The notes beneath the pieces were generated by a model. That model was not told the DNA's origin. It was given only the letters and a program-made list of their open reading frames with translations, and made no database searches. From assembly GCA_003141835.1 (NCBI GenBank), contig PLNR01000011.1, positions 107,804-171,803 on the forward strand: a DNA stretch of 64,000 nt, in the 5' to 3' direction. Made by a program: the position numbers and the translations under genes. Positions within the stretch are counted from its first letter, which is position 1; the number at the start of each line of letters is the position of its first letter. This DNA is from Candidatus Omnitrophota bacterium. Its GTDB lineage: Bacteria; Omnitrophota; Gorgyraeia; Pluralincolimonadales; Pluralincolimonadaceae. Shown in pieces: positions 1 to 64,000 of the stretch.

Positions 1-131
1 AGGTATAGGGGTATCTTGATGGTGCGCACCTTATAATCCACCCCCTGCCGGGTTGTAACCTCTGAACTAAGGATGGCTGCCGCCGTGATCAAGACGGCCA
101 AACCGAGCAGGAAATACCTGTATTTTTTCAT
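1..131 (-). CDS. 5' part of a gene encoding a probable secreted/membrane protein. Only the N-terminus is in the window (MKKYRYFLLGLAVLITAAAILSSEV..., signal-peptide-like). Its ATG overlaps the asnB-like stop as ATGA.
   Basis: Manual translation of the minus strand from the ATG at ~131. The hydrophobic N-terminus and ATGA coupling with the upstream gene are seen directly. No homology could be assigned. Confidence 0.3.
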   Translation of the reverse strand, partial: MKKYRYFLLGLAVLITAAAILSSEVTTRQGVDYKVRTIKIPLY

Positions 132-2029
132 ATACCGTTATCCATGAATTTTTTGTGCCACAACTCAAGCATCAAGAGCGACCATAATTGGAAGGTATGG
201 TCTTTTTTTCCGGCAATATGGTCCTCGACGATCTTCTTCAGCGCATCGGGCCTGAAATACCCTCTTTTAAGGGAAACTTCCGAAAGCAGTGTCTCCCGTA
301 AGAAACCCTTGAGTTCTCCCCTGAACCACTGCCCTACAGGCACGCCGAATCCCATCTTCCTCCTGCGGATATTCTCTTCAGGGAGTAATCCCTTGACAGC
401 TTTTCTCAGTATATATTTTTTTGCAGATCCCCTGATCTTAAGATCAGACGGCAGTTTAGCGGCGAATTCCATAAGCTCGTGGTCGAGGAACGGCGACCTT
501 GCCTCAAGGGAATTGGCCATGCTGGCTATATCGACCTTTACCAGCAGGTCGTCGGGCAGATAGGTCGATGTATCGGCCGAAAGGAGGCTGTCCAGAAGGT
601 CCGGTTTGTTTGCGCCGGACAGGTACTGTTCTATCACGGGCAAAGGATCCGCCTGCCTGGCTGATTTTAAAAACTCTCCCGAATACAGGTCATCCGGCCG
701 GATCTCCCCTAAGATCCCGACCCACCTTAGATATCTTTCCGCTCTCGGCAGTCCCGCGCTCGCGAAAAACCTCTTTAAGCGCCTAAGCGTATCTTTTTGG
801 TTGACCGAATCCGGCAGGATACCGGCTAACCCGCCGGTGATCCTTCTTAAATATGCCGGCAATCTTTGCAGGTTTTCCGAGACCATCATCGCCTGGTACC
901 TTTCGTACCCGCCGAATGATTCGTCGCCGCCGTCGCCGTTCAAAGCTACAGTGACAAACCGTTTCGTCTCCCGTGAAACGTAATAAGTCGGTATACAGGA
1001 GGAGTCGGCATAAGGCTCCCCATACCTTTCCACCAACAAGGGAAGGATCTCAATGGCATTAGGTTTAACGATAAATTCGTGATGTTCAGTACCGAATCTA
1101 TCCGCGATCGCCCTGGCGTATTTCAGTTCACTGTAATCAGATTCCTCAAAACCTATCGAGAAAGTCTTGACCTTGGAACCGGATACCCTGCTCATCAGGC
1201 CCACGATCGCGCTTGAATCGATACCGCCGCTTAAAAAGGCGCCCAAAGGCACGTCGCTGTACAGCCTGATCTTTACCGCTTCTTCAAGCCGCTTTAGGAC
1301 TTCGCCGGAAGCCTCTTCTTCCGAGATCCTGGTCTTGGGTGAATAGTCCAGTTGCCAGTATCGCTTCAGGCGGATATCCCCGTCTTTCAAAACCAGGATA
1401 TGCGCGGGAGGAAGCTTGAAGACGCCTTTATAGATCGAAAGCGGGGCAGGCACATACCCAAAAGTCAGGTAATAATTTAGCGCCTTAAGGTCGATCTCCT
1501 TATCGATCAGGCCGCTTGCCAGTATCGATGTAAATTCGGATGAAAAACAAAAAGTTCCGCTCGAGTGATGGTAAAGGAGGGGCTTCTTCCCGACCCTGTC
1601 CCTTCCCAATAAAAGAGTCTTCTTTTTTTCATCCCATACGGCAAAAGCGAACATGCCGCGCAGCCGGTTGACGCAATCTTCCCCGTAAGTTTCGTAAAGA
1701 TGGACCATGACCTCGGTGTCGGAATCGGACCTGAAGATATGCCCCAACCTTTTTAATTCATCCCTTAGCTGCCTGTAATTATATATCTCTCCGTTAAAGA
1801 TCAGCCGGATCGACCCGTCTTCGTTTGTCATAGGCTGATGGCCGGCTTGGGACAAGTCGATGATGCTCAGCCTCCTGTGGCCCAATCCTACCGAAGGCGA
1901 ATCTTTGTTCAGGTAAATGCCCTCGTCATCAGGGCCCCTGTGCCTCAGGCTCCCGCACATATTACTTATTGTCTTCTCTTCGACCCTGTTATTGCTTCTA
2001 TGGTCGACTATTCCGCAGATGCCGCACAT
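128..2029 (-). CDS. Asparagine synthase (glutamine-hydrolysing) family amidotransferase, AsnB/WbpS-like. Paralogue 1 of 3.
   Basis: N-terminal MCGI (Cys2 class-II glutamine amidotransferase) and the SGGIDSS PP-loop motif. 633 aa. Confidence 0.88.
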   Translation of the reverse strand: MCGICGIVDHRSNNRVEEKTISNMCGSLRHRGPDDEGIYLNKDSPSVGLGHRRLSIIDLSQAGHQPMTNEDGSIRLIFNGEIYNYRQLRDELKRLGHIFRSDSDTEVMVHLYETYGEDCVNRLRGMFAFAVWDEKKKTLLLGRDRVGKKPLLYHHSSGTFCFSSEFTSILASGLIDKEIDLKALNYYLTFGYVPAPLSIYKGVFKLPPAHILVLKDGDIRLKRYWQLDYSPKTRISEEEASGEVLKRLEEAVKIRLYSDVPLGAFLSGGIDSSAIVGLMSRVSGSKVKTFSIGFEESDYSELKYARAIADRFGTEHHEFIVKPNAIEILPLLVERYGEPYADSSCIPTYYVSRETKRFVTVALNGDGGDESFGGYERYQAMMVSENLQRLPAYLRRITGGLAGILPDSVNQKDTLRRLKRFFASAGLPRAERYLRWVGILGEIRPDDLYSGEFLKSARQADPLPVIEQYLSGANKPDLLDSLLSADTSTYLPDDLLVKVDIASMANSLEARSPFLDHELMEFAAKLPSDLKIRGSAKKYILRKAVKGLLPEENIRRRKMGFGVPVGQWFRGELKGFLRETLLSEVSLKRGYFRPDALKKIVEDHIAGKKDHTFQLWSLLMLELWHKKFMDNGI

Positions 2030-3120
2030 TATCTTCGTTCCTGTTTGTTTTGGGAATAGGCTTCTTTTATGACGTTCAGGAACTTCGGCGCGTTCACTTT
2101 AACAGAATACTTCTCTTCTGCCGTTTTTCTCGCCGCAAGCCCCATCTTCCTCCTTAGCGCCGCGTCTTTTATCAATATGCCCAGTTTTTCGACCCACTGG
2201 TTTTCATCGATAGCCAGAAAACCGTTCACCCCGTCTGCCACTATTTCCTTGTTCATGCCAACCGGCGAGCATACGGCAGGTATGCCCATACTCATGTACA
2301 GGATCGCCTTGAATCCGCATTTACCGCGCGTCCATTCATTGTCGGGCATCGGCATTATCCCTATATCGAATGATCTCAGGTCCGCGATCTCCTGGTCCAG
2401 CGCCCAAGGCTTGCTGGTAATATTGGACTGGCCGCCGGCCTGAAAATTGCCCCCGACTATCCTGAATTCTATATTATCGAACTTTTTCGACAATGCGGCG
2501 AATACGCGTTCCATTTCGTTAAGGAAATCCGAAGTAGTAACGCTCCCTATCCATCCGATGATTATTTTATTATTGGTCGTTTTCATCTCCGGATAATATT
2601 TATCCGAATCGATAGGCGTAGGTATGACCGATACATTTTTGTTGTAACGCAGCGCGTAATCTGCCAGATAGCTGTTCCCGGCTATGACCCGACTGCTCAT
2701 CTTTATGATCCCGCATACCTTCTCGGGTTTTTTAAACCTTTCGATAAAAATGTTCTGGCGGCTGCTGTACGGCAGGAAGATCGCGTCGTCAAAATCGAAG
2801 ATCACGGGTTTTTTCAGCAATCCGAGCAGCGTCTCAAAAAAAGAGCTGCCCAGGGGGTAGGCTTCCCTGTGGATAAAGACCACATCGTATTTAGGTATAC
2901 GCGCCAGATCTAAAAACCGGGATACGACCCCCATGATAAAGAAATATATTTTATTAAGGTACCTTCCTTTTTTATACAAGATCGAAAAAGCGGAGCTGCT
3001 CCAAAAAGCGTGAAGGTCGTATTTTATCCCTTCCCTCCCAAGATAAGGCAGGTATTGTTCGACCCTGAACCTGTTGCTCGCTCCCTCGGTAGGATACGGC
3101 ACCCAGAATAATATTCTCAT
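2029..3120 (-). CDS. Glycosyltransferase, GT-B fold (GT4/family 1-like).
   Basis: C-terminal GT1 donor-binding region (…FKAILYMSMGIPAVCSPVG…EIVADGVNGFL). 363 aa. Confidence 0.78.
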   Translation of the reverse strand: MRILFWVPYPTEGASNRFRVEQYLPYLGREGIKYDLHAFWSSSAFSILYKKGRYLNKIYFFIMGVVSRFLDLARIPKYDVVFIHREAYPLGSSFFETLLGLLKKPVIFDFDDAIFLPYSSRQNIFIERFKKPEKVCGIIKMSSRVIAGNSYLADYALRYNKNVSVIPTPIDSDKYYPEMKTTNNKIIIGWIGSVTTSDFLNEMERVFAALSKKFDNIEFRIVGGNFQAGGQSNITSKPWALDQEIADLRSFDIGIMPMPDNEWTRGKCGFKAILYMSMGIPAVCSPVGMNKEIVADGVNGFLAIDENQWVEKLGILIKDAALRRKMGLAARKTAEEKYSVKVNAPKFLNVIKEAYSQNKQERR

Positions 3121-3124
3121 GCGA

Positions 3125-4315
3125 TCATAGCCTTTGATACAGTTCCATATATTTATCCACGCCGGAAGCCAAAGAAAAATAATTTTCCGCCGCGGCGCGG
3201 CATTTCTTCTTTACGGTATCCCCCCCGTCAACCAGCGCCAGGGCTTCCCGCGATGCTCTCTCATAATTGCCGGGTGAGTTATCCAGCACCACCCCTATCC
3301 CCTCTTTTTCTATTATCTCTCCCGTATCCCCTATGCCGGAATTGATCACGACCGGCAAGCCGCATGAGAGGCTTTCGGCGAATTTGATCGGAGAGCAGCC
3401 GGCGCCGGAGAGCTCCCTCTTATAAAACATGACAGACATATCAGAGCCGCATAAAGCACCGGGTACGTCCGCGAAATCCAGATTTTCCACCGCATAATCT
3501 TCGGGATCAATACCCCCATTTTTGACGGCGCCTTTAACTTCTTCGGCGTCGGAATTCGTGGCTACCCGGAAAAAAGCGTCTTTCCTGATCTTCTTGAAAT
3601 ATTTGAAAAAGGCGATCGACCCCTCAAGGTCGTAGAAAGTGCCTGAGCTCCCTAAATAGATAAGTACGGTCCTGTTTTTTGCGTTTTCGGGCAAAATACT
3701 TTTCCCCGGTTTACAGCCGAATAGGTCAAGGTCGACACAGCAGGGAATTACCGTGACCCGCGCCCCGGGATGGTTTGTTTTGAGCCGCTTCATTGCCGCT
3801 TCGCTTAAAACTACGACCTCGTCACTCCTGTTCACGAGGAACCTTTCTATCCCGTTGAACAAATGATATAAGGCACTCTTCCTGCCCCATGCGCCGCCGT
3901 CCACTTTCTCGTCCGGCCAAAAACCCCTCATGTCGAATATAAGCTTCCTGCCGGAAAAACCTTTCAGCATCACGCCGATCAAAGCAGGTATATAACCCCT
4001 CGCATGGATGATCTTGACATTATTTTTAAGCATACAACGGATCCCCGTAAAATAACCCGAAAAAATATCCATAATAGTGGCGGGAATAGCCGGCCGTTTA
4101 TGGTATCTGAGCAAAAACCAGCCTATTCCGGATCCCTTAAGCTCATCTTTACGGGCATCGAGAGCCGCGTGCCTTTCCAGCTTATCATTTTTTTCGAAGC
4201 TGATGACTGAAATATTGAATTCCCGCGATGCCAACTTCTTGAGATAAGGCAGGACCTGGGACCGCGCGACCGGGTCCAGCAGACCGTCGTAAGTTATATA
4301 CAGGATGCCTTTCAT
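3125..4315 (-). CDS. Glycosyltransferase, GT4 family.
   Basis: GT4 N-terminal domain followed by a GT1 C-terminal domain. The ORF extends to 4339, but the internal ATG at 4315 forms an ATGA overlap with the upstream gene's stop, so that start was chosen. Confidence 0.72.
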   Translation of the reverse strand: MKGILYITYDGLLDPVARSQVLPYLKKLASREFNISVISFEKNDKLERHAALDARKDELKGSGIGWFLLRYHKRPAIPATIMDIFSGYFTGIRCMLKNNVKIIHARGYIPALIGVMLKGFSGRKLIFDMRGFWPDEKVDGGAWGRKSALYHLFNGIERFLVNRSDEVVVLSEAAMKRLKTNHPGARVTVIPCCVDLDLFGCKPGKSILPENAKNRTVLIYLGSSGTFYDLEGSIAFFKYFKKIRKDAFFRVATNSDAEEVKGAVKNGGIDPEDYAVENLDFADVPGALCGSDMSVMFYKRELSGAGCSPIKFAESLSCGLPVVINSGIGDTGEIIEKEGIGVVLDNSPGNYERASREALALVDGGDTVKKKCRAAAENYFSLASGVDKYMELYQRL

Positions 4316-5730
4316 GGTTTTCGCCTGACAGCGTCCCATTTCGAGAAACCATAAGCCGCAAATACAAAGGCTACAGGCATAAACATGTCTTTATGCCGGA
4401 AAGCCGTGCCGATGTTACTTTCGTAAACGGCCATGGGAATAATGATCATCGATAACAAGACCGTAAACATCAACGCCGTGTAAGGCTCTTTCTTTAAGTA
4501 AATTAGCCAGCCTTTTATGACGAACGGGACCATAAGATACCAATAAATGACTTGCGGATAAAAAGGAAGAAAATTAAGCGACCAGTTTCCTAACGGGAAC
4601 GGCGCGAAGAAGAAATAAACTAGCCCCTTGAAGATCGTAACCAAATAGCTGAAAGAAAAAACATCGTTTGCAGTCAACGCCCTCTGTTGATATGCCCAAA
4701 CGGAGTATATCCTGTAATTGGCCGCTGAGATCTCTCCGAGCACGGTGCTCGGGATATTGCCGCTGGCTAAATAGTTTGCCGCGTCGACGATTTTCGAGAC
4801 CACCATCGATTTATATAATAAACAAAAACATGCGATGTAAATAACCACAAATAACAGCGAGATCTTAAAAGTGGACCGCCTCCTCGACTTAAGCATCGCA
4901 AATAAAGATGAGGCCAGCGCCAGGCCAGCGCCGGCCAATAACACCACCAACATCCTCGTACGGAACAAATTGTTGAGATAGGCGAATAAGACAGCCCATA
5001 ATATGAATACCATTTTCTTTTTGGTTATAGCCTTGACAATGAAGAATAAATAAACCAAAACAAGCAGGTTAGAAAGCGTATCGCGCAAGGCTGTGACGGA
5101 CCAATAAAAAATTGACGGGAAAAGCGCGAAGATAGCGGCGGCGATCCTGGCGGGCCTCTCTTCTTCAAGCAGTTGGCGCGCTATCAGGTAAACCATTACG
5201 ATGCTTATGCACCCGAACAGGCTGTTGAGCATTTTAGCCGCGATAGGCGCGTACCCAAGCCAGGCATACAGGATCCCCAGTAAGAATGTGTAAACACCGA
5301 ATTGGTATCCGGAGACGGGAGGAAATTTGTCATTATAATAAGTCCGCTCTATATTCATCCTCTTGGCCAAATACGGGTCTTTAGCCATCACCAAATTCTC
5401 TTCTGTGGGATCATTTTTTAATAAATGCGCAATATAAAAAGCATTCCCGCTGTAGACTGTCGCGTCCGGCTGGGTATCGCCTCCCCAGAACGGGCGCTCT
5501 GACCCCACATTATAATTGACCACGCAGAACAGCGCCCTCAGCGCGAAGCTTATGATGAATAACTTTATCAAAAAGCCCGAAGACTCTGTTTTGACAAAAA
5601 CCTTTATAATGAACACAGAGCACAGGAAGAGGAGAAAGATGAACAATCCGGCGGGATAAAAAGTCATAAAGAGCCCCGCGGCGATGCCGGTTAAAACCAG
5701 GATTAATGTCTCTTTTTTGGTAAGCATCAT
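4312..5730 (-). CDS. Polytopic inner-membrane protein (>=10 TM). Candidate O-antigen polymerase (Wzy-like) or GT-C-fold glycosyltransferase.
   Basis: 472 aa and highly hydrophobic, with a loop containing PFWGGDTQPD. No soluble catalytic motif is visible. Confidence 0.5.
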   Translation of the reverse strand: MMLTKKETLILVLTGIAAGLFMTFYPAGLFIFLLFLCSVFIIKVFVKTESSGFLIKLFIISFALRALFCVVNYNVGSERPFWGGDTQPDATVYSGNAFYIAHLLKNDPTEENLVMAKDPYLAKRMNIERTYYNDKFPPVSGYQFGVYTFLLGILYAWLGYAPIAAKMLNSLFGCISIVMVYLIARQLLEEERPARIAAAIFALFPSIFYWSVTALRDTLSNLLVLVYLFFIVKAITKKKMVFILWAVLFAYLNNLFRTRMLVVLLAGAGLALASSLFAMLKSRRRSTFKISLLFVVIYIACFCLLYKSMVVSKIVDAANYLASGNIPSTVLGEISAANYRIYSVWAYQQRALTANDVFSFSYLVTIFKGLVYFFFAPFPLGNWSLNFLPFYPQVIYWYLMVPFVIKGWLIYLKKEPYTALMFTVLLSMIIIPMAVYESNIGTAFRHKDMFMPVAFVFAAYGFSKWDAVRRKP

Positions 5731-5732
5731 AT

Positions 5733-6725
5733 TTACATCTTCCTCGCTACGATAAATATACCCCCGATGAGCAGGTTTTCATCGGAAAGCCGCTTGAATT
5801 CCGCAAGCAGCCGGGGCCTTATCTCCTCGATGGTCCTGAGATCCCCGCCGTCATAATCTATCCCTCTTGCTATCAGTTTTTTGTGAGGGACTATCTCGCC
5901 CTCGCGCGTCATCAAATTCGTTATCCGGGCATTGTAATCGTATCCGAGCCCCTTAAACTTCTCTTCGAAGTAATCCGCCCTCTTCCTGTTAGGTTTACCG
6001 CAATGTTTTGTCATCAGCGCCCAGGTATAAGCCGGTATCGTCAGGAAAAAGAACGGATTGTACCCGTCGCGCGTGAACATCCCGTGGTCCCGAAGGTCGA
6101 CTTTATGTATGTGATAACCGCCCTTTTTTAAATATTTATCCATGGCGTCGATCGCGGAATCTATGTCATAGACATGTTCGAGCGCCGCGCGGGAGATGAT
6201 CACATCAAAACTTTCGCCTTTAACCGCCTTATCCGCATCTTTTATATCCACGCCGTAAATATATTTTATCCTGTCACCGCAAAACCTGGCCTTGCCGTCT
6301 TTTAATATAACGGCTGAATCGAAGCGCTCCCTTTCCCCGGGGCCAAGCCGGTCCCTTAAGGCTGTGTATATCCCGTGTTGCTGGCGTTCATTTCTTGACG
6401 GATATATCCTGTCGATACAGGCGACTTTAGCGGCTCCGGAGGCTATGAGCCTCAGAGCCACGCCCAGGTTGTCTCCCGGGCCTATCTCCAGGACGCTCTT
6501 ACCTGATAAGTCGGCTTTTCCCAAGCCCGAATATTTCATATAATCATCATATACGGTATCTATGTAAGAGACGCTTTTCTCCAGCGAGAACCCGGTGTGG
6601 GTCGAGCCTATATGGAAGACATACCGGCCCGCCTTCAATTTTGCGGCGCTTACCCGGTCCTCAAGTATGTGTTTTGCTATCTTTAGCGCCTTGATCTTCC
6701 TTATGCTTTTCATTAATCCTGTCAT
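5733..6725 (-). CDS. Class I SAM-dependent methyltransferase.
   Basis: Motif I VLEIGPGDNLG. 330 aa. Confidence 0.7.
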   Translation of the reverse strand: MTGLMKSIRKIKALKIAKHILEDRVSAAKLKAGRYVFHIGSTHTGFSLEKSVSYIDTVYDDYMKYSGLGKADLSGKSVLEIGPGDNLGVALRLIASGAAKVACIDRIYPSRNERQQHGIYTALRDRLGPGERERFDSAVILKDGKARFCGDRIKYIYGVDIKDADKAVKGESFDVIISRAALEHVYDIDSAIDAMDKYLKKGGYHIHKVDLRDHGMFTRDGYNPFFFLTIPAYTWALMTKHCGKPNRKRADYFEEKFKGLGYDYNARITNLMTREGEIVPHKKLIARGIDYDGGDLRTIEEIRPRLLAEFKRLSDENLLIGGIFIVARKM

Positions 6726-6743
6726 TATCTTATTTTCCCGCGC

Positions 6744-8303
6744 TTATTTTTCAAATTTTACTATATCTATGTTCCTGAACCGGTGTTTTTCCACCGCCGT
6801 ATAGCCCTCTTTCTTCAGGAAATCGTCCACCTGCGCATACAGGCCGAATAACTCGAAATGCCCCTGGACCCTGTATAACCAAACGCTTCGGCAAGGATTG
6901 ATCTTTTTCCTGATATCGGCCCAGGCCTGGTCCGGCAGCGGCATGTAAGCGGATCTTTGCGTGTTCAGGCTTATGAACCGCCCTTCTATAATGACGGCAT
7001 TTTTGGACACTGATACGTCCGGCGGAGAATTCACGCAAATAAGACGGTCATTTTTCGCCAGGTTTCCATTCAAAAATGCTATCGATTTCCGGTAGTCAAA
7101 TTCGGGCGAGACCGCCGCAGGTATCCTGGAGGCGAAAACCAATAATATTAAAGACAAGGATATGATCGAAACCCACCTGTTCCTTGACCACAGGCTACCT
7201 ATAAAAGCCGCGACCAGCATTAAGAACATTGAATGCGAAACCGCAAAATATTTTGCTGTCGGCAGCGTATTTAGAAATCCGGCAAATAACCAGGAAAAGA
7301 ACAAAGGCAGGAAAGCCAGGAAGAAAGGAAGCCACAACAAGCGGTTTTCCCCGGCATTTTTAAACTTATTTTTCAGGAAACTGAAACTGTTATAAACAAA
7401 GAAAATAAGCGCTCCACATGAGGCAACCACTATCGAGGCTAGGGCCGCCTTCGAGAAATGTGCCTGTACCCCGCCCGGAAGGACCATGAATGAAGGATCT
7501 AACCCTGCCAATGATGCTAAATTCCTGACATATAAGCCAAGGCGAAGCGGTCCCACGTTAAAGCCCTTGTCTGACCAATCGTAATAGATGCTCGACGCGT
7601 TACGGAATTGCCCTAAAGCTGACGGCACCCATGGCGCGAAGACCAGGCCGGCTGCGGCCAATGACAGGATCCACTTAAAGATAAGCTTTTTATCTCTCCC
7701 CATGAACAGGACGACATATACGAACTGGGAGAAGATGAACAACGCGGAAAAGTAGAAAGTATAAAGGGCTAACGCGGAAGCCGCCGTATAGGCGGACCAG
7801 TCAAAAAGCGTATCCTTCCCCTTGATTATCCTTATCATGAAATACGTTGATAATAATAACCAAAACGCGGAATCGGAATAACTCCGCAGGATCTGGGAGA
7901 CGGATATCAAAAGCGGCGAAAATACGGCAAGTAAAAGCACGAGCAAGGCGAATTTCCCGCCTAAGTATTCTTTGGCTATCAGATAGGCCAAAAGACAACT
8001 GCCTGCCCCGAACAGAACGAAATACATCCTCAGCCAGGCGGTCGAATCATTGATAAACGACCACAGGTGCACCAGGGTATAGGTCAAGGGAGGGTATATC
8101 TCCCTGCTTTTCAGCTCGCCTATCATCTTATCGAGACCCATGTGCGCCATCTCCACAAGCGAGCTTTCGTCCCCGGAATACTCCTTGCCCAGGTTGACCA
8201 TCCTTACGGACAGGCCGATGGCAAGCAAAATGCAGACGATAAGCAACGAATGATAGAACCTGTTATTTAAGGAGGAGCTATTTATCTTTTTGGGCATTTT
8301 CAT
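6744..8303 (-). CDS. GT-C-fold membrane glycosyltransferase, ArnT/PMT (GT83/GT39)-like.
   Basis: 519 aa and polytopic. An acidic DE motif sits in the first extracytoplasmic loop (…KEYSGDESSL…), followed by an ArnT/PMT-like hydrophobic core (FALLVLLLAVFSPLLI). Confidence 0.62.
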   Translation of the reverse strand: MKMPKKINSSSLNNRFYHSLLIVCILLAIGLSVRMVNLGKEYSGDESSLVEMAHMGLDKMIGELKSREIYPPLTYTLVHLWSFINDSTAWLRMYFVLFGAGSCLLAYLIAKEYLGGKFALLVLLLAVFSPLLISVSQILRSYSDSAFWLLLSTYFMIRIIKGKDTLFDWSAYTAASALALYTFYFSALFIFSQFVYVVLFMGRDKKLIFKWILSLAAAGLVFAPWVPSALGQFRNASSIYYDWSDKGFNVGPLRLGLYVRNLASLAGLDPSFMVLPGGVQAHFSKAALASIVVASCGALIFFVYNSFSFLKNKFKNAGENRLLWLPFFLAFLPLFFSWLFAGFLNTLPTAKYFAVSHSMFLMLVAAFIGSLWSRNRWVSIISLSLILLVFASRIPAAVSPEFDYRKSIAFLNGNLAKNDRLICVNSPPDVSVSKNAVIIEGRFISLNTQRSAYMPLPDQAWADIRKKINPCRSVWLYRVQGHFELFGLYAQVDDFLKKEGYTAVEKHRFRNIDIVKFEK

Positions 8304-9066
8304 ATCGCTTTATTATGTCTCTTAAATGGGCCTTGCTGCTCGCGACCTCTTTCCCTATGAGTCCGAAATAACTTAAGAGCGTCTTTGATTTGTTCATCTT
8401 GCTCTTGCCCTTCCTGAAATCGCAGCGGAGTATCATCGGCACTTCCTTGATGCGGATCGGCAAACGGTTCAGGTTTATCAGCAACTCCACCATGCAAATA
8501 AACCCCTTATACTCGATAAGGCGGTTATCGTAAGCGTAAAATGCCTTTTTTAACATACCCGCCCTGTAAGCCCTGTAAAATGAACTGTAAGTATTGACCC
8601 CCTTTATCGGGAAGAATAATTTTAAAAGCGTGTTTGCTGCCGAGCTTAAGACCACGCGGTCGAGCGTCGTCCCCACTACTTTCCCGCCGGGGGCATAACA
8701 AGAGGCCAGGACCAGGTCATTCCCGTCATTTACTTCTTTTAACATCGCCTCCAGGATATCCAGGTCGCTCGTGTTGTCGGCTTCCTTAGTCACGATGATG
8801 TCATTATCTCCCGCGGTTTCCAACGCCCGCGAGAAACCTGCCTTAAAACCCTCTCCGACCCCTTTGCCTTCGGGGAAATCTATTATCTCCAGCGGTATCT
8901 TGTCTTTAAAACCTTGCGCCAGCTTCAGCGTAGAATCGGTGCTCCCGTCGTTTATCAATATTATCCGGTAGCCGATACCGAGCTTCCCGGTCTTCGCCGC
9001 CAGGTTTGAAAACAATCGATCGATATTTTCTTCTTCGTTCCGCGCCGGAATAATGAATATGACCAT
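8278..9066 (-). CDS. GT2 polyprenyl-phosphate glycosyltransferase (ArnC/DPM1/GtrB-like).
   Basis: MVIFIIPARNEEENI…ILINDGSTDST is a GT2 DXD-type fold. The track ORF starts at a TTG at 9123; the ATG at 9066, preceded by GGGAG, is the more likely start. Confidence 0.75.
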   Translation of the reverse strand: MVIFIIPARNEEENIDRLFSNLAAKTGKLGIGYRIILINDGSTDSTLKLAQGFKDKIPLEIIDFPEGKGVGEGFKAGFSRALETAGDNDIIVTKEADNTSDLDILEAMLKEVNDGNDLVLASCYAPGGKVVGTTLDRVVLSSAANTLLKLFFPIKGVNTYSSFYRAYRAGMLKKAFYAYDNRLIEYKGFICMVELLINLNRLPIRIKEVPMILRCDFRKGKSKMNKSKTLLSYFGLIGKEVASSKAHLRDIIKRYENAQKDK

Positions 9067-9080
9067 GTTGTTTATCTTTT

Positions 9081-9782
9081 TTATCTCCCTTGTTTGACCG
9101 CGTAGATCAGGTAACGCCAGCAAAAATGCTTTTGCAAACGCAGTTTGCGAATGACATTGTTAAGTAATTTATCCGTGGCTATTACGGCCTTCTTTACCGG
9201 TTTTATATTCGGCACTAGTTCGCTTCCGACAAATCCGCCGCTCAAGGGAAAGGCGATCACGTCCCTTAACCTGCATTCCCTGACATTGAACCCGTTGGCC
9301 TCCAGGACGTCGACTACTTTGTCCAGGGGCGCTTCCGGATCCACGTGTTTTATCAGTTTCCTCGAAAACCTGAGGATCCAATTCGGGTTCGGGTCAAAGA
9401 TTATCAATTCTTTGCGGCAAACCCTTCTTATTTCCTTTAGGGCCAGTTCAAAGGAGGCATCGGCCGCGATATGGTGGATCGCCTCCCTCAGGATGACCGT
9501 GTCAAAGGAGTCATCGGGGAATTCCAGTTTACATACCGACATATTCCTTACATCGATACCATACAGTTTCTTTGCCATCCTTATCGATTCCGGGTCGATA
9601 TCGATTCCTGTTATCTCTATATCACCCTTCTCCCTCCTGATCTGGTCTATGAGGCTCCCGTAACCGCAGCCTATATCCAATACCCTGCGGCCGGTTATCA
9701 GCTTTATGATGTCCGAGTTCTGGAGCCTTGCGACGTCGCCGTAGAACCTCTTTAGCCGTCTCTCTGGCTGCGGAACATTCAA
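9081..9782 (-). CDS. Class I SAM-dependent methyltransferase.
   Basis: VLDIGCGYGSL motif I. 233 aa. Confidence 0.75.
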   Translation of the reverse strand: MNVPQPERRLKRFYGDVARLQNSDIIKLITGRRVLDIGCGYGSLIDQIRREKGDIEITGIDIDPESIRMAKKLYGIDVRNMSVCKLEFPDDSFDTVILREAIHHIAADASFELALKEIRRVCRKELIIFDPNPNWILRFSRKLIKHVDPEAPLDKVVDVLEANGFNVRECRLRDVIAFPLSGGFVGSELVPNIKPVKKAVIATDKLLNNVIRKLRLQKHFCWRYLIYAVKQGR

Positions 9783-10768
9783 ACCGGCCTCCTTAGCATA
9801 TTTTGCGCCCTTAGCCCGTCACAAAAAGACCGGAGCGTGACAGGCTCGTAATATCTTTTTACCTTATCCAGAATATCCCTGAACATCTCCTCTTTTCTTT
9901 CCAGGCCAAGGCGGAAGCCCGGGTGGTTAAGGGATAATTTATCGCTTCCGGAGGAGAGCATGTCCGTCGAATGGAAGTTATAATTGAGGTTCCCTCCCCG
10001 TGCCCTCGTGGACCAGAGGCCGAAGTCAAACAGCCCGGGGCCCATTAGAAATAAAAATGTGGTATTGAACGGCATCCCAAGGAACGGAACTACGCTCAGC
10101 GGCACTTCCAGGATCTTCCTGCCGGCACTTTTCCGCCAGAACCTGCCCTGGCTCGGCGTATACGGCTCCATCGGCGAAAAAATCGAATAAAAAACCTCAG
10201 CCGGCAGGTTTTTAAAGATACGGGATTTAGGGACCTCGTCCAGGTTTACATAACTGGCCCTCCTCATGAGGGGATATGCGGGAAACTTATAGAGCGAGGA
10301 ATCATAGGAATATCCCATCCTGTCCAGTATCTCTATAGTCTCCTCATCCACATCGTATCCCGGGACACGGAATCCCACCGGCGCCTCCCCGCAAGTATCC
10401 TTTATGAGCTGCGTAGACTCGGCGATGTCCTTATACTTCTCGCTCTTTGGCATGAGCGAAAAAGCAAATCTATGGTCCAAACTGTGGTTTGCTACCTCAT
10501 GGCCCTTTAATATGATCTCCCTGACGGCTTTTTGGGTGGCCGGCTTGCGGCAATCACTCGCCACGACAAAGAAAGTGGCTTTTATGCCTCGCTCGTCGAA
10601 TAACTTCAGGAACCTCGGCACAGCCAACTCGTACACGGGATCCTTGCCGTTAAAGCCACTCTCCTTCTTGCCGTAGAACTTAAGCACTGAGTCGATCGAA
10701 TCAACGTCTACCGATATAGTGCAGCGAGGCGTTTTGTCCGGAGAAACCATTTTATGCTTATGCCCCAT
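9779..10768 (-). CDS. Polysaccharide deacetylase family protein (NodB-homology, ArnD/PgdA-like).
   Basis: GHEVANHSLDH matches the NodB metal-binding motif HE(V/I)xNHS..H. 329 aa. Confidence 0.62.
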   Translation of the reverse strand: MGHKHKMVSPDKTPRCTISVDVDSIDSVLKFYGKKESGFNGKDPVYELAVPRFLKLFDERGIKATFFVVASDCRKPATQKAVREIILKGHEVANHSLDHRFAFSLMPKSEKYKDIAESTQLIKDTCGEAPVGFRVPGYDVDEETIEILDRMGYSYDSSLYKFPAYPLMRRASYVNLDEVPKSRIFKNLPAEVFYSIFSPMEPYTPSQGRFWRKSAGRKILEVPLSVVPFLGMPFNTTFLFLMGPGLFDFGLWSTRARGGNLNYNFHSTDMLSSGSDKLSLNHPGFRLGLERKEEMFRDILDKVKRYYEPVTLRSFCDGLRAQNMLRRPV

Positions 10769-11363
10769 TCCTGTCCTTTACCTCAAAATAATCACCAAGA
10801 TCGTCGGTGTATTCTATCCCGAGTTTCTTGAGCATCTTTATCGATCTCGCGTTCTTCTTGGATACGGCGGAGTGCGGCTCGAACTTCAGTTTCCTTATAA
10901 GATCGAGTTGTTTCCCGAGAGCGGCTGTCCCTATGCCCTTGCCCTGCCATTTATCGGATACGAATATGGCGTACGACGCCCTCTTTGGGAATAATAACCT
11001 TATAAGGGCATATCCGACCAGATCGTCGTTATGGAAGATGCCCAGCGGGATATGCGAGACCATTTTAAATATCTTCTCAATAGACCCGGCGTCCGTCTTG
11101 TGCGGCATCACATAGTCCGGGCCGCCGGCCTTTATTGAATATTTGAAAAAGTCGCAGACCTTGGCCTGACCGGAAGCGCCAAGTACCCTGATCACGAACT
11201 CCTCCCCGCCTGCGGAAAAGGCCTCGGCATAACCCTTTGACGGGCCTAACTGCCCGGATAAGAATGACTTTATATACAATTCGTTCACAGACAGGATAAG
11301 CTTATAGAGGAAGCCCTGCTTTTTCTGTATATTCAGCATAAAATTAAGGAGGTTCTTGTTCAT
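10758..11363 (-). CDS. GNAT-family N-acetyltransferase.
   Basis: Q/R-x-x-G-x-G/A-like acetyl-CoA loop (WQGKGIGTAAL). 201 aa. Confidence 0.7.
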   Translation of the reverse strand: MNKNLLNFMLNIQKKQGFLYKLILSVNELYIKSFLSGQLGPSKGYAEAFSAGGEEFVIRVLGASGQAKVCDFFKYSIKAGGPDYVMPHKTDAGSIEKIFKMVSHIPLGIFHNDDLVGYALIRLLFPKRASYAIFVSDKWQGKGIGTAALGKQLDLIRKLKFEPHSAVSKKNARSIKMLKKLGIEYTDDLGDYFEVKDRNGA

Positions 11364-12343
11364 CTTGCCTTAAGCAGCGAGCGCCTGCGCTCCTCTATCG
11401 TAAGCCTTATGCCATCGGTTATCTTAACGCCCGGGCGGTATCCGAGGACCGCCTTCGCTTTCCGCAGGTCCGGCACCCTCCTAGTTATCTCTTCATACGT
11501 GCCGAATATCCTCTTGTGCGGGATGAATTTTATTTTAAGCCGTTTCCCGGTAGCCGCGATCTTATGGATAAGATAAGCGGTATCCGCGACACTCATCTCC
11601 TCGTCATTACCGATATTAAATATTTCGCCCGCCGCTTTCGGGCTTTCCATGGCAAGGACCGTCCCCCGCACCACGTCATCTACATAGGCCATGGACCGGG
11701 TCTGTTTCCCGTCGCCGTGGATCAGTACTTCCTTATCGTTAAGGATGGCGTCTATGAACAGGGGCACATGCCCGCCGCTCCAGCTGAAGCTCGCCCTCGG
11801 GCTGAAACTCCCGAAATAGCGCAGCACGACAACCGGCACGTTAAATTCCTTGAAATAAGCGAAAGCTAATTGTTCCGCATAGATCTTTGACGCGGCATAA
11901 GCCCATCTCTTCGCGGTCGGGGGGCCGATCACCAGGTTCCCGTCTTCCTTGAAAGGCAAATCCCTGGAAACGCCGTAAACGTCGGAAGTCGAAGCGAGTA
12001 TGACCTTTGCCCGCCTTTTCCTGGCGATCTCCAAGACATTGCGCGTTCCCTCGGCGTTGATCCTCAAAGTATTGAAGGCGTCACCCTTCTCATCGATCTT
12101 CTTGGATGCGGCTAAATGCACGATGGTATCGATATCCCCGGCGGCGCGCTCCAGTTTTTTAGGGTCCAGTATGTCGCATTTTACGAATTTAAAATTAATA
12201 TTGTCCAGGTTATGCTTAATATTGGGCATCCTGCCGACCTTAAGATTATCTATACCCGTGACTTTATAACCAGTTCCAAGCAGGGAATCCAAAAGATGGG
12301 ACCCTATCATCCCTGCTACCCCTGTTATCAGGACTTTTTTCAT
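11360..12343 (-). CDS. NAD-dependent sugar-nucleotide epimerase/dehydratase (extended SDR).
   Basis: TGVAGMIGSHL Rossmann motif and YxxxK region. 327 aa. Confidence 0.8.
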   Translation of the reverse strand: MKKVLITGVAGMIGSHLLDSLLGTGYKVTGIDNLKVGRMPNIKHNLDNINFKFVKCDILDPKKLERAAGDIDTIVHLAASKKIDEKGDAFNTLRINAEGTRNVLEIARKRRAKVILASTSDVYGVSRDLPFKEDGNLVIGPPTAKRWAYAASKIYAEQLAFAYFKEFNVPVVVLRYFGSFSPRASFSWSGGHVPLFIDAILNDKEVLIHGDGKQTRSMAYVDDVVRGTVLAMESPKAAGEIFNIGNDEEMSVADTAYLIHKIAATGKRLKIKFIPHKRIFGTYEEITRRVPDLRKAKAVLGYRPGVKITDGIRLTIEERRRSLLKAR

Positions 12344-12349
12344 TATCGC

Positions 12350-13414
12350 TTATCCCTTATGTTTTTCCAGGATATCTGCTATTTTTTTGTGCGCTGTCCC
12401 GTTCCCGTAGACGCTTTCGGGATCGGCATGTTTTCTCGGGCCCTTATAAATATCCCTAACCGCCTTGACCAGTCTTTCCCCGGAAGCGCCGACGAGCGCG
12501 TTCATGCCTTTATCCACGGTTTCAACCCACTCGGTTTCGTTGCGTAAAGTGACGCAGGGGACCCCAAAAATGAAAGCCTCTTTCTGCACTCCCCCGGAAT
12601 CCGTAATTATCACTGGCGCGTCCTTTTCCAGCTTTAGCATCTCGATATAACCGACAGGCCCGATGAGCTTGATATTCCCGGATACCTTGATGCCGTATTT
12701 CTTCAAGCACCCGGCCGTCCTTGGGTGGAGAGGGATCAAGACCTCCTTCCCCAGTTTAGCCAGTCCCGCAAATATTTGCCTCAGGTTCGCGGGATCATCG
12801 GTATTTTCCGCCCTGTGTATCGTGCATAAAATACGGCCTCTCCCGGCCGCGGTAAGCCCTGCCTTATCGATAATGCGCCGGTATTTTTTTATGGAATCAT
12901 ACATGACATCGCCGACCAAGTATACGCCATTCGTCTTACCTTCTTTTTTCAAGTTTCCCACCGCGGTCTTTGTGGGACAGAAGAACAGGCTGGAAACGCC
13001 ATCCGCAACTATCCTGTTGATCTCTTCCGGCATCCTCTTATTATAGCTTCTCAGGCCGGCCTCGATATGCGCGACGGCGATATTCAATTTGGCGGCTGCG
13101 AGCGCCCCGGCTAAAGTGGAATTTGTATCCCCGTATACCAGGACGATATCAGGCTTATCTTTTACCAATATTTTTTCTATTCCCGCAAGCATCCCGGCCG
13201 TCTGCTCCCCGTGCCGGGCCGAACCTACGCCGAGGTTATAATCCGGCCTTGGAATTTTCAGTTCTTTGAAAAATATCCCGGACATGCACTTATCGTAATG
13301 CTGGCCTGTGTGGATGACTACCTCTTTTATATTCCTCGACCTAAGCTCCCGGGAAACCAGGGCCATCTTTACGAATTGGGGCCTTGCCCCTATGACCGTC
13401 GCTATCTTTTTCAT
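12350..13414 (-). CDS. UDP-N-acetylglucosamine 2-epimerase (WecB/WbpI/NeuC family).
   Basis: N-terminus [13 protein letters not shown]…HTGQHYD is diagnostic for the family. 354 aa. Confidence 0.85.
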
Positions 13415-14004
13415 CTATTTTCGCGCACTACTTTTGTTTTATTCTTTTTGTATTTCTTCAGGCAATTTTTGCACACGGCCCGGCCGTTCCTGAAATCCAG
13501 CTTCTCCCCGCATTCGCACATCCATCCGCATAACGCGGCCGGGTTGCCGTAAACAAGCGCGTAGTCCGGGACGTCTTTTGTAACAACCGATCCCGCTCCG
13601 GCGAAGGCATAAGCGCCGATCGTGTTGCCGCATATGATAGTCGCGTTGGCACCTATGCTGGCGCCGCGCTTGACCAGCGTATGCCGGATCTCGTCCATCC
13701 TCGGGACGGCGCTCCTGGGGTTGAATACGTTGGTAAAGACGCAGGAGGGCCCGCAGAATACGTCGTCCTCAAGCGTCACGCCCTTGTAAACCGAAACGTT
13801 GTTCTGGACCTTGACATTATTCCCTATCGACACATCCGGCCCGATCACGACGTTTTGCCCGATCCTGCAATCCTTTCCGACCCTGGAACCTTTCAATATG
13901 TGGGAAAAATGCCATATCTGAGTCCCCGCCCCTACCGTTGCGCCTTTATCCACATAGGAGGATTTATGGGCGCTGAAGACCTTCTTCTTGTTATTCTTTT
14001 CCAA
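13411..14004 (-). CDS. Left-handed beta-helix (hexapeptide) sugar N-acetyltransferase, WbpD/PglD-like, with a C-terminal Cys-rich tail.
   Basis: Repeated [LIV]GxxxxI hexapeptides. Tail motif [23 protein letters not shown]. Confidence 0.78.
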
Positions 14005-15007
14005 TTTTTACCGGCCTCCCGTTTTTATCGAGGGACTTTTGCGCGGCGGTCAGCACCCTCAGGACCTGCAACCCGTTCTTTCCGTCAGTCACGGGCCTCG
14101 TATTGTTCTTTATTGAATCGATGAAATGCTGGCATTCGACTTTTAAGGGCTCGACCATGTCGATCCTGGGTATATGTATATCCCCCTCGCGTATGGTCAG
14201 GAACGCGTCATAACTGCTTTGCCCCTTCTGCCAATCGACGCCTTTATCGTAAACGCGTATCTTTTCCGTCGCTTCCATATCGTCGAATACGACCATTTTC
14301 TTCGAACCCACGACCGTAAATTTCCTTACCTTATGGGGGTCGAGCCAGCTGGCGTGAATGTGCGCCATCATCTTGTTATCGAAATTCAGCGACACGAAGA
14401 CCACATCTTGTACCGAATCGCGGATATAGCATTTGCCCGTGGCCGAGACCTCTTTCGGCATCTTATCAGCCAGGTAGATGGCGAGCGATATGTCATGGGC
14501 TGTCAGGCTCCATAAGGCATTCTCCTCGGCCCTCACCTGCCCCAAGTTCACGCGGGTGGAATACATGTAATTCAGATCCCCCAACGAACCGTCTTCGATG
14601 TATGATTTAAGTTTCTTCGCGGCGGGATGGTAAAGCAGCAAATGGCCTACCATAAGGATCTTTTTGCTCTTCTCCGCCATCCTGACCATCTTTTCCGCGT
14701 CTTCAACGCTCAGCGCCAGGGGTTTTTCTACGAATACGTGTTTCCCGGATGAGAGCGCCTTTAACGTGAGCCGGGCGTGGGTCTCGGAGGGCGTGGTTAT
14801 GACGACCCCGTCTATCTCTTTGTCTTTTATTATGTCGTCGAAATCATGTGTAAACTTTGTGCCGCACCTGAGGCTCTCCGGAATTTTATCCAAAGCCTCC
14901 TTATTTTTGTCGCAGCAAGTCTTTAAGCAGCAATTTTTCAAGCCCGAAAAGACCCTGAAATGATTTTTACCCCAGAAACCCACTCCTGCCTGGCCAAGTA
15001 CGATCAT
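13991..15007 (-). CDS. Gfo/Idh/MocA-family NAD-dependent sugar-nucleotide oxidoreductase (WbpB-like).
   Basis: N-terminal Rossmann motif [12 protein letters not shown] with an EKPLALS-type motif. 338 aa. Confidence 0.8.
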
Positions 15008-16131
15008 TGCGGACCTCCTCTTCGTTCTGTCAGTTCCCGATACAGCCCTTCAAGGCTTTGGACATAATCTTTGGGCAAGTAAGCCGACTCAATCTTTTTT
15101 CTCGACCTGGCGGCGAAATCGCCGCGCAATGGTTTGTCGTTATACAACTCCAAGATCCTGTTTTTCAAAGCTTCAGGGTCTCCGGGCGGGACTAAAAACC
15201 CGTCCTCCCCTTCTCTTACGATTTCGGGTATGCCGCTGATATCCGAGGCCACCACCGGCAGTCCCGTATACATCGCCTCGATCAAAGTACGCGGGAAACC
15301 TTCCTGCAAAGACGGCAGGACAAACACATCCATCGCCTTCATAAGCCCGGGAATATCAAACCTGGCCCCTAAGAAAACTACTTTGTTTTCGATCCCCAGG
15401 GACCGGGCCAGGGCCGTCAATTCCGCCCTGCTCTCCCCTTCGCCTATGATAAGTGTTTTCAGCCGCGGTATCTGCCCATCGAGCCCCTTGACAGCTTCTA
15501 TCAAGAACCTGTGCCCTTTTTTAGGGATAAGCGAACCTACGGTCCCGACTATGAAATCTTCGCCAGAAAACCCGTATTTTTTCCTTAGGGCCTCTTTCGT
15601 CCCGGGAATATTAAATCTCTCCGCATCCACCGCGTTGTAGATAAGATAAAATTTATCTTCAGCTATGCCTTCCTGCTTACGGGTAAAATCCAGGACAGAC
15701 CTGGAGCAGACGATGATCCTGTCGGTGAAACCGGCCAATATCCTGTCCAGGATAACGTGGTAAAATTTCTTCTCCGTATACATGCTTCTTTCCTCGGTCA
15801 CGATAAAGCGCGGATTACAAAACAGCGAGGCGGCCCTCCCGAAGAAATTTGCATAAAAAAGCGACGTATGCAAGATATCCGGCTTCTCCTTCTCCAGGAT
15901 CAAGGCTATCTTTCTTATCAAAGATATGTTAAAGAGCCTCGCCTTGCTATCCAGGCATGTCACCTTGAAGCCCAGCTTTTCGATCTCTTCCGCGATCCGC
16001 CCCTTCTTTTCTATGCTGACTACGCTGCAGTCGAAACGGCTTTTGTCTATGTTCTTTAAAGTCGTCAGCAGGCCCACTTCCGCGCCGCCGTAATCCAAAT
16101 GCACAAAAAGGAAAAGGACTTTTATCTTCAT
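15004..16131 (-). CDS. Glycosyltransferase, GT4 family.
   Basis: GT-B fold with the C-terminal EGFPRTLIEAMYTGLPVVASD motif. 375 aa. Confidence 0.82.
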   Translation of the reverse strand: MKIKVLFLFVHLDYGGAEVGLLTTLKNIDKSRFDCSVVSIEKKGRIAEEIEKLGFKVTCLDSKARLFNISLIRKIALILEKEKPDILHTSLFYANFFGRAASLFCNPRFIVTEERSMYTEKKFYHVILDRILAGFTDRIIVCSRSVLDFTRKQEGIAEDKFYLIYNAVDAERFNIPGTKEALRKKYGFSGEDFIVGTVGSLIPKKGHRFLIEAVKGLDGQIPRLKTLIIGEGESRAELTALARSLGIENKVVFLGARFDIPGLMKAMDVFVLPSLQEGFPRTLIEAMYTGLPVVASDISGIPEIVREGEDGFLVPPGDPEALKNRILELYNDKPLRGDFAARSRKKIESAYLPKDYVQSLEGLYRELTERRGGPQ

Positions 16132-16973
16132 CTTAATTTTTTAAGGATGAGGCTGAATTGGGGAGCGCAAGCCGGGAAAAAGACCTTATTGACCGTCCCG
16201 GCGGCCCTTGGCCGCTCTTTGTAATGATAGATTATTTTAGCCTCGTACCCCTTAAAAACGCCTTTAACCAGGCCCGGTATATCGAACCCTTTACCGGGGT
16301 CTATCTTTTTCCCCGCGTTAGGCGAATGTATATCGACGTATTTTAACAGCTCCGCAACAGGTAAAGGCTTCCCGATAGTCTTGTCCGAGAGCAGCCTCTC
16401 GTTCACTCGCCTGCATATCGCTTCATATGAAGGGCCGGCTTTTGAAGCACCTCCTATCCTGGCGATGATCCTGTAGAGCAATGACAAGGGCCGGTTCGCC
16501 CAAAACTTCCGGTTCGCCTCAAAACCTATCACCAGGAAGCCGCCGTCCTTTAAAACACGCCCTGCCTCCCCGGCAAAGCTTTCAATAGAGGGGAAATGGT
16601 GCATCGCCGCGTTACAGGTGACGATATCGAAGGTCCCGGCCTTAAAAGGCAGGTTTTCCGCATCGGAAATTATATAGCCGAGGCGCACACCCCTGTTTTC
16701 GTTCGACTGCCTTGTCTTGTTAAGCATCCCGAAGGAGATATCTGAACATATAAAATTGTATTTCCCGGCATTTAAGCTTGACGGGACCAGGCCTGTGCCC
16801 GTGCCGATGTCCAGGATATCCGCGTGTTCTTTGCCTTTGAAATAACCTTCAAAAAAACTTTTATAGAAAAGGGACTCGGCATCGATCCTGGACCTGTGCC
16901 TTTTTTCAAAGAACGCCGCTTCTTCGTCATGAAAATACCGGTTGATCTTTTTAATAAGCGCGTTTTCCGTCAT
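16128..16973 (-). CDS. Class I SAM-dependent methyltransferase.
   Basis: ILDIGTGTGLV motif I and AAMHHF post-II motif. 281 aa. Confidence 0.75.
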   Translation of the reverse strand: MTENALIKKINRYFHDEEAAFFEKRHRSRIDAESLFYKSFFEGYFKGKEHADILDIGTGTGLVPSSLNAGKYNFICSDISFGMLNKTRQSNENRGVRLGYIISDAENLPFKAGTFDIVTCNAAMHHFPSIESFAGEAGRVLKDGGFLVIGFEANRKFWANRPLSLLYRIIARIGGASKAGPSYEAICRRVNERLLSDKTIGKPLPVAELLKYVDIHSPNAGKKIDPGKGFDIPGLVKGVFKGYEAKIIYHYKERPRAAGTVNKVFFPACAPQFSLILKKLR

Positions 16974-16991
16974 TTTTATCCCTGTATTCCC

Positions 16992-18017
16992 TTAGAAGAC
17001 TCTTTGAAAAATAAACCGTGCTAAAAGGTTAAAATCATAAGGGTGCGTCCTCAATGCTTCTAAAAAATAACGCCTGGCGCTGATGGCATCGTTCCTCTTC
17101 GAATAAGCCATCGCTATAATATACTTAAATCTTGACGTCATTTTATTTATCTCCCCGGAGCGTTTATTACAAACACCCATAAAAGCATAAAAGACTTTTT
17201 CCATAGCCTTCACTCCATTCCCCATCTCCTCGTCCCCCAGAGAAACAGGAGAATGGAATGTCTTAGATATGCTTATCGCCTCTTCATTAGATATATTTAT
17301 GCCGGCAAGGGTAAGGGCGTTTTTTTTAATGATCTTAGAAGCCTCTAAAATAAATCTCTCGGCTCTGTGTATAGCGCTCGAGGAGTTGCTATGCATCCTC
17401 AAAGACACCAAGGGTTCTTCTATGTTGGTAAACTCGTAACCGGCCTCCAACGCTCTCGACCATAAATCATAATCTTGGCCCAATACAAAACTTTCGTCAT
17501 ACCCGCCAAGGCTCAATAACGCGTCTTTACGTATAATAACGGAAGAATGGATCATGGGGTTGCTGAACAGTATTTCCATCCTTAAACGAAAACCATCGCA
17601 GGAGGCGTGCACCTTGCCTGTTCTTTTTCCGTTCTCATCTATGACAATAGCTGATGTCCCTAACAGCGCGATATCATGCCTGTTTATTAAAAAATTTATC
17701 TGCTTTTGAAATCTGTGTTTATTACAAATGTCATCCTGGTCCATCCTGGCCACAAACTCGCCTGCGGCAGATTCGATCGCCAGATTAAGCGATTTCGACT
17801 GACCGATATTCAAATTGTTTTGAAGAAACCTGATCCTGGAATCTTTATAGCTTTTAATTTTTTCTGGAGAGCCGTCCGTGCTGGCATCGTCTATAATAAT
17901 AAATTCAAAATCGCCGTATGTCTGGCCCAAAACGCTTTCTATGGCGCGTGCCAGGAACTTTTCCCCGTTATATACAGGCATCGCTACGCTTATCTTTACC
18001 GGATATTTATCTGTCAT
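16992..18017 (-). CDS. Glycosyltransferase, GT2 family.
   Basis: VSVAMPVYNGEKFL…FEFIIIDDASTDGS. 341 aa. Confidence 0.85.
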   Translation of the reverse strand: MTDKYPVKISVAMPVYNGEKFLARAIESVLGQTYGDFEFIIIDDASTDGSPEKIKSYKDSRIRFLQNNLNIGQSKSLNLAIESAAGEFVARMDQDDICNKHRFQKQINFLINRHDIALLGTSAIVIDENGKRTGKVHASCDGFRLRMEILFSNPMIHSSVIIRKDALLSLGGYDESFVLGQDYDLWSRALEAGYEFTNIEEPLVSLRMHSNSSSAIHRAERFILEASKIIKKNALTLAGINISNEEAISISKTFHSPVSLGDEEMGNGVKAMEKVFYAFMGVCNKRSGEINKMTSRFKYIIAMAYSKRNDAISARRYFLEALRTHPYDFNLLARFIFQRVF

Positions 18018-18898
18018 TTCGCCGAAACGCCGGAGTAGTCATTCAATAAGTAATCCCTCAGCGCGTCCTTCCAGTTACGCATACCGTCAAGCCCGATCTC
18101 TTTCAGGCGAGAATTCTCCATGGCTTCTGACCGCCCCCTGGGAGCCGGCAACGGAAACACGGAAGAGCTTACCGGAACTATCTCGACTTTGTTCAGCCCC
18201 AGGATATTCTTGATTTCGAGCGCTATATCATATCGCGAAACCATCCCATGATTGGCCATGTGGTATAGCCCGGGGCTGCCTCTCTCTATCAACTTTCCGG
18301 TGCATGCCAGGAGATCCTTGGCATAAGTCAGGCTTCCGAATTTATCATTTACGGCCTTGATGGAATTGGATCCGGCCATCATGCGCGCTATCTTCCCGAC
18401 AAACTTAACATCCTTGCCGCCGCCACCCACCATCCATCCTGCTCGTATTATAAAATAATCTTTGAGCCGCGAAGCAATTATACCTTCGGCCTCAAGTTTA
18501 GTTTTACCATAAAAATTCAACGGCCCTGTCTTGTCCGCCTCTATATACGGAAGCGGTTTCGAACCGTCAAAAACCGCGGCGGAACTTAAAAATACAAGCT
18601 TCACCCCGTTATTCTTACAGGCTGACACGACGTTTTCCGTGCCCGTGACATTGACCTTACGAGCCCAATCCCTGTCAGTTTCACATCTATCAACATCCGT
18701 AGCGGCAGCGAGGTGCAGCACCAGGCCAGGAGAAGTTTTTTCTACCGCGATCATTACAGAATCGCGATCGCATATGTTTAAATCTGCCAAGTCGGTAAGT
18801 ATGCATTCGGCATCATTAAATACCTGTTTCACATAACTGCCGACCATGCCGGAACCGCCGGTAACCAAAATACGGGTTATGCTATTAATCTTCGGCAT
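18014..18898 (-). CDS. RmlD-like NAD(P)-dependent 4-ketosugar reductase (dTDP-4-dehydrorhamnose reductase family). Second copy in the window.
   Basis: VTGGSGMVGSY and HLAAATDVDRCETD resemble the RmlD substrate-binding region. 294 aa. Confidence 0.68.
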   Translation of the reverse strand: MPKINSITRILVTGGSGMVGSYVKQVFNDAECILTDLADLNICDRDSVMIAVEKTSPGLVLHLAAATDVDRCETDRDWARKVNVTGTENVVSACKNNGVKLVFLSSAAVFDGSKPLPYIEADKTGPLNFYGKTKLEAEGIIASRLKDYFIIRAGWMVGGGGKDVKFVGKIARMMAGSNSIKAVNDKFGSLTYAKDLLACTGKLIERGSPGLYHMANHGMVSRYDIALEIKNILGLNKVEIVPVSSSVFPLPAPRGRSEAMENSRLKEIGLDGMRNWKDALRDYLLNDYSGVSAK

Positions 18899-20370
18899 GA
18901 CGATATTCCTTTTTTTATCAGGCCCAAAGGATCGTTGAACATTTTGGCAGCAAGTTTCCTGGAAAATAATACAGGGTGTTTTTTATAAAATTCCATCTGG
19001 AGGTAGCTGTAGCCCTCTTCGAATATCTTTCTGACATCATCACCGCTCCATTTATCCGTGGAAATGGAACAGCTTGTGATATATAAGTTATCTAAAAATG
19101 ATTTTTCGTCGATATAGCCTTCCTTAAGGGACCTCGCGTAAAGCTCCGATCCGGGATAAGGCGTGGCCACGGAGACAAAAGGCTTGTAGATGCCGATTTT
19201 TTTTGCGAAATTGTAGCTGTCCCACATCTCGCCGACCGTCTCTCCGGGCATGCCTATTATAAGAAAAATGTTCGCATCAAGGCCTATGCTTTTCGCGTGC
19301 TTAATAAGGACTTCGACCTTTTTTAAATTAACGGGTTTTTTTATCACATCCCTAAGGACCCTTTCACTGCCCGACTCTACTGCAATATTAAGCTTGTAGC
19401 AGCCGGCCTCTTTCATTTTGTCGATAAGACCCTCGGTAAGCGCGAAAGCGGCGACGCCGTTAGGAGTATCCCATTTGAAATCCAGTTTTTCTTTTATCAT
19501 GAGATCGAATATCTCTTCGGCGCGGTTGACATCGAGGGTTACATTATCGTCTTCAAATAAAAGTTCCTCTATTTGATATTTTTCTTTAAGGTCCCTCATT
19601 TCTTCTATAACATTCATAGGGGATCTTTTCCTGAACGTCTTTCCCCACACATGATGGGCAGTGCAAAAACTGCAGCCCACCGGGCATCCTCGCGAGGTTA
19701 TAATGGGGGAAAATCTGCGGCACATCCTTTTGCCGTGCGACGCCTCCAGGCCAAAGTATTTCTCCATGCTTAATAAATGCCTTGCAGGGAAAGGGATGCT
19801 ATCGAGATCTTTAATAAACCGCTGTTTGGGAATAATTTTGATAATATCTTTATCCCTATATCCTATGCCGTCAAGGCTTGAGAGATCCGCCCTTCCTTCT
19901 ATAGCCCCTATTAAAGCTATCAGGCTCTCTTCTCCTTCGCCAAGCACAACGTAATCCACATTTTTGTCCGCCAATACATTCTCCGGCATCACCGTGGCAT
20001 GCGCCCCGCCAGCAATTACGATAATATCTTTACTGACATTTTTTGCAATCCTGTATATATCGTGAGCATTCCTTCTCTGCCTTGTAAAGAGATTATTTAC
20101 TCCTACGATATCAGGAGCGAAATTTCTTATAATACTTTCAATTTCGTCAATCCCCAGCCCGATCTTTATAATATTCTCCGCCACATCGGTCCTTGAGTCC
20201 CAGCCTTCTATCAGGCAATCGACGATTTTTACCTGAATACCGTTTTTTTCTAAAACACTTCCCAGATACGCAAGCCCAAGCGGAGGGAGCGGATTGATAT
20301 CTAATAAGTCCTTAAAGGTAAACGCGGATGGTGTAAAAAGAAGTATTTTTTTTATTTTTCTTTTAAGCAT
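18877..20370 (-). CDS. B12-binding (class B) radical SAM enzyme.
   Basis: N-terminal cobalamin-binding Rossmann region (PLPPLGLAYLGSVL…VKIVD) plus the CxxxCxxC motif TSRGCPVGCSFC. 497 aa. Confidence 0.85.
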   Translation of the reverse strand: MLKRKIKKILLFTPSAFTFKDLLDINPLPPLGLAYLGSVLEKNGIQVKIVDCLIEGWDSRTDVAENIIKIGLGIDEIESIIRNFAPDIVGVNNLFTRQRRNAHDIYRIAKNVSKDIIVIAGGAHATVMPENVLADKNVDYVVLGEGEESLIALIGAIEGRADLSSLDGIGYRDKDIIKIIPKQRFIKDLDSIPFPARHLLSMEKYFGLEASHGKRMCRRFSPIITSRGCPVGCSFCTAHHVWGKTFRKRSPMNVIEEMRDLKEKYQIEELLFEDDNVTLDVNRAEEIFDLMIKEKLDFKWDTPNGVAAFALTEGLIDKMKEAGCYKLNIAVESGSERVLRDVIKKPVNLKKVEVLIKHAKSIGLDANIFLIIGMPGETVGEMWDSYNFAKKIGIYKPFVSVATPYPGSELYARSLKEGYIDEKSFLDNLYITSCSISTDKWSGDDVRKIFEEGYSYLQMEFYKKHPVLFSRKLAAKMFNDPLGLIKKGISSCRRLIA

Positions 20371-21634
20371 ATGACTTCGGAGATTCCCCTATGCTTTCAT
20401 AAAGCGCTAAATACCTGCTTATCATCCTATCCAATGTGAAGAGCTTGTCAAAACGCTCGCGGGACGCCTTCCCCATCTTGATGCGCAGATTATCGTCGGA
20501 TATCAGGCTCACCATGGCGGTCTTGATAGCCTCGGCGTCTTTAGGCGGAACCACGATCCCGGTGATCCCGTTTTCAATCTCTTCCGGTATGCCTGCGACG
20601 TCCGTTCCTATTACGGGAACGCCTAACGACATGGCCTCAAGGATCACGAACGGCAGGTCCTCATAGCCGATGGACGGCAGGAGCAGAAAAAGGCTTTTTG
20701 CGATATAATCGATACAATCATCCCGTTGGCCCATAAAAATTATATTTTTATCAAGTCCTTCCCGCGACACGAGCTCCTTTATCTCTCCTGACATGGGCCC
20801 CTCTCCCATCAGGATGAGCTTAACGCCGGATAATCCTTTATTCTCCTGCAGCATTTCTTTAAAAGCCTCGATCGCGTACTTATGCCCTTTTCTCTCCTCA
20901 AACCTTGCGGCTATCGATACAATCCTGTCGTTTTGGACTTTCATATTACCGGCGGCAAGATTCGAATCGGGATTGCGAAGAGCGCCTTCTATCCCGTGAG
21001 GCAGGGTAATGATCTTCTTAGGGTTAAATCCCCTATTTACGGCCAGGGCCCTCCCAGCCGCCGCGGAGGCCGTGGTGATGGCATCGACGCTCCTGCGGAC
21101 AAGGCTATCTATTACGCGGTCGATATATCCCGTATCCTTAAAAGCGATATTATTCACGCTCATTATAACATTTCTTGCGCCCGCATTTTTTGCGGCGACC
21201 GCAGCGGCACGGCAGCTTAAGGATGCCGGGTAACCCCCGTTATTTATATGGACAATTTCGGGTTTATTCCTCAAGAAGATGAAATACAATATAATATAAT
21301 CATAGATGAATATAAAGGGCGAGAGTAAAATGAATATTTCGGTTATCAGTTTCTTGAGGATTTTTAAAGCATATCTATTCTTTACCATTTCCCATAAGTA
21401 GATATTGACTGTATTTATATCGAATAAATTTATGCCCAATAATTTATCCGCCGGGAAATCGGGGTGGTTTATGCGCATACCTTTCGTATATTCTTTTGTC
21501 ATCCGGTAGACCAGCAGGTAATCGTACCTGGATACGAATGCCTGCGAGGCCATGACCTCAAACATGGACTTTTCGCATCCGCCGTATACAAGACAGTCCG
21601 TATAATATACCACACGCCGATTATTTGTTTTCAT
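20363..21634 (-). CDS. Glycosyltransferase, GT4 family, with a hydrophobic N-terminal segment.
   Basis: GT-B C-terminal domain (…MGEGPMSGEIKELV…ILEAMSLGVPVIGTD). 423 aa. Confidence 0.75.
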   Translation of the reverse strand: MKTNNRRVVYYTDCLVYGGCEKSMFEVMASQAFVSRYDYLLVYRMTKEYTKGMRINHPDFPADKLLGINLFDINTVNIYLWEMVKNRYALKILKKLITEIFILLSPFIFIYDYIILYFIFLRNKPEIVHINNGGYPASLSCRAAAVAAKNAGARNVIMSVNNIAFKDTGYIDRVIDSLVRRSVDAITTASAAAGRALAVNRGFNPKKIITLPHGIEGALRNPDSNLAAGNMKVQNDRIVSIAARFEERKGHKYAIEAFKEMLQENKGLSGVKLILMGEGPMSGEIKELVSREGLDKNIIFMGQRDDCIDYIAKSLFLLLPSIGYEDLPFVILEAMSLGVPVIGTDVAGIPEEIENGITGIVVPPKDAEAIKTAMVSLISDDNLRIKMGKASRERFDKLFTLDRMISRYLALYESIGESPKSYA

Positions 21635-22440
21635 GGCTTAAAAATAAGGCCCTGGCCCGTAGGCAGGGACAGCACTTCCACTCCCTTCTCTTTCGCGAAT
21701 TTATCGAATGCCTTTTTCTGCAAAAAGTACGGTTGCCAGCCGTAGTCATCAAGCACTATCACCGCTCCGCTGACAAGCTTATCCCAAAAGAATTCGGCGG
21801 CCGCTATTTCCGGCGTCACGCAATTCATGTCTATCGACAGGAAGGAGACCTTTACCGTATCCGCCTGCGGCAACGTCTCCGGGATCGGGCCCCTGATTAT
21901 CTTGACGTTCGGGAAGTCCTTGAAAGTCTTTTTCACTCCCTCATAGCATTCCTCGTAACGGGATCCGGGCAGCCTGCCGAGCTTCTTCTCCTCTTCTATG
22001 GTATATTTTTCCGAAAAACCGCAGAAAGTGTCCAATAAATAAAATTTTTTGTTTAAACGGTTAAAATCCACGTAATGCACCACCGCCCGGGAGAACCAGC
22101 CCCTGTAGACGCCGCATTCCACGAAATCGCCTTCCAGGTGTTTTGCGTGAGAGGCGGCCCAGCAAAGCACGTGGATTCTCCAGTGCATCTTTCCTTCGTT
22201 TGCGGAAAATTTTATCCCCCGGTATGTAGCCTCGCCGAGCTTATACGCCTCGATGAATAATTTGTCTTTCATGAAATCACCATTATGCTGGGTCGCCAAG
22301 CCGTCTTGGTTATAGGTGAGCGGGCCCTGGACTAACCTGAGATTAAAGATCCTCCTTATGTATTCGATCATATTCCTGACCGGCTTGACTTCAAGCAGCT
22401 GCCTGATCACCGGTGCTTGTTTAATAAATTTCTTTATCAT
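21631..22440 (-). CDS. TylF/MycF-family (Methyltransf_24-like) SAM-dependent sugar O-methyltransferase.
   Basis: FVECGVYRGWFSRAV and VIVLDDYGW motifs are typical of macrocin-O-methyltransferase-like enzymes. 269 aa. Confidence 0.68.
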   Translation of the reverse strand: MIKKFIKQAPVIRQLLEVKPVRNMIEYIRRIFNLRLVQGPLTYNQDGLATQHNGDFMKDKLFIEAYKLGEATYRGIKFSANEGKMHWRIHVLCWAASHAKHLEGDFVECGVYRGWFSRAVVHYVDFNRLNKKFYLLDTFCGFSEKYTIEEEKKLGRLPGSRYEECYEGVKKTFKDFPNVKIIRGPIPETLPQADTVKVSFLSIDMNCVTPEIAAAEFFWDKLVSGAVIVLDDYGWQPYFLQKKAFDKFAKEKGVEVLSLPTGQGLIFKP

Positions 22441-23246
22441 TTATCTCCTCCCAGCCTTACATCAGCCGTTTCCGGCCGTTCTTTCTTTAAAACCGCCAAA
22501 TAATCCGAATATCTGCATAATTTAGAAGCCGCCCCCGTAAAAATCCTGTAGAAAAAATATAATGGTCCGAAAAGATTCCCTACTATGCTCCTTTTAATTT
22601 TAAAAACTGTGGTATTATTTTCCCATTTGTTAGCTATGGTGTCATAGTAATGCCGGCTTGTTTCGCATATGTGCCTTCTGAGCAGCCAGGTATTCTTGAT
22701 ATAGGCCAGCTCTTCTATCCTGAACCCAAGCCTTCCGCTCAATTGCGACAGGCATTGCGGGTCTATCCAGCATGTATGCTCCGGGTTGACGATGAAATTC
22801 TTATTGAAAGAGACATAATGGAACTCGCCGCAAAAAAACGGGTTAGGCGTCGTTACGATGAGGATGCCTTCCGGTTTAAGCAGCCTCTCGCAATTGGAAA
22901 AGAAACCCTCAAAATTCACAAGATGTTCCAGGAGGTCGCCGGCGACGATCACGTCGAATTCTTCCGCTATATCAAGAGGTTTCGTCACATCCCCGAAGAC
23001 CAGGTCGTAACCGTGGGAATTTAGCTTCGCTATCTCGCCGGGCAGGTAATCGAGCCCCACCACCTTCTTCGCGACCGCCTTTATCCTTTTGTGGAGCCAA
23101 TTCTCGTCCTTAAGCGCGAATTCCGCAGTATGCCTTATGCAGCCCAGGTCGAGCACGACCTTTCCCCTGCACCTGTCGCAGATAAAGGACTCCCTATTGA
23201 CCGGCTTAGACTTTTTTATCATATCCGCAAGCTCGAACTTATTCAT
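22437..23246 (-). CDS. Class I SAM-dependent methyltransferase.
   Basis: VVLDLGC motif I and VIVAGDLLEHL motif II. 269 aa. Confidence 0.7.
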   Translation of the reverse strand: MNKFELADMIKKSKPVNRESFICDRCRGKVVLDLGCIRHTAEFALKDENWLHKRIKAVAKKVVGLDYLPGEIAKLNSHGYDLVFGDVTKPLDIAEEFDVIVAGDLLEHLVNFEGFFSNCERLLKPEGILIVTTPNPFFCGEFHYVSFNKNFIVNPEHTCWIDPQCLSQLSGRLGFRIEELAYIKNTWLLRRHICETSRHYYDTIANKWENNTTVFKIKRSIVGNLFGPLYFFYRIFTGAASKLCRYSDYLAVLKKERPETADVRLGGDK

Positions 23247-23261
23247 GGCCCCTCCTCGGCT

Positions 23262-24746
23262 TCATAACGCGCCTGAACGCAAAATTTTTAACCAAAAATC
23301 CGCGTAGATTATCGGTGTTATGACGAGTTCTTTGAGCAAAAAATCCAGGTAGGCGAGTTTTCTTTTGGACCTGAGCACTGCCATCCAATACTGTCGATCG
23401 GCTTTAAACATATTCATTTCGATAGGCGCATATATGCCATATTTAATCCACCAGCTATTGAGCAAAGTATTGAAATTGATATTGTGCTTCGACATCCTGT
23501 ACTCTTCCGGAGGATTAAGGCGGTCCAGCCTCCAATACTGCTCCTTGGGGATAGGAGCTTTTAAGTATTTATCATAAAAAGCGGTGCCGGGATAAGGCTG
23601 TGTAACTCCCACGGAAATATAGGTCGGCTTTATTCGCGCCAACAGCTTATAGGACATCTCCAGGTCATCTTCCGTTTCTCCGGGCAGATTAAGCAGCATA
23701 TTAGCAAAAGTCCTTATGTTGTATTTCCTGCATAAGGAAAAGGCGTTGACTATTTCGGGTATGCTTATCTTTTTGTTGATCGTTTCCAGTAATTTCGGTG
23801 AACCCGTCTCGACGCCGAAATCGAGCTGTATGCATCCCGCTTCTTTCATCATCCTTACGATCTTTTCGTTCTTTAGGCAGTTTACCCTTGTATCGGCGGC
23901 CCAGAGCATCCTTAACCCGCTTTTGCGGTAAGCATCGCAAAACTCTATTATGTCCGCCTCGGTCATCCCGAAAGTATCATCAAGGATATAAAAAAAATCG
24001 AAATGGTATTTATCCTGCAATATGCGCAATTCTTCCATTACGCGGGCCATCGGCCGCTTCCTGGCCAGGGGCGGGCCGCCAGGGACTTTATCCATGGCTT
24101 TCCATACCGCGTTCGAAGCGCAAAAACCGCAATTATAAGGGCATCCCCGCGATGTTTGTATTACGGCGGTAGACACTATCAACCGCCTTATGATAAGTTT
24201 TGTCGGTTTCGCGTTCCATTCCATATCTATCATGTGATAGGCAGGCATTCCGCATTCACTGAGATCCATGAACTCCCTGTTGCCGTTTATTTTAACTGCG
24301 CCGTTATCCAGGTACGCTATGCCCTTTATGCGGCTATTATCCTTATTCTCGTCATATTCTTTAAGGACCTGCTCCAGGGTAAGCTCCCCCTCCCCGCGGA
24401 CGACCAGGTCGAAAGGGCTGCCATCATATAAAAAATCCTGCGGAGAGACCGAAGGGTGCGCGTTCCCTACGATAATTTTTGAACCGGTCTCCTCTTTTAT
24501 CTTTTTCGCCAGCTCGACTATCGCGTTGTAGTCGGTCACAAATGCTGCCAGCCCAACATAGCGCGGCTTCTTTTCCTTTATTTCGCGCATTATGATGTTT
24601 ACATTCGCCTCGATACTTTTCTCATGCGGGTCGGCTATCCCGACCTTGAAACCCTTCTTTTCCAGGTATCCGGCCAGGTAGAGGTAATAGAACGGCATAT
24701 ACCTGCTTCTTGCGTTTGAGGGCGAAACTACGAATAGTATATCCAT
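23262..24746 (-). CDS. B12-binding (class B) radical SAM enzyme.
   Basis: N-terminal B12-binding-like domain with SRGCPYNCGFC. 494 aa. Confidence 0.85.
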   Translation of the reverse strand: MDILFVVSPSNARSRYMPFYYLYLAGYLEKKGFKVGIADPHEKSIEANVNIIMREIKEKKPRYVGLAAFVTDYNAIVELAKKIKEETGSKIIVGNAHPSVSPQDFLYDGSPFDLVVRGEGELTLEQVLKEYDENKDNSRIKGIAYLDNGAVKINGNREFMDLSECGMPAYHMIDMEWNAKPTKLIIRRLIVSTAVIQTSRGCPYNCGFCASNAVWKAMDKVPGGPPLARKRPMARVMEELRILQDKYHFDFFYILDDTFGMTEADIIEFCDAYRKSGLRMLWAADTRVNCLKNEKIVRMMKEAGCIQLDFGVETGSPKLLETINKKISIPEIVNAFSLCRKYNIRTFANMLLNLPGETEDDLEMSYKLLARIKPTYISVGVTQPYPGTAFYDKYLKAPIPKEQYWRLDRLNPPEEYRMSKHNINFNTLLNSWWIKYGIYAPIEMNMFKADRQYWMAVLRSKRKLAYLDFLLKELVITPIIYADFWLKILRSGAL

Positions 24747-24749
24747 GCC

Positions 24750-26285
24750 TCAGGCCTTGGCCAATTTGGCGAACAGGCCGTTGACATAGTCCCTGAAATA
24801 ACCGGAAAAAACATAATACAAGCATAAGGCGCCGAATGACGCCAGCCCTCCGGCGCATATCACGATCAACAGGTCCATCTTATTTTTATCGGCCGGCATG
24901 AACCTGCCTGCATAAGCCAGTACGCCCACTAAAAATAATGTGGGGATCACGGCAGGGCTGATGACCTTTTTAATGAGATCTACGGTTTTATATTTTAAAA
25001 AATCATTCATCAGGATAAAATACAGAACAGCGGAAACCGTGAACGCGATGAACTTAAACACTGCAAAAGCAAGTATGCCCATTGAAGAATAGGTCGCTAA
25101 TATCCCGCCCCAATAAATAATGACCGCGATAACGGCGATCGCGCCCATAGCTTTGACCCTTACCTGCGTCGTGACCAGGATGCCGGCTGGCTGGACGAAA
25201 AAATTATACACCCAGCTCATAACCAGGAATTGCGCTACCAGTATCGACGGTACATAATTAGCGCCTACCCAGCAAAGGATCACCGGCCTCATCAGAACCA
25301 CTATGCTGACTACGGGGAATACCACTAAAGGAAGAGTCAGGACGATAACGCTGTAGATGATCCTCCGCAGGCTTGCCATGTCATTTTGCCCCATAAAATG
25401 GTTAAAACGGGCCAGGAAGGGGCCGTAAATAACCCCGAGTATACCCCTGAAAAATCCCATGACGGTCAGCCCCACCGCATAGAGCGCGGCCATCTCCGCT
25501 CCGGATAATTTACCGATCGCAAACAGGTCCAATTCATAATAAAGTATGCAGACCAACGTAGTGAAAAAAGTGCCGAACGCGAGCCTTTTAGTCCGGTTAT
25601 AGATCTCTCCTGAAAACCTGAAAGACCTCGCCAGAAGGCCGAAATCGTAATGGTATTTGGCCTTTATGATGCCCAGGAAAATGATATTGGCTATTAATCC
25701 CGTGGACTGGTAAAACAGGAAATATCCCACGATATCATATTTGCTGCCGTTAAAAAAATAGAACACCGAACACACCCTCGCCAGGTTGACCAGGATGGAA
25801 AGCCTCTGGTAGATATAATCTTCCAGCCTTATGCCGAAGACTATCTGGCATAACTTTTGCAGGATGACGGTCGGCGAAAAGAGCGAAAGAATCAGTAATA
25901 ACCTTGAAGCGACGGCTATCTCCTTTGCGTCATTGAGATTTTTTATCAACAGATGGGGATCGAATGCGAAGACCAGGATGACCATCGAGAACAAGAGGAC
26001 GAAAATAAACAGGACAAAACTCACAAAACCGAGTATCCTTATCTCTTCCTTCAGGTCGTTAATGGCGAATTGCTCGCTTACGTATTTAAACGCGGCGCCC
26101 AAAAACCCGATATCCGCGTATGTCAGGAAAAAGGTGACTGAGACGCATATAGAATAGATGCCGTAGATCGCCGGGGCGCTGGTAAGTTTCGGTATCACTA
26201 TGAAAAGCGAAAGGAACCCGAGCAGGATCGAAATGCCTTGCCAGAGGTATATCTTTACATAATTTTTCGTATACGATTCTTGCAT
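24750..26285 (-). CDS. wzx: Oligosaccharide/polysaccharide flippase (Wzx, MOP superfamily).
   Basis: 511 aa with about 12-14 TM helices and a polysaccharide-biosynthesis-protein topology. Sits inside a glycosyltransferase cluster. Confidence 0.75.
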   Translation of the reverse strand: MQESYTKNYVKIYLWQGISILLGFLSLFIVIPKLTSAPAIYGIYSICVSVTFFLTYADIGFLGAAFKYVSEQFAINDLKEEIRILGFVSFVLFIFVLLFSMVILVFAFDPHLLIKNLNDAKEIAVASRLLLILSLFSPTVILQKLCQIVFGIRLEDYIYQRLSILVNLARVCSVFYFFNGSKYDIVGYFLFYQSTGLIANIIFLGIIKAKYHYDFGLLARSFRFSGEIYNRTKRLAFGTFFTTLVCILYYELDLFAIGKLSGAEMAALYAVGLTVMGFFRGILGVIYGPFLARFNHFMGQNDMASLRRIIYSVIVLTLPLVVFPVVSIVVLMRPVILCWVGANYVPSILVAQFLVMSWVYNFFVQPAGILVTTQVRVKAMGAIAVIAVIIYWGGILATYSSMGILAFAVFKFIAFTVSAVLYFILMNDFLKYKTVDLIKKVISPAVIPTLFLVGVLAYAGRFMPADKNKMDLLIVICAGGLASFGALCLYYVFSGYFRDYVNGLFAKLAKA

Positions 26286-26289
26286 ATAT

Positions 26290-28071
26290 TTATCTATTAA
26301 CCAGGTTATCGATCAGGCCCAGTATCTTCCCTTCCGTTCCTTCTTTATACATATAATGCTTATAAAAGGTATCGTCCCGTTTTTTCTCCAATTCGCCCTT
26401 CATGAAAAGATCGATCTTTGCGATGGCCTCAGCGGTATCTTCGCAATAATGGACGCGCCTTTTCAGTTCTTCGAGAGCCTTCGCCTCATACGGATTCAGC
26501 GGGTCGTCCATTAGGAATATCTCGGCATCAAGAGGTAAAACATCAAATAACGGCTGCGACGGGACCTCTATTAAAACGGCCTTGGGCGAGTATTCCAGGA
26601 GAAAATCGGTCAGGGATACGTTATCGACGACCTTTAAATTATTGAGCCTCTCAAAGACCGACCAGGCGGAGCAGTTCAGGTAACCGGAATCTATAAACGG
26701 TTTTATATAGATATCCCGCGATTTTAACGAATTGAGGTGTTCCAGAAGGGTTATCTGCCTTTCAACCACCATATCCGGGGAGATCCTGTCCATCCCGGAC
26801 TCAAACATGGAGATGCTCACCGTTATCGGGAACAGGAAGTCTATCTTCCTGGAAGCCTTTTCGTATTTTACTATTTTTGTTTTTCCTAACGGCAGGATCT
26901 CCGCTTTTATCTTTATCGAGGGATATACCCTCTCCAGGTCTTCCCTGGTAAATCCCCAGCTGATAAAATGATCGCACCTGTTAAAATCTGTTTCCACGTT
27001 CCACGGAGAAAGCGCTTCGCCGTAAAGGCAGCCGTGCTGCGAACCCACGACCTTTATGCCTTTTGACGATAAATATTCGAAGATCATGGCCCTTGACCTC
27101 CATGACGGAGAGACCCCCCATATCCCCAGGGAAACAGGATGTTTCATGTTGATCATCTCGATCGAACGAACGGCATTCAAATACCGGTTCCCGTTAGCCG
27201 CGAAGTCCTCCTCAATATTTTCCAAAAGGAGTTTCACGAACGGGTCGGTGTCGTCCTTGATAAAACCCTTGCTCCTGAGGTCCAAATTTACGTCATAAGT
27301 TAAGCGTTGCGTTCCGAATCCCAGAAATCCTTCTTCCCTGAAGTCATAATATAAAATATTATACTTATTTAAGCTGTTAACCAGGAATTCCAACTCATAT
27401 AAAGGCTCGCTTATCAATACGGTCTTCCTGTCATCGCGGAATCTCTTGAATCCATATTTATGGACGGCAACGGCTATTCCCTTTAATATAAACCTGAAAT
27501 TGCGGCCTTTCAGCCTCCTGAGCGCGTTCATTATCCTTTTCATCCCGCGCCCTGGTCCCGGGATATCCTTATCCGCCGGGATCTCTATGATATCGGTCCG
27601 GATGCCCGCAAAAAACAAAGGTACCAGGTCGCTTACGGAGGTACTTACATTTAAGAATTTATTAAACCTGTAATCATAAAACAATATCTTTTCCGGCTTA
27701 TGGACATCCGCCGCCCTTTTGACGCAATCCACGAACGTGGCGTATCCCAGCAGCTGCAGTCCGCAATAGAAAAAATATAACGGGGTAAAATAATCCAATT
27801 TGAGGTTAAACTTCTTATTCAATGACGGCGAAAGGCCGGAATCTAAATTTTTTAACAGGCCGCCTACCGTTTTTGCGCACTTCTCCCTCATGCTGATCAA
27901 TTCTTCGGTAGGCAGGAATCCGCTCAAACATTTACAATCCAGGCCGTGCTTTTCTTTAAGGTAAACATCTACGCTGGAATGCGTGGAAAAAAGCACATTG
28001 CCTTCGAAAAACTTATTTTCAACGCAGTGCCTCGCGTCGGATACGCTATGGAGAATGACGGCCGTTCTCAT
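26290..28071 (-). CDS. Large hypothetical protein (593 aa) with no recognisable family. Candidate novel glycosyltransferase or nonulosonate transferase.
   Basis: Uninterrupted ORF tightly packed between wzx and a radical SAM gene. No diagnostic motif found by eye. Confidence 0.5.
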   Translation of the reverse strand: MRTAVILHSVSDARHCVENKFFEGNVLFSTHSSVDVYLKEKHGLDCKCLSGFLPTEELISMREKCAKTVGGLLKNLDSGLSPSLNKKFNLKLDYFTPLYFFYCGLQLLGYATFVDCVKRAADVHKPEKILFYDYRFNKFLNVSTSVSDLVPLFFAGIRTDIIEIPADKDIPGPGRGMKRIMNALRRLKGRNFRFILKGIAVAVHKYGFKRFRDDRKTVLISEPLYELEFLVNSLNKYNILYYDFREEGFLGFGTQRLTYDVNLDLRSKGFIKDDTDPFVKLLLENIEEDFAANGNRYLNAVRSIEMINMKHPVSLGIWGVSPSWRSRAMIFEYLSSKGIKVVGSQHGCLYGEALSPWNVETDFNRCDHFISWGFTREDLERVYPSIKIKAEILPLGKTKIVKYEKASRKIDFLFPITVSISMFESGMDRISPDMVVERQITLLEHLNSLKSRDIYIKPFIDSGYLNCSAWSVFERLNNLKVVDNVSLTDFLLEYSPKAVLIEVPSQPLFDVLPLDAEIFLMDDPLNPYEAKALEELKRRVHYCEDTAEAIAKIDLFMKGELEKKRDDTFYKHYMYKEGTEGKILGLIDNLVNR

Positions 28072-29474
28072 GATGACTTAGCCGGAGAAGACCCGCGTGA
28101 TAAACCATCTTTGGGTTTTTGATATGTGACGGTCTTGAAAACGGAATCCAGCTTCAATCCCAAATGCACCGCTAATCTTCTCAGTTTCTCTTCAACGATC
28201 GAGACAAATTCATTATCCGGCATCCCGGTAAGGTTGACATGGAAATCCTGCCTGTCCCCTATCCTCTCCAGGTACCCGATCTCATCGGTTATGCGGCCGT
28301 TTTTCCTCGCCCAATCATATATCGGGGTGCCCGGCAAAGGCAGCAGAAAACCGACGCTTGGATACATCCGGCATTCCTCGCAAACCTCGATGGTGCGCTG
28401 GATAGTTTCAGGCGTTTCCTGCGGATAGCCGAAAATTACGCTTGTCAGGGGGGTGACGCCTCCATCCCACAGCGCCCTCGACTGCTCTATGATCTGCGGG
28501 ACCGAGATCTTTTTATTCATCGCGGACAGAATCCCGGGGTCGGCGTTCTCCAAAGAAAAAGCGATGTTCTCGCAACCGGCCTCTCTCATTCTCTTTATCA
28601 GGTCCAGGTCTTTCTTCTTGAAGAGATCTCCTCTCGAGGTGGCTTCCCATTTTATCTTAAAATCCAGGCTTTCTATTATCCCGACCATCTGCTCTACGCC
28701 TTTTATGTTAGGGAAGGTCAACTCGTCCCAAAAAGAAACGTAATTGCAATTGTACTTGCCGTGGAGCCTGTTAAGCTCCCCGGTGAAAGCCCCTTCGGAA
28801 TACCTCCTGTATTTCTCCCCTTTAAAAACATGGTAACAAAAAGTGCAGTTGAACGGGCATCCCCTCGCGTAATTCAACGGATACGACAGGGCTTTCTCCG
28901 AGGAAAAATTATTTACGTTTATATACCCGTATTCGTCATATTTGGCCAGTTCGAACAGGTCCCAATCGGGAAATCCGAAAACATCCAATGACGGCGCGAC
29001 AGGCCGTTTTTGCGTATAGACTATCCTGTCTCCATCCTTAAATACGATGCCTTCTACATCCGACAACGGGCTCTTCGCTTCTATCGCCTTCATGAGCTCT
29101 ACGACCGTTATGTCGCTTTCGCCCATGACAGCTATGTCAACCTTTGTATTTTTTAAGAGAAGTTCGGGGATAGATGTAGCGACGGAATTTCCCGCCATTA
29201 TAACGGCCTTGGGGTTAGTCTTTTTCACGATATCGGCAATCTGCCTAACCAGCTTGAACCCGGTCACTATGCATCCGAGGCCGTAAACATCGTAAGGCCT
29301 GCCGGCCAGGATCTTTTCCAAGTCGGAAATAGTGAGGTTGTTAATATCCATGTCTATAAGGTCGAATTCAAAGCCTGCTTTTTTTATTGCGGTCATTATA
29401 TAACCGAGGCCGACAGGAAGCTGCCTTCTTTTTGAACCTGGCCTTAGGGATGGATTAATAAAAACGATCTTCAT
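28068..29474 (-). CDS. B12-binding (class B) radical SAM enzyme.
   Basis: N-terminal LPVGLGYIMTAIKKAGFEFDLID (B12-binding-like) plus ARGCPFNCTFC. 468 aa. Confidence 0.85.
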   Translation of the reverse strand: MKIVFINPSLRPGSKRRQLPVGLGYIMTAIKKAGFEFDLIDMDINNLTISDLEKILAGRPYDVYGLGCIVTGFKLVRQIADIVKKTNPKAVIMAGNSVATSIPELLLKNTKVDIAVMGESDITVVELMKAIEAKSPLSDVEGIVFKDGDRIVYTQKRPVAPSLDVFGFPDWDLFELAKYDEYGYINVNNFSSEKALSYPLNYARGCPFNCTFCYHVFKGEKYRRYSEGAFTGELNRLHGKYNCNYVSFWDELTFPNIKGVEQMVGIIESLDFKIKWEATSRGDLFKKKDLDLIKRMREAGCENIAFSLENADPGILSAMNKKISVPQIIEQSRALWDGGVTPLTSVIFGYPQETPETIQRTIEVCEECRMYPSVGFLLPLPGTPIYDWARKNGRITDEIGYLERIGDRQDFHVNLTGMPDNEFVSIVEEKLRRLAVHLGLKLDSVFKTVTYQKPKDGLSRGSSPAKSS

Positions 29475-29481
29475 TCCCGCA

Positions 29482-30243
29482 TCAACTCCACCTGTGAAAA
29501 ATTATCATTGTCTCTTTTACTTCGTTGAAGCCGTTCTTAATATAGGTGTTTTGGGCGGAGACGTTCTTTGCCTGTGTCCCTACCGTGAGTTCCGTTGCCT
29601 GCAATTTTTTTGCGGCGTAGCGGAGCAAGGCCGAGCCGATCCCTTTTCCCTGAAATCTCTTTAAGACGGCTACGAAGAAAAGCCTGGAGCGCTTTCCGTC
29701 CCGGCTGACGTTGGCCAAGACCGCACCGGCTGTTTCATTGCGGAACTTGGCTATGAAGATGCGCCCGGCCTTCGAAGGCCTGAAGCATTTTATGTAATTT
29801 ATCCAGAGCAGGTCCGCTTTTTCTTTGGGGATACGGGTATCCGAATGGAACCTAGAATACCTGAAAACGCCCCCAAGCTCCTCACAGGGAAGGCCTTCGT
29901 TCTTTTTCAATTCAAGCACCTTTACGCCGGGCGCCAAGGACGGATCTTTTGCCTTCCCGCCGGCATATTTGAACGTGATCTCGGTATCTATGTAGGCGAA
30001 GCCCATAGTCTGTAAAAATGCTATCGATCCATTATCCGAATCTGCGGGGATCTTGACCGTCACGAAACTATTTTTGAGCTTACCGGCTGCCATGGCCCTT
30101 ATTTTAGCCGAAGGCACAAGTATGGAATTATCCGCGTCCAGGAGATAACAATCCCTCCCGAAGAAAACGGTATCCCATTCCAGGAACTTGAAATGATATA
30201 CGGCGCCGCCGGCTTTTAGCGTGATATCTTTAGAGGATGCCAT
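29482..30243 (-). CDS. GNAT-family acetyltransferase, candidate PseH-like N-acetyltransferase.
   Basis: FQGKGIGSALL acetyl-CoA loop. Lies immediately downstream of the PseG-like and PseI-like genes. 253 aa. Confidence 0.6.
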   Translation of the reverse strand: MASSKDITLKAGGAVYHFKFLEWDTVFFGRDCYLLDADNSILVPSAKIRAMAAGKLKNSFVTVKIPADSDNGSIAFLQTMGFAYIDTEITFKYAGGKAKDPSLAPGVKVLELKKNEGLPCEELGGVFRYSRFHSDTRIPKEKADLLWINYIKCFRPSKAGRIFIAKFRNETAGAVLANVSRDGKRSRLFFVAVLKRFQGKGIGSALLRYAAKKLQATELTVGTQAKNVSAQNTYIKNGFNEVKETMIIFHRWS

Positions 30244-31231
30244 CGATATAGTCCTTTATTTCCCTTGTCTTGAATACGGCGTTTGGCAGGCGGGTTAACG
30301 GGTCCCGTATACCTTCCAGCAACTTTTTTTCGTCGAAAGACCTGAACCCGAGGTATTTCGCCCAGCCCATTTTATCGAAGTACTCGCACCTGCCTATCTG
30401 GTGTTCGTGAATAGCGATGAGGACCGACGGCGTCCTTGTCGCGACAAGCTCGAAACTGGTAAGCCCGCCCGCGGAAACGGCTATATCGCAATTCATGAAC
30501 TCATCGAACATATTCGTTATATCCTGCTTTATCCTGTATTTAACGCCTGAATCCTTTAAGCTTCCGGCCAGCCCTTCCATGTGCCGGTATCCCCCGCCCA
30601 CGACCACATACAGCTCCAGACCTGTTTTTCCCCTGATAAGGGCATCTACCACTTTTTGGGTGAAATTATATTCATCGGCTCCGCCCATCGATACCAGCAA
30701 TACCTCCGGCTTGCTTTTATAAGACCTGTTACGGATCCTCGTGAAATCAAAATCAAGCGGCAGGACCGCGTACTGCGGCCCAAGAAGGAATTTGGTGCCG
30801 GGATATTTCTTTTGGTCAAACAGCTTATCCGTACCTACATCCCAGTTCACCACCAGTGACATGCCGTCAGGGATAATGCCGTCGAAATTGATGCAGGCCT
30901 TTACCGCGCGATTTGTGACCCCCTTGTATTCCGTCAAGGGCCTTTCCGTTATTTCAAAGAAGGCCGCGTCGATCCCCCGGGACTCGATGTAACCATTTAT
31001 CTCTTCCGTTTCCTTCCCGATCGAATGCGGCCCTATGATAGCTAGATAATTATTTATCTTGTTCCTCTTTACTATTTCGACGGACTCATCATAATCCCTG
31101 ATGATAAAGTGAGATTCCCAGCCGTCATTCTCGAAATAGCGCGACAGGTGGATAAGCGAAACGAGGTCGCCGGTGCCTATCGACTGCTTCGCGTCGGCCC
31201 TGAAAAGCACTTTTTTTGTCACAGTATGCAA
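30230..31231 (-). CDS. pseG: PseG-like UDP-sugar hydrolase (UDP-2,4-diacetamido-2,4,6-trideoxy-beta-L-altropyranose hydrolase family, MurG-like fold).
   Basis: KVLFRADAKQSIGTG near the N-terminus, LVSMGGAD, and C-terminal DIAVSAGGLTSFEL match the conserved PseG blocks. 333 aa. Confidence 0.68.
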   Translation of the reverse strand: MHTVTKKVLFRADAKQSIGTGDLVSLIHLSRYFENDGWESHFIIRDYDESVEIVKRNKINNYLAIIGPHSIGKETEEINGYIESRGIDAAFFEITERPLTEYKGVTNRAVKACINFDGIIPDGMSLVVNWDVGTDKLFDQKKYPGTKFLLGPQYAVLPLDFDFTRIRNRSYKSKPEVLLVSMGGADEYNFTQKVVDALIRGKTGLELYVVVGGGYRHMEGLAGSLKDSGVKYRIKQDITNMFDEFMNCDIAVSAGGLTSFELVATRTPSVLIAIHEHQIGRCEYFDKMGWAKYLGFRSFDEKKLLEGIRDPLTRLPNAVFKTREIKDYIDGIL

Positions 31232-32289
31232 TCCCAGGTTATCGGGTCCTCGAAAAAGATATCTTTCTTTGCGGTGACCTTATTAGCCTTGAAAAGATCC
31301 AGGTATTTAGGCTCTAACCCGCGTTTTTTCTTCCCCGGCCTTAAGATCTCTATATCGGACGGCCCTATCCTCCGGCCTGCTTTTATGTCCTTGTTGGCGA
31401 AAAGCGCCATGTAAGCGAAATCCCTGAGGTATTTTTCCTTCTCGCCGGTGGTCTTCGCGCTGCTGCCGTAGATGAGCTTATCTATCCTGCATTTTCCTGC
31501 TTTAAGGCCGGATCCGGCCTTCCGTATCGCGGCGACCATCTCTTTCAGTTCATCCGGTTCCAGCGCAAAAAAATGGTCCGGCCCTTTCATCCTTTTATCA
31601 AGGGTTATGTGCTTTTCTATCACCCTGGCACCGAGATATACCGCCTGGACCGGGGCCGCGCAGGCCTCTTTGGTATGGTCAGAGTATCCTATCTCGAGGT
31701 CCGGAAAAGCCGACCCAAGGGTCCTGATAACCCCCAAATTACATTCCCTGAGGTCGGTGGGGTAAGCTATGGAGCAATGCAGCAGGGTGAGTTTATCGTG
31801 ATAACGCTTTACGGTGCTTACCGCATCCTCTACCTCCCCGAGCGTCGCCCCGCCGGTCGAGAGGAAGATCCTGAACCGCTTTTTTGCGCAATATTCAATG
31901 AACGGTATGTTGGTAACGGCATAAGAAGGGATCTTTATCGACCTTAACCCTCCGGCGATCAGCATATCCAGGCATGATCTGTCTGAAGCCGAACACAGGA
32001 AATCGATCTTCTTTTTCTTGCAATAGGCCGTCAACTTGCCTATCCAGGCGCGCGGCATCTCAAAACGGGCCGAGGCCTCATATATATCGTAGGAATACTT
32101 CTTGTCGTTATCGGTCCAGTCGAGCCTCCCTGCGCTTTTCGGATAGAGATATTTTGCCTTGAACAACTGGAACTTTGCCGCGTCGCATCCGGCCTCAGCA
32201 GCCGAATCGATAAGCCTGAAACAATTTTCGAGCAGGCCATTATGGTTTATCCCGATCTCGGCTATTATATATACTTTATTTTTCATCAA
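31219..32289 (-). CDS. pseI: Nonulosonic acid synthase (NeuB/PseI/LegI family), most likely pseudaminic acid synthase.
   Basis: YIIAEIGINHNGLLE…AKFQ TIM-barrel N-terminus and a C-terminal SAF domain. 356 aa. Confidence 0.82.
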   Translation of the reverse strand: MMKNKVYIIAEIGINHNGLLENCFRLIDSAAEAGCDAAKFQLFKAKYLYPKSAGRLDWTDNDKKYSYDIYEASARFEMPRAWIGKLTAYCKKKKIDFLCSASDRSCLDMLIAGGLRSIKIPSYAVTNIPFIEYCAKKRFRIFLSTGGATLGEVEDAVSTVKRYHDKLTLLHCSIAYPTDLRECNLGVIRTLGSAFPDLEIGYSDHTKEACAAPVQAVYLGARVIEKHITLDKRMKGPDHFFALEPDELKEMVAAIRKAGSGLKAGKCRIDKLIYGSSAKTTGEKEKYLRDFAYMALFANKDIKAGRRIGPSDIEILRPGKKKRGLEPKYLDLFKANKVTAKKDIFFEDPITWDCIL

Positions 32290-34171
32290 AATTTTTCCTG
32301 AACCAAAGCTCGAGGTTTATCAGCTGCCACAAGAACATCTGGTGGTCCTTGCCGCCTGCCAAATGCTCGTCGTATATCGCGTTCAATCTATCGACCTTAA
32401 AAATACCCCTGCTTTTTACGGATGGTGAATTGATCAGGTCGTATAACTCCCGCCTGTTCGTGGTCCTGAACCATTCGTTGGCGGGTGCTATGAAACCCGC
32501 CTTATCCTTCCTTGTCCTTACTTTCTCCGGTAATACGCCCTTCATGGACTCGCGCAACAGCCATTTCCCCAGGCCGCGGCGTATCTTGAACTTGTTGGGC
32601 AGCGAAAAACAGAACTCCGCAAGCCGGTAATCCAAAAACGGGGACCTCGACTCTATGGACTGGGACATCGTGTTCCTGTCCTCAGGCCTCAATGAGGCGG
32701 GTATCGTCTCGAACATCATCTCCGAATACAGCCGTTTTGATAAAAGGCTGCTGTAAGGGTTAGGCCAATGTATATCCCTCTTATGCCTGGATACTATATC
32801 CGCGTTAAAACATTCCGAGTAATCCGGGAACCTGCTCATTTCGCTGGTCTTGTTATCCACCAGCCGGCCGATATATTCTTTATACTTGTCTATCTCTGAA
32901 ATATCCCTGCCGTGGTTCTCCTTCCAAGTTTTCAACTCTTCCTGCAAAGATACGGCCTCGCCCTTCTGTTCCAGGTCATAAAAATTATAATGATAATGGT
33001 CCCAGTAGCCGGCAAGGAGCTCATCGCCGCCGTGGCCGTTTAACACGACCGGCGTCCTTTCGAGCTTCACTTTCTTGGCGATCAGGTAAAGGCTGTACCA
33101 GGTGACCGTGCATACCGGTTCGTCATGGTAACCCAACATCTCGTTTATGGTGCCAAAGAGATCCGCCGGGTCAGGCCTGATATAATGAAAATCGGCGTTC
33201 GTTTCTTTTATGACCGAATCGATGTACTCGCTCTCATCGTAAACGCCTTTTTTCTCGCCTGTGATCCCGGAGAACGCCACGATCGGTTTTTTCAGGATCT
33301 TGTAAGCGATACTGGTGATGGAAGTCGAATCCAACCCTCCGCTGAGCATGCATCCGACAGGGACATCGCTTCTCAGCCTTAACTTGACTGAATCGACCAG
33401 CAGGGCCTTAAACCTGTCTATCGCTTCGCCGTCGGATATCCCGCTCCTGTCCTCGGACGGGCGCAGCTGCCAATAATGATCCGTCCTGCATCCGAGGTTT
33501 TCATCGATCTCCATAAATGAGCTTTTGGGCACTTGGGAGATGCCGCTGAAATACGAATCCGCATCAACGTCTACATATCTGTAATTTGCCGCGATATACC
33601 TGTATATCTTGTCGTAATTCGGCTCTTTGACGGCCTTCGGGTGCTTCAAGATCCCTTTTATCTCAGAAGCGAATATAAGTTCGTTCCCGTTCTTTTGGTA
33701 ATAAAGCGGTTTTTTACCGAACCTGTCCCTCGACAATATTACTTTTTTACGTTTCTTGTCAAAGATCGCCAAAGCCCACATCCCGTTAAACCGCTCAAAA
33801 CACTCGGTCCCCCACTTCCCGTAGGCCTTAAGCACGACTTCCGTATCGCTCGTAGAGACGAACCGGCATCCGGCGCGGCCCAGTTCTTCCTTAAGCTCAA
33901 GATAATTATAGACCTCGCCGTTAAAGGTGATCGCTGCCCCGGTCTCGGGATCGACCATCGGCTGGCGGCCGGTTTCGGTAAGGTCGATGATCTTAAGCCT
34001 CCTGTGGCCGAATGCGACAAAACCGCCGTTCTTGCCGCTAAAGTCCGAAAAGATACCGCACCCGCTGCCGTCAGGGCCGCGGTGCGACTGCGCATCGGTC
34101 ATATTCTTGATCGTTGATGCCAGGTCGTAATCCGGCTTACGTATGCCGATAACGCCAGCTATGCCGCACAT
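32276..34171 (-). CDS. Asparagine synthase (glutamine-hydrolysing) family amidotransferase. Paralogue 2 of 3.
   Basis: MCGIAG N-terminus and SGGLDST PP-loop. 631 aa. Clearly paralogous to the gene at 128..2029. Confidence 0.88.
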   Translation of the reverse strand: MCGIAGVIGIRKPDYDLASTIKNMTDAQSHRGPDGSGCGIFSDFSGKNGGFVAFGHRRLKIIDLTETGRQPMVDPETGAAITFNGEVYNYLELKEELGRAGCRFVSTSDTEVVLKAYGKWGTECFERFNGMWALAIFDKKRKKVILSRDRFGKKPLYYQKNGNELIFASEIKGILKHPKAVKEPNYDKIYRYIAANYRYVDVDADSYFSGISQVPKSSFMEIDENLGCRTDHYWQLRPSEDRSGISDGEAIDRFKALLVDSVKLRLRSDVPVGCMLSGGLDSTSITSIAYKILKKPIVAFSGITGEKKGVYDESEYIDSVIKETNADFHYIRPDPADLFGTINEMLGYHDEPVCTVTWYSLYLIAKKVKLERTPVVLNGHGGDELLAGYWDHYHYNFYDLEQKGEAVSLQEELKTWKENHGRDISEIDKYKEYIGRLVDNKTSEMSRFPDYSECFNADIVSRHKRDIHWPNPYSSLLSKRLYSEMMFETIPASLRPEDRNTMSQSIESRSPFLDYRLAEFCFSLPNKFKIRRGLGKWLLRESMKGVLPEKVRTRKDKAGFIAPANEWFRTTNRRELYDLINSPSVKSRGIFKVDRLNAIYDEHLAGGKDHQMFLWQLINLELWFRKNFDEK

Positions 34172-34516
34172 CTATCGTTCTTTCCACTCGTCAAGCCAGC
34201 AGATTATCCTGTTATCCTGTCCCGTCTTCAGGTATTTTCTGAACTCCTTCATCTTTTCCTTTTCGACGGCATGGACATATAACTGGTGCCTCTCATTGAC
34301 GACGAGGGCAACCTTGAAACCCTCCTTTTTGAGCCTGCTGTTCAGGGAAGGGCCCAGGTAGAAACCCCAATCTTTGGCGGCAAAATCGCATTCCTTCCCG
34401 CTTTTCGTGACGAAGGATACCATCTCGCCGTCGTTGAGATATATCTTCCCGAGATCCTTTACTTTATGGCCCTTCACCTCAAAGACCCTCGGCGTTCTCT
34501 TGAATTTGGTTTTCAT
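34172..34516 (-). CDS. Small hypothetical protein (~114 aa).
   Basis: The ORF is wedged with zero spacing between an AsnB paralogue and the PseA-like gene. The internal ATG at 34516 gives an ATGA overlap. No recognisable motif. Confidence 0.38.
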   Translation of the reverse strand: MKTKFKRTPRVFEVKGHKVKDLGKIYLNDGEMVSFVTKSGKECDFAAKDWGFYLGPSLNSRLKKEGFKVALVVNERHQLYVHAVEKEKMKEFRKYLKTGQDNRIICWLDEWKER

Positions 34517-35631
34517 TTCCAATCCCGTCCTTTTACCAGAAAATCCTTTATCATCCACCTGCCGTTATCTTTCGACCATATCCTGCGGTTACGGAAATGT
34601 TCTTCGATCTCATGGAAACGGGCCAGGGAGATCCCCAAGAACGCGCACAGCCTGCGGATATCCCCATGCGGGACCTGGGGCCCTGTTTTCGCGATAACGC
34701 CGATTGCCCTTTCCCTCGTCATCCTGCCGTTGCGTATCTCGACCGAGAGGTTATCGAACAGCCTCGTAAAGCCGAACTTAAGCCATTTAAAATAATGGTG
34801 GACCGAGATGAAGTCGCAATCGATATCCGCATAGTCGTAATACCCTAATTTCGGTGCGCCGGGCCTGTTCTTGAACCCGTTCTCACGCGCTACCCTGTAA
34901 GTCTCCTGCGGGTCCCAGGGGATATAAAACCCTAAAAATATTGACTCGATCTTCTTTTCGCTGAATTCTTTGCCGCTTGGCAAAAAATACGGCTCAAGGC
35001 CTTTTCTTGTAAGGTCCCTGCCGACCCAATCCGCCGCCGAAGTCCCCTGCAATATCCCGTGGCGGTTGAACCAGCCCATGTCCAGCCTGTCGCGGTCCCT
35101 GTCCTTCTCAGGCCCGCCGTACTCCATGTGCGGGCTTTCGCCCCACACGACCAGCGGAATATTTAAACGGACCGCTATTTTTAAAGGGATGCTGAATAGC
35201 GCCATATGCATCGGGACTGCGGTGCTTCCCGTCTTTACAAGCGCCTTGTACATAAAGCGCCTTTCTATTTCCGGGTCGATGGAATAATCTATATGGTCGA
35301 CTCCCAGCCGGATGATGTTATCAAGGTTCTCCTGCCCCAATTCCGTCCTCGCCGGGGTCCTCCAGGTTACGGCCAGGATACGCAGCCCGTATTCCAGGCA
35401 TTTAACCACCTGCCAGGTGCTGTCCTTGCCTCCGCTTACCGGGACTATGCAATCATAACCGCCGGCCCTCGATCTCGCCTTACGGATGATCGCGGACAAT
35501 TCTTTCTTTCTTTTTGCCCAATCGATCGTCGCCTTATATTCATGCCCACGGCATGCCGAACAAACGCCATCCGGGCCGATCGTCAAACCCGGCCTTGTAT
35601 CCGGCAAGACACACTTAGCGCAATATCTCAT
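34513..35631 (-). CDS. N-acetyl sugar amidotransferase (PP-loop ATP-pyrophosphatase, WbuX/LfnA/PseA family), predicted to form an acetamidino sugar.
   Basis: N-terminal Zn-ribbon (CAKC…CSAC) followed by the PP-loop VPVSGGKDST. 372 aa. Confidence 0.7.
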   Translation of the reverse strand: MRYCAKCVLPDTRPGLTIGPDGVCSACRGHEYKATIDWAKRKKELSAIIRKARSRAGGYDCIVPVSGGKDSTWQVVKCLEYGLRILAVTWRTPARTELGQENLDNIIRLGVDHIDYSIDPEIERRFMYKALVKTGSTAVPMHMALFSIPLKIAVRLNIPLVVWGESPHMEYGGPEKDRDRDRLDMGWFNRHGILQGTSAADWVGRDLTRKGLEPYFLPSGKEFSEKKIESIFLGFYIPWDPQETYRVARENGFKNRPGAPKLGYYDYADIDCDFISVHHYFKWLKFGFTRLFDNLSVEIRNGRMTRERAIGVIAKTGPQVPHGDIRRLCAFLGISLARFHEIEEHFRNRRIWSKDNGRWMIKDFLVKGRDWK

Positions 35632-36261
35632 CTAAGTTCTTTCCTTGATCTTGACGGCCGGCACTCCCGCCAAAACTGAATTTTTTCCATACCTGCCCTC
35701 CCTTACAAGCGCCTTTGCGCCGACAACGCACCCATCCTCAAGGACCGCACCTTTCATGATCGCCGCGTTAGCCGCTATCCAGACATCGTTGCCGATGGAT
35801 ATCTTACCGTAAGTGTGTTTCTGGTCCTTTATCAGGGCGCCTTTACCGAAACCGTGCTGCGACGACTGTATGAAGATCATCCCTGAAATAAGGCAATCCT
35901 CTCCGATCGTGACATCCGTGCCGCAGTTAAAAAGGCAATATGGGCCGATCGAGGTGCGCTTGCCTATTTTTAAAATGGCGTCATTAGCCGAAACGAACCT
36001 GCAATCGTTATCTATCGCGACCCCGTCTTCGATGACTATCCTGCCGTTCTCCCTGTTCCTTATGTCTATGTCCCCGAAGATAGAGACGTTATCGCCTATC
36101 GAGATGTTGCGCGGATCACCTCTTAATTTCAATTTAGGGATGCCCTCTATGTAAAAATTCTTACCGACACGGATGCCATAGATCTTCAGTATGCTCTTGA
36201 TCACCCAGCTGTGGAAATAGCAGTATTTCTTGTTAGTTACCAGCGCGAGAAAATCAGGCAT
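35632..36261 (-). CDS. Hexapeptide-repeat (LbH) acyl/acetyltransferase.
   Basis: Multiple [LIV]Gxx hexapeptide turns (IGDNVSIFGDIDI…VIEDGVAIDNDC…). 209 aa. Confidence 0.7.
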   Translation of the reverse strand: MPDFLALVTNKKYCYFHSWVIKSILKIYGIRVGKNFYIEGIPKLKLRGDPRNISIGDNVSIFGDIDIRNRENGRIVIEDGVAIDNDCRFVSANDAILKIGKRTSIGPYCLFNCGTDVTIGEDCLISGMIFIQSSQHGFGKGALIKDQKHTYGKISIGNDVWIAANAAIMKGAVLEDGCVVGAKALVREGRYGKNSVLAGVPAVKIKERT

Positions 36262-37930
36262 GTTTGACCCCGTTCACTTTGAAGACTTTTTTCCAGTCCT
36301 CGAATACCATTGTTTTATAAGCGACCCTGTCATATTTACCCTGCCTTCCCCACTCGAACCACCTGTTCACCGGCGCGGAAAAACCCCTCTTATCCGTCCG
36401 CTCGACTATCTCTTTCGGTATGAATTTCCTGGCGACCTCTTTCAAGGCCCATTTGGTGATCCCGTTCTTTATCTTGTATTTTGACGGCATGGAAAAACCG
36501 AACTGGACGAGCCGGTAATCCAGGTACGGCGACCGGTTCTCTATGCTAAAAGCCATGCAAAGCCTGTCCGACATCTGCAGGAGGACCTGCATCGTGGAAT
36601 AGAAATCGTTAAGCCCCATGGCGTGGACTATGTCGTTGCTCATCTTGTCGAAGTAAAACCCGACCGATTCGCGGAGATACCTGTTTACGGATTCGTCATA
36701 CTGGTTCTCGCACCTGTTTATCAGCTTCGAGTATCTCTCTATGGGGCTTCCGTAATATTTGTCGACCAGGTATGAGTACTGTTTCATCGCCTCCAGGTGG
36801 TGTATCTGTTCGTCATGGTGGAGCAGGTGGTACCTGTGGTATCCCGCGAACGTCTCGTCCGCCCCTTCGCCGGAAAGGATCACCTTGAGGTCCTTCCTGG
36901 CCCTTTCCAGCAGCATCCATAACGAGAAGCTCGTCCAGGTGCACGGCGTATCGAGGTGATAGGCTATCTTTTCCCTGGTACGCAGAAAATCATCCCTTGT
37001 AGGCCTTATCACTATCAGTTTTTTCTTGATCTTTTTCGCGACGAGCTGCGCGTAGTCGAGTTCGTTGAAATCCTCATAGTCGTAATGGGCATGATAGATG
37101 AAATCCGGTTTCGCGATGCAGGCGATCAAAGCGCTGTCTACGCCGCCGCTGATAAAACACCCGTAGCTGTGGACGCAATTCTTGGTCCTCAGCATGATCG
37201 CGTCCTCTACCAATTCACCCAGCGTATTCAATACTTTCTTCTCGTTGTCTTTTACCTCGATGAGGTTATCCCATATCTTCCAGTATCCGTGTTTCGTAAA
37301 ATTATTTCCCTTCACCTTAAGGTATTCGCCGGGCTCGAGAGAATAAATGTCCTTAAACAGCGTCTCCGAAGAGACCGTGAATTCGTAAGCCTTATAGGAC
37401 AGGGCCGCGTCGTTAAACCTGGGTTTGACCACCCGGAGAAGGCATTTCATTTCGCTTGCAAACGCGAAGAAATCGCTACCATAAGCGTAATAAACCGGCT
37501 TTTCCCCGGTCTTGTCCCTTACTATATATGTGGTCTTCTTTCTCGCGTCAAAAAGCGCGAAAGCGTACATGCCGTTGTAATCGTTAAACGACTTTTCCCC
37601 GGTCTCGATGTAGTTACAAAGGATCGTCTCGGCCTCGGATGAGGTCTTGAACTCGTACTTGCCGGCCAGCCCCTTTCTTATTGAATCGTGGTTATAGACT
37701 TCACCGTTGTAGACTATCGCGTGGCTTGATGCCGCGTCTTCATACGGTATCCGGTGCCTGGAAGTGTCTATGATGCTCAATCTCGTCATGCCGATGGTGA
37801 CGTCGCCGTACGTCTCCACCCCGCGCTGGTCCGGGCCCCTGTAGCACATGTCATCGAGCATCTTCGACACGACCGACGAGGAGTTATATTTCTTTTTGTT
37901 GGAAGTTGTAAAACCCGCTATGCCGCACAT
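36254..37930 (-). CDS. Asparagine synthase (glutamine-hydrolysing) family amidotransferase. Paralogue 3 of 3.
   Basis: MCGIAG N-terminus and a GGVDSAL PP-loop variant. 558 aa. Confidence 0.82.
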   Translation of the reverse strand: MCGIAGFTTSNKKKYNSSSVVSKMLDDMCYRGPDQRGVETYGDVTIGMTRLSIIDTSRHRIPYEDAASSHAIVYNGEVYNHDSIRKGLAGKYEFKTSSEAETILCNYIETGEKSFNDYNGMYAFALFDARKKTTYIVRDKTGEKPVYYAYGSDFFAFASEMKCLLRVVKPRFNDAALSYKAYEFTVSSETLFKDIYSLEPGEYLKVKGNNFTKHGYWKIWDNLIEVKDNEKKVLNTLGELVEDAIMLRTKNCVHSYGCFISGGVDSALIACIAKPDFIYHAHYDYEDFNELDYAQLVAKKIKKKLIVIRPTRDDFLRTREKIAYHLDTPCTWTSFSLWMLLERARKDLKVILSGEGADETFAGYHRYHLLHHDEQIHHLEAMKQYSYLVDKYYGSPIERYSKLINRCENQYDESVNRYLRESVGFYFDKMSNDIVHAMGLNDFYSTMQVLLQMSDRLCMAFSIENRSPYLDYRLVQFGFSMPSKYKIKNGITKWALKEVARKFIPKEIVERTDKRGFSAPVNRWFEWGRQGKYDRVAYKTMVFEDWKKVFKVNGVKHA

Positions 37931-39250
37931 CTATTTTATATTTCCCATCTTTCCGTCGCCAACCAGGTGATATACCGTCTTGGGGGAGAATTTAAAATCC
38001 TTGAACAAGGCGACGTTATCGATCACAAGCGAGGCGTCGCGTATCCCGAGCGAATCAATATCCTTTTGGGTGAAATATTTATACCTGTTATGATCGGTCA
38101 TCAGGAGCACGGCCTGGCTCTTCAGCCCCTGCTTAAGCAGGTCGACATGGCGCGAGAACGGCAGGAGCTTCCGGATCGTCTTTTCATCGTAAAGCGGGTC
38201 GTCTATATAGACCTCGATCCCGAGTTTGTTCAGGTATTCCGCGATGGCAACGGACGGCGAAAGGTCTATGCTCTTCTGGTTGCCGCGCACCGTAAGCCCC
38301 ATGATCGTCACGGACTTGCAGCCTGCTTTCTTTATTACCTCTGCGTAATTGAAGATCAGGCTCATGTTGGATTCCTGGGATTCCTTGATCAGCGACAGGA
38401 ACTGGGGCTTTTTGCTTCCTTCGGAAATGTTCTCTACGGAGATCGGGATCTTGCTGCCTCCTGCCCCGATACACAGGTGCGACTCGTTAAGCTCGACGTC
38501 ATTGAGGAGATACTTGACCATGCCCCTGACATTCGTATCAGGATAAGCGAAGGAAAGCTGGTTGATGAAGACTGTCGTCATATATTGGAATGTATTCTTG
38601 GCGTTTTCGTAAAGTTCGGCCTCTTTTATCGTCCCGAGGGCCTTGAATTTGATGCCCAGCAGATTATAAAAGAACTGCGCCTCCGCCAATGATTTTTCGC
38701 TATCCGCCGCTAATATGCGTTTTTCGTTGCGGGCGAAATAATCCTCGATAGTCCAATCGCTGCGGAAAGCCGACGCGAAACCGCAGCCGCAGCCGTTCTG
38801 TTTTAACGGCGCGGTAAAATACCTGTCTATCACTCCGGGCCTGCCGGCGGATTGGAATATCACGAGGGCCCCTTTCAGGCGGCGCTTGTTCTTTATGAAT
38901 ATGCCGGCGAGTTCCTTAAGCGCGTTGTTGCCTTCCCTGTCGATCGCGGGGAACGCTATTACATGCACGCGGGAATCGAACATGCGGGCAGGGTCTTTTA
39001 TCATATTTATCCTGGAAATATCCAGGACCGGGATATCGCCGTTCACAGACCAGCTATATACCTGTTCCCTGTCCAGGTATTCGCCTTTCTTCAGTTTCTT
39101 TTCGAAATTCGTGCCGGTATAATCGAAGACGTCGGCCTTAAAACCCCTCGACTGCAGCTTTATGAGTTTCGTATAGCCGAGATACCCGGCTCCCCAAACG
39201 GAAACCAGTTTTGTCTTAAGCAATTCCTCTTTGAAGTTCTTCATGGTCAC
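37931..39250 (-). CDS. Divergent nucleotide-sugar dehydrogenase-family protein (UDP-glucose/GDP-mannose dehydrogenase-like).
   Basis: N-terminal VWGAGYLG Rossmann motif. The C-terminal block GLTVRGNQKSIDLSPSVAIAEYLNKLGIEVYIDDP resembles the UDPG_MGDP_dh C-terminal domain. 439 aa. Confidence 0.5.
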   Translation of the reverse strand: MTMKNFKEELLKTKLVSVWGAGYLGYTKLIKLQSRGFKADVFDYTGTNFEKKLKKGEYLDREQVYSWSVNGDIPVLDISRINMIKDPARMFDSRVHVIAFPAIDREGNNALKELAGIFIKNKRRLKGALVIFQSAGRPGVIDRYFTAPLKQNGCGCGFASAFRSDWTIEDYFARNEKRILAADSEKSLAEAQFFYNLLGIKFKALGTIKEAELYENAKNTFQYMTTVFINQLSFAYPDTNVRGMVKYLLNDVELNESHLCIGAGGSKIPISVENISEGSKKPQFLSLIKESQESNMSLIFNYAEVIKKAGCKSVTIMGLTVRGNQKSIDLSPSVAIAEYLNKLGIEVYIDDPLYDEKTIRKLLPFSRHVDLLKQGLKSQAVLLMTDHNRYKYFTQKDIDSLGIRDASLVIDNVALFKDFKFSPKTVYHLVGDGKMGNIK

Positions 39251-40392
39251 CCCCTTAATAGTTCTTTCAAGTGCCCTGTGACATATCCCGCGTCTTTTAC
39301 CGTCATCGAGGAGAACATCGGGATCGATAATATCTCGTTAAAGATCTTGTTGGCTACGGGAAAATCTCCCGCGCAGAACCTCTTTTTGTAATAGCTGTGC
39401 ATATGGAGAGGTATGTAATGGACGCTGGTCCCTATGTTCCTTTTCTTGAGCTCGATTATCAGGCTGTCCCTCTCCTGCCCCGAAGAGCCGGTCTTTATCA
39501 TGAACAAATGGTAATTGTGGAAGTGCTCGTCCGAATCTTTTGTAAAACCTGCCAAACCGTCCAATTCCTTACGGTAGAACGCCGCGAGCTTCCTGCGTTT
39601 CGCGAGCATCCGGTCGAGTTTCTTTAGCTGCACCAGCCCTATGGCCGCGTGGAGGCTGTCGAGGTTATATTTATATCCCTTCTCTTCGATGTCGTAGAAC
39701 CAGTTGCCGGTCTTGCCGTATCGTTTAAATGCCTGCTTATTAATGCCGAAATAACTTTTTTTCCGTATGCTCTCTATGAGATCCTTATTCCTCGATACCA
39801 CGAGGCCGCCCTCGCCCATGGCCAGGTTCTTTGTAGCGTAAAAACTGAAAACGGCGACGTCCGAGAAATTGCCGATCTTTTTACCGAAGTAGCGCGTCCC
39901 GATGGCATGGGCGGCGTCTTCGATCACCTTCAGGCCGTGCCTTTGCGCCAATTTATTTATCCCGTCTATATCGCAGGGGTATCCCGCTATATGGACCGGG
40001 ATTATCGCCTTGGTCCTTGAAGTGACGAGCCGCGAGGCTTTCTCGAGATCAATGTTCAGCGAATCTTCCTCCACGTCGCAAAGCACAAGTTTCGCGCCCA
40101 CCCAATCGACCACCTGCGCGGTAGCGGCAAAAGTCCATGTCGGGACGATCACCTCGTCGCCGGGCCCGATACCCAGCGCCTCAAGCGAAAGATGGAGGCC
40201 TGCGGTGCAGGAATTTAACCCAACGGCATAGAGCTGTTCCGGGCCTTTCAGGTAATCGACGATTTTGTCTTCAAATTCGGTGACTTTCGGGCCGGTCGTC
40301 CACCAGCCTGACCGCAAGACCGCCGCGGCGGCCTTCACCTCCTCATCCGAAACTTCAGGCCTCGAAAACGGAAGGAAATCTTTCCTTATCAT
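39247..40392 (-). CDS. DegT/DnrJ/EryC1/StrS-family PLP-dependent sugar aminotransferase (ArnB/PseC-like).
   Basis: FLPFSRPEVSDEEVKAAAAVLRSGWWTTGP N-terminus and a conserved lysine region. 381 aa. Confidence 0.85.
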   Translation of the reverse strand: MIRKDFLPFSRPEVSDEEVKAAAAVLRSGWWTTGPKVTEFEDKIVDYLKGPEQLYAVGLNSCTAGLHLSLEALGIGPGDEVIVPTWTFAATAQVVDWVGAKLVLCDVEEDSLNIDLEKASRLVTSRTKAIIPVHIAGYPCDIDGINKLAQRHGLKVIEDAAHAIGTRYFGKKIGNFSDVAVFSFYATKNLAMGEGGLVVSRNKDLIESIRKKSYFGINKQAFKRYGKTGNWFYDIEEKGYKYNLDSLHAAIGLVQLKKLDRMLAKRRKLAAFYRKELDGLAGFTKDSDEHFHNYHLFMIKTGSSGQERDSLIIELKKRNIGTSVHYIPLHMHSYYKKRFCAGDFPVANKIFNEILSIPMFSSMTVKDAGYVTGHLKELLRG

Positions 40393-41243
40393 TTTTCAAC
40401 CACCTCCCCTGTTCCCTGTTGCCCGACTTCGGGATACCAGCTGTCGCATTTCGCGCATAGCGAGTCCGTAAAAACGAGTTTTTCGTGTTCCATCCTCAAC
40501 CGGGCGTATTTTTCATTATGCCAGATCTCTCTTATAGTCTGCGAATTGACGTCGCCCATCGGCTCGCCGGCCCAATCATGGTTGCACCTGCCGGTCTTTC
40601 CGTCATAATAGACAAGCAGCTCGTAGTTAGGCATCACGCAGGGCTTTCTTTCTTTGCGCGGCTTGCGTATCGCGCCGAAGACGCCATTTATCGAGTGCTC
40701 CTCGTATACCCGGATCCTGTCGACCTTTCCGTCCCATATCTTCTTAAAAAGCTCGACGTTATTTTGAGGCGTCCCGGCCGTCTTTACCATCGATACCTGC
40801 GTCCTGACCTTCCCTTTATTGAATTTCAGGAAATCCAGGATGTTGCCTTCCACGGCGGAATATACGGCAGGCTTCCTGGTTTTATCGAAGACCGAAGGGA
40901 CATCTATACTGAAAGAGATGAAAGTAAGGCCCTTTACGATCGCTTCAAATTTTTCCGGATTGAGGAGCGTGGCGTTCGTCGCCATCTGAACTTCCTTGAA
41001 TTTCCCCGGGATATACCCCATCAGGCTGTTGAAGGCCGGATGAAGCAGGCTCTCTCCTCTCCTGTGCAGGACCAGGATGGTATCGGGAAAAGGGCTTATC
41101 TCATCTATGATCTTCCTGAAAAGTTTTTCGCTTATGAACCCGCTCGGGTTATCCAAATAACTACGCGGGCAATAGGTGCAGCGCAGGTTGCAGGAATTGG
41201 AAAGCTCGATCTCTACCCTTTTAGGAAAATCAGGAGTCAGCAT
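40389..41243 (-). CDS. Radical SAM protein (non-B12), possibly with a C-terminal Cys-rich auxiliary (twitch/SPASM-like) region.
   Basis: ELSNSCNLRCTYCP CxxxCxxC motif, and CAKCDSW near the C-terminus. 284 aa. Confidence 0.75.
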   Translation of the reverse strand: MLTPDFPKRVEIELSNSCNLRCTYCPRSYLDNPSGFISEKLFRKIIDEISPFPDTILVLHRRGESLLHPAFNSLMGYIPGKFKEVQMATNATLLNPEKFEAIVKGLTFISFSIDVPSVFDKTRKPAVYSAVEGNILDFLKFNKGKVRTQVSMVKTAGTPQNNVELFKKIWDGKVDRIRVYEEHSINGVFGAIRKPRKERKPCVMPNYELLVYYDGKTGRCNHDWAGEPMGDVNSQTIREIWHNEKYARLRMEHEKLVFTDSLCAKCDSWYPEVGQQGTGEVVEK

Positions 41244-41926
41244 TTTTTTTCTTTCAACAGCAGGTCAAATATATCCCTCGACTTGAAATCATAAACCGGG
41301 CCCAGGGCCGCGGCTATTTTATTGCATAACTTAATGTCTTCGGGATTATCGACTGTCAGCGAAATATCCGATATCTCCAACGGGCGCATCTTTGCGTCAA
41401 CAAATTTCGTTTTGAATTTTCCATTGTTATTCTTCAGGAACAGGGTGACATGCTCAGACTCGGCTTCGGATGCCCCTTCGGAAGACCTCCGCAGCGCTGA
41501 CAAGGTAATGACTTCCGAGTCCAGCCCGGCGATACAAGTGTTTTTATCCGGCGCGACGTAATCCAGCCCTTCATCAGCCTGTATATTGAACATTTTGTCT
41601 ATGAGCCCGGTGTCTACGAACGGGGAATCGCCGCATACCCGGCAAACGACGCCCGCTTTAAAAAACTCGGCGGCTTTTATATACCTGTCCAGGACGTTAT
41701 CAAGCGACCCGCGGAAGGCCTTGATCCCGCGCTTTACGCAATAAGCATAAAGCCCGTCATCACTGCCGTCGTCCGAGGTGATAACGGCGATGATCTCCGC
41801 TTCTTTCGAGGCCGAAGACCTTTTGTAGACATATTCGACCAAAGGTACGCCATCCAGGACCGGAGCGAGCATCTTTCCCGGGAATCTTTTTGAAGAAGAA
41901 CGCGCCTGGATCAACAAGGCCTTCAT
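41237..41926 (-). CDS. CMP-nonulosonic-acid synthetase / acylneuraminate cytidylyltransferase family (PseF/NeuA/SpsF-like).
   Basis: MKALLIQARSSSKRFPGK (cytidylyltransferase P-loop). 229 aa. Confidence 0.7.
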   Translation of the reverse strand: MKALLIQARSSSKRFPGKMLAPVLDGVPLVEYVYKRSSASKEAEIIAVITSDDGSDDGLYAYCVKRGIKAFRGSLDNVLDRYIKAAEFFKAGVVCRVCGDSPFVDTGLIDKMFNIQADEGLDYVAPDKNTCIAGLDSEVITLSALRRSSEGASEAESEHVTLFLKNNNGKFKTKFVDAKMRPLEISDISLTVDNPEDIKLCNKIAAALGPVYDFKSRDIFDLLLKEKKC

Positions 41927-42025
41927 TGCGATACACAGGGAAGCGGACAGAGCTTCGCCCCTTCGGTTACATACCTGTAACTTTTTTTCATTTTTTTGTT
42001 TTTTTTTAAGTAACTGTCCTGTACT
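41927..42025 (-). promoter_or_regulatory. 99-nt A-rich leader between the NusG paralogue and the first biosynthetic gene. It contains two adjacent short hairpins (GTTAC-N6-GTAAC and GAAGC-N7-GCTTC) and has no obvious SD.
   Basis: Read directly from the sequence. It is the only sizeable non-coding gap inside the ~43-kb gene array. Confidence 0.3.
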
Positions 42026-42535
42026 CTAAAGCCTCTCCACCACGTCGTTGTCCACTTCCGCGGCCAACGACCTGCCGAGAAGGTCCACCGAGATGACCAG
42101 CGTGCCCTTTTTGTCGTTGAATTTCTCGAATATGCCGATAGCTCCCCTGAGCGGCCCGTCTACAACGACGATCCTCTCGCCGGCGTTCAGGTAAGGGTGC
42201 GGCGACGGATCTATCCCCGATTCTACGATCATTCTTACGCTCTCTATCTGCTCTACGGGAATGGCCAGGGGGGCCGTTTTTGTGCCCAGGATATTGACCA
42301 CGCCTTCGGTCTTTTTGACCTCAAGCCAATCCTGGGTGGTAGCGGCACACTCGACAAAAAGATAGCCCGGGAAAAGCGGCCTTGCCACTTTTATCTTCCT
42401 GTCCTTCCTCCTGCTCCATTTGAGGACGGTCGGATAGAAGGTCTTGATCGATCTCTTGTTCAGGAGGTAGCTTACCTTGAACTCGTAGTTCGACCGCGTC
42501 CTTACCGCATACCATTTGTGGGCAAGCGCTATCAT
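42026..42535 (-). CDS. NusG/RfaH-family transcription antitermination paralogue (UpxY/LoaP-like), locus-specific.
   Basis: NGN domain (KWYAVRTRSNYEFKV…PLFPGYLFV) plus a KOW motif (GERIVVVDGPLRGAIGIF). 169 aa. Located at the head of the glycan operon rather than in a secE-nusG-rplK context. Confidence 0.8.
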   Translation of the reverse strand: MIALAHKWYAVRTRSNYEFKVSYLLNKRSIKTFYPTVLKWSRRKDRKIKVARPLFPGYLFVECAATTQDWLEVKKTEGVVNILGTKTAPLAIPVEQIESVRMIVESGIDPSPHPYLNAGERIVVVDGPLRGAIGIFEKFNDKKGTLVISVDLLGRSLAAEVDNDVVERL

Positions 42536-42538
42536 ATT

Positions 42539-43150
42539 TTATAGTCCGTGCACGGGCATTTTAGCCAGTTCCGCGTCATCGTTTATCCTCTTCAGGATCT
42601 TATCCTTATAACGCATGGATGTGATTATTATCGCGTCCGGTTTGAGGGCTTTGATCGTCTCCGGGCCGCCTATTGTGAAATTGAACTTCTTTGTGCCCTG
42701 CTTTTCCTTATCATCGTCGATTATCCCCAAAACCTCTATACCGGCCTCATGAGATATCACGAACGCAACTTCCATGACATCTCCGGCACCGTAGAATACG
42801 GCGCGCTTAACGCCTTGTCTTGAGATGGAATCGAGCTTTTCGGCGAGGTTTTTTTTGAGGTCTATGTAATAGTGGACTGTATATTCGAGGAAATGGTAGG
42901 TAAGCCTTGTCTTCTCGCTGAAACCTTCGGGAGTGAGGAAATACGATATGCGCTTGTGGTTTATGCCCTTGATCTTTATATAGCCCTTATTCGCCATCTT
43001 TTTAAGGCAGGCGTTGGTCACGCCCAGAGCCACGCCAAGCCGCTCCGAAAGTTTCCTCTGGGACGCGCCGGAATCCCTGGAGATCTCCTCCAGCAACTGA
43101 AGATTTCGCAAGTCTTCTGTTGGTTTACGGAAGCTGTTATCAGTGGGCAT
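42539..43150 (-). CDS. Rex-like transcriptional regulator: N-terminal winged helix fused to a C-terminal CoA-binding-type Rossmann domain.
   Basis: wHTH region (…SQRKLSERLGVALGVTNACLKKMANKGYIKI…) followed by VFYGAGDVMEVAF…GIEVLGIIDDDKEKQGTKK…AIIITS, which parallels the Rex GxGxxG…F-D-x-D-P-x-K dinucleotide-binding region. 203 aa. Confidence 0.6.
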   Translation of the reverse strand: MPTDNSFRKPTEDLRNLQLLEEISRDSGASQRKLSERLGVALGVTNACLKKMANKGYIKIKGINHKRISYFLTPEGFSEKTRLTYHFLEYTVHYYIDLKKNLAEKLDSISRQGVKRAVFYGAGDVMEVAFVISHEAGIEVLGIIDDDKEKQGTKKFNFTIGGPETIKALKPDAIIITSMRYKDKILKRINDDAELAKMPVHGL

Positions 43151-43182
43151 TTGGCTATAACGTTCTAAAGATGAACGATACT

Positions 43183-43211
43183 ATTTTACGTTATAACCCC
43201 TGTCCTGTCAA
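43183..43211 (-). promoter_or_regulatory. Sigma70-type promoter, TTGACA-17 nt-TAAAAT, about 32 nt upstream of the regulator ATG. Candidate promoter for the regulator, nusG paralogue and glycan operon.
   Basis: Minus-strand -35 (plus coordinates 43206-43211) and -10 (43183-43188) hexamers with 17-nt spacing, read from the sequence. Confidence 0.42.
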
Positions 43212-43239
43212 TAGGAAAAATAAAGGCTGGCTGCAGGAA

Positions 43240-44169
43240 TCAAGCGAAAAACTTGAAGAATTGGACCGTTCTCTTCAGCCCGTCATTTAGGTTAACTTTA
43301 GGGCTCCATTTGAGGATTTTTTTAGCTTTGGAAATATCCGGCCTGCGGACCTTTGGGTCATCTATGGGAAGGCGTTTATACGCTATCCTGCTTCTGCTTC
43401 CGGTGAGCGATAATATCCTTTTGGCCAGTTCAAGCAGGGTCTCTTCGTTGGGGTTGCCTATGTTGACCGGGGCATTCTCGCCGGATAGCATCAAGGCGTA
43501 GAGCCCCCTTACGAGGTCGTCTACGTAACAAAAACTCCTCGTCTGCCTGCCTTTTCCGTATACGGTGATCGGCTTGCCTTCGAGGGCCTGCATTATGAAA
43601 TTCGGTATCGCGCGTCCGTCGTTTTTGCGCATGCGCGGGCCGTAGGTATTGAAGATGCGGACGATCTTTGTATCGAGCTTATGCACCCGGTGGTAGGCCA
43701 TAGTTATCGCCTCGGCGAAACGCTTCGCCTCGTCGTAGACGCCTCTCGGGCCTATCGGGTTTACGTTGCCCCAATATGATTCCGGTTGGGGGTTTACGAG
43801 CGGGTCGCCGTATACTTCGCTCGTCGAGGCAAGCAGGAATTTTGCCCCCTTTGCCTTCGCGAGGCCCAAGGCGTTGTGCGTCCCCAAGCTTCCCACTTTC
43901 AGGGTCTGGATGGGATACATCAGGTAGTCGACAGGGCTCGCCGGAGAGGCGAAATGGAGGACATAGTCCAGCGGCCCGGCGACATTTATCTTGACCGAGA
44001 CGTTATGGTTCACGAATTTGAAATTCTTGTTGCCCAGAAGATGGGCGATGTTCTCTTTCTTGCCGGTTATAAGGTTATCCACGCAGATGACCTTATGCCC
44101 TTTGCCTATGAGAAAATCGCAGAGGTGCGACCCGATGAAACCTGCCCCTCCGGTTATTAGTATCCTCAA
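43240..44169 (-). CDS. UDP-glucuronate decarboxylase (UXS/ArnA-C-terminal-like extended SDR).
   Basis: [41 protein letters not shown] is UXS-like. The track ORF reaches 44304 with an Arg-rich, non-homologous extension. A TTG at 44169 preceded by GGAGGGGGG and overlapping the upstream stop is the likely start. Confidence 0.78.
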
Positions 44170-45287
44170 TTTCCCCCCTCCAGAAAATCTATCACTGCCT
44201 GCGCGACGAAACCGGCCTCCTCTTCGTTCAGCTCCGGAAAGACGGGAAGGGCGAGCACTTCTTCGCACGCCTTTTCGCTCACCGGGAAATCGCCTTTCTT
44301 CCATCCGAGCCCGCTATAGACAGGCTGCAGGTGCAGCGGTATCGGGTAATATACAGCCGTAGCGACATCCTTCACGGTAAGCGACTCCCTCAATTTGTCC
44401 CTCTCCTTTATCTTTATGTTATAAATATTATATACGTGTTTCCGGTCCTTTTTCTCGACGGGGACCGTCAATTTTCCGGCCCTGCTTAAATTTTCGAATA
44501 ATTTGTCATAAATGCCGGCGTTATTGCGCCGGGAATCGTTCCACGCGTCTAAATGCCGCAATTTGACCCTTAATATCGCCGCCTGGAGCTCATCGAGCCT
44601 GCTGTTCCGGCCTTCTGTCTCGTGGCGATACCTGCCGGCTTGCCCGTGGGCGCGAAGCATCATTACCCTGTCGGCAAGCGCCTTATTGTCAGTCGTTACC
44701 ATGCCCCCGTCGCCGAAACAACCCAGGTTCTTGCTCGGGAAGAAACTGAAACATCCGATATCCCCGAAACCTCCGACCTTTTTCGACCTGAATTCGGCGC
44801 CTATCGCCTGCGCGCAGTCCTCGATGATCTTTATGCCGTGTTTTTCGGCAATGCCCATAACGGCAACCATGTCGCAGGCCTGGCCGAAGAGATGGACCGG
44901 TACTATTGCCTTCGTCCTTGGAGTTATCGCTTTCTCTATGCGGTCCGCGTCTATATTAAAGGTATCAGGTTCGATATCGACGAGAACGGGTTTCGCGCCG
45001 TTAAGGCAGATAGCTTCGGTGGTAGCGATGAAAGTAAACGGGGTAGTAATGACTTCGTCGCCGTCTCCTATGCCAAAAGATTTAATGGCAAGTTCCAGGG
45101 CATCGGTGCCGTTAGCTACGCCGACCGCGTATTTCGTACCGCAATAAGCAGCAGCCTCTTCCTCGAATTTCGCGACGTTCTCTCCGAGTATGAAAACGCC
45201 TTTTTCAAGGACAGCCTTCACGGCCGGGTCTATCTCACCCTGTAATTCCCTGTACTGCCTGACCAGTTCCAGCAACGGCACTTTCAT
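44166..45287 (-). CDS. DegT/DnrJ/EryC1-family sugar aminotransferase (WbpE/ArnB/WecE-like).
   Basis: [12 protein letters not shown]…[13 protein letters not shown]…[12 protein letters not shown]. 373 aa. Confidence 0.85.
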
Positions 45288-45288
45288 T

Positions 45289-46233
45289 TCAGCTTTTTCC
45301 GCTCACCGATTTGAAATACTCGACGGTTTTTTTCAGGCCCGATACAAAATCGACTTTGGGATCAAGTTTTAAGAGTTTCTTCATTTTCGTCACATCCGCT
45401 AGCGTATGCTTGACGTCTCCGGCCCGCGGCGGCATGAACTTAGGCTTTATATCTTTCCCTATGATCTCGTTGAGTATGCGGACTAATTCGAGCAGATTGT
45501 ACCCCTTGCCGCAAGCGACATTAAATGCCTCTCCCGATACCCCTTCGCGCACCGCCGCGGCAAGGTTCGCCTCTACGACATTGTCCACATAAGTGAAATC
45601 CCGGCTTTGCTTCCCGTCGCCGTCTACAGGCGGTTGCTCGTCTTTCAGGATACAGGTGATGAATTTAGGGATAACTACGGCGTATTCCGATTCAAGCGAT
45701 TGCCTTGGCCCGAATACGTTAAAATACCGGAGCGCCACGGTCTCAAGGCCGTAGGATTTAGCGAAGACCCGGAGATAATGTTCGCCGGAAAGTTTGGTGG
45801 CGGCGTATGGAGAAATAGGCTGCGGTATCTGGTCTTCGCTCTGCGGAAGCTTGACCGTATCCCCGTAGACCGAGCTGGACGACGCGAAGACTACCCTTTT
45901 TATCTTGTTCTCATGGGAAGCGACCAGGACGCTGAGGGTGCCTTTGACGTTTACGTCGTCATACAATAACGGGTTCTCCAGGGACTTCGGAACGGAACGG
46001 AGCGCGGCCTGGTGTATGACATAATCGCAACCCCCCAGCGCTTTTTTCAATGCGGCGGGATCGCGTATGTCCCCTTCTATCAATTCGATCTTGCTAAGGA
46101 CATCCTCAAGGTTCTTCTTTTTTCCCGACGAGAAATCGTCGAGGACCTTTACTTCTTCGCGTCGGCGCACAAGTTCATCGACGATACTGGAACCGATGAA
46201 TCCCGCGCCTCCGGTGACAAGGTATCTGGCCAT
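45289..46233 (-). CDS. NAD-dependent UDP-sugar 4-epimerase (WbpP/TviC/UDP-GlcA 4-epimerase-like).
   Basis: [18 protein letters not shown] and YAATK. 314 aa. Paired with the upstream dehydrogenase as in WbpO-WbpP and TviB-TviC pairs. Confidence 0.78.
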   Translation of the reverse strand: MARYLVTGGAGFIGSSIVDELVRRREEVKVLDDFSSGKKKNLEDVLSKIELIEGDIRDPAALKKALGGCDYVIHQAALRSVPKSLENPLLYDDVNVKGTLSVLVASHENKIKRVVFASSSSVYGDTVKLPQSEDQIPQPISPYAATKLSGEHYLRVFAKSYGLETVALRYFNVFGPRQSLESEYAVVIPKFITCILKDEQPPVDGDGKQSRDFTYVDNVVEANLAAAVREGVSGEAFNVACGKGYNLLELVRILNEIIGKDIKPKFMPPRAGDVKHTLADVTKMKKLLKLDPKVDFVSGLKKTVEYFKSVSGKS

Positions 46234-46237
46234 GAGA

Positions 46238-47548
46238 TTACAGCCTTTCTATTTTATTACGGTTCGTTTTAATATTCCTCAACGCGTTACGGGTATCGAG
46301 GATGAACTTCGAATTCTTGACTACAAAACCGTAATCGACGTTCGAGTGGTCGGTCACTATTACCACGCATTCTTTGGCCTTGAGCTCCGATGCGGTAAGC
46401 TTCACCGACTTCAGCTTGTGCCCGTTGAACGCGGATTCCGGCACGAAGGGATCATAATATGATATGACCGCCCCGCGCTCCTTGAGTTTTTCTATTACCT
46501 CGTATGCCGGTGATTCCCTCGTGTCTGTCACGTCTTTTTTGTAGGAGAGGCCTATAATGAGTATCTTAGCGCCCTTGACCGCCTTCCCGAACCTGTTATT
46601 GAGCGAACGCGATACCCTTTCGGCGACGTGTTCCGGCATGTCGGCGTTCACTTTTGAGGCCAGGTCGATGAACCTGGGCTCGAATCCCTGGATCCTCGCC
46701 TTCCATGCCAGGTATATGGGGTCTATAGGGATGCAATGCCCTCCTAATCCCGGGCCGGGGTAGAACGGCATGTAGCCGAACGGCTTTGTCTTCGCGGCCT
46801 CGATGATCTCCCATACGTCCACCTTGAGGCTGTCGCACATGAGCGCGAGTTCGTTCACGAGCCCGATGTTGACCGACCTGAAGGTATTCTCGAGGAGCTT
46901 GACCATCTCCGCCACTTTCACCGACGAGACCGGTATGACCTTCCCACATATCTGGGAGTACAGCAATTCTATATTATTCCTGCATATCTTCGTCATGCCG
47001 CTTACGACTTTCGGTATGTTATGCGTCATATATGTGGGATTGCCCGGGTCGATCCTCTCAGGGGAAAACCCGAGGCAGAAATCCTTTCCCACTTTCAGGC
47101 CGGTGGCCTCCAATATCGGGAGTATTACCTCCTCTGTGGTACCGGGATAAGTCGTGGATTCGAGCACTATCACCTGCCCCCGCCTTAAATTCCCGGCGAT
47201 CGCCTCGGCTGCCGAGACGATGAAAGACATGTCCGGATCTTTTGTCTTCCTTAACGGCGTCGGGACGCAGATTATTATGGCGTCCACTTCCTTTAGCTTC
47301 GAATAATCGCGGGTAGCCCTGAGCGCGCCCCTCTTTACCAGGGGCTTGATCTCCTCGCTGGGGATATCCAGTATATAGGAATTACCCGAGGTTATGGAAT
47401 CCACCTTGTTCTTGTCGAGGTCGACGCCGAGCGCCTTGAAGCCTTTCTTGGCGAATTCCACCGCAAGGGGCAATCCGACATAACCGAGGCCGATCACCGC
47501 GACCCTGGCCTCTTTCCGGTTTATCTTTGCTTTAAATTTCGCAACCAT
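46238..47548 (-). CDS. UDP-N-acetyl-D-glucosamine/mannosamine 6-dehydrogenase (WbpA/WbpO/TviB/WecC family).
   Basis: VAVIGLGYVGLPLAVEFAKKG and the UDPG_MGDP_dh C-terminal domain. 436 aa. Confidence 0.85.
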   Translation of the reverse strand: MVAKFKAKINRKEARVAVIGLGYVGLPLAVEFAKKGFKALGVDLDKNKVDSITSGNSYILDIPSEEIKPLVKRGALRATRDYSKLKEVDAIIICVPTPLRKTKDPDMSFIVSAAEAIAGNLRRGQVIVLESTTYPGTTEEVILPILEATGLKVGKDFCLGFSPERIDPGNPTYMTHNIPKVVSGMTKICRNNIELLYSQICGKVIPVSSVKVAEMVKLLENTFRSVNIGLVNELALMCDSLKVDVWEIIEAAKTKPFGYMPFYPGPGLGGHCIPIDPIYLAWKARIQGFEPRFIDLASKVNADMPEHVAERVSRSLNNRFGKAVKGAKILIIGLSYKKDVTDTRESPAYEVIEKLKERGAVISYYDPFVPESAFNGHKLKSVKLTASELKAKECVVIVTDHSNVDYGFVVKNSKFILDTRNALRNIKTNRNKIERL

Positions 47549-47555
47549 TAAATGA

Positions 47556-48455
47556 TTATCTCCTCTTTCTTGTCTTTAAGTAATCTTTCAGCGCTTCCCT
47601 GTAATGCCTTAACTCATACCCAAGTACCTTGTTTATCTTCAAATGGTCCAAAGCCGATAATTTCGGCCTCAAGGCCGTGCCGCCGGCTTCCTTGGCGGTT
47701 ATAGATACGATATCTGCTTTCAGCCCGCAAAGATCGGCTATCTCCCTCGCTAATTCGTAACGCGAACATACCCCCTCGTTGGAAATATTATAAATACCGG
47801 ACGGGGCTTTGCCCTGCATTATCTTCGCCGACAGGCCGGAAACGGCCTTCGCCAGGTCCAGCGTGTAGGTAGGGTTCCCGGATTTCTCCCCGACCGCCCT
47901 TATCCTGCCGCCTTTTTTGGCCGTTTCGACGACAGAATCCACGAAATTCTTTCCGCAGGAGCCGAACATCCAGCTCGAGCGTATTATGGCGTATTTCCCG
48001 ATATTCGACCTTACATAATCGTCGGCCGCAAGTTTCGAGAGCCCGTAGACGCTTACCGGGTCAGGGCTGTCGTCTTCCGTATAAGCCGACCCCTTCTCGC
48101 CGTCGAAGACGTAATCCGTGCCGATCTGTATAAATAACGCCCCGGCCTCTTCCGCCGCATCGGCCACGTTCTTGGCACCCTCGGCGTTTACCCTGAAGGC
48201 GTCTTCGGGATTGAGCTCGCAAAAATCGACATCGGCCAGCGCGGCCGCGTTTATGACCAGGTCAGGTTTGAGCTTGCGGACTGCCCTCGCTAAACCGTCC
48301 CTGTCGGTTATATCAGCCGCCAGCAGTTCTGAGGCGCGGTACTGTTTCGCCTCGCGCTTCCCGCGTGCCAGCCCGGCGACTTCGCCGGAGGCGGAAAATT
48401 CCCTGCAAAGATCGCACCCCAACATGCCTGTCGCGCCGGTAATAAGTACTTTCAA
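47556..48455 (-). CDS. rfbD: dTDP-4-dehydrorhamnose reductase.
   Basis: MKVLITGATGMLG… with an RmlD substrate-binding fold. 299 aa. Adjacent to rfbB, rfbA and rfbC. Confidence 0.8.
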   Translation of the reverse strand: MKVLITGATGMLGCDLCREFSASGEVAGLARGKREAKQYRASELLAADITDRDGLARAVRKLKPDLVINAAALADVDFCELNPEDAFRVNAEGAKNVADAAEEAGALFIQIGTDYVFDGEKGSAYTEDDSPDPVSVYGLSKLAADDYVRSNIGKYAIIRSSWMFGSCGKNFVDSVVETAKKGGRIRAVGEKSGNPTYTLDLAKAVSGLSAKIMQGKAPSGIYNISNEGVCSRYELAREIADLCGLKADIVSITAKEAGGTALRPKLSALDHLKINKVLGYELRHYREALKDYLKTRKRR

Positions 48456-49456
48456 GTCTTGCCCTTATATTGTTTCGTGTAATATTTTTTGTACGCGCCC
48501 TTATGCTTTATCTTCATCCACCAGTCGCGATGCTCTTCGTACCACTTGACGGTCTTATCGAGAGCTTCCTTGAATGTGTGGTTCGGCTTCCATCCCATAT
48601 CCCTTAATTTTGAATCGTCGAGCGAATATCTCCTGTCGTGCCCAAGGCGGTCCTTTACGTATTCTATCATCAGCTTGTCGCCGCCTGCGGCCCTGATGAT
48701 ATCGTGCACCATCTCTATATTCATCATCTCGTACCCGCCGGCAATATTGTAGACCTCCCCTGCCGCGCCCTTGTTCAATACGAAATATATACCGTCGCAA
48801 TTATCCTCGACATAAAGCCAGTCGCGGACGTTCTTCCCGTCGCCGTAAAGGGGTATCTTATTCCCCTCGATGAGGTTCGTTATGCTCAGCGCGACGAACT
48901 TCTCCGGGTACTGGTAAGGCCCGAAATTATTCGAGCTGCGGGTTATGACCACCGGCAGGCCGAACGTGACGAAATACGCGCGGCACATGTGCTCGGCGGC
49001 GGCCTTGCTCGCCGAATACGGGCTGTTCGGGGCGAGGGCGCTGCCCTCGTTGAACGAGCCGTCCGCTATCGAGCCGTAAACCTCGTCGGTAGATATCTGT
49101 ATAAATTTGGATATGCCGTTCATCCTGGCCTTCTCGAGTAGGACGTTCGTGCCGAGGACATTCGACATTATGAACTCGTCTGCCCTGTGGATCGACCTGT
49201 CGACATGGCTCTCGGCCGCGAAATTCACGACGTAGTCGCAGCCCTTGATCGCCTTTTCCACGGCTTTATGGTCGCAGATGTCGCCTTTGATAAAGGTGTA
49301 GTTCTCATTCTTCTCGATATCTTTGAGGTTCTCGAGGTTGCCGGCGTAGCTCAATTTGTCGAGATTGACTATCTCGCAGCTCATGTTCTTATAGAGGACA
49401 TATCTTATGAAATTGGAGCCGATGAAACCGGCGCCGCCCGTGACTAGTATTCGCAT
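48452..49456 (-). CDS. rfbB: dTDP-glucose 4,6-dehydratase.
   Basis: [16 protein letters not shown]…YASKAA. The track ORF (to 49540) has a 28-aa non-homologous N-terminal extension; the internal ATG was used. Confidence 0.88.
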   Translation of the reverse strand: MRILVTGGAGFIGSNFIRYVLYKNMSCEIVNLDKLSYAGNLENLKDIEKNENYTFIKGDICDHKAVEKAIKGCDYVVNFAAESHVDRSIHRADEFIMSNVLGTNVLLEKARMNGISKFIQISTDEVYGSIADGSFNEGSALAPNSPYSASKAAAEHMCRAYFVTFGLPVVITRSSNNFGPYQYPEKFVALSITNLIEGNKIPLYGDGKNVRDWLYVEDNCDGIYFVLNKGAAGEVYNIAGGYEMMNIEMVHDIIRAAGGDKLMIEYVKDRLGHDRRYSLDDSKLRDMGWKPNHTFKEALDKTVKWYEEHRDWWMKIKHKGAYKKYYTKQYKGKT

Positions 49457-50196
49457 ATCTTCCTTTCCCCCTTGCACGGCTCCTTCTCGACCAGGCTGCC
49501 GGCGCGGAAGAGCGACTCGAAGGTCCCGCAGTCGGTCCACCAGCCGTCGAGGACGTCAAAGGTCATCTTGCCGGACCTTATGTACTCGTTATTGACATCG
49601 GTTATCTCCAGCTCGCCCCTCTTCGAGGGCTTAAGCGGCCTTATGATATCGAAGACCTTCGGGTCGTACATATATATGCCGGTCACTGCGAGGTCGGATT
49701 TCGGCTTTTTCGGCTTCTCTTCGATATTTATTATCTTCTTTCCCTTGATCTCGGCCACGCCGAAGCGCCCCGGGTCCTGCACTTTCTTCAAGAGCACCTT
49801 CGCCCCGGACGGCTGCCTCCTGAAATCCTGCACGTATTTCTTGATGCTCTTCTCGATGAGGTTGTCCCCCAGGATCACGACGATCTTATCGCCGTGGGCG
49901 AAGTGTTCCGCGAGGCCGAGCGCTTCCGCGATGCCGCCTTCGCCGCGCTGGTACGTATAATTTATGTGTTTCAGGCCGAATTCCGAGCCGTTCCCCAGAA
50001 GCCTCAGGAAGTCACCGGCGTTATTGCCGCCGGTCACTATGAGGATATCTTCTATTCCCGCGTCGACAAGCGTCTGGATAGGATAATATATCATGGGTTT
50101 GCAGTAGACCGGCAGAAGGTGCTTGTTGGTTATGCGGGTCAAGGGGTCCAGCCTCTTGCCCAGCCCGCCGGCCAGTATCACTCCTCGCATGGCCAT
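49444..50196 (-). CDS. rfbA: Glucose-1-phosphate thymidylyltransferase (short form).
   Basis: MRGVILAGGLGKRLDPLTRITNKHLLPVYCKPMIYYPIQTL. The ATG at 50196 has a GGAGG SD 5 nt upstream and overlaps the rfbC stop. Confidence 0.85.
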   Translation of the reverse strand: MAMRGVILAGGLGKRLDPLTRITNKHLLPVYCKPMIYYPIQTLVDAGIEDILIVTGGNNAGDFLRLLGNGSEFGLKHINYTYQRGEGGIAEALGLAEHFAHGDKIVVILGDNLIEKSIKKYVQDFRRQPSGAKVLLKKVQDPGRFGVAEIKGKKIINIEEKPKKPKSDLAVTGIYMYDPKVFDIIRPLKPSKRGELEITDVNNEYIRSGKMTFDVLDGWWTDCGTFESLFRAGSLVEKEPCKGERKICEY

Positions 50197-50642
50197 TATT
50201 TCCTCCAATCGTAAGGTATATCGTTATCGTACGCGTCTATCCTGAGTTCGTCCGGCTCCTTAGGGTTATACGCCATCGTCGGTATGTTGACGATCATCGA
50301 TTCAATATCTGCGACGCACTTGAAACCGTGGTAGACGCCCTTCGGTATCTTGACGACGAACGGGTCCTCGAGCGACAGGATGAACTCGTTCACCTCGCCC
50401 TTGGTCTTCGACCCGTCCCTGGCGTCGTAAAGGCCGAGGCGTATCTTTCCCTGCAAGCAGACGAAATGATCGTCCTGTTTCTTATGGAAATGCCACGCCT
50501 TTACCACTCCAGGGAAAGCGGTCGTGAAATACGCCTGCCCGAACTTTTCGAAGATCTCGTCATCGCAGCGCATGATCTCCATGAGCTTTCCGCGGTCATC
50601 CGGGATTATCTTAAGCTTCTTTATCTTCACTCCGTCGATCAT
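50196..50642 (-). CDS. rfbC: dTDP-4-dehydrorhamnose 3,5-epimerase-like cupin (compact, 148 aa).
   Basis: IPDDRGKLMEIMR…FHKKQDDHFVCLQGKI… cupin core typical of RmlC. Confidence 0.72.
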   Translation of the reverse strand: MIDGVKIKKLKIIPDDRGKLMEIMRCDDEIFEKFGQAYFTTAFPGVVKAWHFHKKQDDHFVCLQGKIRLGLYDARDGSKTKGEVNEFILSLEDPFVVKIPKGVYHGFKCVADIESMIVNIPTMAYNPKEPDELRIDAYDNDIPYDWRK

Positions 50643-51967
50643 TAGGATGCCCTCCCTATGCAGGTATACCTGAAACCGAGCTCCTTCATCTTCTTGGGAT
50701 CGTATAAGTTCCTGCCGTCGATGACGACCGGATGCTTGAGAAGTTTTTTGACTTTTTTAAGGTCGAGCTCCTTGAATTCGTTCCATTCCGTCACTATCAC
50801 GGCGCAATCGGCGCCTTTTACCGCGTCATAAGGCCCCTTGCAGAATTTTACCTTCCCGAGTTCGGGCAAGCGCTTCGCCTTATCCATGGCCTGCGGGTCG
50901 TACGCCCTTATCGCGGCCCCTTCGCTTATGAGCTTTTCTATTATACTGACCGAAGGCGCGAACCTCATGTCATCGGTATTGGGCTTGAACGCCAGCCCGA
51001 GGACCGCGATCGACTTGCCCTTGATGTTCCATAACGCCCTCTCTATCTTCCCTATGAGGAGCATCTTCTGTTTTTCGTTCACCCTCTTTACCGCTTTAAG
51101 CAGTTCAAAATCGTATCCGACCTTCTCGGATATATGGATGAAGGCTTCTATGTCCTTCGGGAAACAAAAACCGCCGAAACCTATGCCGGCGTTCAGGAAC
51201 GCCCTGCCTATCCTTTTATCGAAACCCATGCCCCTGGCGACTTCCTCGATGTCCGCGCCGGATTTCTCGCAGACATTCGCCACGGCATTGATGAACGATA
51301 TCTTCGTCGCCAAAAACGAGTTCGACGCGTGCTTTATCATCTCCGCGCTGTTTATGTTGGTAACGATTATCTCGGCGCCGAGCGGCCTGTAGAGCTCAAG
51401 GAGCATCTCCTTCGCCTTCTTGCTCTCAACCCCTATTATTATCCTGTCGGGATGCATGAAATCCTCTATGGCAGATCCTTCCCTTAAAAATTCCGGGTTA
51501 GAGGCCACGTCGAATTTGACGCCCTTGCGCGCGTTAGCCTCGAGCACCCGTTTTATCCACTGGCCGGTCTCGACCGGGGTGGTCGATTTCTCGACGACGA
51601 GGTGGTACGAGGTCATATAGCGGGCGATGCCCTCGGCGACCGCTTCGATATGCGTAAGGTCGGCTTCGCCGTTATCTTTCGGGGGAGTGCCTACCGCGAT
51701 AAATATGATACCGCTCTTTCCCACAGCGTCCTTGAGGTTCGTGGAGAAAACTATCCTCTTCTCCTTGCGGTTCCTTTTTAGGAGGTCCTCTAGGCCGGGC
51801 TCGTAGATCGGCACCATGCCCCGGTTAAGTTTCGATATCTTGGCCTTGTCTATATCGACGCATATGACATCGTTCCCGAGGTCGGCGAGGCACGCGGCCG
51901 TCACCAGACCCACATATCCCGCCCCTATCACAGTTATTCTCATATTTTCACCATTTTTTTCATTCAT
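50642..51967 (-). CDS. ugd: UDP-glucose 6-dehydrogenase.
   Basis: MRITVIGAGYVGLVTAACLADLGNDVICVDID…GLAFKPNTDDMR. 441 aa. Confidence 0.9.
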   Translation of the reverse strand: MNEKNGENMRITVIGAGYVGLVTAACLADLGNDVICVDIDKAKISKLNRGMVPIYEPGLEDLLKRNRKEKRIVFSTNLKDAVGKSGIIFIAVGTPPKDNGEADLTHIEAVAEGIARYMTSYHLVVEKSTTPVETGQWIKRVLEANARKGVKFDVASNPEFLREGSAIEDFMHPDRIIIGVESKKAKEMLLELYRPLGAEIIVTNINSAEMIKHASNSFLATKISFINAVANVCEKSGADIEEVARGMGFDKRIGRAFLNAGIGFGGFCFPKDIEAFIHISEKVGYDFELLKAVKRVNEKQKMLLIGKIERALWNIKGKSIAVLGLAFKPNTDDMRFAPSVSIIEKLISEGAAIRAYDPQAMDKAKRLPELGKVKFCKGPYDAVKGADCAVIVTEWNEFKELDLKKVKKLLKHPVVIDGRNLYDPKKMKELGFRYTCIGRAS

Positions 51968-54234
51968 TAACCCGGAGGCAAAGTGGAACCGAACATCGGC
52001 GGATTGTAATTCTGCTGGAATTCGAAAGGCATCTCCGGGAAAGCCTTGAGCCGCAGCGCGAACATGAAAGTGGCCCCGTGGTCCTGCGAAAAGTTACAGA
52101 TGAAATCCCCGATCCAGCAATGCAGGTCGCGGCTGATCCTGTATTCCTGCTCGGCAACCTGGTTTATGACCTTAACCCCGGACCTGAATGCCTTCAGATC
52201 GACCCTCTCGTAAGCGGTGATCTTCCATTTCTCGGTAAGGTTGAACATCAACTGCCCTTCCAACTGGCTGTAGACCTCATCCTGCCACCTGTATCCCGCG
52301 CCCCAGCTCCATTTCTTCCGGGTCAGGTCCGTGTATACCGTACCCCTGAGGTCCGGGTTGTCGAGGTTATATTCCGGGTCTCCGACGATATTGAAAGTAA
52401 ACGACTTGAATCCCGAAGAATGCTGGTCGTACGATGTGGTCGAGAGGATCCTCATCCAGTTATACGGCTTTGACTCGAAGAGGAAATCGTAATTTCCGAC
52501 CTTGCCCTTCCTCTTGTCCCCGGCCCTGAAATTGTAATTGGTGCTCGCTATCAATCTCGCGATATCGACAGTCTGCATCACCCCTCCTACCATCCTCTTC
52601 GTCTGGAGTTTGTTTTCCAGGGAAGGCGTTATGACGTTGCTGAAGTCGAGGGAGTCTATCGTATCGAACTGGGCCAGGTTACCGGGACGGAACGTGGGCC
52701 TGTGTGCATAAAAATAACTGACCGTCGGGGAGATCACGTGCCTGAGGTTGTTTATCTCCATATTTAACATGCTTGACTTGATGTCATATGTCTTATAGAA
52801 GCGGGTGTTGAGGTCGATGCCCGTGAAAAAATTCCCGCGGATGAAATTGGTGTTATCCCCTGTCATGTCCCTGCTGTAATATGTCTGTTCCGTGCCGGAG
52901 AAAGGCCTGATGCCCAGCCAACCTAAAATATTCGACTGGTATGAGAGCTGGTTCCTTGTATCCACCCTGTTGACGCTGGAAACACCGTTGATCGGCGCGG
53001 GATCCAGTTTATTGATATTGGCGGCCTGGGCGCTGCCGTCATAATAAAAATTCGTCTGGCCGATCTGCAGGCTGCGCGTCTGGAATTGCACCTGGGGCAG
53101 GTATTCTACGACGGCATCGAAGCGGTTTACGCGAGGCTGCACCAAGAGGCTTGTGGTGTAAAATTCATCGGTCCTTATGAGGGAAGCATAGTTGTTGTTG
53201 ACCATGTCCCGCTGGTAATCTTTGATATAATAATCCTTGATGACGTTGGCGTCGGACAGCTTGTTGTATTCCAGGATCCCGCTGGTCGCCTTGTCAGGCT
53301 GCCATTTATGCCTCAACTGCACCCTATAGCGGTCGATATCCTTGCCGCTTGCCGAATCCCCTTGCTGGTCCGGGCGCGAACTCCAGATGTGCTGTTTCCG
53401 CTCGTCAAAATAATTAGCCCTTAAGACGCCGCTCCCGTAATTGTCGGTATCGTAATTGGTGGTAATACCGTAAGCAAAATCCCTTAATTCCCTGTAGTCG
53501 ATGTTTATCTTGCCCCTTATCTTGTCGTTCAGGTAATATTTCCAGGAAGTCAGGAGGAAATAGCCCCAGTCCGCGTTATGGCCCGGGATGACAGAGACCG
53601 GGGGACGGTGGTCCTTTAACGGGATGCTAATGTAGGGGAAATAAAATACCGGGATCTCTCCCACCAGGACCATGATATTATTCGCGGTCACCCTCTCGCC
53701 GAGGTAGACGTTCAATTGCTTGGCCTGGACCCTGTAATGCGGATGCTCCTTGTCACAGGTCGTAACGTAGCCTTGTTTCATGTAATAATGGTTTTGGTCC
53801 TGCTTTTCGGCTTTCTCCCCGCCGCCGTAATAAGTGGGGTCTATGAAGACGCGGGGTTTGACCAGCGTCCCTGTCTTCGTCTCGACATTATAGACCATGC
53901 TTTCGCCCTTGAGGAAATCCTTGCCCTGGGTCAGGTTGACGTCGCCTTCGGCCAGGACCTCCTTGGTATCGGTGTGGAAGATCGCCTTCTTGCAGGTCAA
54001 TTTCGCGTCCTGGTAAGTTATGACGACATTGCCGTTCGCGACCGCGGTCATGTCCGTCTCGGAATATTCCACAGTATCGCCGTTTATTACCACCGGCTCT
54101 TTAGTGTTCTTGTCGACTTTGATAGCGGGAAGACTCGGCTCCGCCGCTCCCCCGAAATTGGAAGCAGAGGCTGACCACGGGAATATGGCGGTCATCATTA
54201 CGGTTAAAACAATAATTGAAAAATTACGGATCAA
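51967..54234 (-). CDS. lptD: LPS-assembly protein LptD/OstA-family outer-membrane protein.
   Basis: Signal peptide, an N-terminal OstA-like beta-jellyroll (INGDTVEYS…VVITYQDAKLTCKKAIFHTDTKEVLAEGDVNL) and a long C-terminal beta-barrel-like region ending in aromatic-rich strands. 755 aa. Confidence 0.68.
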   Translation of the reverse strand: MIRNFSIIVLTVMMTAIFPWSASASNFGGAAEPSLPAIKVDKNTKEPVVINGDTVEYSETDMTAVANGNVVITYQDAKLTCKKAIFHTDTKEVLAEGDVNLTQGKDFLKGESMVYNVETKTGTLVKPRVFIDPTYYGGGEKAEKQDQNHYYMKQGYVTTCDKEHPHYRVQAKQLNVYLGERVTANNIMVLVGEIPVFYFPYISIPLKDHRPPVSVIPGHNADWGYFLLTSWKYYLNDKIRGKINIDYRELRDFAYGITTNYDTDNYGSGVLRANYFDERKQHIWSSRPDQQGDSASGKDIDRYRVQLRHKWQPDKATSGILEYNKLSDANVIKDYYIKDYQRDMVNNNYASLIRTDEFYTTSLLVQPRVNRFDAVVEYLPQVQFQTRSLQIGQTNFYYDGSAQAANINKLDPAPINGVSSVNRVDTRNQLSYQSNILGWLGIRPFSGTEQTYYSRDMTGDNTNFIRGNFFTGIDLNTRFYKTYDIKSSMLNMEINNLRHVISPTVSYFYAHRPTFRPGNLAQFDTIDSLDFSNVITPSLENKLQTKRMVGGVMQTVDIARLIASTNYNFRAGDKRKGKVGNYDFLFESKPYNWMRILSTTSYDQHSSGFKSFTFNIVGDPEYNLDNPDLRGTVYTDLTRKKWSWGAGYRWQDEVYSQLEGQLMFNLTEKWKITAYERVDLKAFRSGVKVINQVAEQEYRISRDLHCWIGDFICNFSQDHGATFMFALRLKAFPEMPFEFQQNYNPPMFGSTLPPG

Positions 54235-54246
54235 GTGTCTCTCCGG

Positions 54247-55227
54247 TTATTTACAGCGGCCTCGGGTCTCGGGGTTGAAAAAAAGCGCTGCGGCGCCGAT
54301 GATCCCGGCGTCGTTTCCGAGTTTCGCCTTGAGGATCTTTACGGTTTTACCCGGAACGGGTAAAGCCCTCTCGTTCACCGTTTTCCTGATTGACTTGAAC
54401 AAAAATTCTCCCGCGTCAGCGACCCCGCCCCCGATTATTATACGCTCGGGATTAAGGAGGTTCACTATGCCTGCCAGCGTAACACCTATCCTTTCACCCA
54501 CTGTATCCCAAAAATCTATCGAAAGCCTGTCGCGCTTTTGCGCTGCTTTACTTATGACCTCCGGCGTCAAGGCCGAGAGATCGCCGTTTACAAGTTTCTT
54601 TATGATCGTCGGGCTGCCGCGGCGTATCTTCGCTTTAAGCTCATCGACGATATACCTGTTGCCGACGTAGCGCTCCAGGCATCCGTAGCTTCCGCAGCCG
54701 CACGGCAAACCTTCTTCCTTAAGCGGCATATGGCCTACTTCCCCTGCGGAAAAAGAGGAACCCCTGTAAAGGTCTCCGCCGATTATTATCCCGCCGCCGA
54801 CGCCTGTCCCCAAAGTGATGCAGACGAGGTTCTCCGCGCCCTTGCCTGCGCCGAACCTGCTTTCGCCGAGCGCCATCAGGTTGACGTCGTTGTCTACAAG
54901 GACGGGAAGGCCAAGCTTAGCCTCAAGCATTTTCTTGAGGGGCGTATCCTTCCATCCCGGGACATTCGTCAGGTAGTAGACGTGCCCTCGCCTGAAATCC
55001 ACGATACCGGGGACGCCTATGCCCACACCCAGCACTTTTTTAGGTGAAAGGCGCGCTTTCCCCAACACTGCCATTACCTCGGCGACAATGGCGCCTACCA
55101 ACCCTGCCCTTGTGCCGTAAGCGGTTGTGGACAATTTTGACCTATGGGAGACCCTTCCGTTCGTATCTACAAGGGCCAGCTTGGTATAGGTGCCTCCGAG
55201 GTCTATTCCGATTGCGAATTTAGTCAT
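54247..55227 (-). CDS. ROK-family sugar kinase (glucokinase/N-acetylhexosamine kinase-like).
   Basis: IGIDLGGTYTKLALV ATP motif and the CGCGSYGCLE zinc motif. 326 aa. Confidence 0.85.
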   Translation of the reverse strand: MTKFAIGIDLGGTYTKLALVDTNGRVSHRSKLSTTAYGTRAGLVGAIVAEVMAVLGKARLSPKKVLGVGIGVPGIVDFRRGHVYYLTNVPGWKDTPLKKMLEAKLGLPVLVDNDVNLMALGESRFGAGKGAENLVCITLGTGVGGGIIIGGDLYRGSSFSAGEVGHMPLKEEGLPCGCGSYGCLERYVGNRYIVDELKAKIRRGSPTIIKKLVNGDLSALTPEVISKAAQKRDRLSIDFWDTVGERIGVTLAGIVNLLNPERIIIGGGVADAGEFLFKSIRKTVNERALPVPGKTVKILKAKLGNDAGIIGAAALFFNPETRGRCK

Positions 55228-55237
55228 TAAGTAGATA

Positions 55238-55266
55238 ATTTTAACTCAAAAACGGCCATTTTTCAA
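55238..55266 (-). promoter_or_regulatory. Possible sigma70-type promoter (TTGAAA-17 nt-TAAAAT) only ~10 nt upstream of the ROK kinase ATG, implying a leaderless or short-leader transcript.
   Basis: Hexamers and spacing read from the minus strand. No SD is present. Confidence 0.28.
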
Positions 55267-55290
55267 TATAATTCAGCCCAAAATCCCGTC

Positions 55291-56736
55291 CTAAGGCCAT
55301 ATTACGGCCCTATTCCTTCCGGCTTCTTTCGCCTTATAAAGGGCCTGGTCTGCCCGGTCTATAAGCGTCGCCACATCATCGCCGGTCTCCGGAAAAGTCG
55401 CCACGCCGATGCTTATCGTCATCGATATCGTCTCGTCGTAAGCCCTGAATTTATGCTTTTCCACGGACATCCTTATCCTGTCCGCGACGTTGAGGGCAGA
55501 ATTCTTGTCGGTATCGGGCAGAGCTATAACGAACTCCTCACCGCCGTATCTTCCTATGAGGTCGACCTGCCGCACGTATTCCTTCATTATCCTGGATATC
55601 TCCTTGAGCACGATATCCCCTACGAGGTGGCCGTACGTATCGTTGCACTGCTTAAAATGGTCAAGGTCTATCATGAGGAGCGAAAGCTTGAGGTTGTGCC
55701 TCTTCGAACGCGCGACCTCTTCGTTGAGCCTCTCTATGAAATGCCGCCTTACGTATATGGCGGTCAAACCGTCCGTTATCGCGAGTTCCTGGATCTTTTC
55801 ATACAGGCTTATCTTCTTGAGCTCGAGCGCCAGCTGTTCCGCGAGGATCGAGAAACTCTCGGTGTGTTCAGCTTCGACGCCCAGTATTGCAAGCATGCCT
55901 AAGGGCACTCCCTCCGAAAGCAGGGGCAGCGCGATGAACGACCTGTCCAATCCTCCGAGGAAAGGGGCGAAAGGATGGCCCTTTTCGACCGGCGCCTTGA
56001 GCGATATCGCTACTTTGCCGGCCGAGACCGTTTCCGCCAGTACCTGGTCGAACTTGTCCGGAGGGCCGCTGCGGATCTCAGTTGAGGATAACTTACCCCT
56101 GGACGGGTTGTGTATCTCATAAGTTATGCGGGCCATGTGCTTGTGATGGGATTCATCCAGCAATATGACCCTGGCGGTGACGAATTTGGAGATCTTGCTG
56201 ACCGCCTCCCTGAATATCTTGAGCATCTCAGCCATATCGAGGGACGCGCTCATCTTCTTGGTCACCTCGTAGAGATCGAGGATATCGTGGACCTGGTTCT
56301 GCAAAGAAACGTTCACGACCTTTATGGCCTTGAGCTCGCTCGTGAACTCGTCATATGACCTGTTCTCGTTGGCAAACGCCGAATTCTTTGAAGCGAAATA
56401 GTCGGCGTATTTTTTATTGAAATACGAAGGTACGAGGGGGACGAGGTTCAAGAACGCGATCGAGGCGAAATAAGGCAGCTCGAATCCCCTGTTGAAGAAC
56501 ATCATGACTATGGTGAAAACGGTCACGCAGCCCGATATCATATACGACACCGCCAACCCGAACTCAAATGCCGCGGCTATTATCGCTATAAGCGAAAAAT
56601 TAAGCGTGAAGACATATATGTGCGCCGGCCTGCCGATGCAGTAAAGCGGCGGTATGAGGGCAAGGATGAAGAATACGGGAAGGACTCCCTTCTTGGACAG
56701 GGCCCATTTGTTCGGGGATATGTTCAGGCGAGGCAT
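55291..56736 (-). CDS. Membrane-anchored GAF-GGDEF diguanylate cyclase.
   Basis: N-terminal TM segments, a GAF-like middle domain, and GGEEF with the RYGGEEF motif and inhibitory-site-like RxxD. 481 aa. Confidence 0.85.
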   Translation of the reverse strand: MPRLNISPNKWALSKKGVLPVFFILALIPPLYCIGRPAHIYVFTLNFSLIAIIAAAFEFGLAVSYMISGCVTVFTIVMMFFNRGFELPYFASIAFLNLVPLVPSYFNKKYADYFASKNSAFANENRSYDEFTSELKAIKVVNVSLQNQVHDILDLYEVTKKMSASLDMAEMLKIFREAVSKISKFVTARVILLDESHHKHMARITYEIHNPSRGKLSSTEIRSGPPDKFDQVLAETVSAGKVAISLKAPVEKGHPFAPFLGGLDRSFIALPLLSEGVPLGMLAILGVEAEHTESFSILAEQLALELKKISLYEKIQELAITDGLTAIYVRRHFIERLNEEVARSKRHNLKLSLLMIDLDHFKQCNDTYGHLVGDIVLKEISRIMKEYVRQVDLIGRYGGEEFVIALPDTDKNSALNVADRIRMSVEKHKFRAYDETISMTISIGVATFPETGDDVATLIDRADQALYKAKEAGRNRAVIWP

Positions 56737-58220
56737 ATCTTGTTGCCTCCGCTCTTTTTGGCTTCATAGAGGGCCGCATCAGCCGACCTGATGATCTCAT
56801 CCCTCGATACCGCGTCTTCCGGCACCGCGGCGCAGCCGATCGAGACTGTGACGTGGGTCTCTACCTGCCTAAGGATGAATTTTTCGGTCTCTATTTTTTT
56901 CCGTATCTCCTCGCCCAGCTTCTGCGCGACGGCTTTGTCTTTTCCGAAGAGAAGGATGACGAACTCCTCCCCTCCGTACCTGGCCGCGATATCGCCGATC
57001 TCCAGCGAGCCCTTGAGCAGGCCTCCGATCGACTTGAGGACTATGTCGCCGGCTATATGGCCGTATTTGTCGTTATAGCCCTTGAAGCCGTCTATATCGA
57101 ACATGAGCAGCGAGAGCGGCTGTTTTATCCGGACCGCCTTCACGATATCTTCCGCTAACCTGTCCTTGAAATACCTCTGGCAGTAGAGCCCGGTCAACCC
57201 GTCGCTTATAGCGAGCTCTTCGATACGGTGATAGAGCTTTGCGTTCTCGAGCGCGATAGCCGCGAGGTCGGAGATGATAGTGAGCAGCCTCAGGTCATCT
57301 GATATGTAAGCCTCGGCCTCGCTGCTTTCGACCCTCAGGATCCCGATGACCTTCTTCTCGGAAATAAGCGGCGCGGCGATCAGGGACTTGAAATCACGCC
57401 TGAACTCGACGGGTATCAGGTCAAGGTTGAACCTGAAATCCTTATCCGCGTCCGATACCATGAGCGGCTGCCTCTGTTTCAGGACCCATATATCGAAGAT
57501 GTCGCCTTTTTTCGATTTGACTGATACGGCGCCTTCATTGCCCCTGGCCGCTTTAAGGGCCAGCTCGTGGGCATCCTCGTCCACCAAAAAGAGGATGGAC
57601 GCGTCCGCCTTCTCGACCAGGTCGCTGACGTTATCTATTACTATATTCACCACCGAATCGAGAGACAATGTCGAGCTGAGCTTGCCTGTGAGATCTTTCA
57701 GGATAGCGTACCTTACGACCTTCTCCTTAAGCGCCTCGTTCGTCCCCTTCATGGAGGAATGTTCGGCCTCGAGGGCGTTCTTCTCCTCCTCAAGCGTGTC
57801 TATCTGCCTGTCTATGGAAAGCGCGTACGAGACCATGCTGTTCTTGAAGATGGACACGAAGAGGCCGACGACGAAAAAAATAAGTATCTGCATGTTCATG
57901 TTGGGGGTATGGATATTACCGGCCGCGGCGATCCTGGATGCGGAGATAACTTCTACGGAAGTGGTTATGTTGGTGTTGGTGACGAGCGAAACGAAAAGCG
58001 TGAGTATCGACGAGAGGGCTACGAATATCCAGAGGCCCCATTCCCCGAAAGCGACCCACGCCAGGAGTATGAGGACATTAAGGAGTATGATAAGCGAACT
58101 TATCAGCCCGTAGACCCAGTATTGCACCGGGTAACGATGGCAGGCCGAGATTATCAAGGAAGAAATGAGGAGAAAACCTGCTATCGCAAGTATTCCTGAA
58201 ACAAGCTTTTCCTTTTTCAA
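56724..58220 (-). CDS. Membrane-anchored GAF-GGDEF diguanylate cyclase with a coiled-coil linker.
   Basis: TM N-terminus, coiled-coil (EEEKNALEAEHSSMKGTNEALKEK), GAF, and the RYGGEEF motif. 498 aa. Confidence 0.85.
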   Translation of the reverse strand: MKKEKLVSGILAIAGFLLISSLIISACHRYPVQYWVYGLISSLIILLNVLILLAWVAFGEWGLWIFVALSSILTLFVSLVTNTNITTSVEVISASRIAAAGNIHTPNMNMQILIFFVVGLFVSIFKNSMVSYALSIDRQIDTLEEEKNALEAEHSSMKGTNEALKEKVVRYAILKDLTGKLSSTLSLDSVVNIVIDNVSDLVEKADASILFLVDEDAHELALKAARGNEGAVSVKSKKGDIFDIWVLKQRQPLMVSDADKDFRFNLDLIPVEFRRDFKSLIAAPLISEKKVIGILRVESSEAEAYISDDLRLLTIISDLAAIALENAKLYHRIEELAISDGLTGLYCQRYFKDRLAEDIVKAVRIKQPLSLLMFDIDGFKGYNDKYGHIAGDIVLKSIGGLLKGSLEIGDIAARYGGEEFVILLFGKDKAVAQKLGEEIRKKIETEKFILRQVETHVTVSIGCAAVPEDAVSRDEIIRSADAALYEAKKSGGNKICLA

Positions 58221-58221
58221 G

Positions 58222-59325
<1,104 letters not shown>

Positions 59326-59354
59326 TTGAACCTCCTTGGGATAGATTTAAGTCA

Positions 59355-59383
59355 ATGATACTACGGAAGTTAACTACTGTCAA
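59355..59383 (-). promoter_or_regulatory. Sigma70-type promoter, TTGACA-17 nt-TATCAT, upstream of the ABC ATPase gene. It is followed by an AGGAGG SD 6 nt before the ATG.
   Basis: Read on the minus strand: -35 at plus coordinates 59378-59383, -10 at 59355-59360, SD (CCTCC on the plus strand) at 59331-59335. Confidence 0.45.
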
Positions 59384-59415
59384 CCCTCATCAACTATTAG
59401 CAATAGGGCTGCCCC

Positions 59416-60255
59416 CTACGGGGTCAGGTAATCTATTACCTGGGCGATGCCGGATTTCAGGTTCTTCCTGTGGATTATCATGTCTAAAAGGCCGTGTTCC
59501 AGGAGGAATTCCGAACGTTGGAAGCCGGGCGGCAGTTTCTGCCTGATCGTCTGCTCTATTACGCGCGGGCCGGTAAAACCTATCAGCGCCTTCGGCTCGG
59601 CCATTATTATATCGCCCAGCGACGCGAAACTCGCCATGACGCCGGCCATAGTGGGATTGGTCAGTACGGAAATATACGGGACACCTGCCTCGTGGAGCTT
59701 TGCTATGGCGGCGGACGTTTTGGCCATCTGCATAAGGGAAAAGAGGCCTTCATACATGCGCGCTCCCCCGCCCGAACCGGAGACGATGACCAGGGGCAGC
59801 CTCAGGTTCGTGGCCAGTTCGGTCGCCCTGGCTATCTTCTCTCCCACGACCGAACCCATCGAACCCATTATGAAACGCGAATCCGTGACGACGAATATTA
59901 CCCTTTTGCCATCTATCATGCCCCTGCCGCTGATGCATGCTTCGGTAAGCCCGGTATCAGCCTCGTCCTGTTTTAATTTTTCCTCATACGTCCTCGGCCC
60001 CTTGAACTGGAGCGGATCCATGGACCTCAGGCCTGAGTCCCGTTCCTCGAAACTGCCGGCATCGAGGAGCATCGTTATCCTCTCCTGCGCTGTCAGGACG
60101 AAATGATAATTGCACTTGGGGCATACCTTCATGTTCTCTTCGAGGGCCTTGTTATATATTATCTCTCCGCACTCCTCGCACTTGGTCCAGAGGCCTTCGG
60201 GTATGTCCTTTTTCTTCGCGACTTTTACTATCGTATATTTAGGTTTTCCGAACAT
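59416..60255 (-). CDS. accD: Acetyl-CoA carboxylase carboxyltransferase subunit beta.
   Basis: N-terminal Zn-ribbon CEECGEIIY…CPKCNYH and the carboxyltransferase domain (…VVTDSRFIMGSMGSVVGEKI…). 279 aa. Confidence 0.9.
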   Translation of the reverse strand: MFGKPKYTIVKVAKKKDIPEGLWTKCEECGEIIYNKALEENMKVCPKCNYHFVLTAQERITMLLDAGSFEERDSGLRSMDPLQFKGPRTYEEKLKQDEADTGLTEACISGRGMIDGKRVIFVVTDSRFIMGSMGSVVGEKIARATELATNLRLPLVIVSGSGGGARMYEGLFSLMQMAKTSAAIAKLHEAGVPYISVLTNPTMAGVMASFASLGDIIMAEPKALIGFTGPRVIEQTIRQKLPPGFQRSEFLLEHGLLDMIIHRKNLKSGIAQVIDYLTP

Positions 60256-60259
60256 GTCC

Positions 60260-61543
60260 TTAGCCTATCTTGTTTATTACCAGGCCTGACGGGGGCTTGG
60301 GATAGAAATACGTGGTCTTGTGGGGCATCCTCTCCTGCCGCTTCACTATATTCTTTATCTCGTCAAATGCCGGAGGGTTAAGGAAGAATGAGGCCCGGCC
60401 GCTGCCCGATGATGCCCATTTGAACGCCGTCGCAAGATCCCTCGTGAACGATATCATCTTCTCCGCCTTCTCCCCTTTTATGCCCAGCGCCTTCTCGAAG
60501 ACGAGATGGTGCAATATCACTACGTCGAGGTTCCTCCAGTAATCGGAGTTGGCCGACTTTATCAGCCCGCCGGCGTCCCTGCGCTTCAGCGAGAGGCAGA
60601 GGAACTTCCTGCCGCCGAGATATACGCCTATGGTATGCTTCCTGTCCGCCTTCATCCTGGCGAGCATCTTCTCTTTACTGTTAACGTGTATTATATCAAA
60701 AAACTTTTCGATCTTACTGAGATTTTTTCGGAACGTCCCCGCGGGAAGCCCTTCCACCATCCGGTGCGTAGGGAGTATCGTCATGCCTGAGGGGTCTGAG
60801 GTCGCGAAATACATCATCACGTAATTGGCGGCAGGGCCTGATGCTCTATCATGCTCAAGCATGTATTTCCTGTATTCGAGGGAGACTTCGTAGCGGTGGT
60901 GCCCGTCGGCGATCAACGCGCGTTTGGCTTTGACGGACCTTTGCAGCCTTTTTATCGTCGCCGCGTCAGGCATAAGCCAGATCCTGTTCCTCGTCCCCTC
61001 GAACCTGACATCGACCGACGGTTTCTTGTTCCTTATGAAACCCCTCAGGATGTTTATTACTTTTTTATTCTCATCGATCACTATGGAAAATATCGGGCTG
61101 AGGTTCGCGCCGGTCTCTTTCATGAGCCTGAGCCTGTCGAGTTTCGGGCCCCTGAAAGTGCGCTCGTGGGGGAGGAACCCCTTCGTCCGGTCTTCCTCCA
61201 GCCTTGCCAGTGAGATAAAACCGAGGCGGTGCTTTTTCTTCCCGCCGTCAGTATATTCCTGGTCATAAACATAGACCGAATCCCGGGCGTCACGGACCAG
61301 GACTTCTTTATCTATACATTCCTCCAGGAAATCCCCGGCTCTCGTATATCTGTTGTTGCCCTTATTGTCCTTGGGAAGGGTCTTGCCGAGGTCCAGTCTT
61401 ATGAAGTTGTAAGGATGGGTTTTATAATACGACGCCTGCTGCCTCTTGTTTATGACGTCATAAGGTGGGGTTATGGCCTTGGAGAGATCGCCCACCGTTT
61501 TAGCATTATACCTGTAGCCTCTGAAGGGTTTGATTATCGTCAT
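60260..61543 (-). CDS. DUF1015-family protein.
   Basis: N-terminus IKPFRGYRYN…ITPPYDVI is characteristic of DUF1015. 427 aa. Confidence 0.65.
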   Translation of the reverse strand: MTIIKPFRGYRYNAKTVGDLSKAITPPYDVINKRQQASYYKTHPYNFIRLDLGKTLPKDNKGNNRYTRAGDFLEECIDKEVLVRDARDSVYVYDQEYTDGGKKKHRLGFISLARLEEDRTKGFLPHERTFRGPKLDRLRLMKETGANLSPIFSIVIDENKKVINILRGFIRNKKPSVDVRFEGTRNRIWLMPDAATIKRLQRSVKAKRALIADGHHRYEVSLEYRKYMLEHDRASGPAANYVMMYFATSDPSGMTILPTHRMVEGLPAGTFRKNLSKIEKFFDIIHVNSKEKMLARMKADRKHTIGVYLGGRKFLCLSLKRRDAGGLIKSANSDYWRNLDVVILHHLVFEKALGIKGEKAEKMISFTRDLATAFKWASSGSGRASFFLNPPAFDEIKNIVKRQERMPHKTTYFYPKPPSGLVINKIG

Positions 61544-61565
61544 TTTCAGGAAATTATATCACAAA

Positions 61566-62723
61566 TCACCTGAAAAAACTCTTTAATTTTCTTATGAATG
61601 ACGCGGAGTTGGGGAAAGTGCTTTCGCCTGATGCGCGGGTGAATTCCTGGAGTATGCGTTTCTGTGCGTCGCTGGTCACGGTAGGCGTCTCGACTATGAC
61701 GCGGACGTGCTCGTCGCCGCGGACGCCGGTATGGATATCTTTTATGCCTTTATCCCGTAACCTGAATATCTTGCCGCTCTGCGTGCCGGACGGGACTTTC
61801 ATCCGGACTTTGCCGTCGAGCGTCGGGACCTCGACCTCTGTCCCGAGAGCCGCGTCGACCATCGTGATGGGGACCTCGCAGAGTACATCGCTGCCGTGGC
61901 GTTCGAATATCTCGTGGGGCCTGACATAGATGAGGACATAAAGGTCTCCGCGCTGCCCGCCGCGCTGCCCTACTTCACCCTCGCCCGCGACGCGCAGCCT
62001 CATCCCGTTCTCGATGCCGGCCGGGATCTTCACCGTTATCTTCCTGTCGACGACTACCCTGCCGCCGCCCCTGCATTTGGGACAGGGTTTTGAGATGGTC
62101 GAGCCTTCGCCGCCGCATTTGTCGCATGCCCGGGAGTAGATCATGAAACCCTGTGAAGATTGCACCTGGCCCGCGCCGCCGCATTTCGAACAGGTAGTCC
62201 TCGAGGAACCGGGCGCCGTGCCTTCTCCCCTGCAGCTCGGGCATACCTCATGGCGGGGTATCACAAAATCTTTTGCCGCGCCGGACGCCGACTCGTTAAA
62301 ATTTATCTCCATGTCGAACTGGAGGTCTGAGCCGCGGCGCCTGCCGCCGGAACTTCGCCTTCCGCCTCCAAAAATGCCGCCGCCGAATATCCCGCCGAGA
62401 AGGTCTTCCAGGTCGACGCCTCCCATACCCATGTCCTCAAATACGCTGGAGAAATCTGCGCCGCGGAATATATCTTCGGAGGTGTAACGCGAATCTATGC
62501 CCGAATGGCCGAACTGGTCGTACTGCGCGCGCTTCTGCGTATCCGACAATACCGCGTAAGCTTCGGAGAGATCCTTGAACTTCTCTTCCGCGGCTTTCTT
62601 GTCGGTCGGGTTCCTGTCCGGATGGTATTTAAGCGCCAGCCTGCGGTAGGCGGTCTTCACCTCATCGGCTGAAGCGCCCTTTTGCACGCCAAGTATTTCA
62701 TAATAATCACGTTTTTCTGGCAT
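61566..62723 (-). CDS. dnaJ: Molecular chaperone DnaJ.
   Basis: J-domain (DYYEILGV…HPDRN), a G/F-rich linker, and four CxxCxGxG zinc-finger repeats. 385 aa. Confidence 0.95.
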
Positions 62724-62733
62724 TTTAAGTATT

Positions 62734-62812
62734 GGGGACGTTCCAATAAAGGGTACACTCCACTTACAGCTATTAATTGCGGAAGTGGGGTGTCCCTTTT
62801 TGGGACGTCCCC
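62734..62812. repeat. Long imperfect inverted repeat (~30-nt arms, 17-nt loop) filling the dnaK-dnaJ intergenic region. Predicted to form a stable RNA/DNA hairpin ending 10 nt before the dnaJ ATG.
   Basis: Left arm GGGGACGTTCCAATAAAGGGTACACTCCACTT and right arm AAGTGGGGTGTCCCTTTTTGGGACGTCCCC are reverse complements with about 4 mismatches or bulges. Confidence 0.6.
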
Positions 62813-62818
62813 TAAATT

Positions 62819-64000
62819 TTACTTTTTCTTCTTATCCTTATCCTCATCCTCGGCGCGGAAATCCGCGTCGATGATGTCGTCTTTCTTGCCGGGACCTTCT
62901 CCCGGGCCTTCAGGTCCAGGGCCGCCTGTCGGGCCGCCCTGCGGTTCTTCGGGCCCTGCCTGCGGACCTGCTCCTTGCCCGCCCGGCTGGCCTTTCTGCT
63001 GGCTCGACTTGTATATCTCTTCAGCCAGTTTATACGATGCCTGCTGGAGGCTCTCCATCGATTTCTTGATGCGGTCGACGTTCTTATCCTTTATCGCCTG
63101 CTTCAAGTCGTTCAAACCGGTCTCGATGTTAGCCCTGTCCTGCTGGCTTACCTTATCGCCGTAATCCTTGAGCGATTTCTCGGTAGAGTAGACGAGGTTA
63201 TCGGCCTGGTTGACGACCTCGACCTCTTCCTTTTTCTTCGTATCTTCGGAAGCGAACTTCTCTGCTTCCTTGACCATCCTGTCGATCTCTTCCTTGGACA
63301 GTTTCTTCGGAGCAGTGATCTTTATCGACTGCTCTTTTCCGGTGCCGACGTCTTTGGCGTTGACGTGCACAATGCCGTTAGCGTCGATATCAAATGTGAC
63401 CTCGATCTTCGGCATGCCCCTCGGGGCCGGCGGTATGCCCATGAGGTCGAATCGCCCGAGTTCGACGTTATCGTTCGCCATCGGACGCTCGCCCTGCAAT
63501 ACGCGGATCGTGACCGACGGCTGGTTATCCTGCGCCGTCGAGAATGTCTGGCTCTGGCGCGTAGGTATGGTCGTGTTCCTCTCTATCAATTTCGTCATTA
63601 CCGAGCCTAAAGTCTCGATGCCCAATGAAAGCGGCGTGACATCGAGAAGTTGTATGTCTTTAATTTCGCCTTTCAACGCGGCGGCCTGTATGGCGGCGCC
63701 CAAAGCGACGCACTCCATCGGGTCGACTCCGCGCTCTATTTTCTTACCGACATAATCCTCTACGAATTTCTGGATTATCGGCATCCTCGTCGGGCCGCCG
63801 ACGAGTATTACCCTGGCGATATCATTCATCGTCAGTTTCGCGTCCTTTACCGCGTTCTCCATCGGTGCGCGGCACCTGTTGACTATCGGGGAGATCAGGT
63901 CCTCGAGTTTCGCGCGCGTTATCGTGTGGGTGAAATGTTTCGGCCCTGACGCGTCGGCAGTGATAAACGGCAGGTTGATGTCGGTCTGCACTGTGCTCGA
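62819..64000 (-). CDS. dnaK: Molecular chaperone DnaK (Hsp70). C-terminal ~390 codons lie in the window; the N-terminus lies beyond the window edge.
   Basis: Substrate-binding and lid-domain sequence (…[22 protein letters not shown]…[15 protein letters not shown]…) and a G/P-rich acidic C-terminus. The ORF is open to the window boundary. Confidence 0.95.

Follow-up and report, generated by a model that had tools for sequence, protein, structure and literature searches.

Flagella, capsules and LPS are decorated with nonulosonic acids (sialic, pseudaminic and legionaminic), sugars that control immune recognition, the adsorption of phages and motility. To our knowledge, all characterised routes to 5,7-diamino nonulosonates begin with an SDR 4,6-dehydratase. 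In the PseB/PseC and LegB/LegC routes, a 4-keto UDP-HexNAc is transaminated at C-4, N-acylated, released from its nucleotide, condensed with PEP and activated with CMP. In the WbpB/WbpE and ArnA/ArnB pathways, the DegT aminotransferase is fed by a UDP-(HexNAc)uronate, one ring hydroxyl of which has undergone a net oxidation. BtrN, the 2-deoxy-scyllo-inosamine dehydrogenase of butirosin biosynthesis, also has a DegT-family aminotransferase as its pathway partner. Ketones are made on sugar rings, again in pathways with DegT-type enzymes, by SpeY (a twitch dehydrogenase), BlsE and DesII, which are enzymes of actinomycete secondary metabolism and not of cell-surface glycans. BtrN itself is a radical SAM dehydrogenase whose auxiliary cluster has Cys4 ligation (PMC10337720).

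The locus described here, on a contig of a Candidatus Omnitrophota bacterium, carries PseC-, PseG-, PseI-, PseF- and PseH-like genes and would follow the same succession of steps as the Pse and Leg routes, but it has no SDR 4,6-dehydratase; a radical SAM gene, a Ugd-like gene and an AsnB-like gene are present instead. With the WbpB/WbpE and ArnA/ArnB systems it would share the oxidation of a uronate ahead of the aminotransferase, except that the oxidant is presumed to be the radical SAM enzyme instead of an NAD+-dependent GFO/IDH/MocA or SDR protein, and that the locus holds a co-conserved amidotransferase whereas ArnA decarboxylates its substrate.

A radical SAM gene within a nonulosonate gene string

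The gene lies on the minus strand of the window, that is, the whole stretch of 64,000 nucleotides that was analysed, in the gene string listed in Table 1. It overlaps the CTP_transf_3 gene by 7 nt and the DegT gene by 4 nt, as the sequence-only reading had described. The embedding in a nonulosonate module that was proposed at the same time is confirmed by the NeuB-like, PseG-like and GNAT genes, which belong to the same minus-strand string, and by a sugar context conserved across phyla. The promoter match is suggestive of a candidate transcription-unit start, the total of promoter-like sites being not above the shuffled expectation, and no minus-strand terminator-like site was found between it and position 30769.

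Table 1. Features of the gene string around the radical SAM gene (window coordinates)
Feature	Coordinates	Strand	Basis or remark
GNAT N-acyltransferase (WecD-like), candidate for the PseH role	29482..30243	-	
PseG-like UDP-sugar hydrolase, weak match	30230..31231	-	TIGR03590 103 bits (below cutoff 153.55)
NeuB/PseI-like ulosonate synthase (PEP condensation)	31219..32289	-	Pfam NeuB 247 bits
Second AsnB-like amidotransferase (accessory)	32276..34171	-	
Small conserved ORF, 114-128 aa, without family match	34172..34558	-	Co-occurs with WbuX and second AsnB
WbuX/PseA-type N-acetyl sugar amidotransferase (accessory)	34513..35631	-	TIGR03573 325 bits (above cutoff 203)
Hexapeptide-repeat acyltransferase (accessory)	35632..36261	-	Pfam/NCBIfam
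AsnB-like glutamine-dependent amidotransferase, N-terminus MCGIAG	36254..37930	-	Fourth quartet member; Pfam/NCBIfam
Ugd-like protein, NDP-sugar dehydrogenase fold	37931..39250	-	TIGR03026 87 bits over full length (below cutoff)
DegT-family sugar aminotransferase, ArnB/PseC-like	39247..40392	-	Pfam 412 bits
Twitch-type radical SAM enzyme, 284 aa	40389..41243	-	ATG start; Pfam, motifs, AlphaFold2 model
CTP_transf_3 cytidylyltransferase	41237..41926	-	Pfam 81.9 bits
UpxY-family (NusG-like) operon antiterminator	42026..42535	-	NCBIfam antiterm_UpxY 109.4 bits (above cutoff 100)
MarR-family EPS-associated regulator	42539..43150	-	Pfam HTH_24; NCBIfam MarR_EPS 68.5 bits (below cutoff 88)
Candidate sigma-70-like promoter, TTGACA-17-TAAAAT, 11/12 match	43183..43211	-	Just upstream of MarR/UpxY genes
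Canonical NDP-HexNAc 6-dehydrogenase with catalytic Cys (GGHC)	46238..47548	-	TIGR03026 446.7 bits (above cutoff)

The cytidylyltransferase is divergent from both PseF and KdsB (best NCBIfam match KdsB, 50 bits; PseF 16.8 bits against a cutoff of 205.7), with the unnamed cytidylyltransferase 6oew as its nearest solved structure, and it is the sole candidate for a CMP-ulosonate synthetase. The DegT protein scores 354.6 bits with the PseC HMM (cutoff 423.5) and 358 bits with that of ArnB (cutoff 631); its best PDB match is ArnB (290 bits), followed by WbpE (167 bits), Helicobacter pylori PseC (136 bits) and KdnA (5k8b, 117 bits); its PDB matches further include 2c7t and 5w71, both 2-deoxy-scyllo-inosose aminotransferases. 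The NeuB/PseI-like protein reaches 282.3 bits with TIGR03569 (cutoff 399.65) and 214.7 bits with PseI (cutoff 340.25). In the Ugd-like protein the Rossmann motif is retained and the catalytic Cys and Lys are missing, a state found throughout its orthologues: WGxGYLG is kept in 26 of 27 (the exception reads WGMGYLA), and the Cys of GGxC is absent from all 27, as is the catalytic Lys. The canonical dehydrogenase sits outside the UpxY unit and is a possible supplier of a uronate precursor. WbuX/PseA-type N-acetyl sugar amidotransferases, such as the one encoded here, form acetamidino groups. Elsewhere in the window are three genes with B12-binding and Radical_SAM domains (28068-29474, 23262-24746 and 18877-20370) and a canonical WbpB/WbpD/WbpI-like set (12350-15007).

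A twitch-type protein with seven invariant cysteines

The product carries the announced CNLRCTYCP and CAKCDSW motifs at residues 18-26 and 263-269. Pfam recognises Radical_SAM (PF04055, 42.5 bits, cutoff 29.5) and SPASM (40.2 bits, cutoff 21.5) and returns no match to the B12-binding domain (PF02310), so that its assignment to the enzymes that do not depend on B12 holds. At E<=1e-3 the search for homologues yielded 334 proteins, the best 120 of which are 57-88% identical to the target over its full length. This is a genuine gene rather than a chance ORF, given these homologues, their full-length conservation and the confident AlphaFold2 model (mean pLDDT 91.4, pTM 0.89), which displays the alternating beta/alpha elements of a partial TIM barrel and whose top Foldseek matches are all radical SAM enzymes.

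The protein has seven Cys, each assigned as a cluster ligand, and in the alignment of 118 family members exactly these seven are invariant, every other column containing at most 27% Cys. C18-X3-C22-X2-C25, present in 118/118, would ligate the SAM cluster, and C202, C220, C263 and C266 are the predicted ligands of one auxiliary [4Fe-4S] cluster. A single auxiliary Cys4 site would place the protein in the twitch subclass, as opposed to full SPASM enzymes with their two clusters. The SAM-binding motif is an invariant R-G-E-S at residues 62-65, and the motifs HRRGES, RCNHDW and a C-terminal WY..G.Q.TG tail are invariant and specific to the family. The best NCBIfam matches are maturases (W_rSAM_matur, 79.6 bits against a cutoff of 380), and none of the best 25 reaches its cutoff. 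PflA-, NrdG- and QueE-type models are absent from these 25 and from the PDB match lists; together with the context of conserved sugar operons, this leads us to reject a housekeeping activase or QueE, the very outcome by which the sequence-only reading said that it would be refuted.

The family and its conserved neighbourhood

Orthologues with 55-88% identity occur in Omnitrophota, Nitrospirota, Desulfobacterales, Campylobacterota, Nitrospinota and others. Most of the hosts are anaerobes or microaerophiles, as would suit an enzyme sensitive to oxygen. The DegT gene adjoins the radical SAM gene in 32 of 33 loci, the Cys-less Ugd-like gene lies downstream in 27 of 32 and the AsnB-like gene accompanies it in 28 of 30. 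The four genes are thus a conserved quartet in the place of PseB. PseF-, PseI-, PseG- and PseH-like genes are the usual companions of the orthologues: a cytidylyltransferase is directly upstream in 21 of 33 loci and absent from that position in 12, and the 18 well-covered loci include NeuB/PseI-like and PseG-like genes (12 each), a WbuX/PseA-type gene (8) and a GNAT gene (7). Only about one locus in three has a canonical dehydrogenase nearby. A homologue of the one in our window abuts the cassette in L004 and L016 and lies 2-5 kb away in L013 and L018. In L006 the Ugd-like/AsnB-like pair is replaced by a dehydrogenase of the same lineage as the Ugd-like protein, which keeps the catalytic Cys and abuts the cassette, and by a NadE-like PP-loop amidating enzyme.

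The association extends beyond the orthologues. Both sampled paralogue groups (P0146 and P0150) are found beside DegT genes, P0150 also beside an AsnB-like gene. A related twitch radical SAM protein, P0245, is fused to a cytidylyltransferase-like domain (CMP-transferase HMM match, E 1.4e-17), P0276 is by its architecture a full-length spiro-SPASM protein, with a cytidylyltransferase match at its N-terminus (E 1.6e-7), and L036 holds a second pair of cytidylyltransferase and twitch radical SAM. Since the N-terminal domain of these fusions resembles the cytidylyltransferase of our locus, the gene pair seen here as separate genes is one polypeptide there. The spiro-SPASM family (TIGR04321) is related to the target in its radical SAM and twitch portions, the match covering profile positions 229-332 of 510 with a score of 60.6 bits (cutoff 250), although the target is a separate, unfused protein. 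A literature search found no paper on spiro-SPASM function and none describing the radical SAM family of the target.

Similarity to BtrN

Whether the target is searched as a single sequence (E 6.6e-10), through its family profile (E 2.8e-18, the next match being at 1.6e-5) or as a structural model with Foldseek (pLDDT 91; E 4.9e-13, TMt 0.72), its best PDB match is BtrN. Both are small single chains (crystallised constructs 4m7s/4m7t of 269-270 aa, target 284 aa) with a CX3CX2C motif and one auxiliary [4Fe-4S] cluster, predicted for the target; C169, C187, C232 and C235 of BtrN align one to one with C202, C220, C263 and C266, with positions counted from the single-sequence alignment, and the GE(S/P)LL SAM-binding motif is likewise aligned (Y-G-E-P in BtrN). 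The setting is also comparable, with a carbohydrate-like small molecule and a DegT-family aminotransferase as neighbour. Nevertheless, the two proteins are only 16-18% identical, at which level function is not transferable from BtrN to the target, and the 2-deoxystreptamine aminoglycoside cluster of BtrN differs from the nonulosonate/cell-surface polysaccharide operon of the target, whose substrate is presumed to be nucleotide-linked. An orthologue of BtrN (DOIA dehydrogenase) is rejected on this identity and on the lack of aminocyclitol genes in the context; the target may work like BtrN without being its orthologue. The fold search gave similar TM-scores to BlsE, DesII, SpeY, anSME and peptide-modifying SPASM enzymes, which counts against a BtrN-type reading. 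SpeY, BlsE and DesII, which share the superfamily and the fold neighbourhood of the target, are far weaker matches than BtrN in sequence: SpeY (7wzv) has an E of 1.8e-4 with the family profile, DesII one of 0.63 in phmmer over residues 4-95 only, and BlsE (7vob) gave no match at E<=1 in the PDB sequence or profile searches, nor is its model TIGR04466 among the best 25 NCBIfam matches.

Absence of a PseB-type dehydratase

Within 10 kb, neither the window nor any of the 45 scanned loci has a PseB-type 4,6-dehydratase, a pseB or legB elsewhere in the genomes being possible. The PseB query, which passed validation with 534.8 bits (cutoff 407.75), scored at most 45.8 bits over all ORFs of the window and the 45 loci, and the best score of the PseB HMM in the window was 62 bits. 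A canonical pseudaminic acid pathway is rejected on this absence and because the homologues of PseC, PseG, PseI and PseF all fall below their equivalog cutoffs. The product is consequently not expected to be a 9-deoxy sugar. A non-standard sugar, as had been anticipated, is the likely outcome, although not by extra tailoring on a complete Pse or Leg pathway, given that the module has no PseB/LegB-type enzyme. UDP-4-amino-4,6-dideoxy-HexNAc, which had been suggested as substrate, is unlikely, as no gene of the module makes a 6-deoxy sugar.

Discussion

We propose, with a confidence that stops a little short of even, that the target is a BtrN-type twitch radical SAM dehydrogenase acting on a sugar, which would supply a C-4 ketone to the DegT aminotransferase and replace PseB by way of a uronate or uronamide. 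The analysis establishes the fold, the cluster ligands, the gene partners and the lack of PseB within the loci scanned; which reaction takes place, at which carbon, on what substrate and in what sequence of steps is set out below as we infer it. Oxidation of an alcohol to a ketone that feeds the aminotransferase is the best-supported chemistry, and was not on the list of the sequence-only reading. SAM would be reductively cleaved at the CX3CX2C cluster, and the 5'-deoxyadenosyl radical would take a hydrogen from the carbinol carbon; the electron of the ketyl radical would pass to the single Cys4-ligated auxiliary cluster, leaving a ketone that the translationally coupled ArnB/PseC-like enzyme would convert to an amine. 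At the level of the pathway, the radical SAM enzyme together with the Cys-less Ugd-like and AsnB-like proteins would stand in for PseB/LegB in a Pse-like route. UDP-HexNAc would be oxidised at C-6 to a uronate and its carboxylate amidated, with the Ugd-like and AsnB-like proteins involved; the C-4 hydroxyl would then be oxidised by the radical SAM enzyme and aminated by DegT, and the 4-amine N-acylated by the GNAT or the hexapeptide-repeat enzyme, before removal of UDP by the PseG-like protein, condensation with PEP by the NeuB-like protein and activation with CMP by the CTP_transf_3 enzyme. A sugar oxidised at C-6 has no eliminable 6-OH, the redox-neutral trick of PseB is therefore unavailable, and a net two-electron oxidation would be needed. 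Amidation would shield the 4-keto-uronate, a beta-keto acid, against decarboxylation.

The proposed C-4 position follows from the DegT protein, which is closest to the C-4 aminotransferases ArnB and PseC (84% of the cutoff of the PseC HMM) as opposed to the C-3 enzyme WbpE. Moreover, the ring oxygen of a nonulosonate is the former O-3 of the hexose, which must therefore be kept. The substrate is probably a uronate or uronamide precursor, as suggested by the co-conservation of the Ugd-like and AsnB-like proteins and by the replacement pair of L006. Further points count against this proposal. Every one of the 27 Ugd-like orthologues has lost the catalytic Cys and Lys, so that the uronate must come from another enzyme, and a canonical dehydrogenase is close by in a minority of loci; the PseG-, PseI- and PseC-like proteins lie below curated cutoffs; and the gene order, the short overlaps and the fusions would fit a CMP-linked substrate equally well.

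This last point is the basis of the alternative that survives best, which we nonetheless regard as unlikely: the same succession of ketone and DegT amination would take place late, on a CMP-activated ulosonic acid, adding an amino group to a nonulosonate or octulosonate. Kdo8N, formed by KdnB/KdnA, offers a model, although it is not made on the CMP-sugar. The order cytidylyltransferase, radical SAM, DegT with its overlaps, the frequency of the upstream cytidylyltransferase, the fusions P0245 and P0276 and the further pair in L036 all speak for it. Against it, fusions indicate a functional association and not the order of steps, more than a third of the loci (12/33) have no cytidylyltransferase directly upstream, the DegT protein resembles ArnB and PseC, which aminate UDP-pyranos-4-uloses, far more than it does KdnA, and the absent PseB step would be left unexplained if the sugar were 5,7-diamino.

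A radical SAM 1,2-diol dehydratase of the BlsE/AprD4 kind, yielding a deoxy-keto sugar for amination by DegT, appears improbable. BlsE acts before the aminotransferase in blasticidin S biosynthesis, is recovered in the fold search (E 3.8e-10, TMq 0.67), and the auxiliary cluster does not separate oxidation from dehydration. Uronate-related genes surround the target, and the substrate of BlsE is a glucuronic acid derivative (PMC3715490). What weighs against dehydration is that BlsE goes undetected in sequence and profile searches that place BtrN at E 2.8e-18, that TIGR04466 is missing from the best NCBIfam matches, and that loss of the hexose 3-OH, or an amine at C-3, would remove the ring-closing oxygen, in conflict with the co-conserved NeuB-like protein and cytidylyltransferase. 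More improbable still is a DesII-like lyase placed after the aminotransferase, which would turn the amino sugar into a deoxy-keto sugar by deamination, as in the C-4 deoxygenation by DesI/DesII. The pairing of aminotransferase and radical SAM enzyme recalls DesI/DesII, and the fold search recovers DesII (E 2.5e-10), but its sequence similarity is negligible and confined to the N-terminal core, its chains have 458-479 residues against 284, and it is not known to have an auxiliary cluster whereas the Cys4 site is strictly conserved in the family of the target. In addition, the 4,6-dehydratase that would provide the 4-keto-6-deoxy substrate of DesI was not found, and the core set contains neither a second aminotransferase nor an obvious ketoreductase. 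The deamination put forward earlier is disfavoured accordingly.

C-epimerisation, proposed at the same time, fares no better. Twitch-type carbohydrate epimerases such as HygY and NeoN exist, and the C-5 inversion of PseB needs some source if a PseG-like hydrolase is used, so that inversion of one stereocentre, C-5 for example, could be envisaged. Known radical SAM epimerases, HygY and NeoN among them, return the hydrogen from a conserved Cys thiol (an EpeE C223A mutant is named in PDB entry titles of the fold search list), while all seven Cys of the target are cluster ligands and no eighth is conserved in 118 sequences; the near-obligate DegT adjacency and the source of its ketone would also be unaccounted for, making such an activity barely credible. 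Equally hard to credit is a maturase of proteins or peptides (anSME-like or RiPP-like) acting on a neighbour such as the nucleophile-less Ugd-like protein or the small ORF, for which the maturase NCBIfam matches and SuiB, SkfB, anSME and EpeE in the fold list could be invoked, given scores far under cutoff, a single auxiliary site and no extra peptide-binding domain in 284 aa (316-440 residues in the peptide-modifying matches), the accessory status of that ORF and a conserved context made uniformly of sugar-nucleotide enzymes.

On the most far-reaching reading, the genes that recur together (cytidylyltransferase, twitch radical SAM, DegT, Cys-less Ugd-like, AsnB-like, NeuB-like, PseG-like and GNAT) could encode a pathway, dependent on radical SAM chemistry and so far overlooked, to ulosonic acids of a new bacterial class, a possibility that we hold to be real but on balance doubtful. 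The candidate product would be a 5,7-diamino-3,5,7-trideoxy-nonulosonate with a carboxamide at C-9 (diacetyl form C13H21N3O9, calculated 363.128 Da) or with C-9 still oxygenated (350.133 Da), against 334.138 Da for Pse/Leg with its C-9 methyl; should the 4-keto-uronate decarboxylate, an 8-carbon diamino-octulosonate of 320.122 Da would result.

The recurrence of the gene set in many anaerobic phyla points to an unfamiliar surface sugar. Should such a route exist, it would bring a radical SAM step for the first time into the primary nucleotide-sugar metabolism that serves cell-surface glycans, in use by many uncultured anaerobic phyla, and BtrN-type chemistry would extend from antibiotic pathways to the primary synthesis of these glycans. 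It would provide a new enzymatic way to keto-sugars under anaerobic conditions, through an oxygen-sensitive radical SAM oxidase, and would predict a sugar so far unseen by chemists. Two puzzles become testable, namely the strict co-conservation of a Ugd-like protein whose dehydrogenase fold no longer carries its nucleophile, and the spiro-SPASM family of spirochaetes. The radical SAM, DegT, Ugd-like and AsnB-like quartet would then serve as a genomic marker of the predicted sugar in Omnitrophota, magnetotactic Nitrospirota, sulfate reducers, Campylobacterota, Nitrospinota and anammox bacteria.

The radical SAM protein and its predicted class

The radical SAM gene is real. Direct reading of the minus strand gave the ATG-started frame, with CNLRCTYCP at residues 18-26, CAKCDSW at residues 263-269 and overlaps of 4 nt with the downstream DegT gene and 7 nt with the upstream cytidylyltransferase (CTP_transf_3) gene; length, motifs and overlaps are as the sequence-only reading had described. 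Searched by word index, 5.8 billion proteins yielded 334 relatives, the best 120 of which align over the full length at 57-88% identity, and an AlphaFold2 model built with 118 relatives in the alignment reached a pLDDT of 91.4 and a pTM of 0.89. An antisense ORF covers nearly the whole gene; since the conserved homologues belong to the minus-strand frame, it is most likely a shadow ORF. The window belongs to a 222-kb contig of an ENA metagenome assembly, and its origin in an Omnitrophota bacterium is borne out by the DnaJ gene at 61566..62723, whose product falls into a cluster of Candidatus Omnitrophota proteins at 90% identity or more.

The Pfam matches of the protein are Radical_SAM (42.5 bits) and SPASM (40.2 bits), each above its cutoff; a B12-binding domain is absent from them, which bears out its description as a non-B12 enzyme. 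It is claimed by no curated NCBIfam model, the top one, for a tungsten-enzyme maturase, reaching 79.6 of the 380 bits that its cutoff requires. Seven cysteines, three of the SAM cluster and four auxiliary, are invariant across 118 family members and are the only cysteines of the window protein; these members have no eighth conserved cysteine, every other alignment column holding at most 27% Cys. BtrN, the twitch radical SAM dehydrogenase that supplies a DegT-family aminotransferase with its substrate in the butirosin pathway, is the top PDB match in a single-sequence search (E 6.6e-10), with the family profile (E 2.8e-18; runner-up 1.6e-5) and in a Foldseek search with the model (E 4.9e-13, TM 0.72 normalised to BtrN). 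The HMMER alignment places C202, C220, C263 and C266 of the query opposite C169, C187, C232 and C235 of BtrN, whose auxiliary cluster has Cys4 ligation and is essential for catalysis (PMC10337720). Given seven invariant cysteines, four of them aligning with the BtrN ligands, the protein is, as judged from its sequence, of the twitch type with one predicted auxiliary cluster, and not a full SPASM maturase. Target and BtrN have in common the twitch class, the aligned auxiliary cysteines and the DegT partner, but they share only 16-18% identity and differ in gene context. The target is therefore not a BtrN orthologue, but by analogy it may work like BtrN, the function being wholly inferred. The profile searches upheld the radical SAM/SPASM class and not a DesII-like assignment, BtrN being nearest; DesII, BlsE and SpeY, other sugar-acting radical SAM enzymes, are present in the fold search, with negligible or much weaker sequence similarity.

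To delimit the wider family, a profile was run exhaustively against 1.84 billion representatives; it found 881 proteins at E<=1e-30, a number that rises to 13,088 at E<=1e-10. About eight representatives above 270 bits form the orthologue group; the others are related twitch enzymes of ~300-350 aa. Both paralogue groups sampled have a DegT neighbour, and one an AsnB-like neighbour too. One relative (P0245) is fused to a cytidylyltransferase-like domain (E 1.4e-17 against a cytidylyltransferase HMM built here), and another (P0276) has, over its full length, the architecture of the curated spiro-SPASM family, with an N-terminus matching the same HMM at E 1.6e-7. The window cytidylyltransferase has no direct NCBIfam match to TIGR04321, the spiro-SPASM model, and the link is visible only through our own HMM against the fused relatives. 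A Ca. Scalindua locus (L036, 16365-18788) has a second, divergent pair of a cytidylyltransferase-like and a twitch radical SAM protein (109 bits to the target), with a HisH-like glutamine amidotransferase after it. One protein that looked like a radical SAM-DegT fusion in a single frame (P0140; locus L046, 1909-3642) was rejected as a Rosetta stone: on that contig the DegT and Ugd-like genes are broken up and an A6 run adjoins the junction, so that an indel artefact or a locus in decay is the probable explanation.

Conservation of the gene cassette

Loci with relatives of the target were collected from GTDB species representatives (38, of which 36 are labelled MAGs and two are uncultured Candidatus taxa) and from further metagenomes, and their ORFs were classified by phmmer with the window proteins as queries. 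The hosts are Nitrospirota (including Ca. Magnetominusculus), Omnitrophota, Desulfobacterales, Campylobacterota, Nitrospinota, Ca. Scalindua, Cloacimonadota, Gammaproteobacteria, Dependentiae, one Hydrothermarchaeota bin and one Myxococcaceae bin. Where the flanking sequence sufficed, DegT adjoins the radical SAM gene in 32 of 33 loci, the Ugd-like gene lies downstream in 27 of 32, the first AsnB-like gene follows in 28 of 30, and the cytidylyltransferase is directly upstream in 21 of 33. Of the 18 loci with long flanks, 12 have a NeuB-like gene, 12 a PseG-like gene, 8 WbuX and 7 the GNAT. Compact loci, among them L023 and L033, run in the order cytidylyltransferase, radical SAM, DegT, Ugd-like, AsnB-like, NeuB-like, PseG-like and GNAT. 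The sole DegT-less locus, on an Omnitrophota chromosome (L038/L045), has cytidylyltransferase, EamA and radical SAM genes; its radical SAM protein, at a cluster edge, is labelled partial by NCBI, and we treat the locus as a decayed remnant and not as a counter-example to the pairing.

Organisation of the module in the window

Transcription is leftward throughout the 64 kb. The best promoter-like match (11/12) lies directly upstream of the MarR_EPS and UpxY genes, and the minus strand has no terminator-like site from there until 30769; promoter and terminator counts in the window show no excess over the shuffled expectation, and the match is suggestive of a unit start by position only. After UpxY, which scores above its cutoff, come the cytidylyltransferase, radical SAM, DegT, Ugd-like (divergent NDP-sugar-dehydrogenase-like) and AsnB-like amidotransferase genes, then a hexapeptide acyltransferase, a WbuX/PseA-type acetamidino-forming amidotransferase (above cutoff), a family-less small ORF, a second AsnB-like gene, a NeuB/PseI-like synthase, a PseG-like hydrolase and a GNAT. 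GC content is 0.46-0.54 window-wide and 0.50-0.51 at 32-44 kb, with no sharp step at the module, and no claim of horizontal transfer is made.

Features of the window
Feature	Position	Strand	Remarks
Radical SAM (target)	40389..41243	-	ATG start, 284 aa
CTP_transf_3 cytidylyltransferase	41237..41926		upstream of target
DegT aminotransferase	39247..40392		downstream of target
Ugd-like	37931-39250	-	
MarR_EPS regulator	42539..43150	-	ahead of module
UpxY antiterminator	42026..42535	-	ahead of module
HexNAc 6-dehydrogenase, canonical	46238..47548		~5 kb upstream of cassette
Antisense ORF	40485-41294	+	GTG start, 269 aa
Small ORF	34172-34558	-	114 aa as called, 128 aa longest; no Pfam/NCBIfam match
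SDR	43240-44304	-	directly upstream of MarR/UpxY pair
B12-binding radical SAM	28068-29474	-	same polysaccharide locus
B12-binding radical SAM	23262-24746	-	same polysaccharide locus
B12-binding radical SAM	18877-20370	-	same polysaccharide locus
ORF between B12-binding genes	26290-28071	-	593 aa; no Pfam match E<=1e-3
ORF between B12-binding genes	24750-26285	-	511 aa; no Pfam match E<=1e-3
Third AsnB-like amidotransferase	128-2029	-	633 aa; far end of polysaccharide locus
WbpB/WbpD/WbpI-like set	12350-15007	-	canonical; GFO_IDH_MocA oxidoreductase, hexapeptide acetyltransferase, UDP-GlcNAc 2-epimerase

Several further genes were observed around the module. The small ORF is conserved (140-199 bits), and in many loci it separates the WbuX-like gene from the second AsnB-like gene. 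The SDR resembles UDP-glucuronate decarboxylase, ArnA-C and dTDP-glucose dehydratase; its longest ORF shares 139 nt with the preceding DegT gene, the ENA version being 309 aa, and in two loci (L031, L032) close homologues (376-390 bits) take the place of the cytidylyltransferase directly upstream of the radical SAM gene. The three B12-binding radical SAM proteins are probably C- or P-methyltransferase-like, and homologues adjoin the cassette in three loci (L008, L042, L019). With the WbpB/WbpD/WbpI-like set, which belongs to the same polysaccharide locus, the organism has both NAD-type and radical-SAM-type candidates for sugar oxidation before transamination.

Partner enzymes and the missing dehydratase

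By sequence comparison, the neighbouring DegT protein is closest to C-4 aminotransferases: its PDB scores are 290 bits for ArnB, 167 for the C-3 enzyme WbpE, 136 for H. pylori PseC and 117 for the Kdo8N enzyme, it reaches 84% of the cutoff score of the PseC HMM, and 2-deoxy-scyllo-inosose aminotransferases are also among its PDB matches. The Ugd-like protein aligns over its full length to an NDP-sugar dehydrogenase model (87 bits) and retains the Rossmann motif WGxGYLG in 26 of 27 orthologues (loci L003-L041). A role as uronate-forming dehydrogenase was rejected: all 27 lack the catalytic Cys (the window protein has GGSK where the canonical paralogue has GGHC) and likewise the catalytic Lys. 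Strictly co-conserved with the AsnB-like protein, it may serve as a substrate-binding subunit or be a pseudoenzyme. Both AsnB-like proteins retain the N-terminal Cys nucleophile (MCGIAG), and therefore probably amidate an adenylated carboxylate. In one locus (L006) the pair is replaced by a dehydrogenase with Cys and Lys, of the same lineage by its VWGxGY motif, indels and C-terminal tail, together with a NadE-like PP-loop amidating enzyme, which suggests that the ancestral job of the pair was to make and amidate a uronate. In L004/L016 the cassette has a canonical HexNAc 6-dehydrogenase as its immediate neighbour, and in L013 and L018 one is found within 2-5 kb.

Every role in pseudaminic acid (Pse) synthesis has a homologue in the module save PseB, the 4,6-dehydratase. 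The PseB model reached at best 62 bits in the window proteins, against a cutoff of 407.75, the remaining ORFs being covered too. An H. pylori PseB sequence, validated on the curated model (534.8 bits against the same cutoff), gave a maximum of 45.8 bits against all ORFs of the window and 45 loci. The pathway thus resembles that of Pse, but differs in the absence of PseB and in the scores of all other equivalogs, which are below cutoffs.

Proposed reaction and alternatives

We propose that the radical SAM enzyme would make a ketone that the DegT protein would then aminate, a division of labour that the BtrN analogy renders fairly probable. A UDP-HexNAc(uron)ate substrate is put forward more tentatively, at somewhat less than even confidence. 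The oxidation site would be C-4 of a UDP-HexNAc derivative, because there is no PseB, the aminotransferase belongs to the ArnB/PseC type and the hexose O-3, which becomes the nonulosonate ring oxygen in the NeuB/PseI reaction, must survive; the last point argues against both C-3 amination and BlsE-like 3-deoxygenation. A possible reason for the use of a radical SAM oxidase is offered by the uronate and amide enzymes conserved beside it: once C-6 is oxidised, a sugar is unable to undergo 4,6-dehydration, so that a true two-electron oxidation would be required. SAM cleavage would render it irreversible with no need of oxygen or an NAD+ sink, and amidation would keep the 4-keto-uronate from decarboxylating.

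The main rival is the same chemistry on a CMP-ulosonate; gene order and the cytidylyltransferase fusions speak for it, and we consider it unlikely. The other readings are each highly improbable. Deamination, suggested earlier, would make the target a DesII-like lyase; DesII does appear in the fold search, but its sequence similarity is slight. Epimerisation had been suggested too, but known radical SAM epimerases have a hydrogen atom returned by a thiol, and the target would have none to spare, all seven cysteines being predicted cluster ligands. A BlsE-like dehydratase would remove the O-3 needed for the nonulosonate ring, and a maturase, the kind of protein named by the top NCBIfam model, fits poorly with the predicted twitch class.

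No paper on this family, or on a step of nonulosonate synthesis carried out by a radical SAM enzyme, was found in the literature covered, which mostly excludes subscription journals. It can be surmised that what is new is the combination, apparently not described before, of a known twitch radical SAM class with a known type of 5,7-diamino-ulosonate synthesis. As to the non-standard sugar suggested by the sequence-only reading, the function on which it depends is wholly inferred; the gene association is strong and phylogenetically broad, and a new sugar is predicted from it.

Follow-up and report, generated by a model that had tools for sequence, protein, structure and literature searches.

REPINs are defined as two inverted REP units which, together with a spacer, form a hairpin; they are found as dispersed extragenic copies with compensatory changes in the stem and in company with a REP-flanked RAYT gene (PMC3116915, PMC3337134), and covariation of the two sides of the stem has been described for them (PMC3116915). 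TIRYTs are RAYT-like tyrosine transposases whose terminal inverted repeats share the motif GGGGWSAS (PMC3733652). In the literature that we searched, no paper on a REP or RAYT in the Omnitrophota was found. The intergenic structure between malE and malF of E. coli is reportedly a REP, as Newbury et al. 1987 are said to have found. Among RNA elements, ROSE and fourU are thermometers, and the dnaK-dnaJ spacer of E. coli contains the candidate RNA tpke11. Here we describe a hairpin in the dnaK-dnaJ spacer of a Candidatus Omnitrophota genome that is very likely a REPIN-like doublet, belonging to a multi-copy, dispersed Omnitrophota repeat family with a RAYT-like partner and probably passive in the operon mRNA.

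The stretch of DNA analysed, hereafter the window, is 64 kb long, and the two genes lie on its minus strand. The 3′ part of dnaK (62819..64000, minus strand, running off the window; NCBIfam DnaK E = 4.9e-152) ends with the stop codon TAA at 62821-62819, and dnaJ (61566..62723, minus strand; 385 aa; PRK10767 463.7 bits and TIGR02349 417.8 bits, both above cut-offs) begins with ATG at 62723. The spacer between them (62818-62724, minus strand) is 95 nt long, most of it filled by a 79-nt inverted repeat at 62734-62812 with arms at 62783-62812 and 62734-62765. The initial annotation of this DNA was right that a hairpin fills the spacer, though its figure of 96 nt and its strand needed correcting. 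The stem base stands 6 nt past the dnaK stop codon, after the flank AATTTA (62813..62818, minus strand), and the stem ends 10 nt ahead of the dnaJ ATG, a distance on which the initial annotation agrees with our measurement. The intervening 10-nt A/U-rich leader AATACTTAAA (62724..62733, minus strand) has no Shine-Dalgarno sequence: as had been noted, none is visible for dnaJ, and neither GGAG, GAGG nor AGGA occurs upstream.

Folded as mRNA, the 79-nt element reaches -44.7 kcal/mol with 29 arm-to-arm pairs; its + strand reaches -53.4 kcal/mol with 30 such pairs, two of which are G-U. Adding the flanks gives -46.3 kcal/mol (z = -7.95) for the mRNA strand and -55.0 kcal/mol (z = -9.6) for the + strand, each against 200 shuffles, none of which matched the native stability (0/200). 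When the entire 64-kb window was folded by sliding window, this hairpin ranked first among 100-nt folds on either strand, despite a G+C content of just ~43%. The hairpin of the initial annotation is therefore present where it was placed, as its arms, folds, shuffles and whole-window rank all indicate. The + (antisense) strand of 62734-62812 is ~9 kcal/mol more stable than the mRNA strand, as two A-C mismatches of the latter correspond to G-U pairs in the former. This asymmetry is common to the copies L137, L173 and L108 (L-numbers denote the DNA stretches compared), and is therefore a trait of the repeat subfamily and not a sign of an antisense RNA.

The doublet (62734..62812) consists of two inverted REP units and an inner spacer; either strand folds as one long hairpin, and its recognition rests on these folds, on alignment with copies from other contexts and on the arm profile (E = 9.6e-9). 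REP unit 1, the 5′ arm in the mRNA sense (62786..62812, minus strand), reads GGGGACGTCCC-AAAAA-GGGACACCCCA and matches exactly the 27-nt consensus of the family, GGGGACGTCCC-N5-GGGACACCCYA, which can also be written as the search pattern GGGGACGTCCC-N5-GGGACACCC and in which each arm is an imperfect palindrome. On the + strand this unit forms a hairpin of its own, GGGGTGTCCC-TTTTT-GGGACGTCCC, with 10 pairs (two of them G-T) around a 5-nt loop, a short imperfect palindrome within the 20-40 nt expected of a REP. REP unit 2 (62734..62762, + strand), inverted and forming the 3′ arm in the mRNA sense, reads GGGGACGTTCC-AATAAA-GGGTACACTCCA and is by alignment a degenerate copy, whose GGAACG change recurs in L137, L173 and L108 and whose extra A is also found in L137. 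In the inner spacer (62763..62785) CTT/AAG adds three pairs; the other 17 nt make up the apical region, where there is a weak helix of 2 bp. The inverted units, their 29-30 arm-to-arm pairs and the 23-nt interior give the element the form of a REPIN doublet. Across the arm set, and by the tetranucleotide definition of PMC3733652, the REP unit has no GTAG head; CGTC occurs inside GGGGACGTCCC but is not a terminal tag.

To see how far the repeat extends beyond this locus, the 18-base pattern GGGGACGTCCCNNNNNGGGACAC, a part of the 5′ arm, was used to scan a metagenome collection. It matched at least 120 stretches, in many gene contexts; a few G+C-rich matches look like chance, and most are family members. 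Across 115 distinct arms the bases that the pattern had left free were still conserved (C 87%, C 93%, T/C 97% and also an A), and the five N positions, which form the loop, were variable. Full hairpin doublets with a matching inverted arm account for at least 55 of the matches, with lengths of 57-174 nt and most commonly 78-90 nt, and in 49 of the 55 no open reading frame runs through the element. The stem continues just inside the REP cores with compensatory changes, for example T-A to C-G and A-T to G-C, and the interior of the doublet varies among family members.

Near-identical copies adjoin unrelated genes. L137, L173 and L108 belong to the same subfamily as the window's copy, with the same degenerate 3′ arm, yet have different flanks and neighbouring genes. 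Some contigs hold several copies: five in 46 kb of Ga0209541_10001495 (L125, L155), at least three in the 499-kb contig Ga0180431_10000002 (L123, L136, L154), and multiple separate copies also in L149, L103 and L152. The IMG datasets Ga0156189 and Ga0156064 contain the dnaK-dnaJ copy of a relative with an 85%-identical protein (L127, L165) as well as copies beside other genes (L108; L140; L149 twice), and we infer that these come from the same MAGs. For the source genome itself the scope is the ~73 kb read, which hold one copy and no transposase gene: no second copy turned up in the 64-kb window or in a further ~9 kb of its contig by arm patterns with up to 3 mismatches, an inverted-repeat scan or the arm profile, so that copy number at the level of the family comes from the metagenome stretches. 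A REP-like repeat had been one option of the initial annotation, and the 120 or more stretches and 55 or more doublets in unrelated gene contexts bear it out. The same annotation had held that many copies elsewhere would tell against a dedicated riboregulator, and it is in the metagenome collection that they are found.

Some complete doublets lie inside long ORFs (L149 10127-10197 and 10862-10932, L104 7794-7864, and also L158, L169 and L204); in L149, two identical copies 735 nt apart share one frame that is open for at least 1.6 kb. Family members are apparently tolerated in frame within coding sequence. Heptamer-like runs were also seen after single REP arms in L088, L095 and L180.

Many single arms adjoin an ORF of ~196-207 aa on the other strand. 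Pfam Y1_Tnp matches it with 56.8 bits (cut-off 23), and its best NCBIfam model is the REP-associated tyrosine transposase (REP_Tyr_transpos), at 72.6 bits, below the cut-off of 80. The residues H60, H62 and Y103 (in HLH and NRY) are invariant. Searched against solved structures, a single sequence yielded nothing useful and a profile was needed; built from five proteins, it gave E. coli TnpA-REP (PDB 4ER8) as the best match, over the full length and with E = 1.4e-3, and IS200/IS605 transposases ranked behind. All six complete transposase genes (6/6) are flanked by inverted copies of the repeat, which is the REPtron layout, the upstream copy standing 15-110 nt before the ATG and the downstream copy overlapping the stop codon. 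Homologues fall into 799 clusters of few contigs; those that carry names all come from Omnitrophota and are mostly annotated just as ‘transposase’. By tblastn no transposase gene was found in the window or in the relatives' loci, which is uninformative since such genes are usually single-copy. At the level of sequence, these results identify the predicted autonomous partner of the family as a repeat-flanked Y1/HUH tyrosine transposase, probably of RAYT / TnpA-REP type.

Junctions between dnaK and dnaJ in related genomes were gathered by exact-protein look-up and a scan of a genome collection; the DnaJ homologues that bear names are all Candidatus Omnitrophota. In the closest relatives (DnaJ 93-95% identical: L002, L003, L007, L010) the hairpin is of an unrelated kind, here called type B (CTTGAAATTTAA...TTAAATTTCAAG), and a good Shine-Dalgarno sequence comes after it. 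In a species with 85% identity (L005, L008) the hairpin is clearly homologous to that of the window but has a shorter interior. The spacer of L004 (DnaJ 84% identical; 9997-10003) is 4 nt long, with a GTG start for dnaJ, and a hairpin is therefore not obligatory at this junction. Other palindromes occupy the junction elsewhere: GGGGACGTGTC-type in L011 and L014, AGGGAC(N)GTCCCT-type in L009, L021 and L019, and quite different ones in L022, L015, L020, L029 and L031. The types are intermixed on the DnaJ tree, so that gain, loss or replacement is required. Vertical descent of one hairpin with compensatory drift was considered and rejected, since the spacers of the closest relatives cannot be aligned with that of the window and the types are intermixed on the tree. 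The alignment of relatives' spacers, proposed as a check in the initial annotation, thus went against a conserved device specific to dnaJ, with an unrelated hairpin in the closest relatives and one spacer of only 4 nt. Presence, absence and replacement among close relatives, and copies of one subfamily in different contexts, make up a distribution from which we infer that the element is a non-autonomous mobile element that moves by transposition.

Several features of the other junction palindromes deserve mention in their own right. In the spacers of the more distant Omnitrophota L029 and L031 there are tandem heptamer-like units, such as CAGCCAT/CAGCTTT pairing with GCTGACA/GCTGATA, and similar units occur in L020 (622-734). 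The type B element has 12-nt inverted arms, CTTGAAATCCGG. Between L006 (7737-7833) and L012 (9878-9974) its ~72-nt interior is an exact reverse complement with identical flanks, which reflects either an inversion of the sequence between the arms or a second insertion the other way round. A search of ~1.9 Mb of relatives' loci found type B copies nowhere but at dnaK-dnaJ. A likeness between the loop of the window's hairpin and the type B core was judged coincidental; the window interior aligns better with the REPIN copy L137.

The strongest rival explanation, which is compatible with a REPIN identity, is that a hairpin is selected at the dnaK-dnaJ junction, acting on the DnaK:DnaJ ratio through mRNA decay or on stop-start re-initiation, and that mobile repeats are recruited or retained there. 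We consider this possible, though unlikely. Among relatives with DnaJ at least 64% identical, the spacer fold has z ≤ -5 in 17 of 19 loci and falls into at least five unrelated sequence types, which exceeds the expectation for random insertion. When the 49 spacers of 40-250 nt in those loci are compared, the eight most structured are all dnaK-dnaJ, and the median MFE per nt is -0.43 for dnaK-dnaJ spacers against -0.15 for the others (Mann-Whitney p = 1.6e-7); this comparison is partly circular, however, as the spacers are long only since an element sits in them. All type-A stems begin 3-6 nt past the stop codon, except for 20 nt in L013, and leave 6-10 nt to the start codon. The malE-malF structure provides a precedent for protection by an intergenic structure (PMC5927463). 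Against selection, L004 (4 nt), L027 and L030 (6 nt) and L059 (-1 nt) have no hairpin; some types come with a good Shine-Dalgarno sequence and others without one, so that any effect on translation would not be uniform; and the type B interior is inverted between L006 and L012.

A second site of recurrent palindromes bears on the same question. The variable loop of MiaB directly behind the GQNVNSY motif contains palindromic inserts in frame in many of these genomes (L019 1645-1703 and 1945-2020; L009 2717-2745; L011 ~2783-2828; L014 and L006 in the same loop), and the loop, with a baseline of 17 aa, reaches 64 aa at its longest. In L009, L011, L014 and L019 the miaB insert is of the same repeat family as the genome's own dnaK-dnaJ hairpin. 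The window's own contig carries a different miaB palindrome of 140 nt (L001 2611-2750; DNA fold z = -5.7). Recurrent occupancy of both miaB and dnaK-dnaJ points to insertion hot spots or tolerated sites, and the MiaB loop is a recurrent site that no function related to dnaJ could explain. A stronger form of the rival, in which selection at the junction recruits and swaps REPINs, the invertible type B palindrome and the tandem-heptamer palindromes, amounting to convergent exaptation of mobile DNA, strikes us as rather improbable.

The remaining alternatives assign the hairpin a direct part in expression and depend on its setting in the operon, which in the window's own contig (L001) has the order hrcA-grpE-dnaK-dnaJ. 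A perfect CIRCE operator, TTAGCACTC-N9-GAGTGCTAA with ATCCCAAAA as the N9, lies upstream of hrcA (L001 6321-6347, outside the window). Since CIRCE is present and the HrcA repressor is encoded, the promoter, and not the hairpin, is presumably where heat shock controls the operon. A TTGACA-like box was seen upstream of CIRCE in L001. AGGAG is present ahead of hrcA, grpE and dnaK; dnaJ lacks a Shine-Dalgarno sequence, as do about half of the neighbouring genes. Downstream of dnaJ the window encodes a DUF1015 protein with no NCBIfam match (60260-61543, minus strand), with accD next; in some relatives a small VanZ-like gene lies between dnaJ and the DUF1015 gene.

As dnaK is highly expressed and is followed at once by a very stable stem, the hairpin could in principle be an intrinsic terminator or attenuator at which most transcripts stop once dnaK has been read. 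The mRNA strand, though, has no U run past the stem (AAUACUUAAAAUG), and the only terminator-like call is on the antisense strand, which leaves this reading very unlikely; the initial annotation had itself observed the missing T-run and set a canonical terminator aside.

An RNA thermometer or translational attenuator, whose helix would hide the ribosome-binding region of dnaJ and melt on heat shock, was another option of the initial annotation, which proposed folding at 30 and 42 °C as the check. Its appeal lies in a hairpin that abuts the start codon of a gene without a Shine-Dalgarno sequence in a heat-shock operon. Folding from 10 to 90 °C speaks plainly against it: the 3′ arm has a predicted probability of being unpaired of 0.094 at 30 °C, 0.097 at 42 °C and 0.185 at 90 °C, so that by prediction the helix does not open even at 90 °C. 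Both the AUG and the 10 nt that precede it lie outside the helix, with a predicted accessibility that changes little (0.52 to 0.60). The element is moreover a dispersed repeat that adjoins unrelated genes, the closest relatives are without it, and the operon has its CIRCE operator at the 5′ end. No Rfam family reached its gathering threshold when both strands were searched at a permissive threshold (best ≤ 31.5 bits, against thresholds of 61-98), and the type B spacer likewise matched no family at threshold. The sub-threshold matches, to miRNA-precursor models and the sRNA model NsiR8, were rejected as typical of any long hairpin. We regard a thermometer or attenuator as extremely improbable.

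Hardly more credible is a double operator, in which two GGGACGTCCC-type decamer palindromes ~66 bp apart would bind a dimeric transcription factor controlling dnaJ: GGGACGTCCC is indeed a perfect 10-bp palindrome found in both window arms, in one of them with a single mismatch, but these arms recur in over 100 unrelated contexts and also border a transposase gene, and the closest relatives do not have the motif in their spacers. Nor is a promoter needed inside the operon; the sole promoter-like match is weak and overlaps the dnaJ start.

For the mobile REPIN-like doublet that we favour, the following course of events can be proposed. The transposase would mobilise doublets via single-stranded DNA hairpin intermediates, as has been proposed for other REPIN/RAYT systems, and one copy may have inserted into the short spacer between dnaK and dnaJ, either afresh or in place of a palindrome that was there before. 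Because it sits inside the hrcA-grpE-dnaK-dnaJ operon, the element would be transcribed, giving a predicted temperature-insensitive stem-loop of ~-45 kcal/mol. By analogy with malE-malF (PMC5927463), the transcribed REPIN would most probably be a passive barrier to 3′ exonucleases; blocking their 3′-to-5′ progress would favour the dnaK part of the mRNA, and the stem-loop may uncouple and lower dnaJ expression. A role as a stabiliser or processing element is plausible only as a by-product that any REP hairpin in an operon mRNA might have, and would not amount to a conserved device specific to dnaJ, because the closest relatives carry an unrelated hairpin with a good Shine-Dalgarno sequence and one relative has a spacer of 4 nt. 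REPs within ~15 nt of a stop codon are said to impede terminating ribosomes (a finding attributed to Liang et al. 2015). If this stop-proximal effect holds here, the output of dnaK might be affected as well.

The attractive reading of this hairpin as a thermometer or attenuator of dnaJ is thus replaced by that of a mobile REPIN-type repeat. The finding is ordinary in kind and modestly interesting, both for the REP/RAYT-like system that it defines, with a 27-nt consensus, a doublet form and a transposase, apparently characteristic of the uncultured Candidatus Omnitrophota, and for the hot-spot pattern. It matters for annotation, where such hairpins would otherwise be called riboregulators or terminators, and for the assembly and binning of MAGs, since the repeats are dispersed and multi-copy. 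One operon junction and one MiaB loop, occupied almost universally by changing palindrome families, also offer a test case for selfish versus beneficial REPINs.

Compared with known systems, the element shares with RNA thermometers and tpke11 a location at a heat-shock gene, tpke11 even occupying the same intergenic position; relative to ROSE and fourU thermometers, however, the window's helix is too stable by an order of magnitude and leaves the AUG uncovered. The malE-malF stem-loop of E. coli (PMC5927463) is likewise a stable palindrome between two cistrons of one operon whose upstream product is needed in larger amounts, but a function has been shown for malEFG and is suggested here by analogy, and the window's element nearly touches both the stop and the start codon. 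Rickettsia palindromic elements (RPE) and intragenic REPs (PMC3733652) resemble the in-frame palindromes, of the present family or of sister families, seen here in miaB and other ORFs of these Omnitrophota, whereas the window's copy is intergenic and its sequence family is unrelated to RPE.

TIRtrons and TIRYTs (Di Nocera et al. 2013, PMC3733652) are closer, with a RAYT-like gene between inverted repeats that begin with GGGG and that also form dimers and small families at other places in the genome. The relatives' GGGGACAG (L009, L019, L021) fits the GGGGWSAS motif of the TIRtrons, and the start of the window's arm, GGGGACGT, fails at positions 7-8, the last two. The Omnitrophota family is seemingly far more abundant than the ‘moderately abundant’ TIR families, in a study that covered no Omnitrophota (PMC3733652).

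The closest likeness is to the REPIN/RAYT systems, namely GI-GIII of Pseudomonas fluorescens SBW25 and the REP/BIME elements of E. coli with TnpA-REP (4ER8) (PMC3116915, PMC3337134, PMC3333891). The present family differs from these in its Omnitrophota host, in having no GTAG head and in the copies that lie in frame inside genes, and its transposase is longer than RAYTs (~196-207 aa), falling just below the NCBIfam RAYT cut-off. It agrees with them in its inverted imperfect palindromes with a variable spacer, forming a hairpin of ~60-110 nt, in its dispersed, mostly extragenic copies with compensatory stem changes, and in a Y1/HUH transposase flanked by inverted copies of the repeat, with few contigs per cluster.
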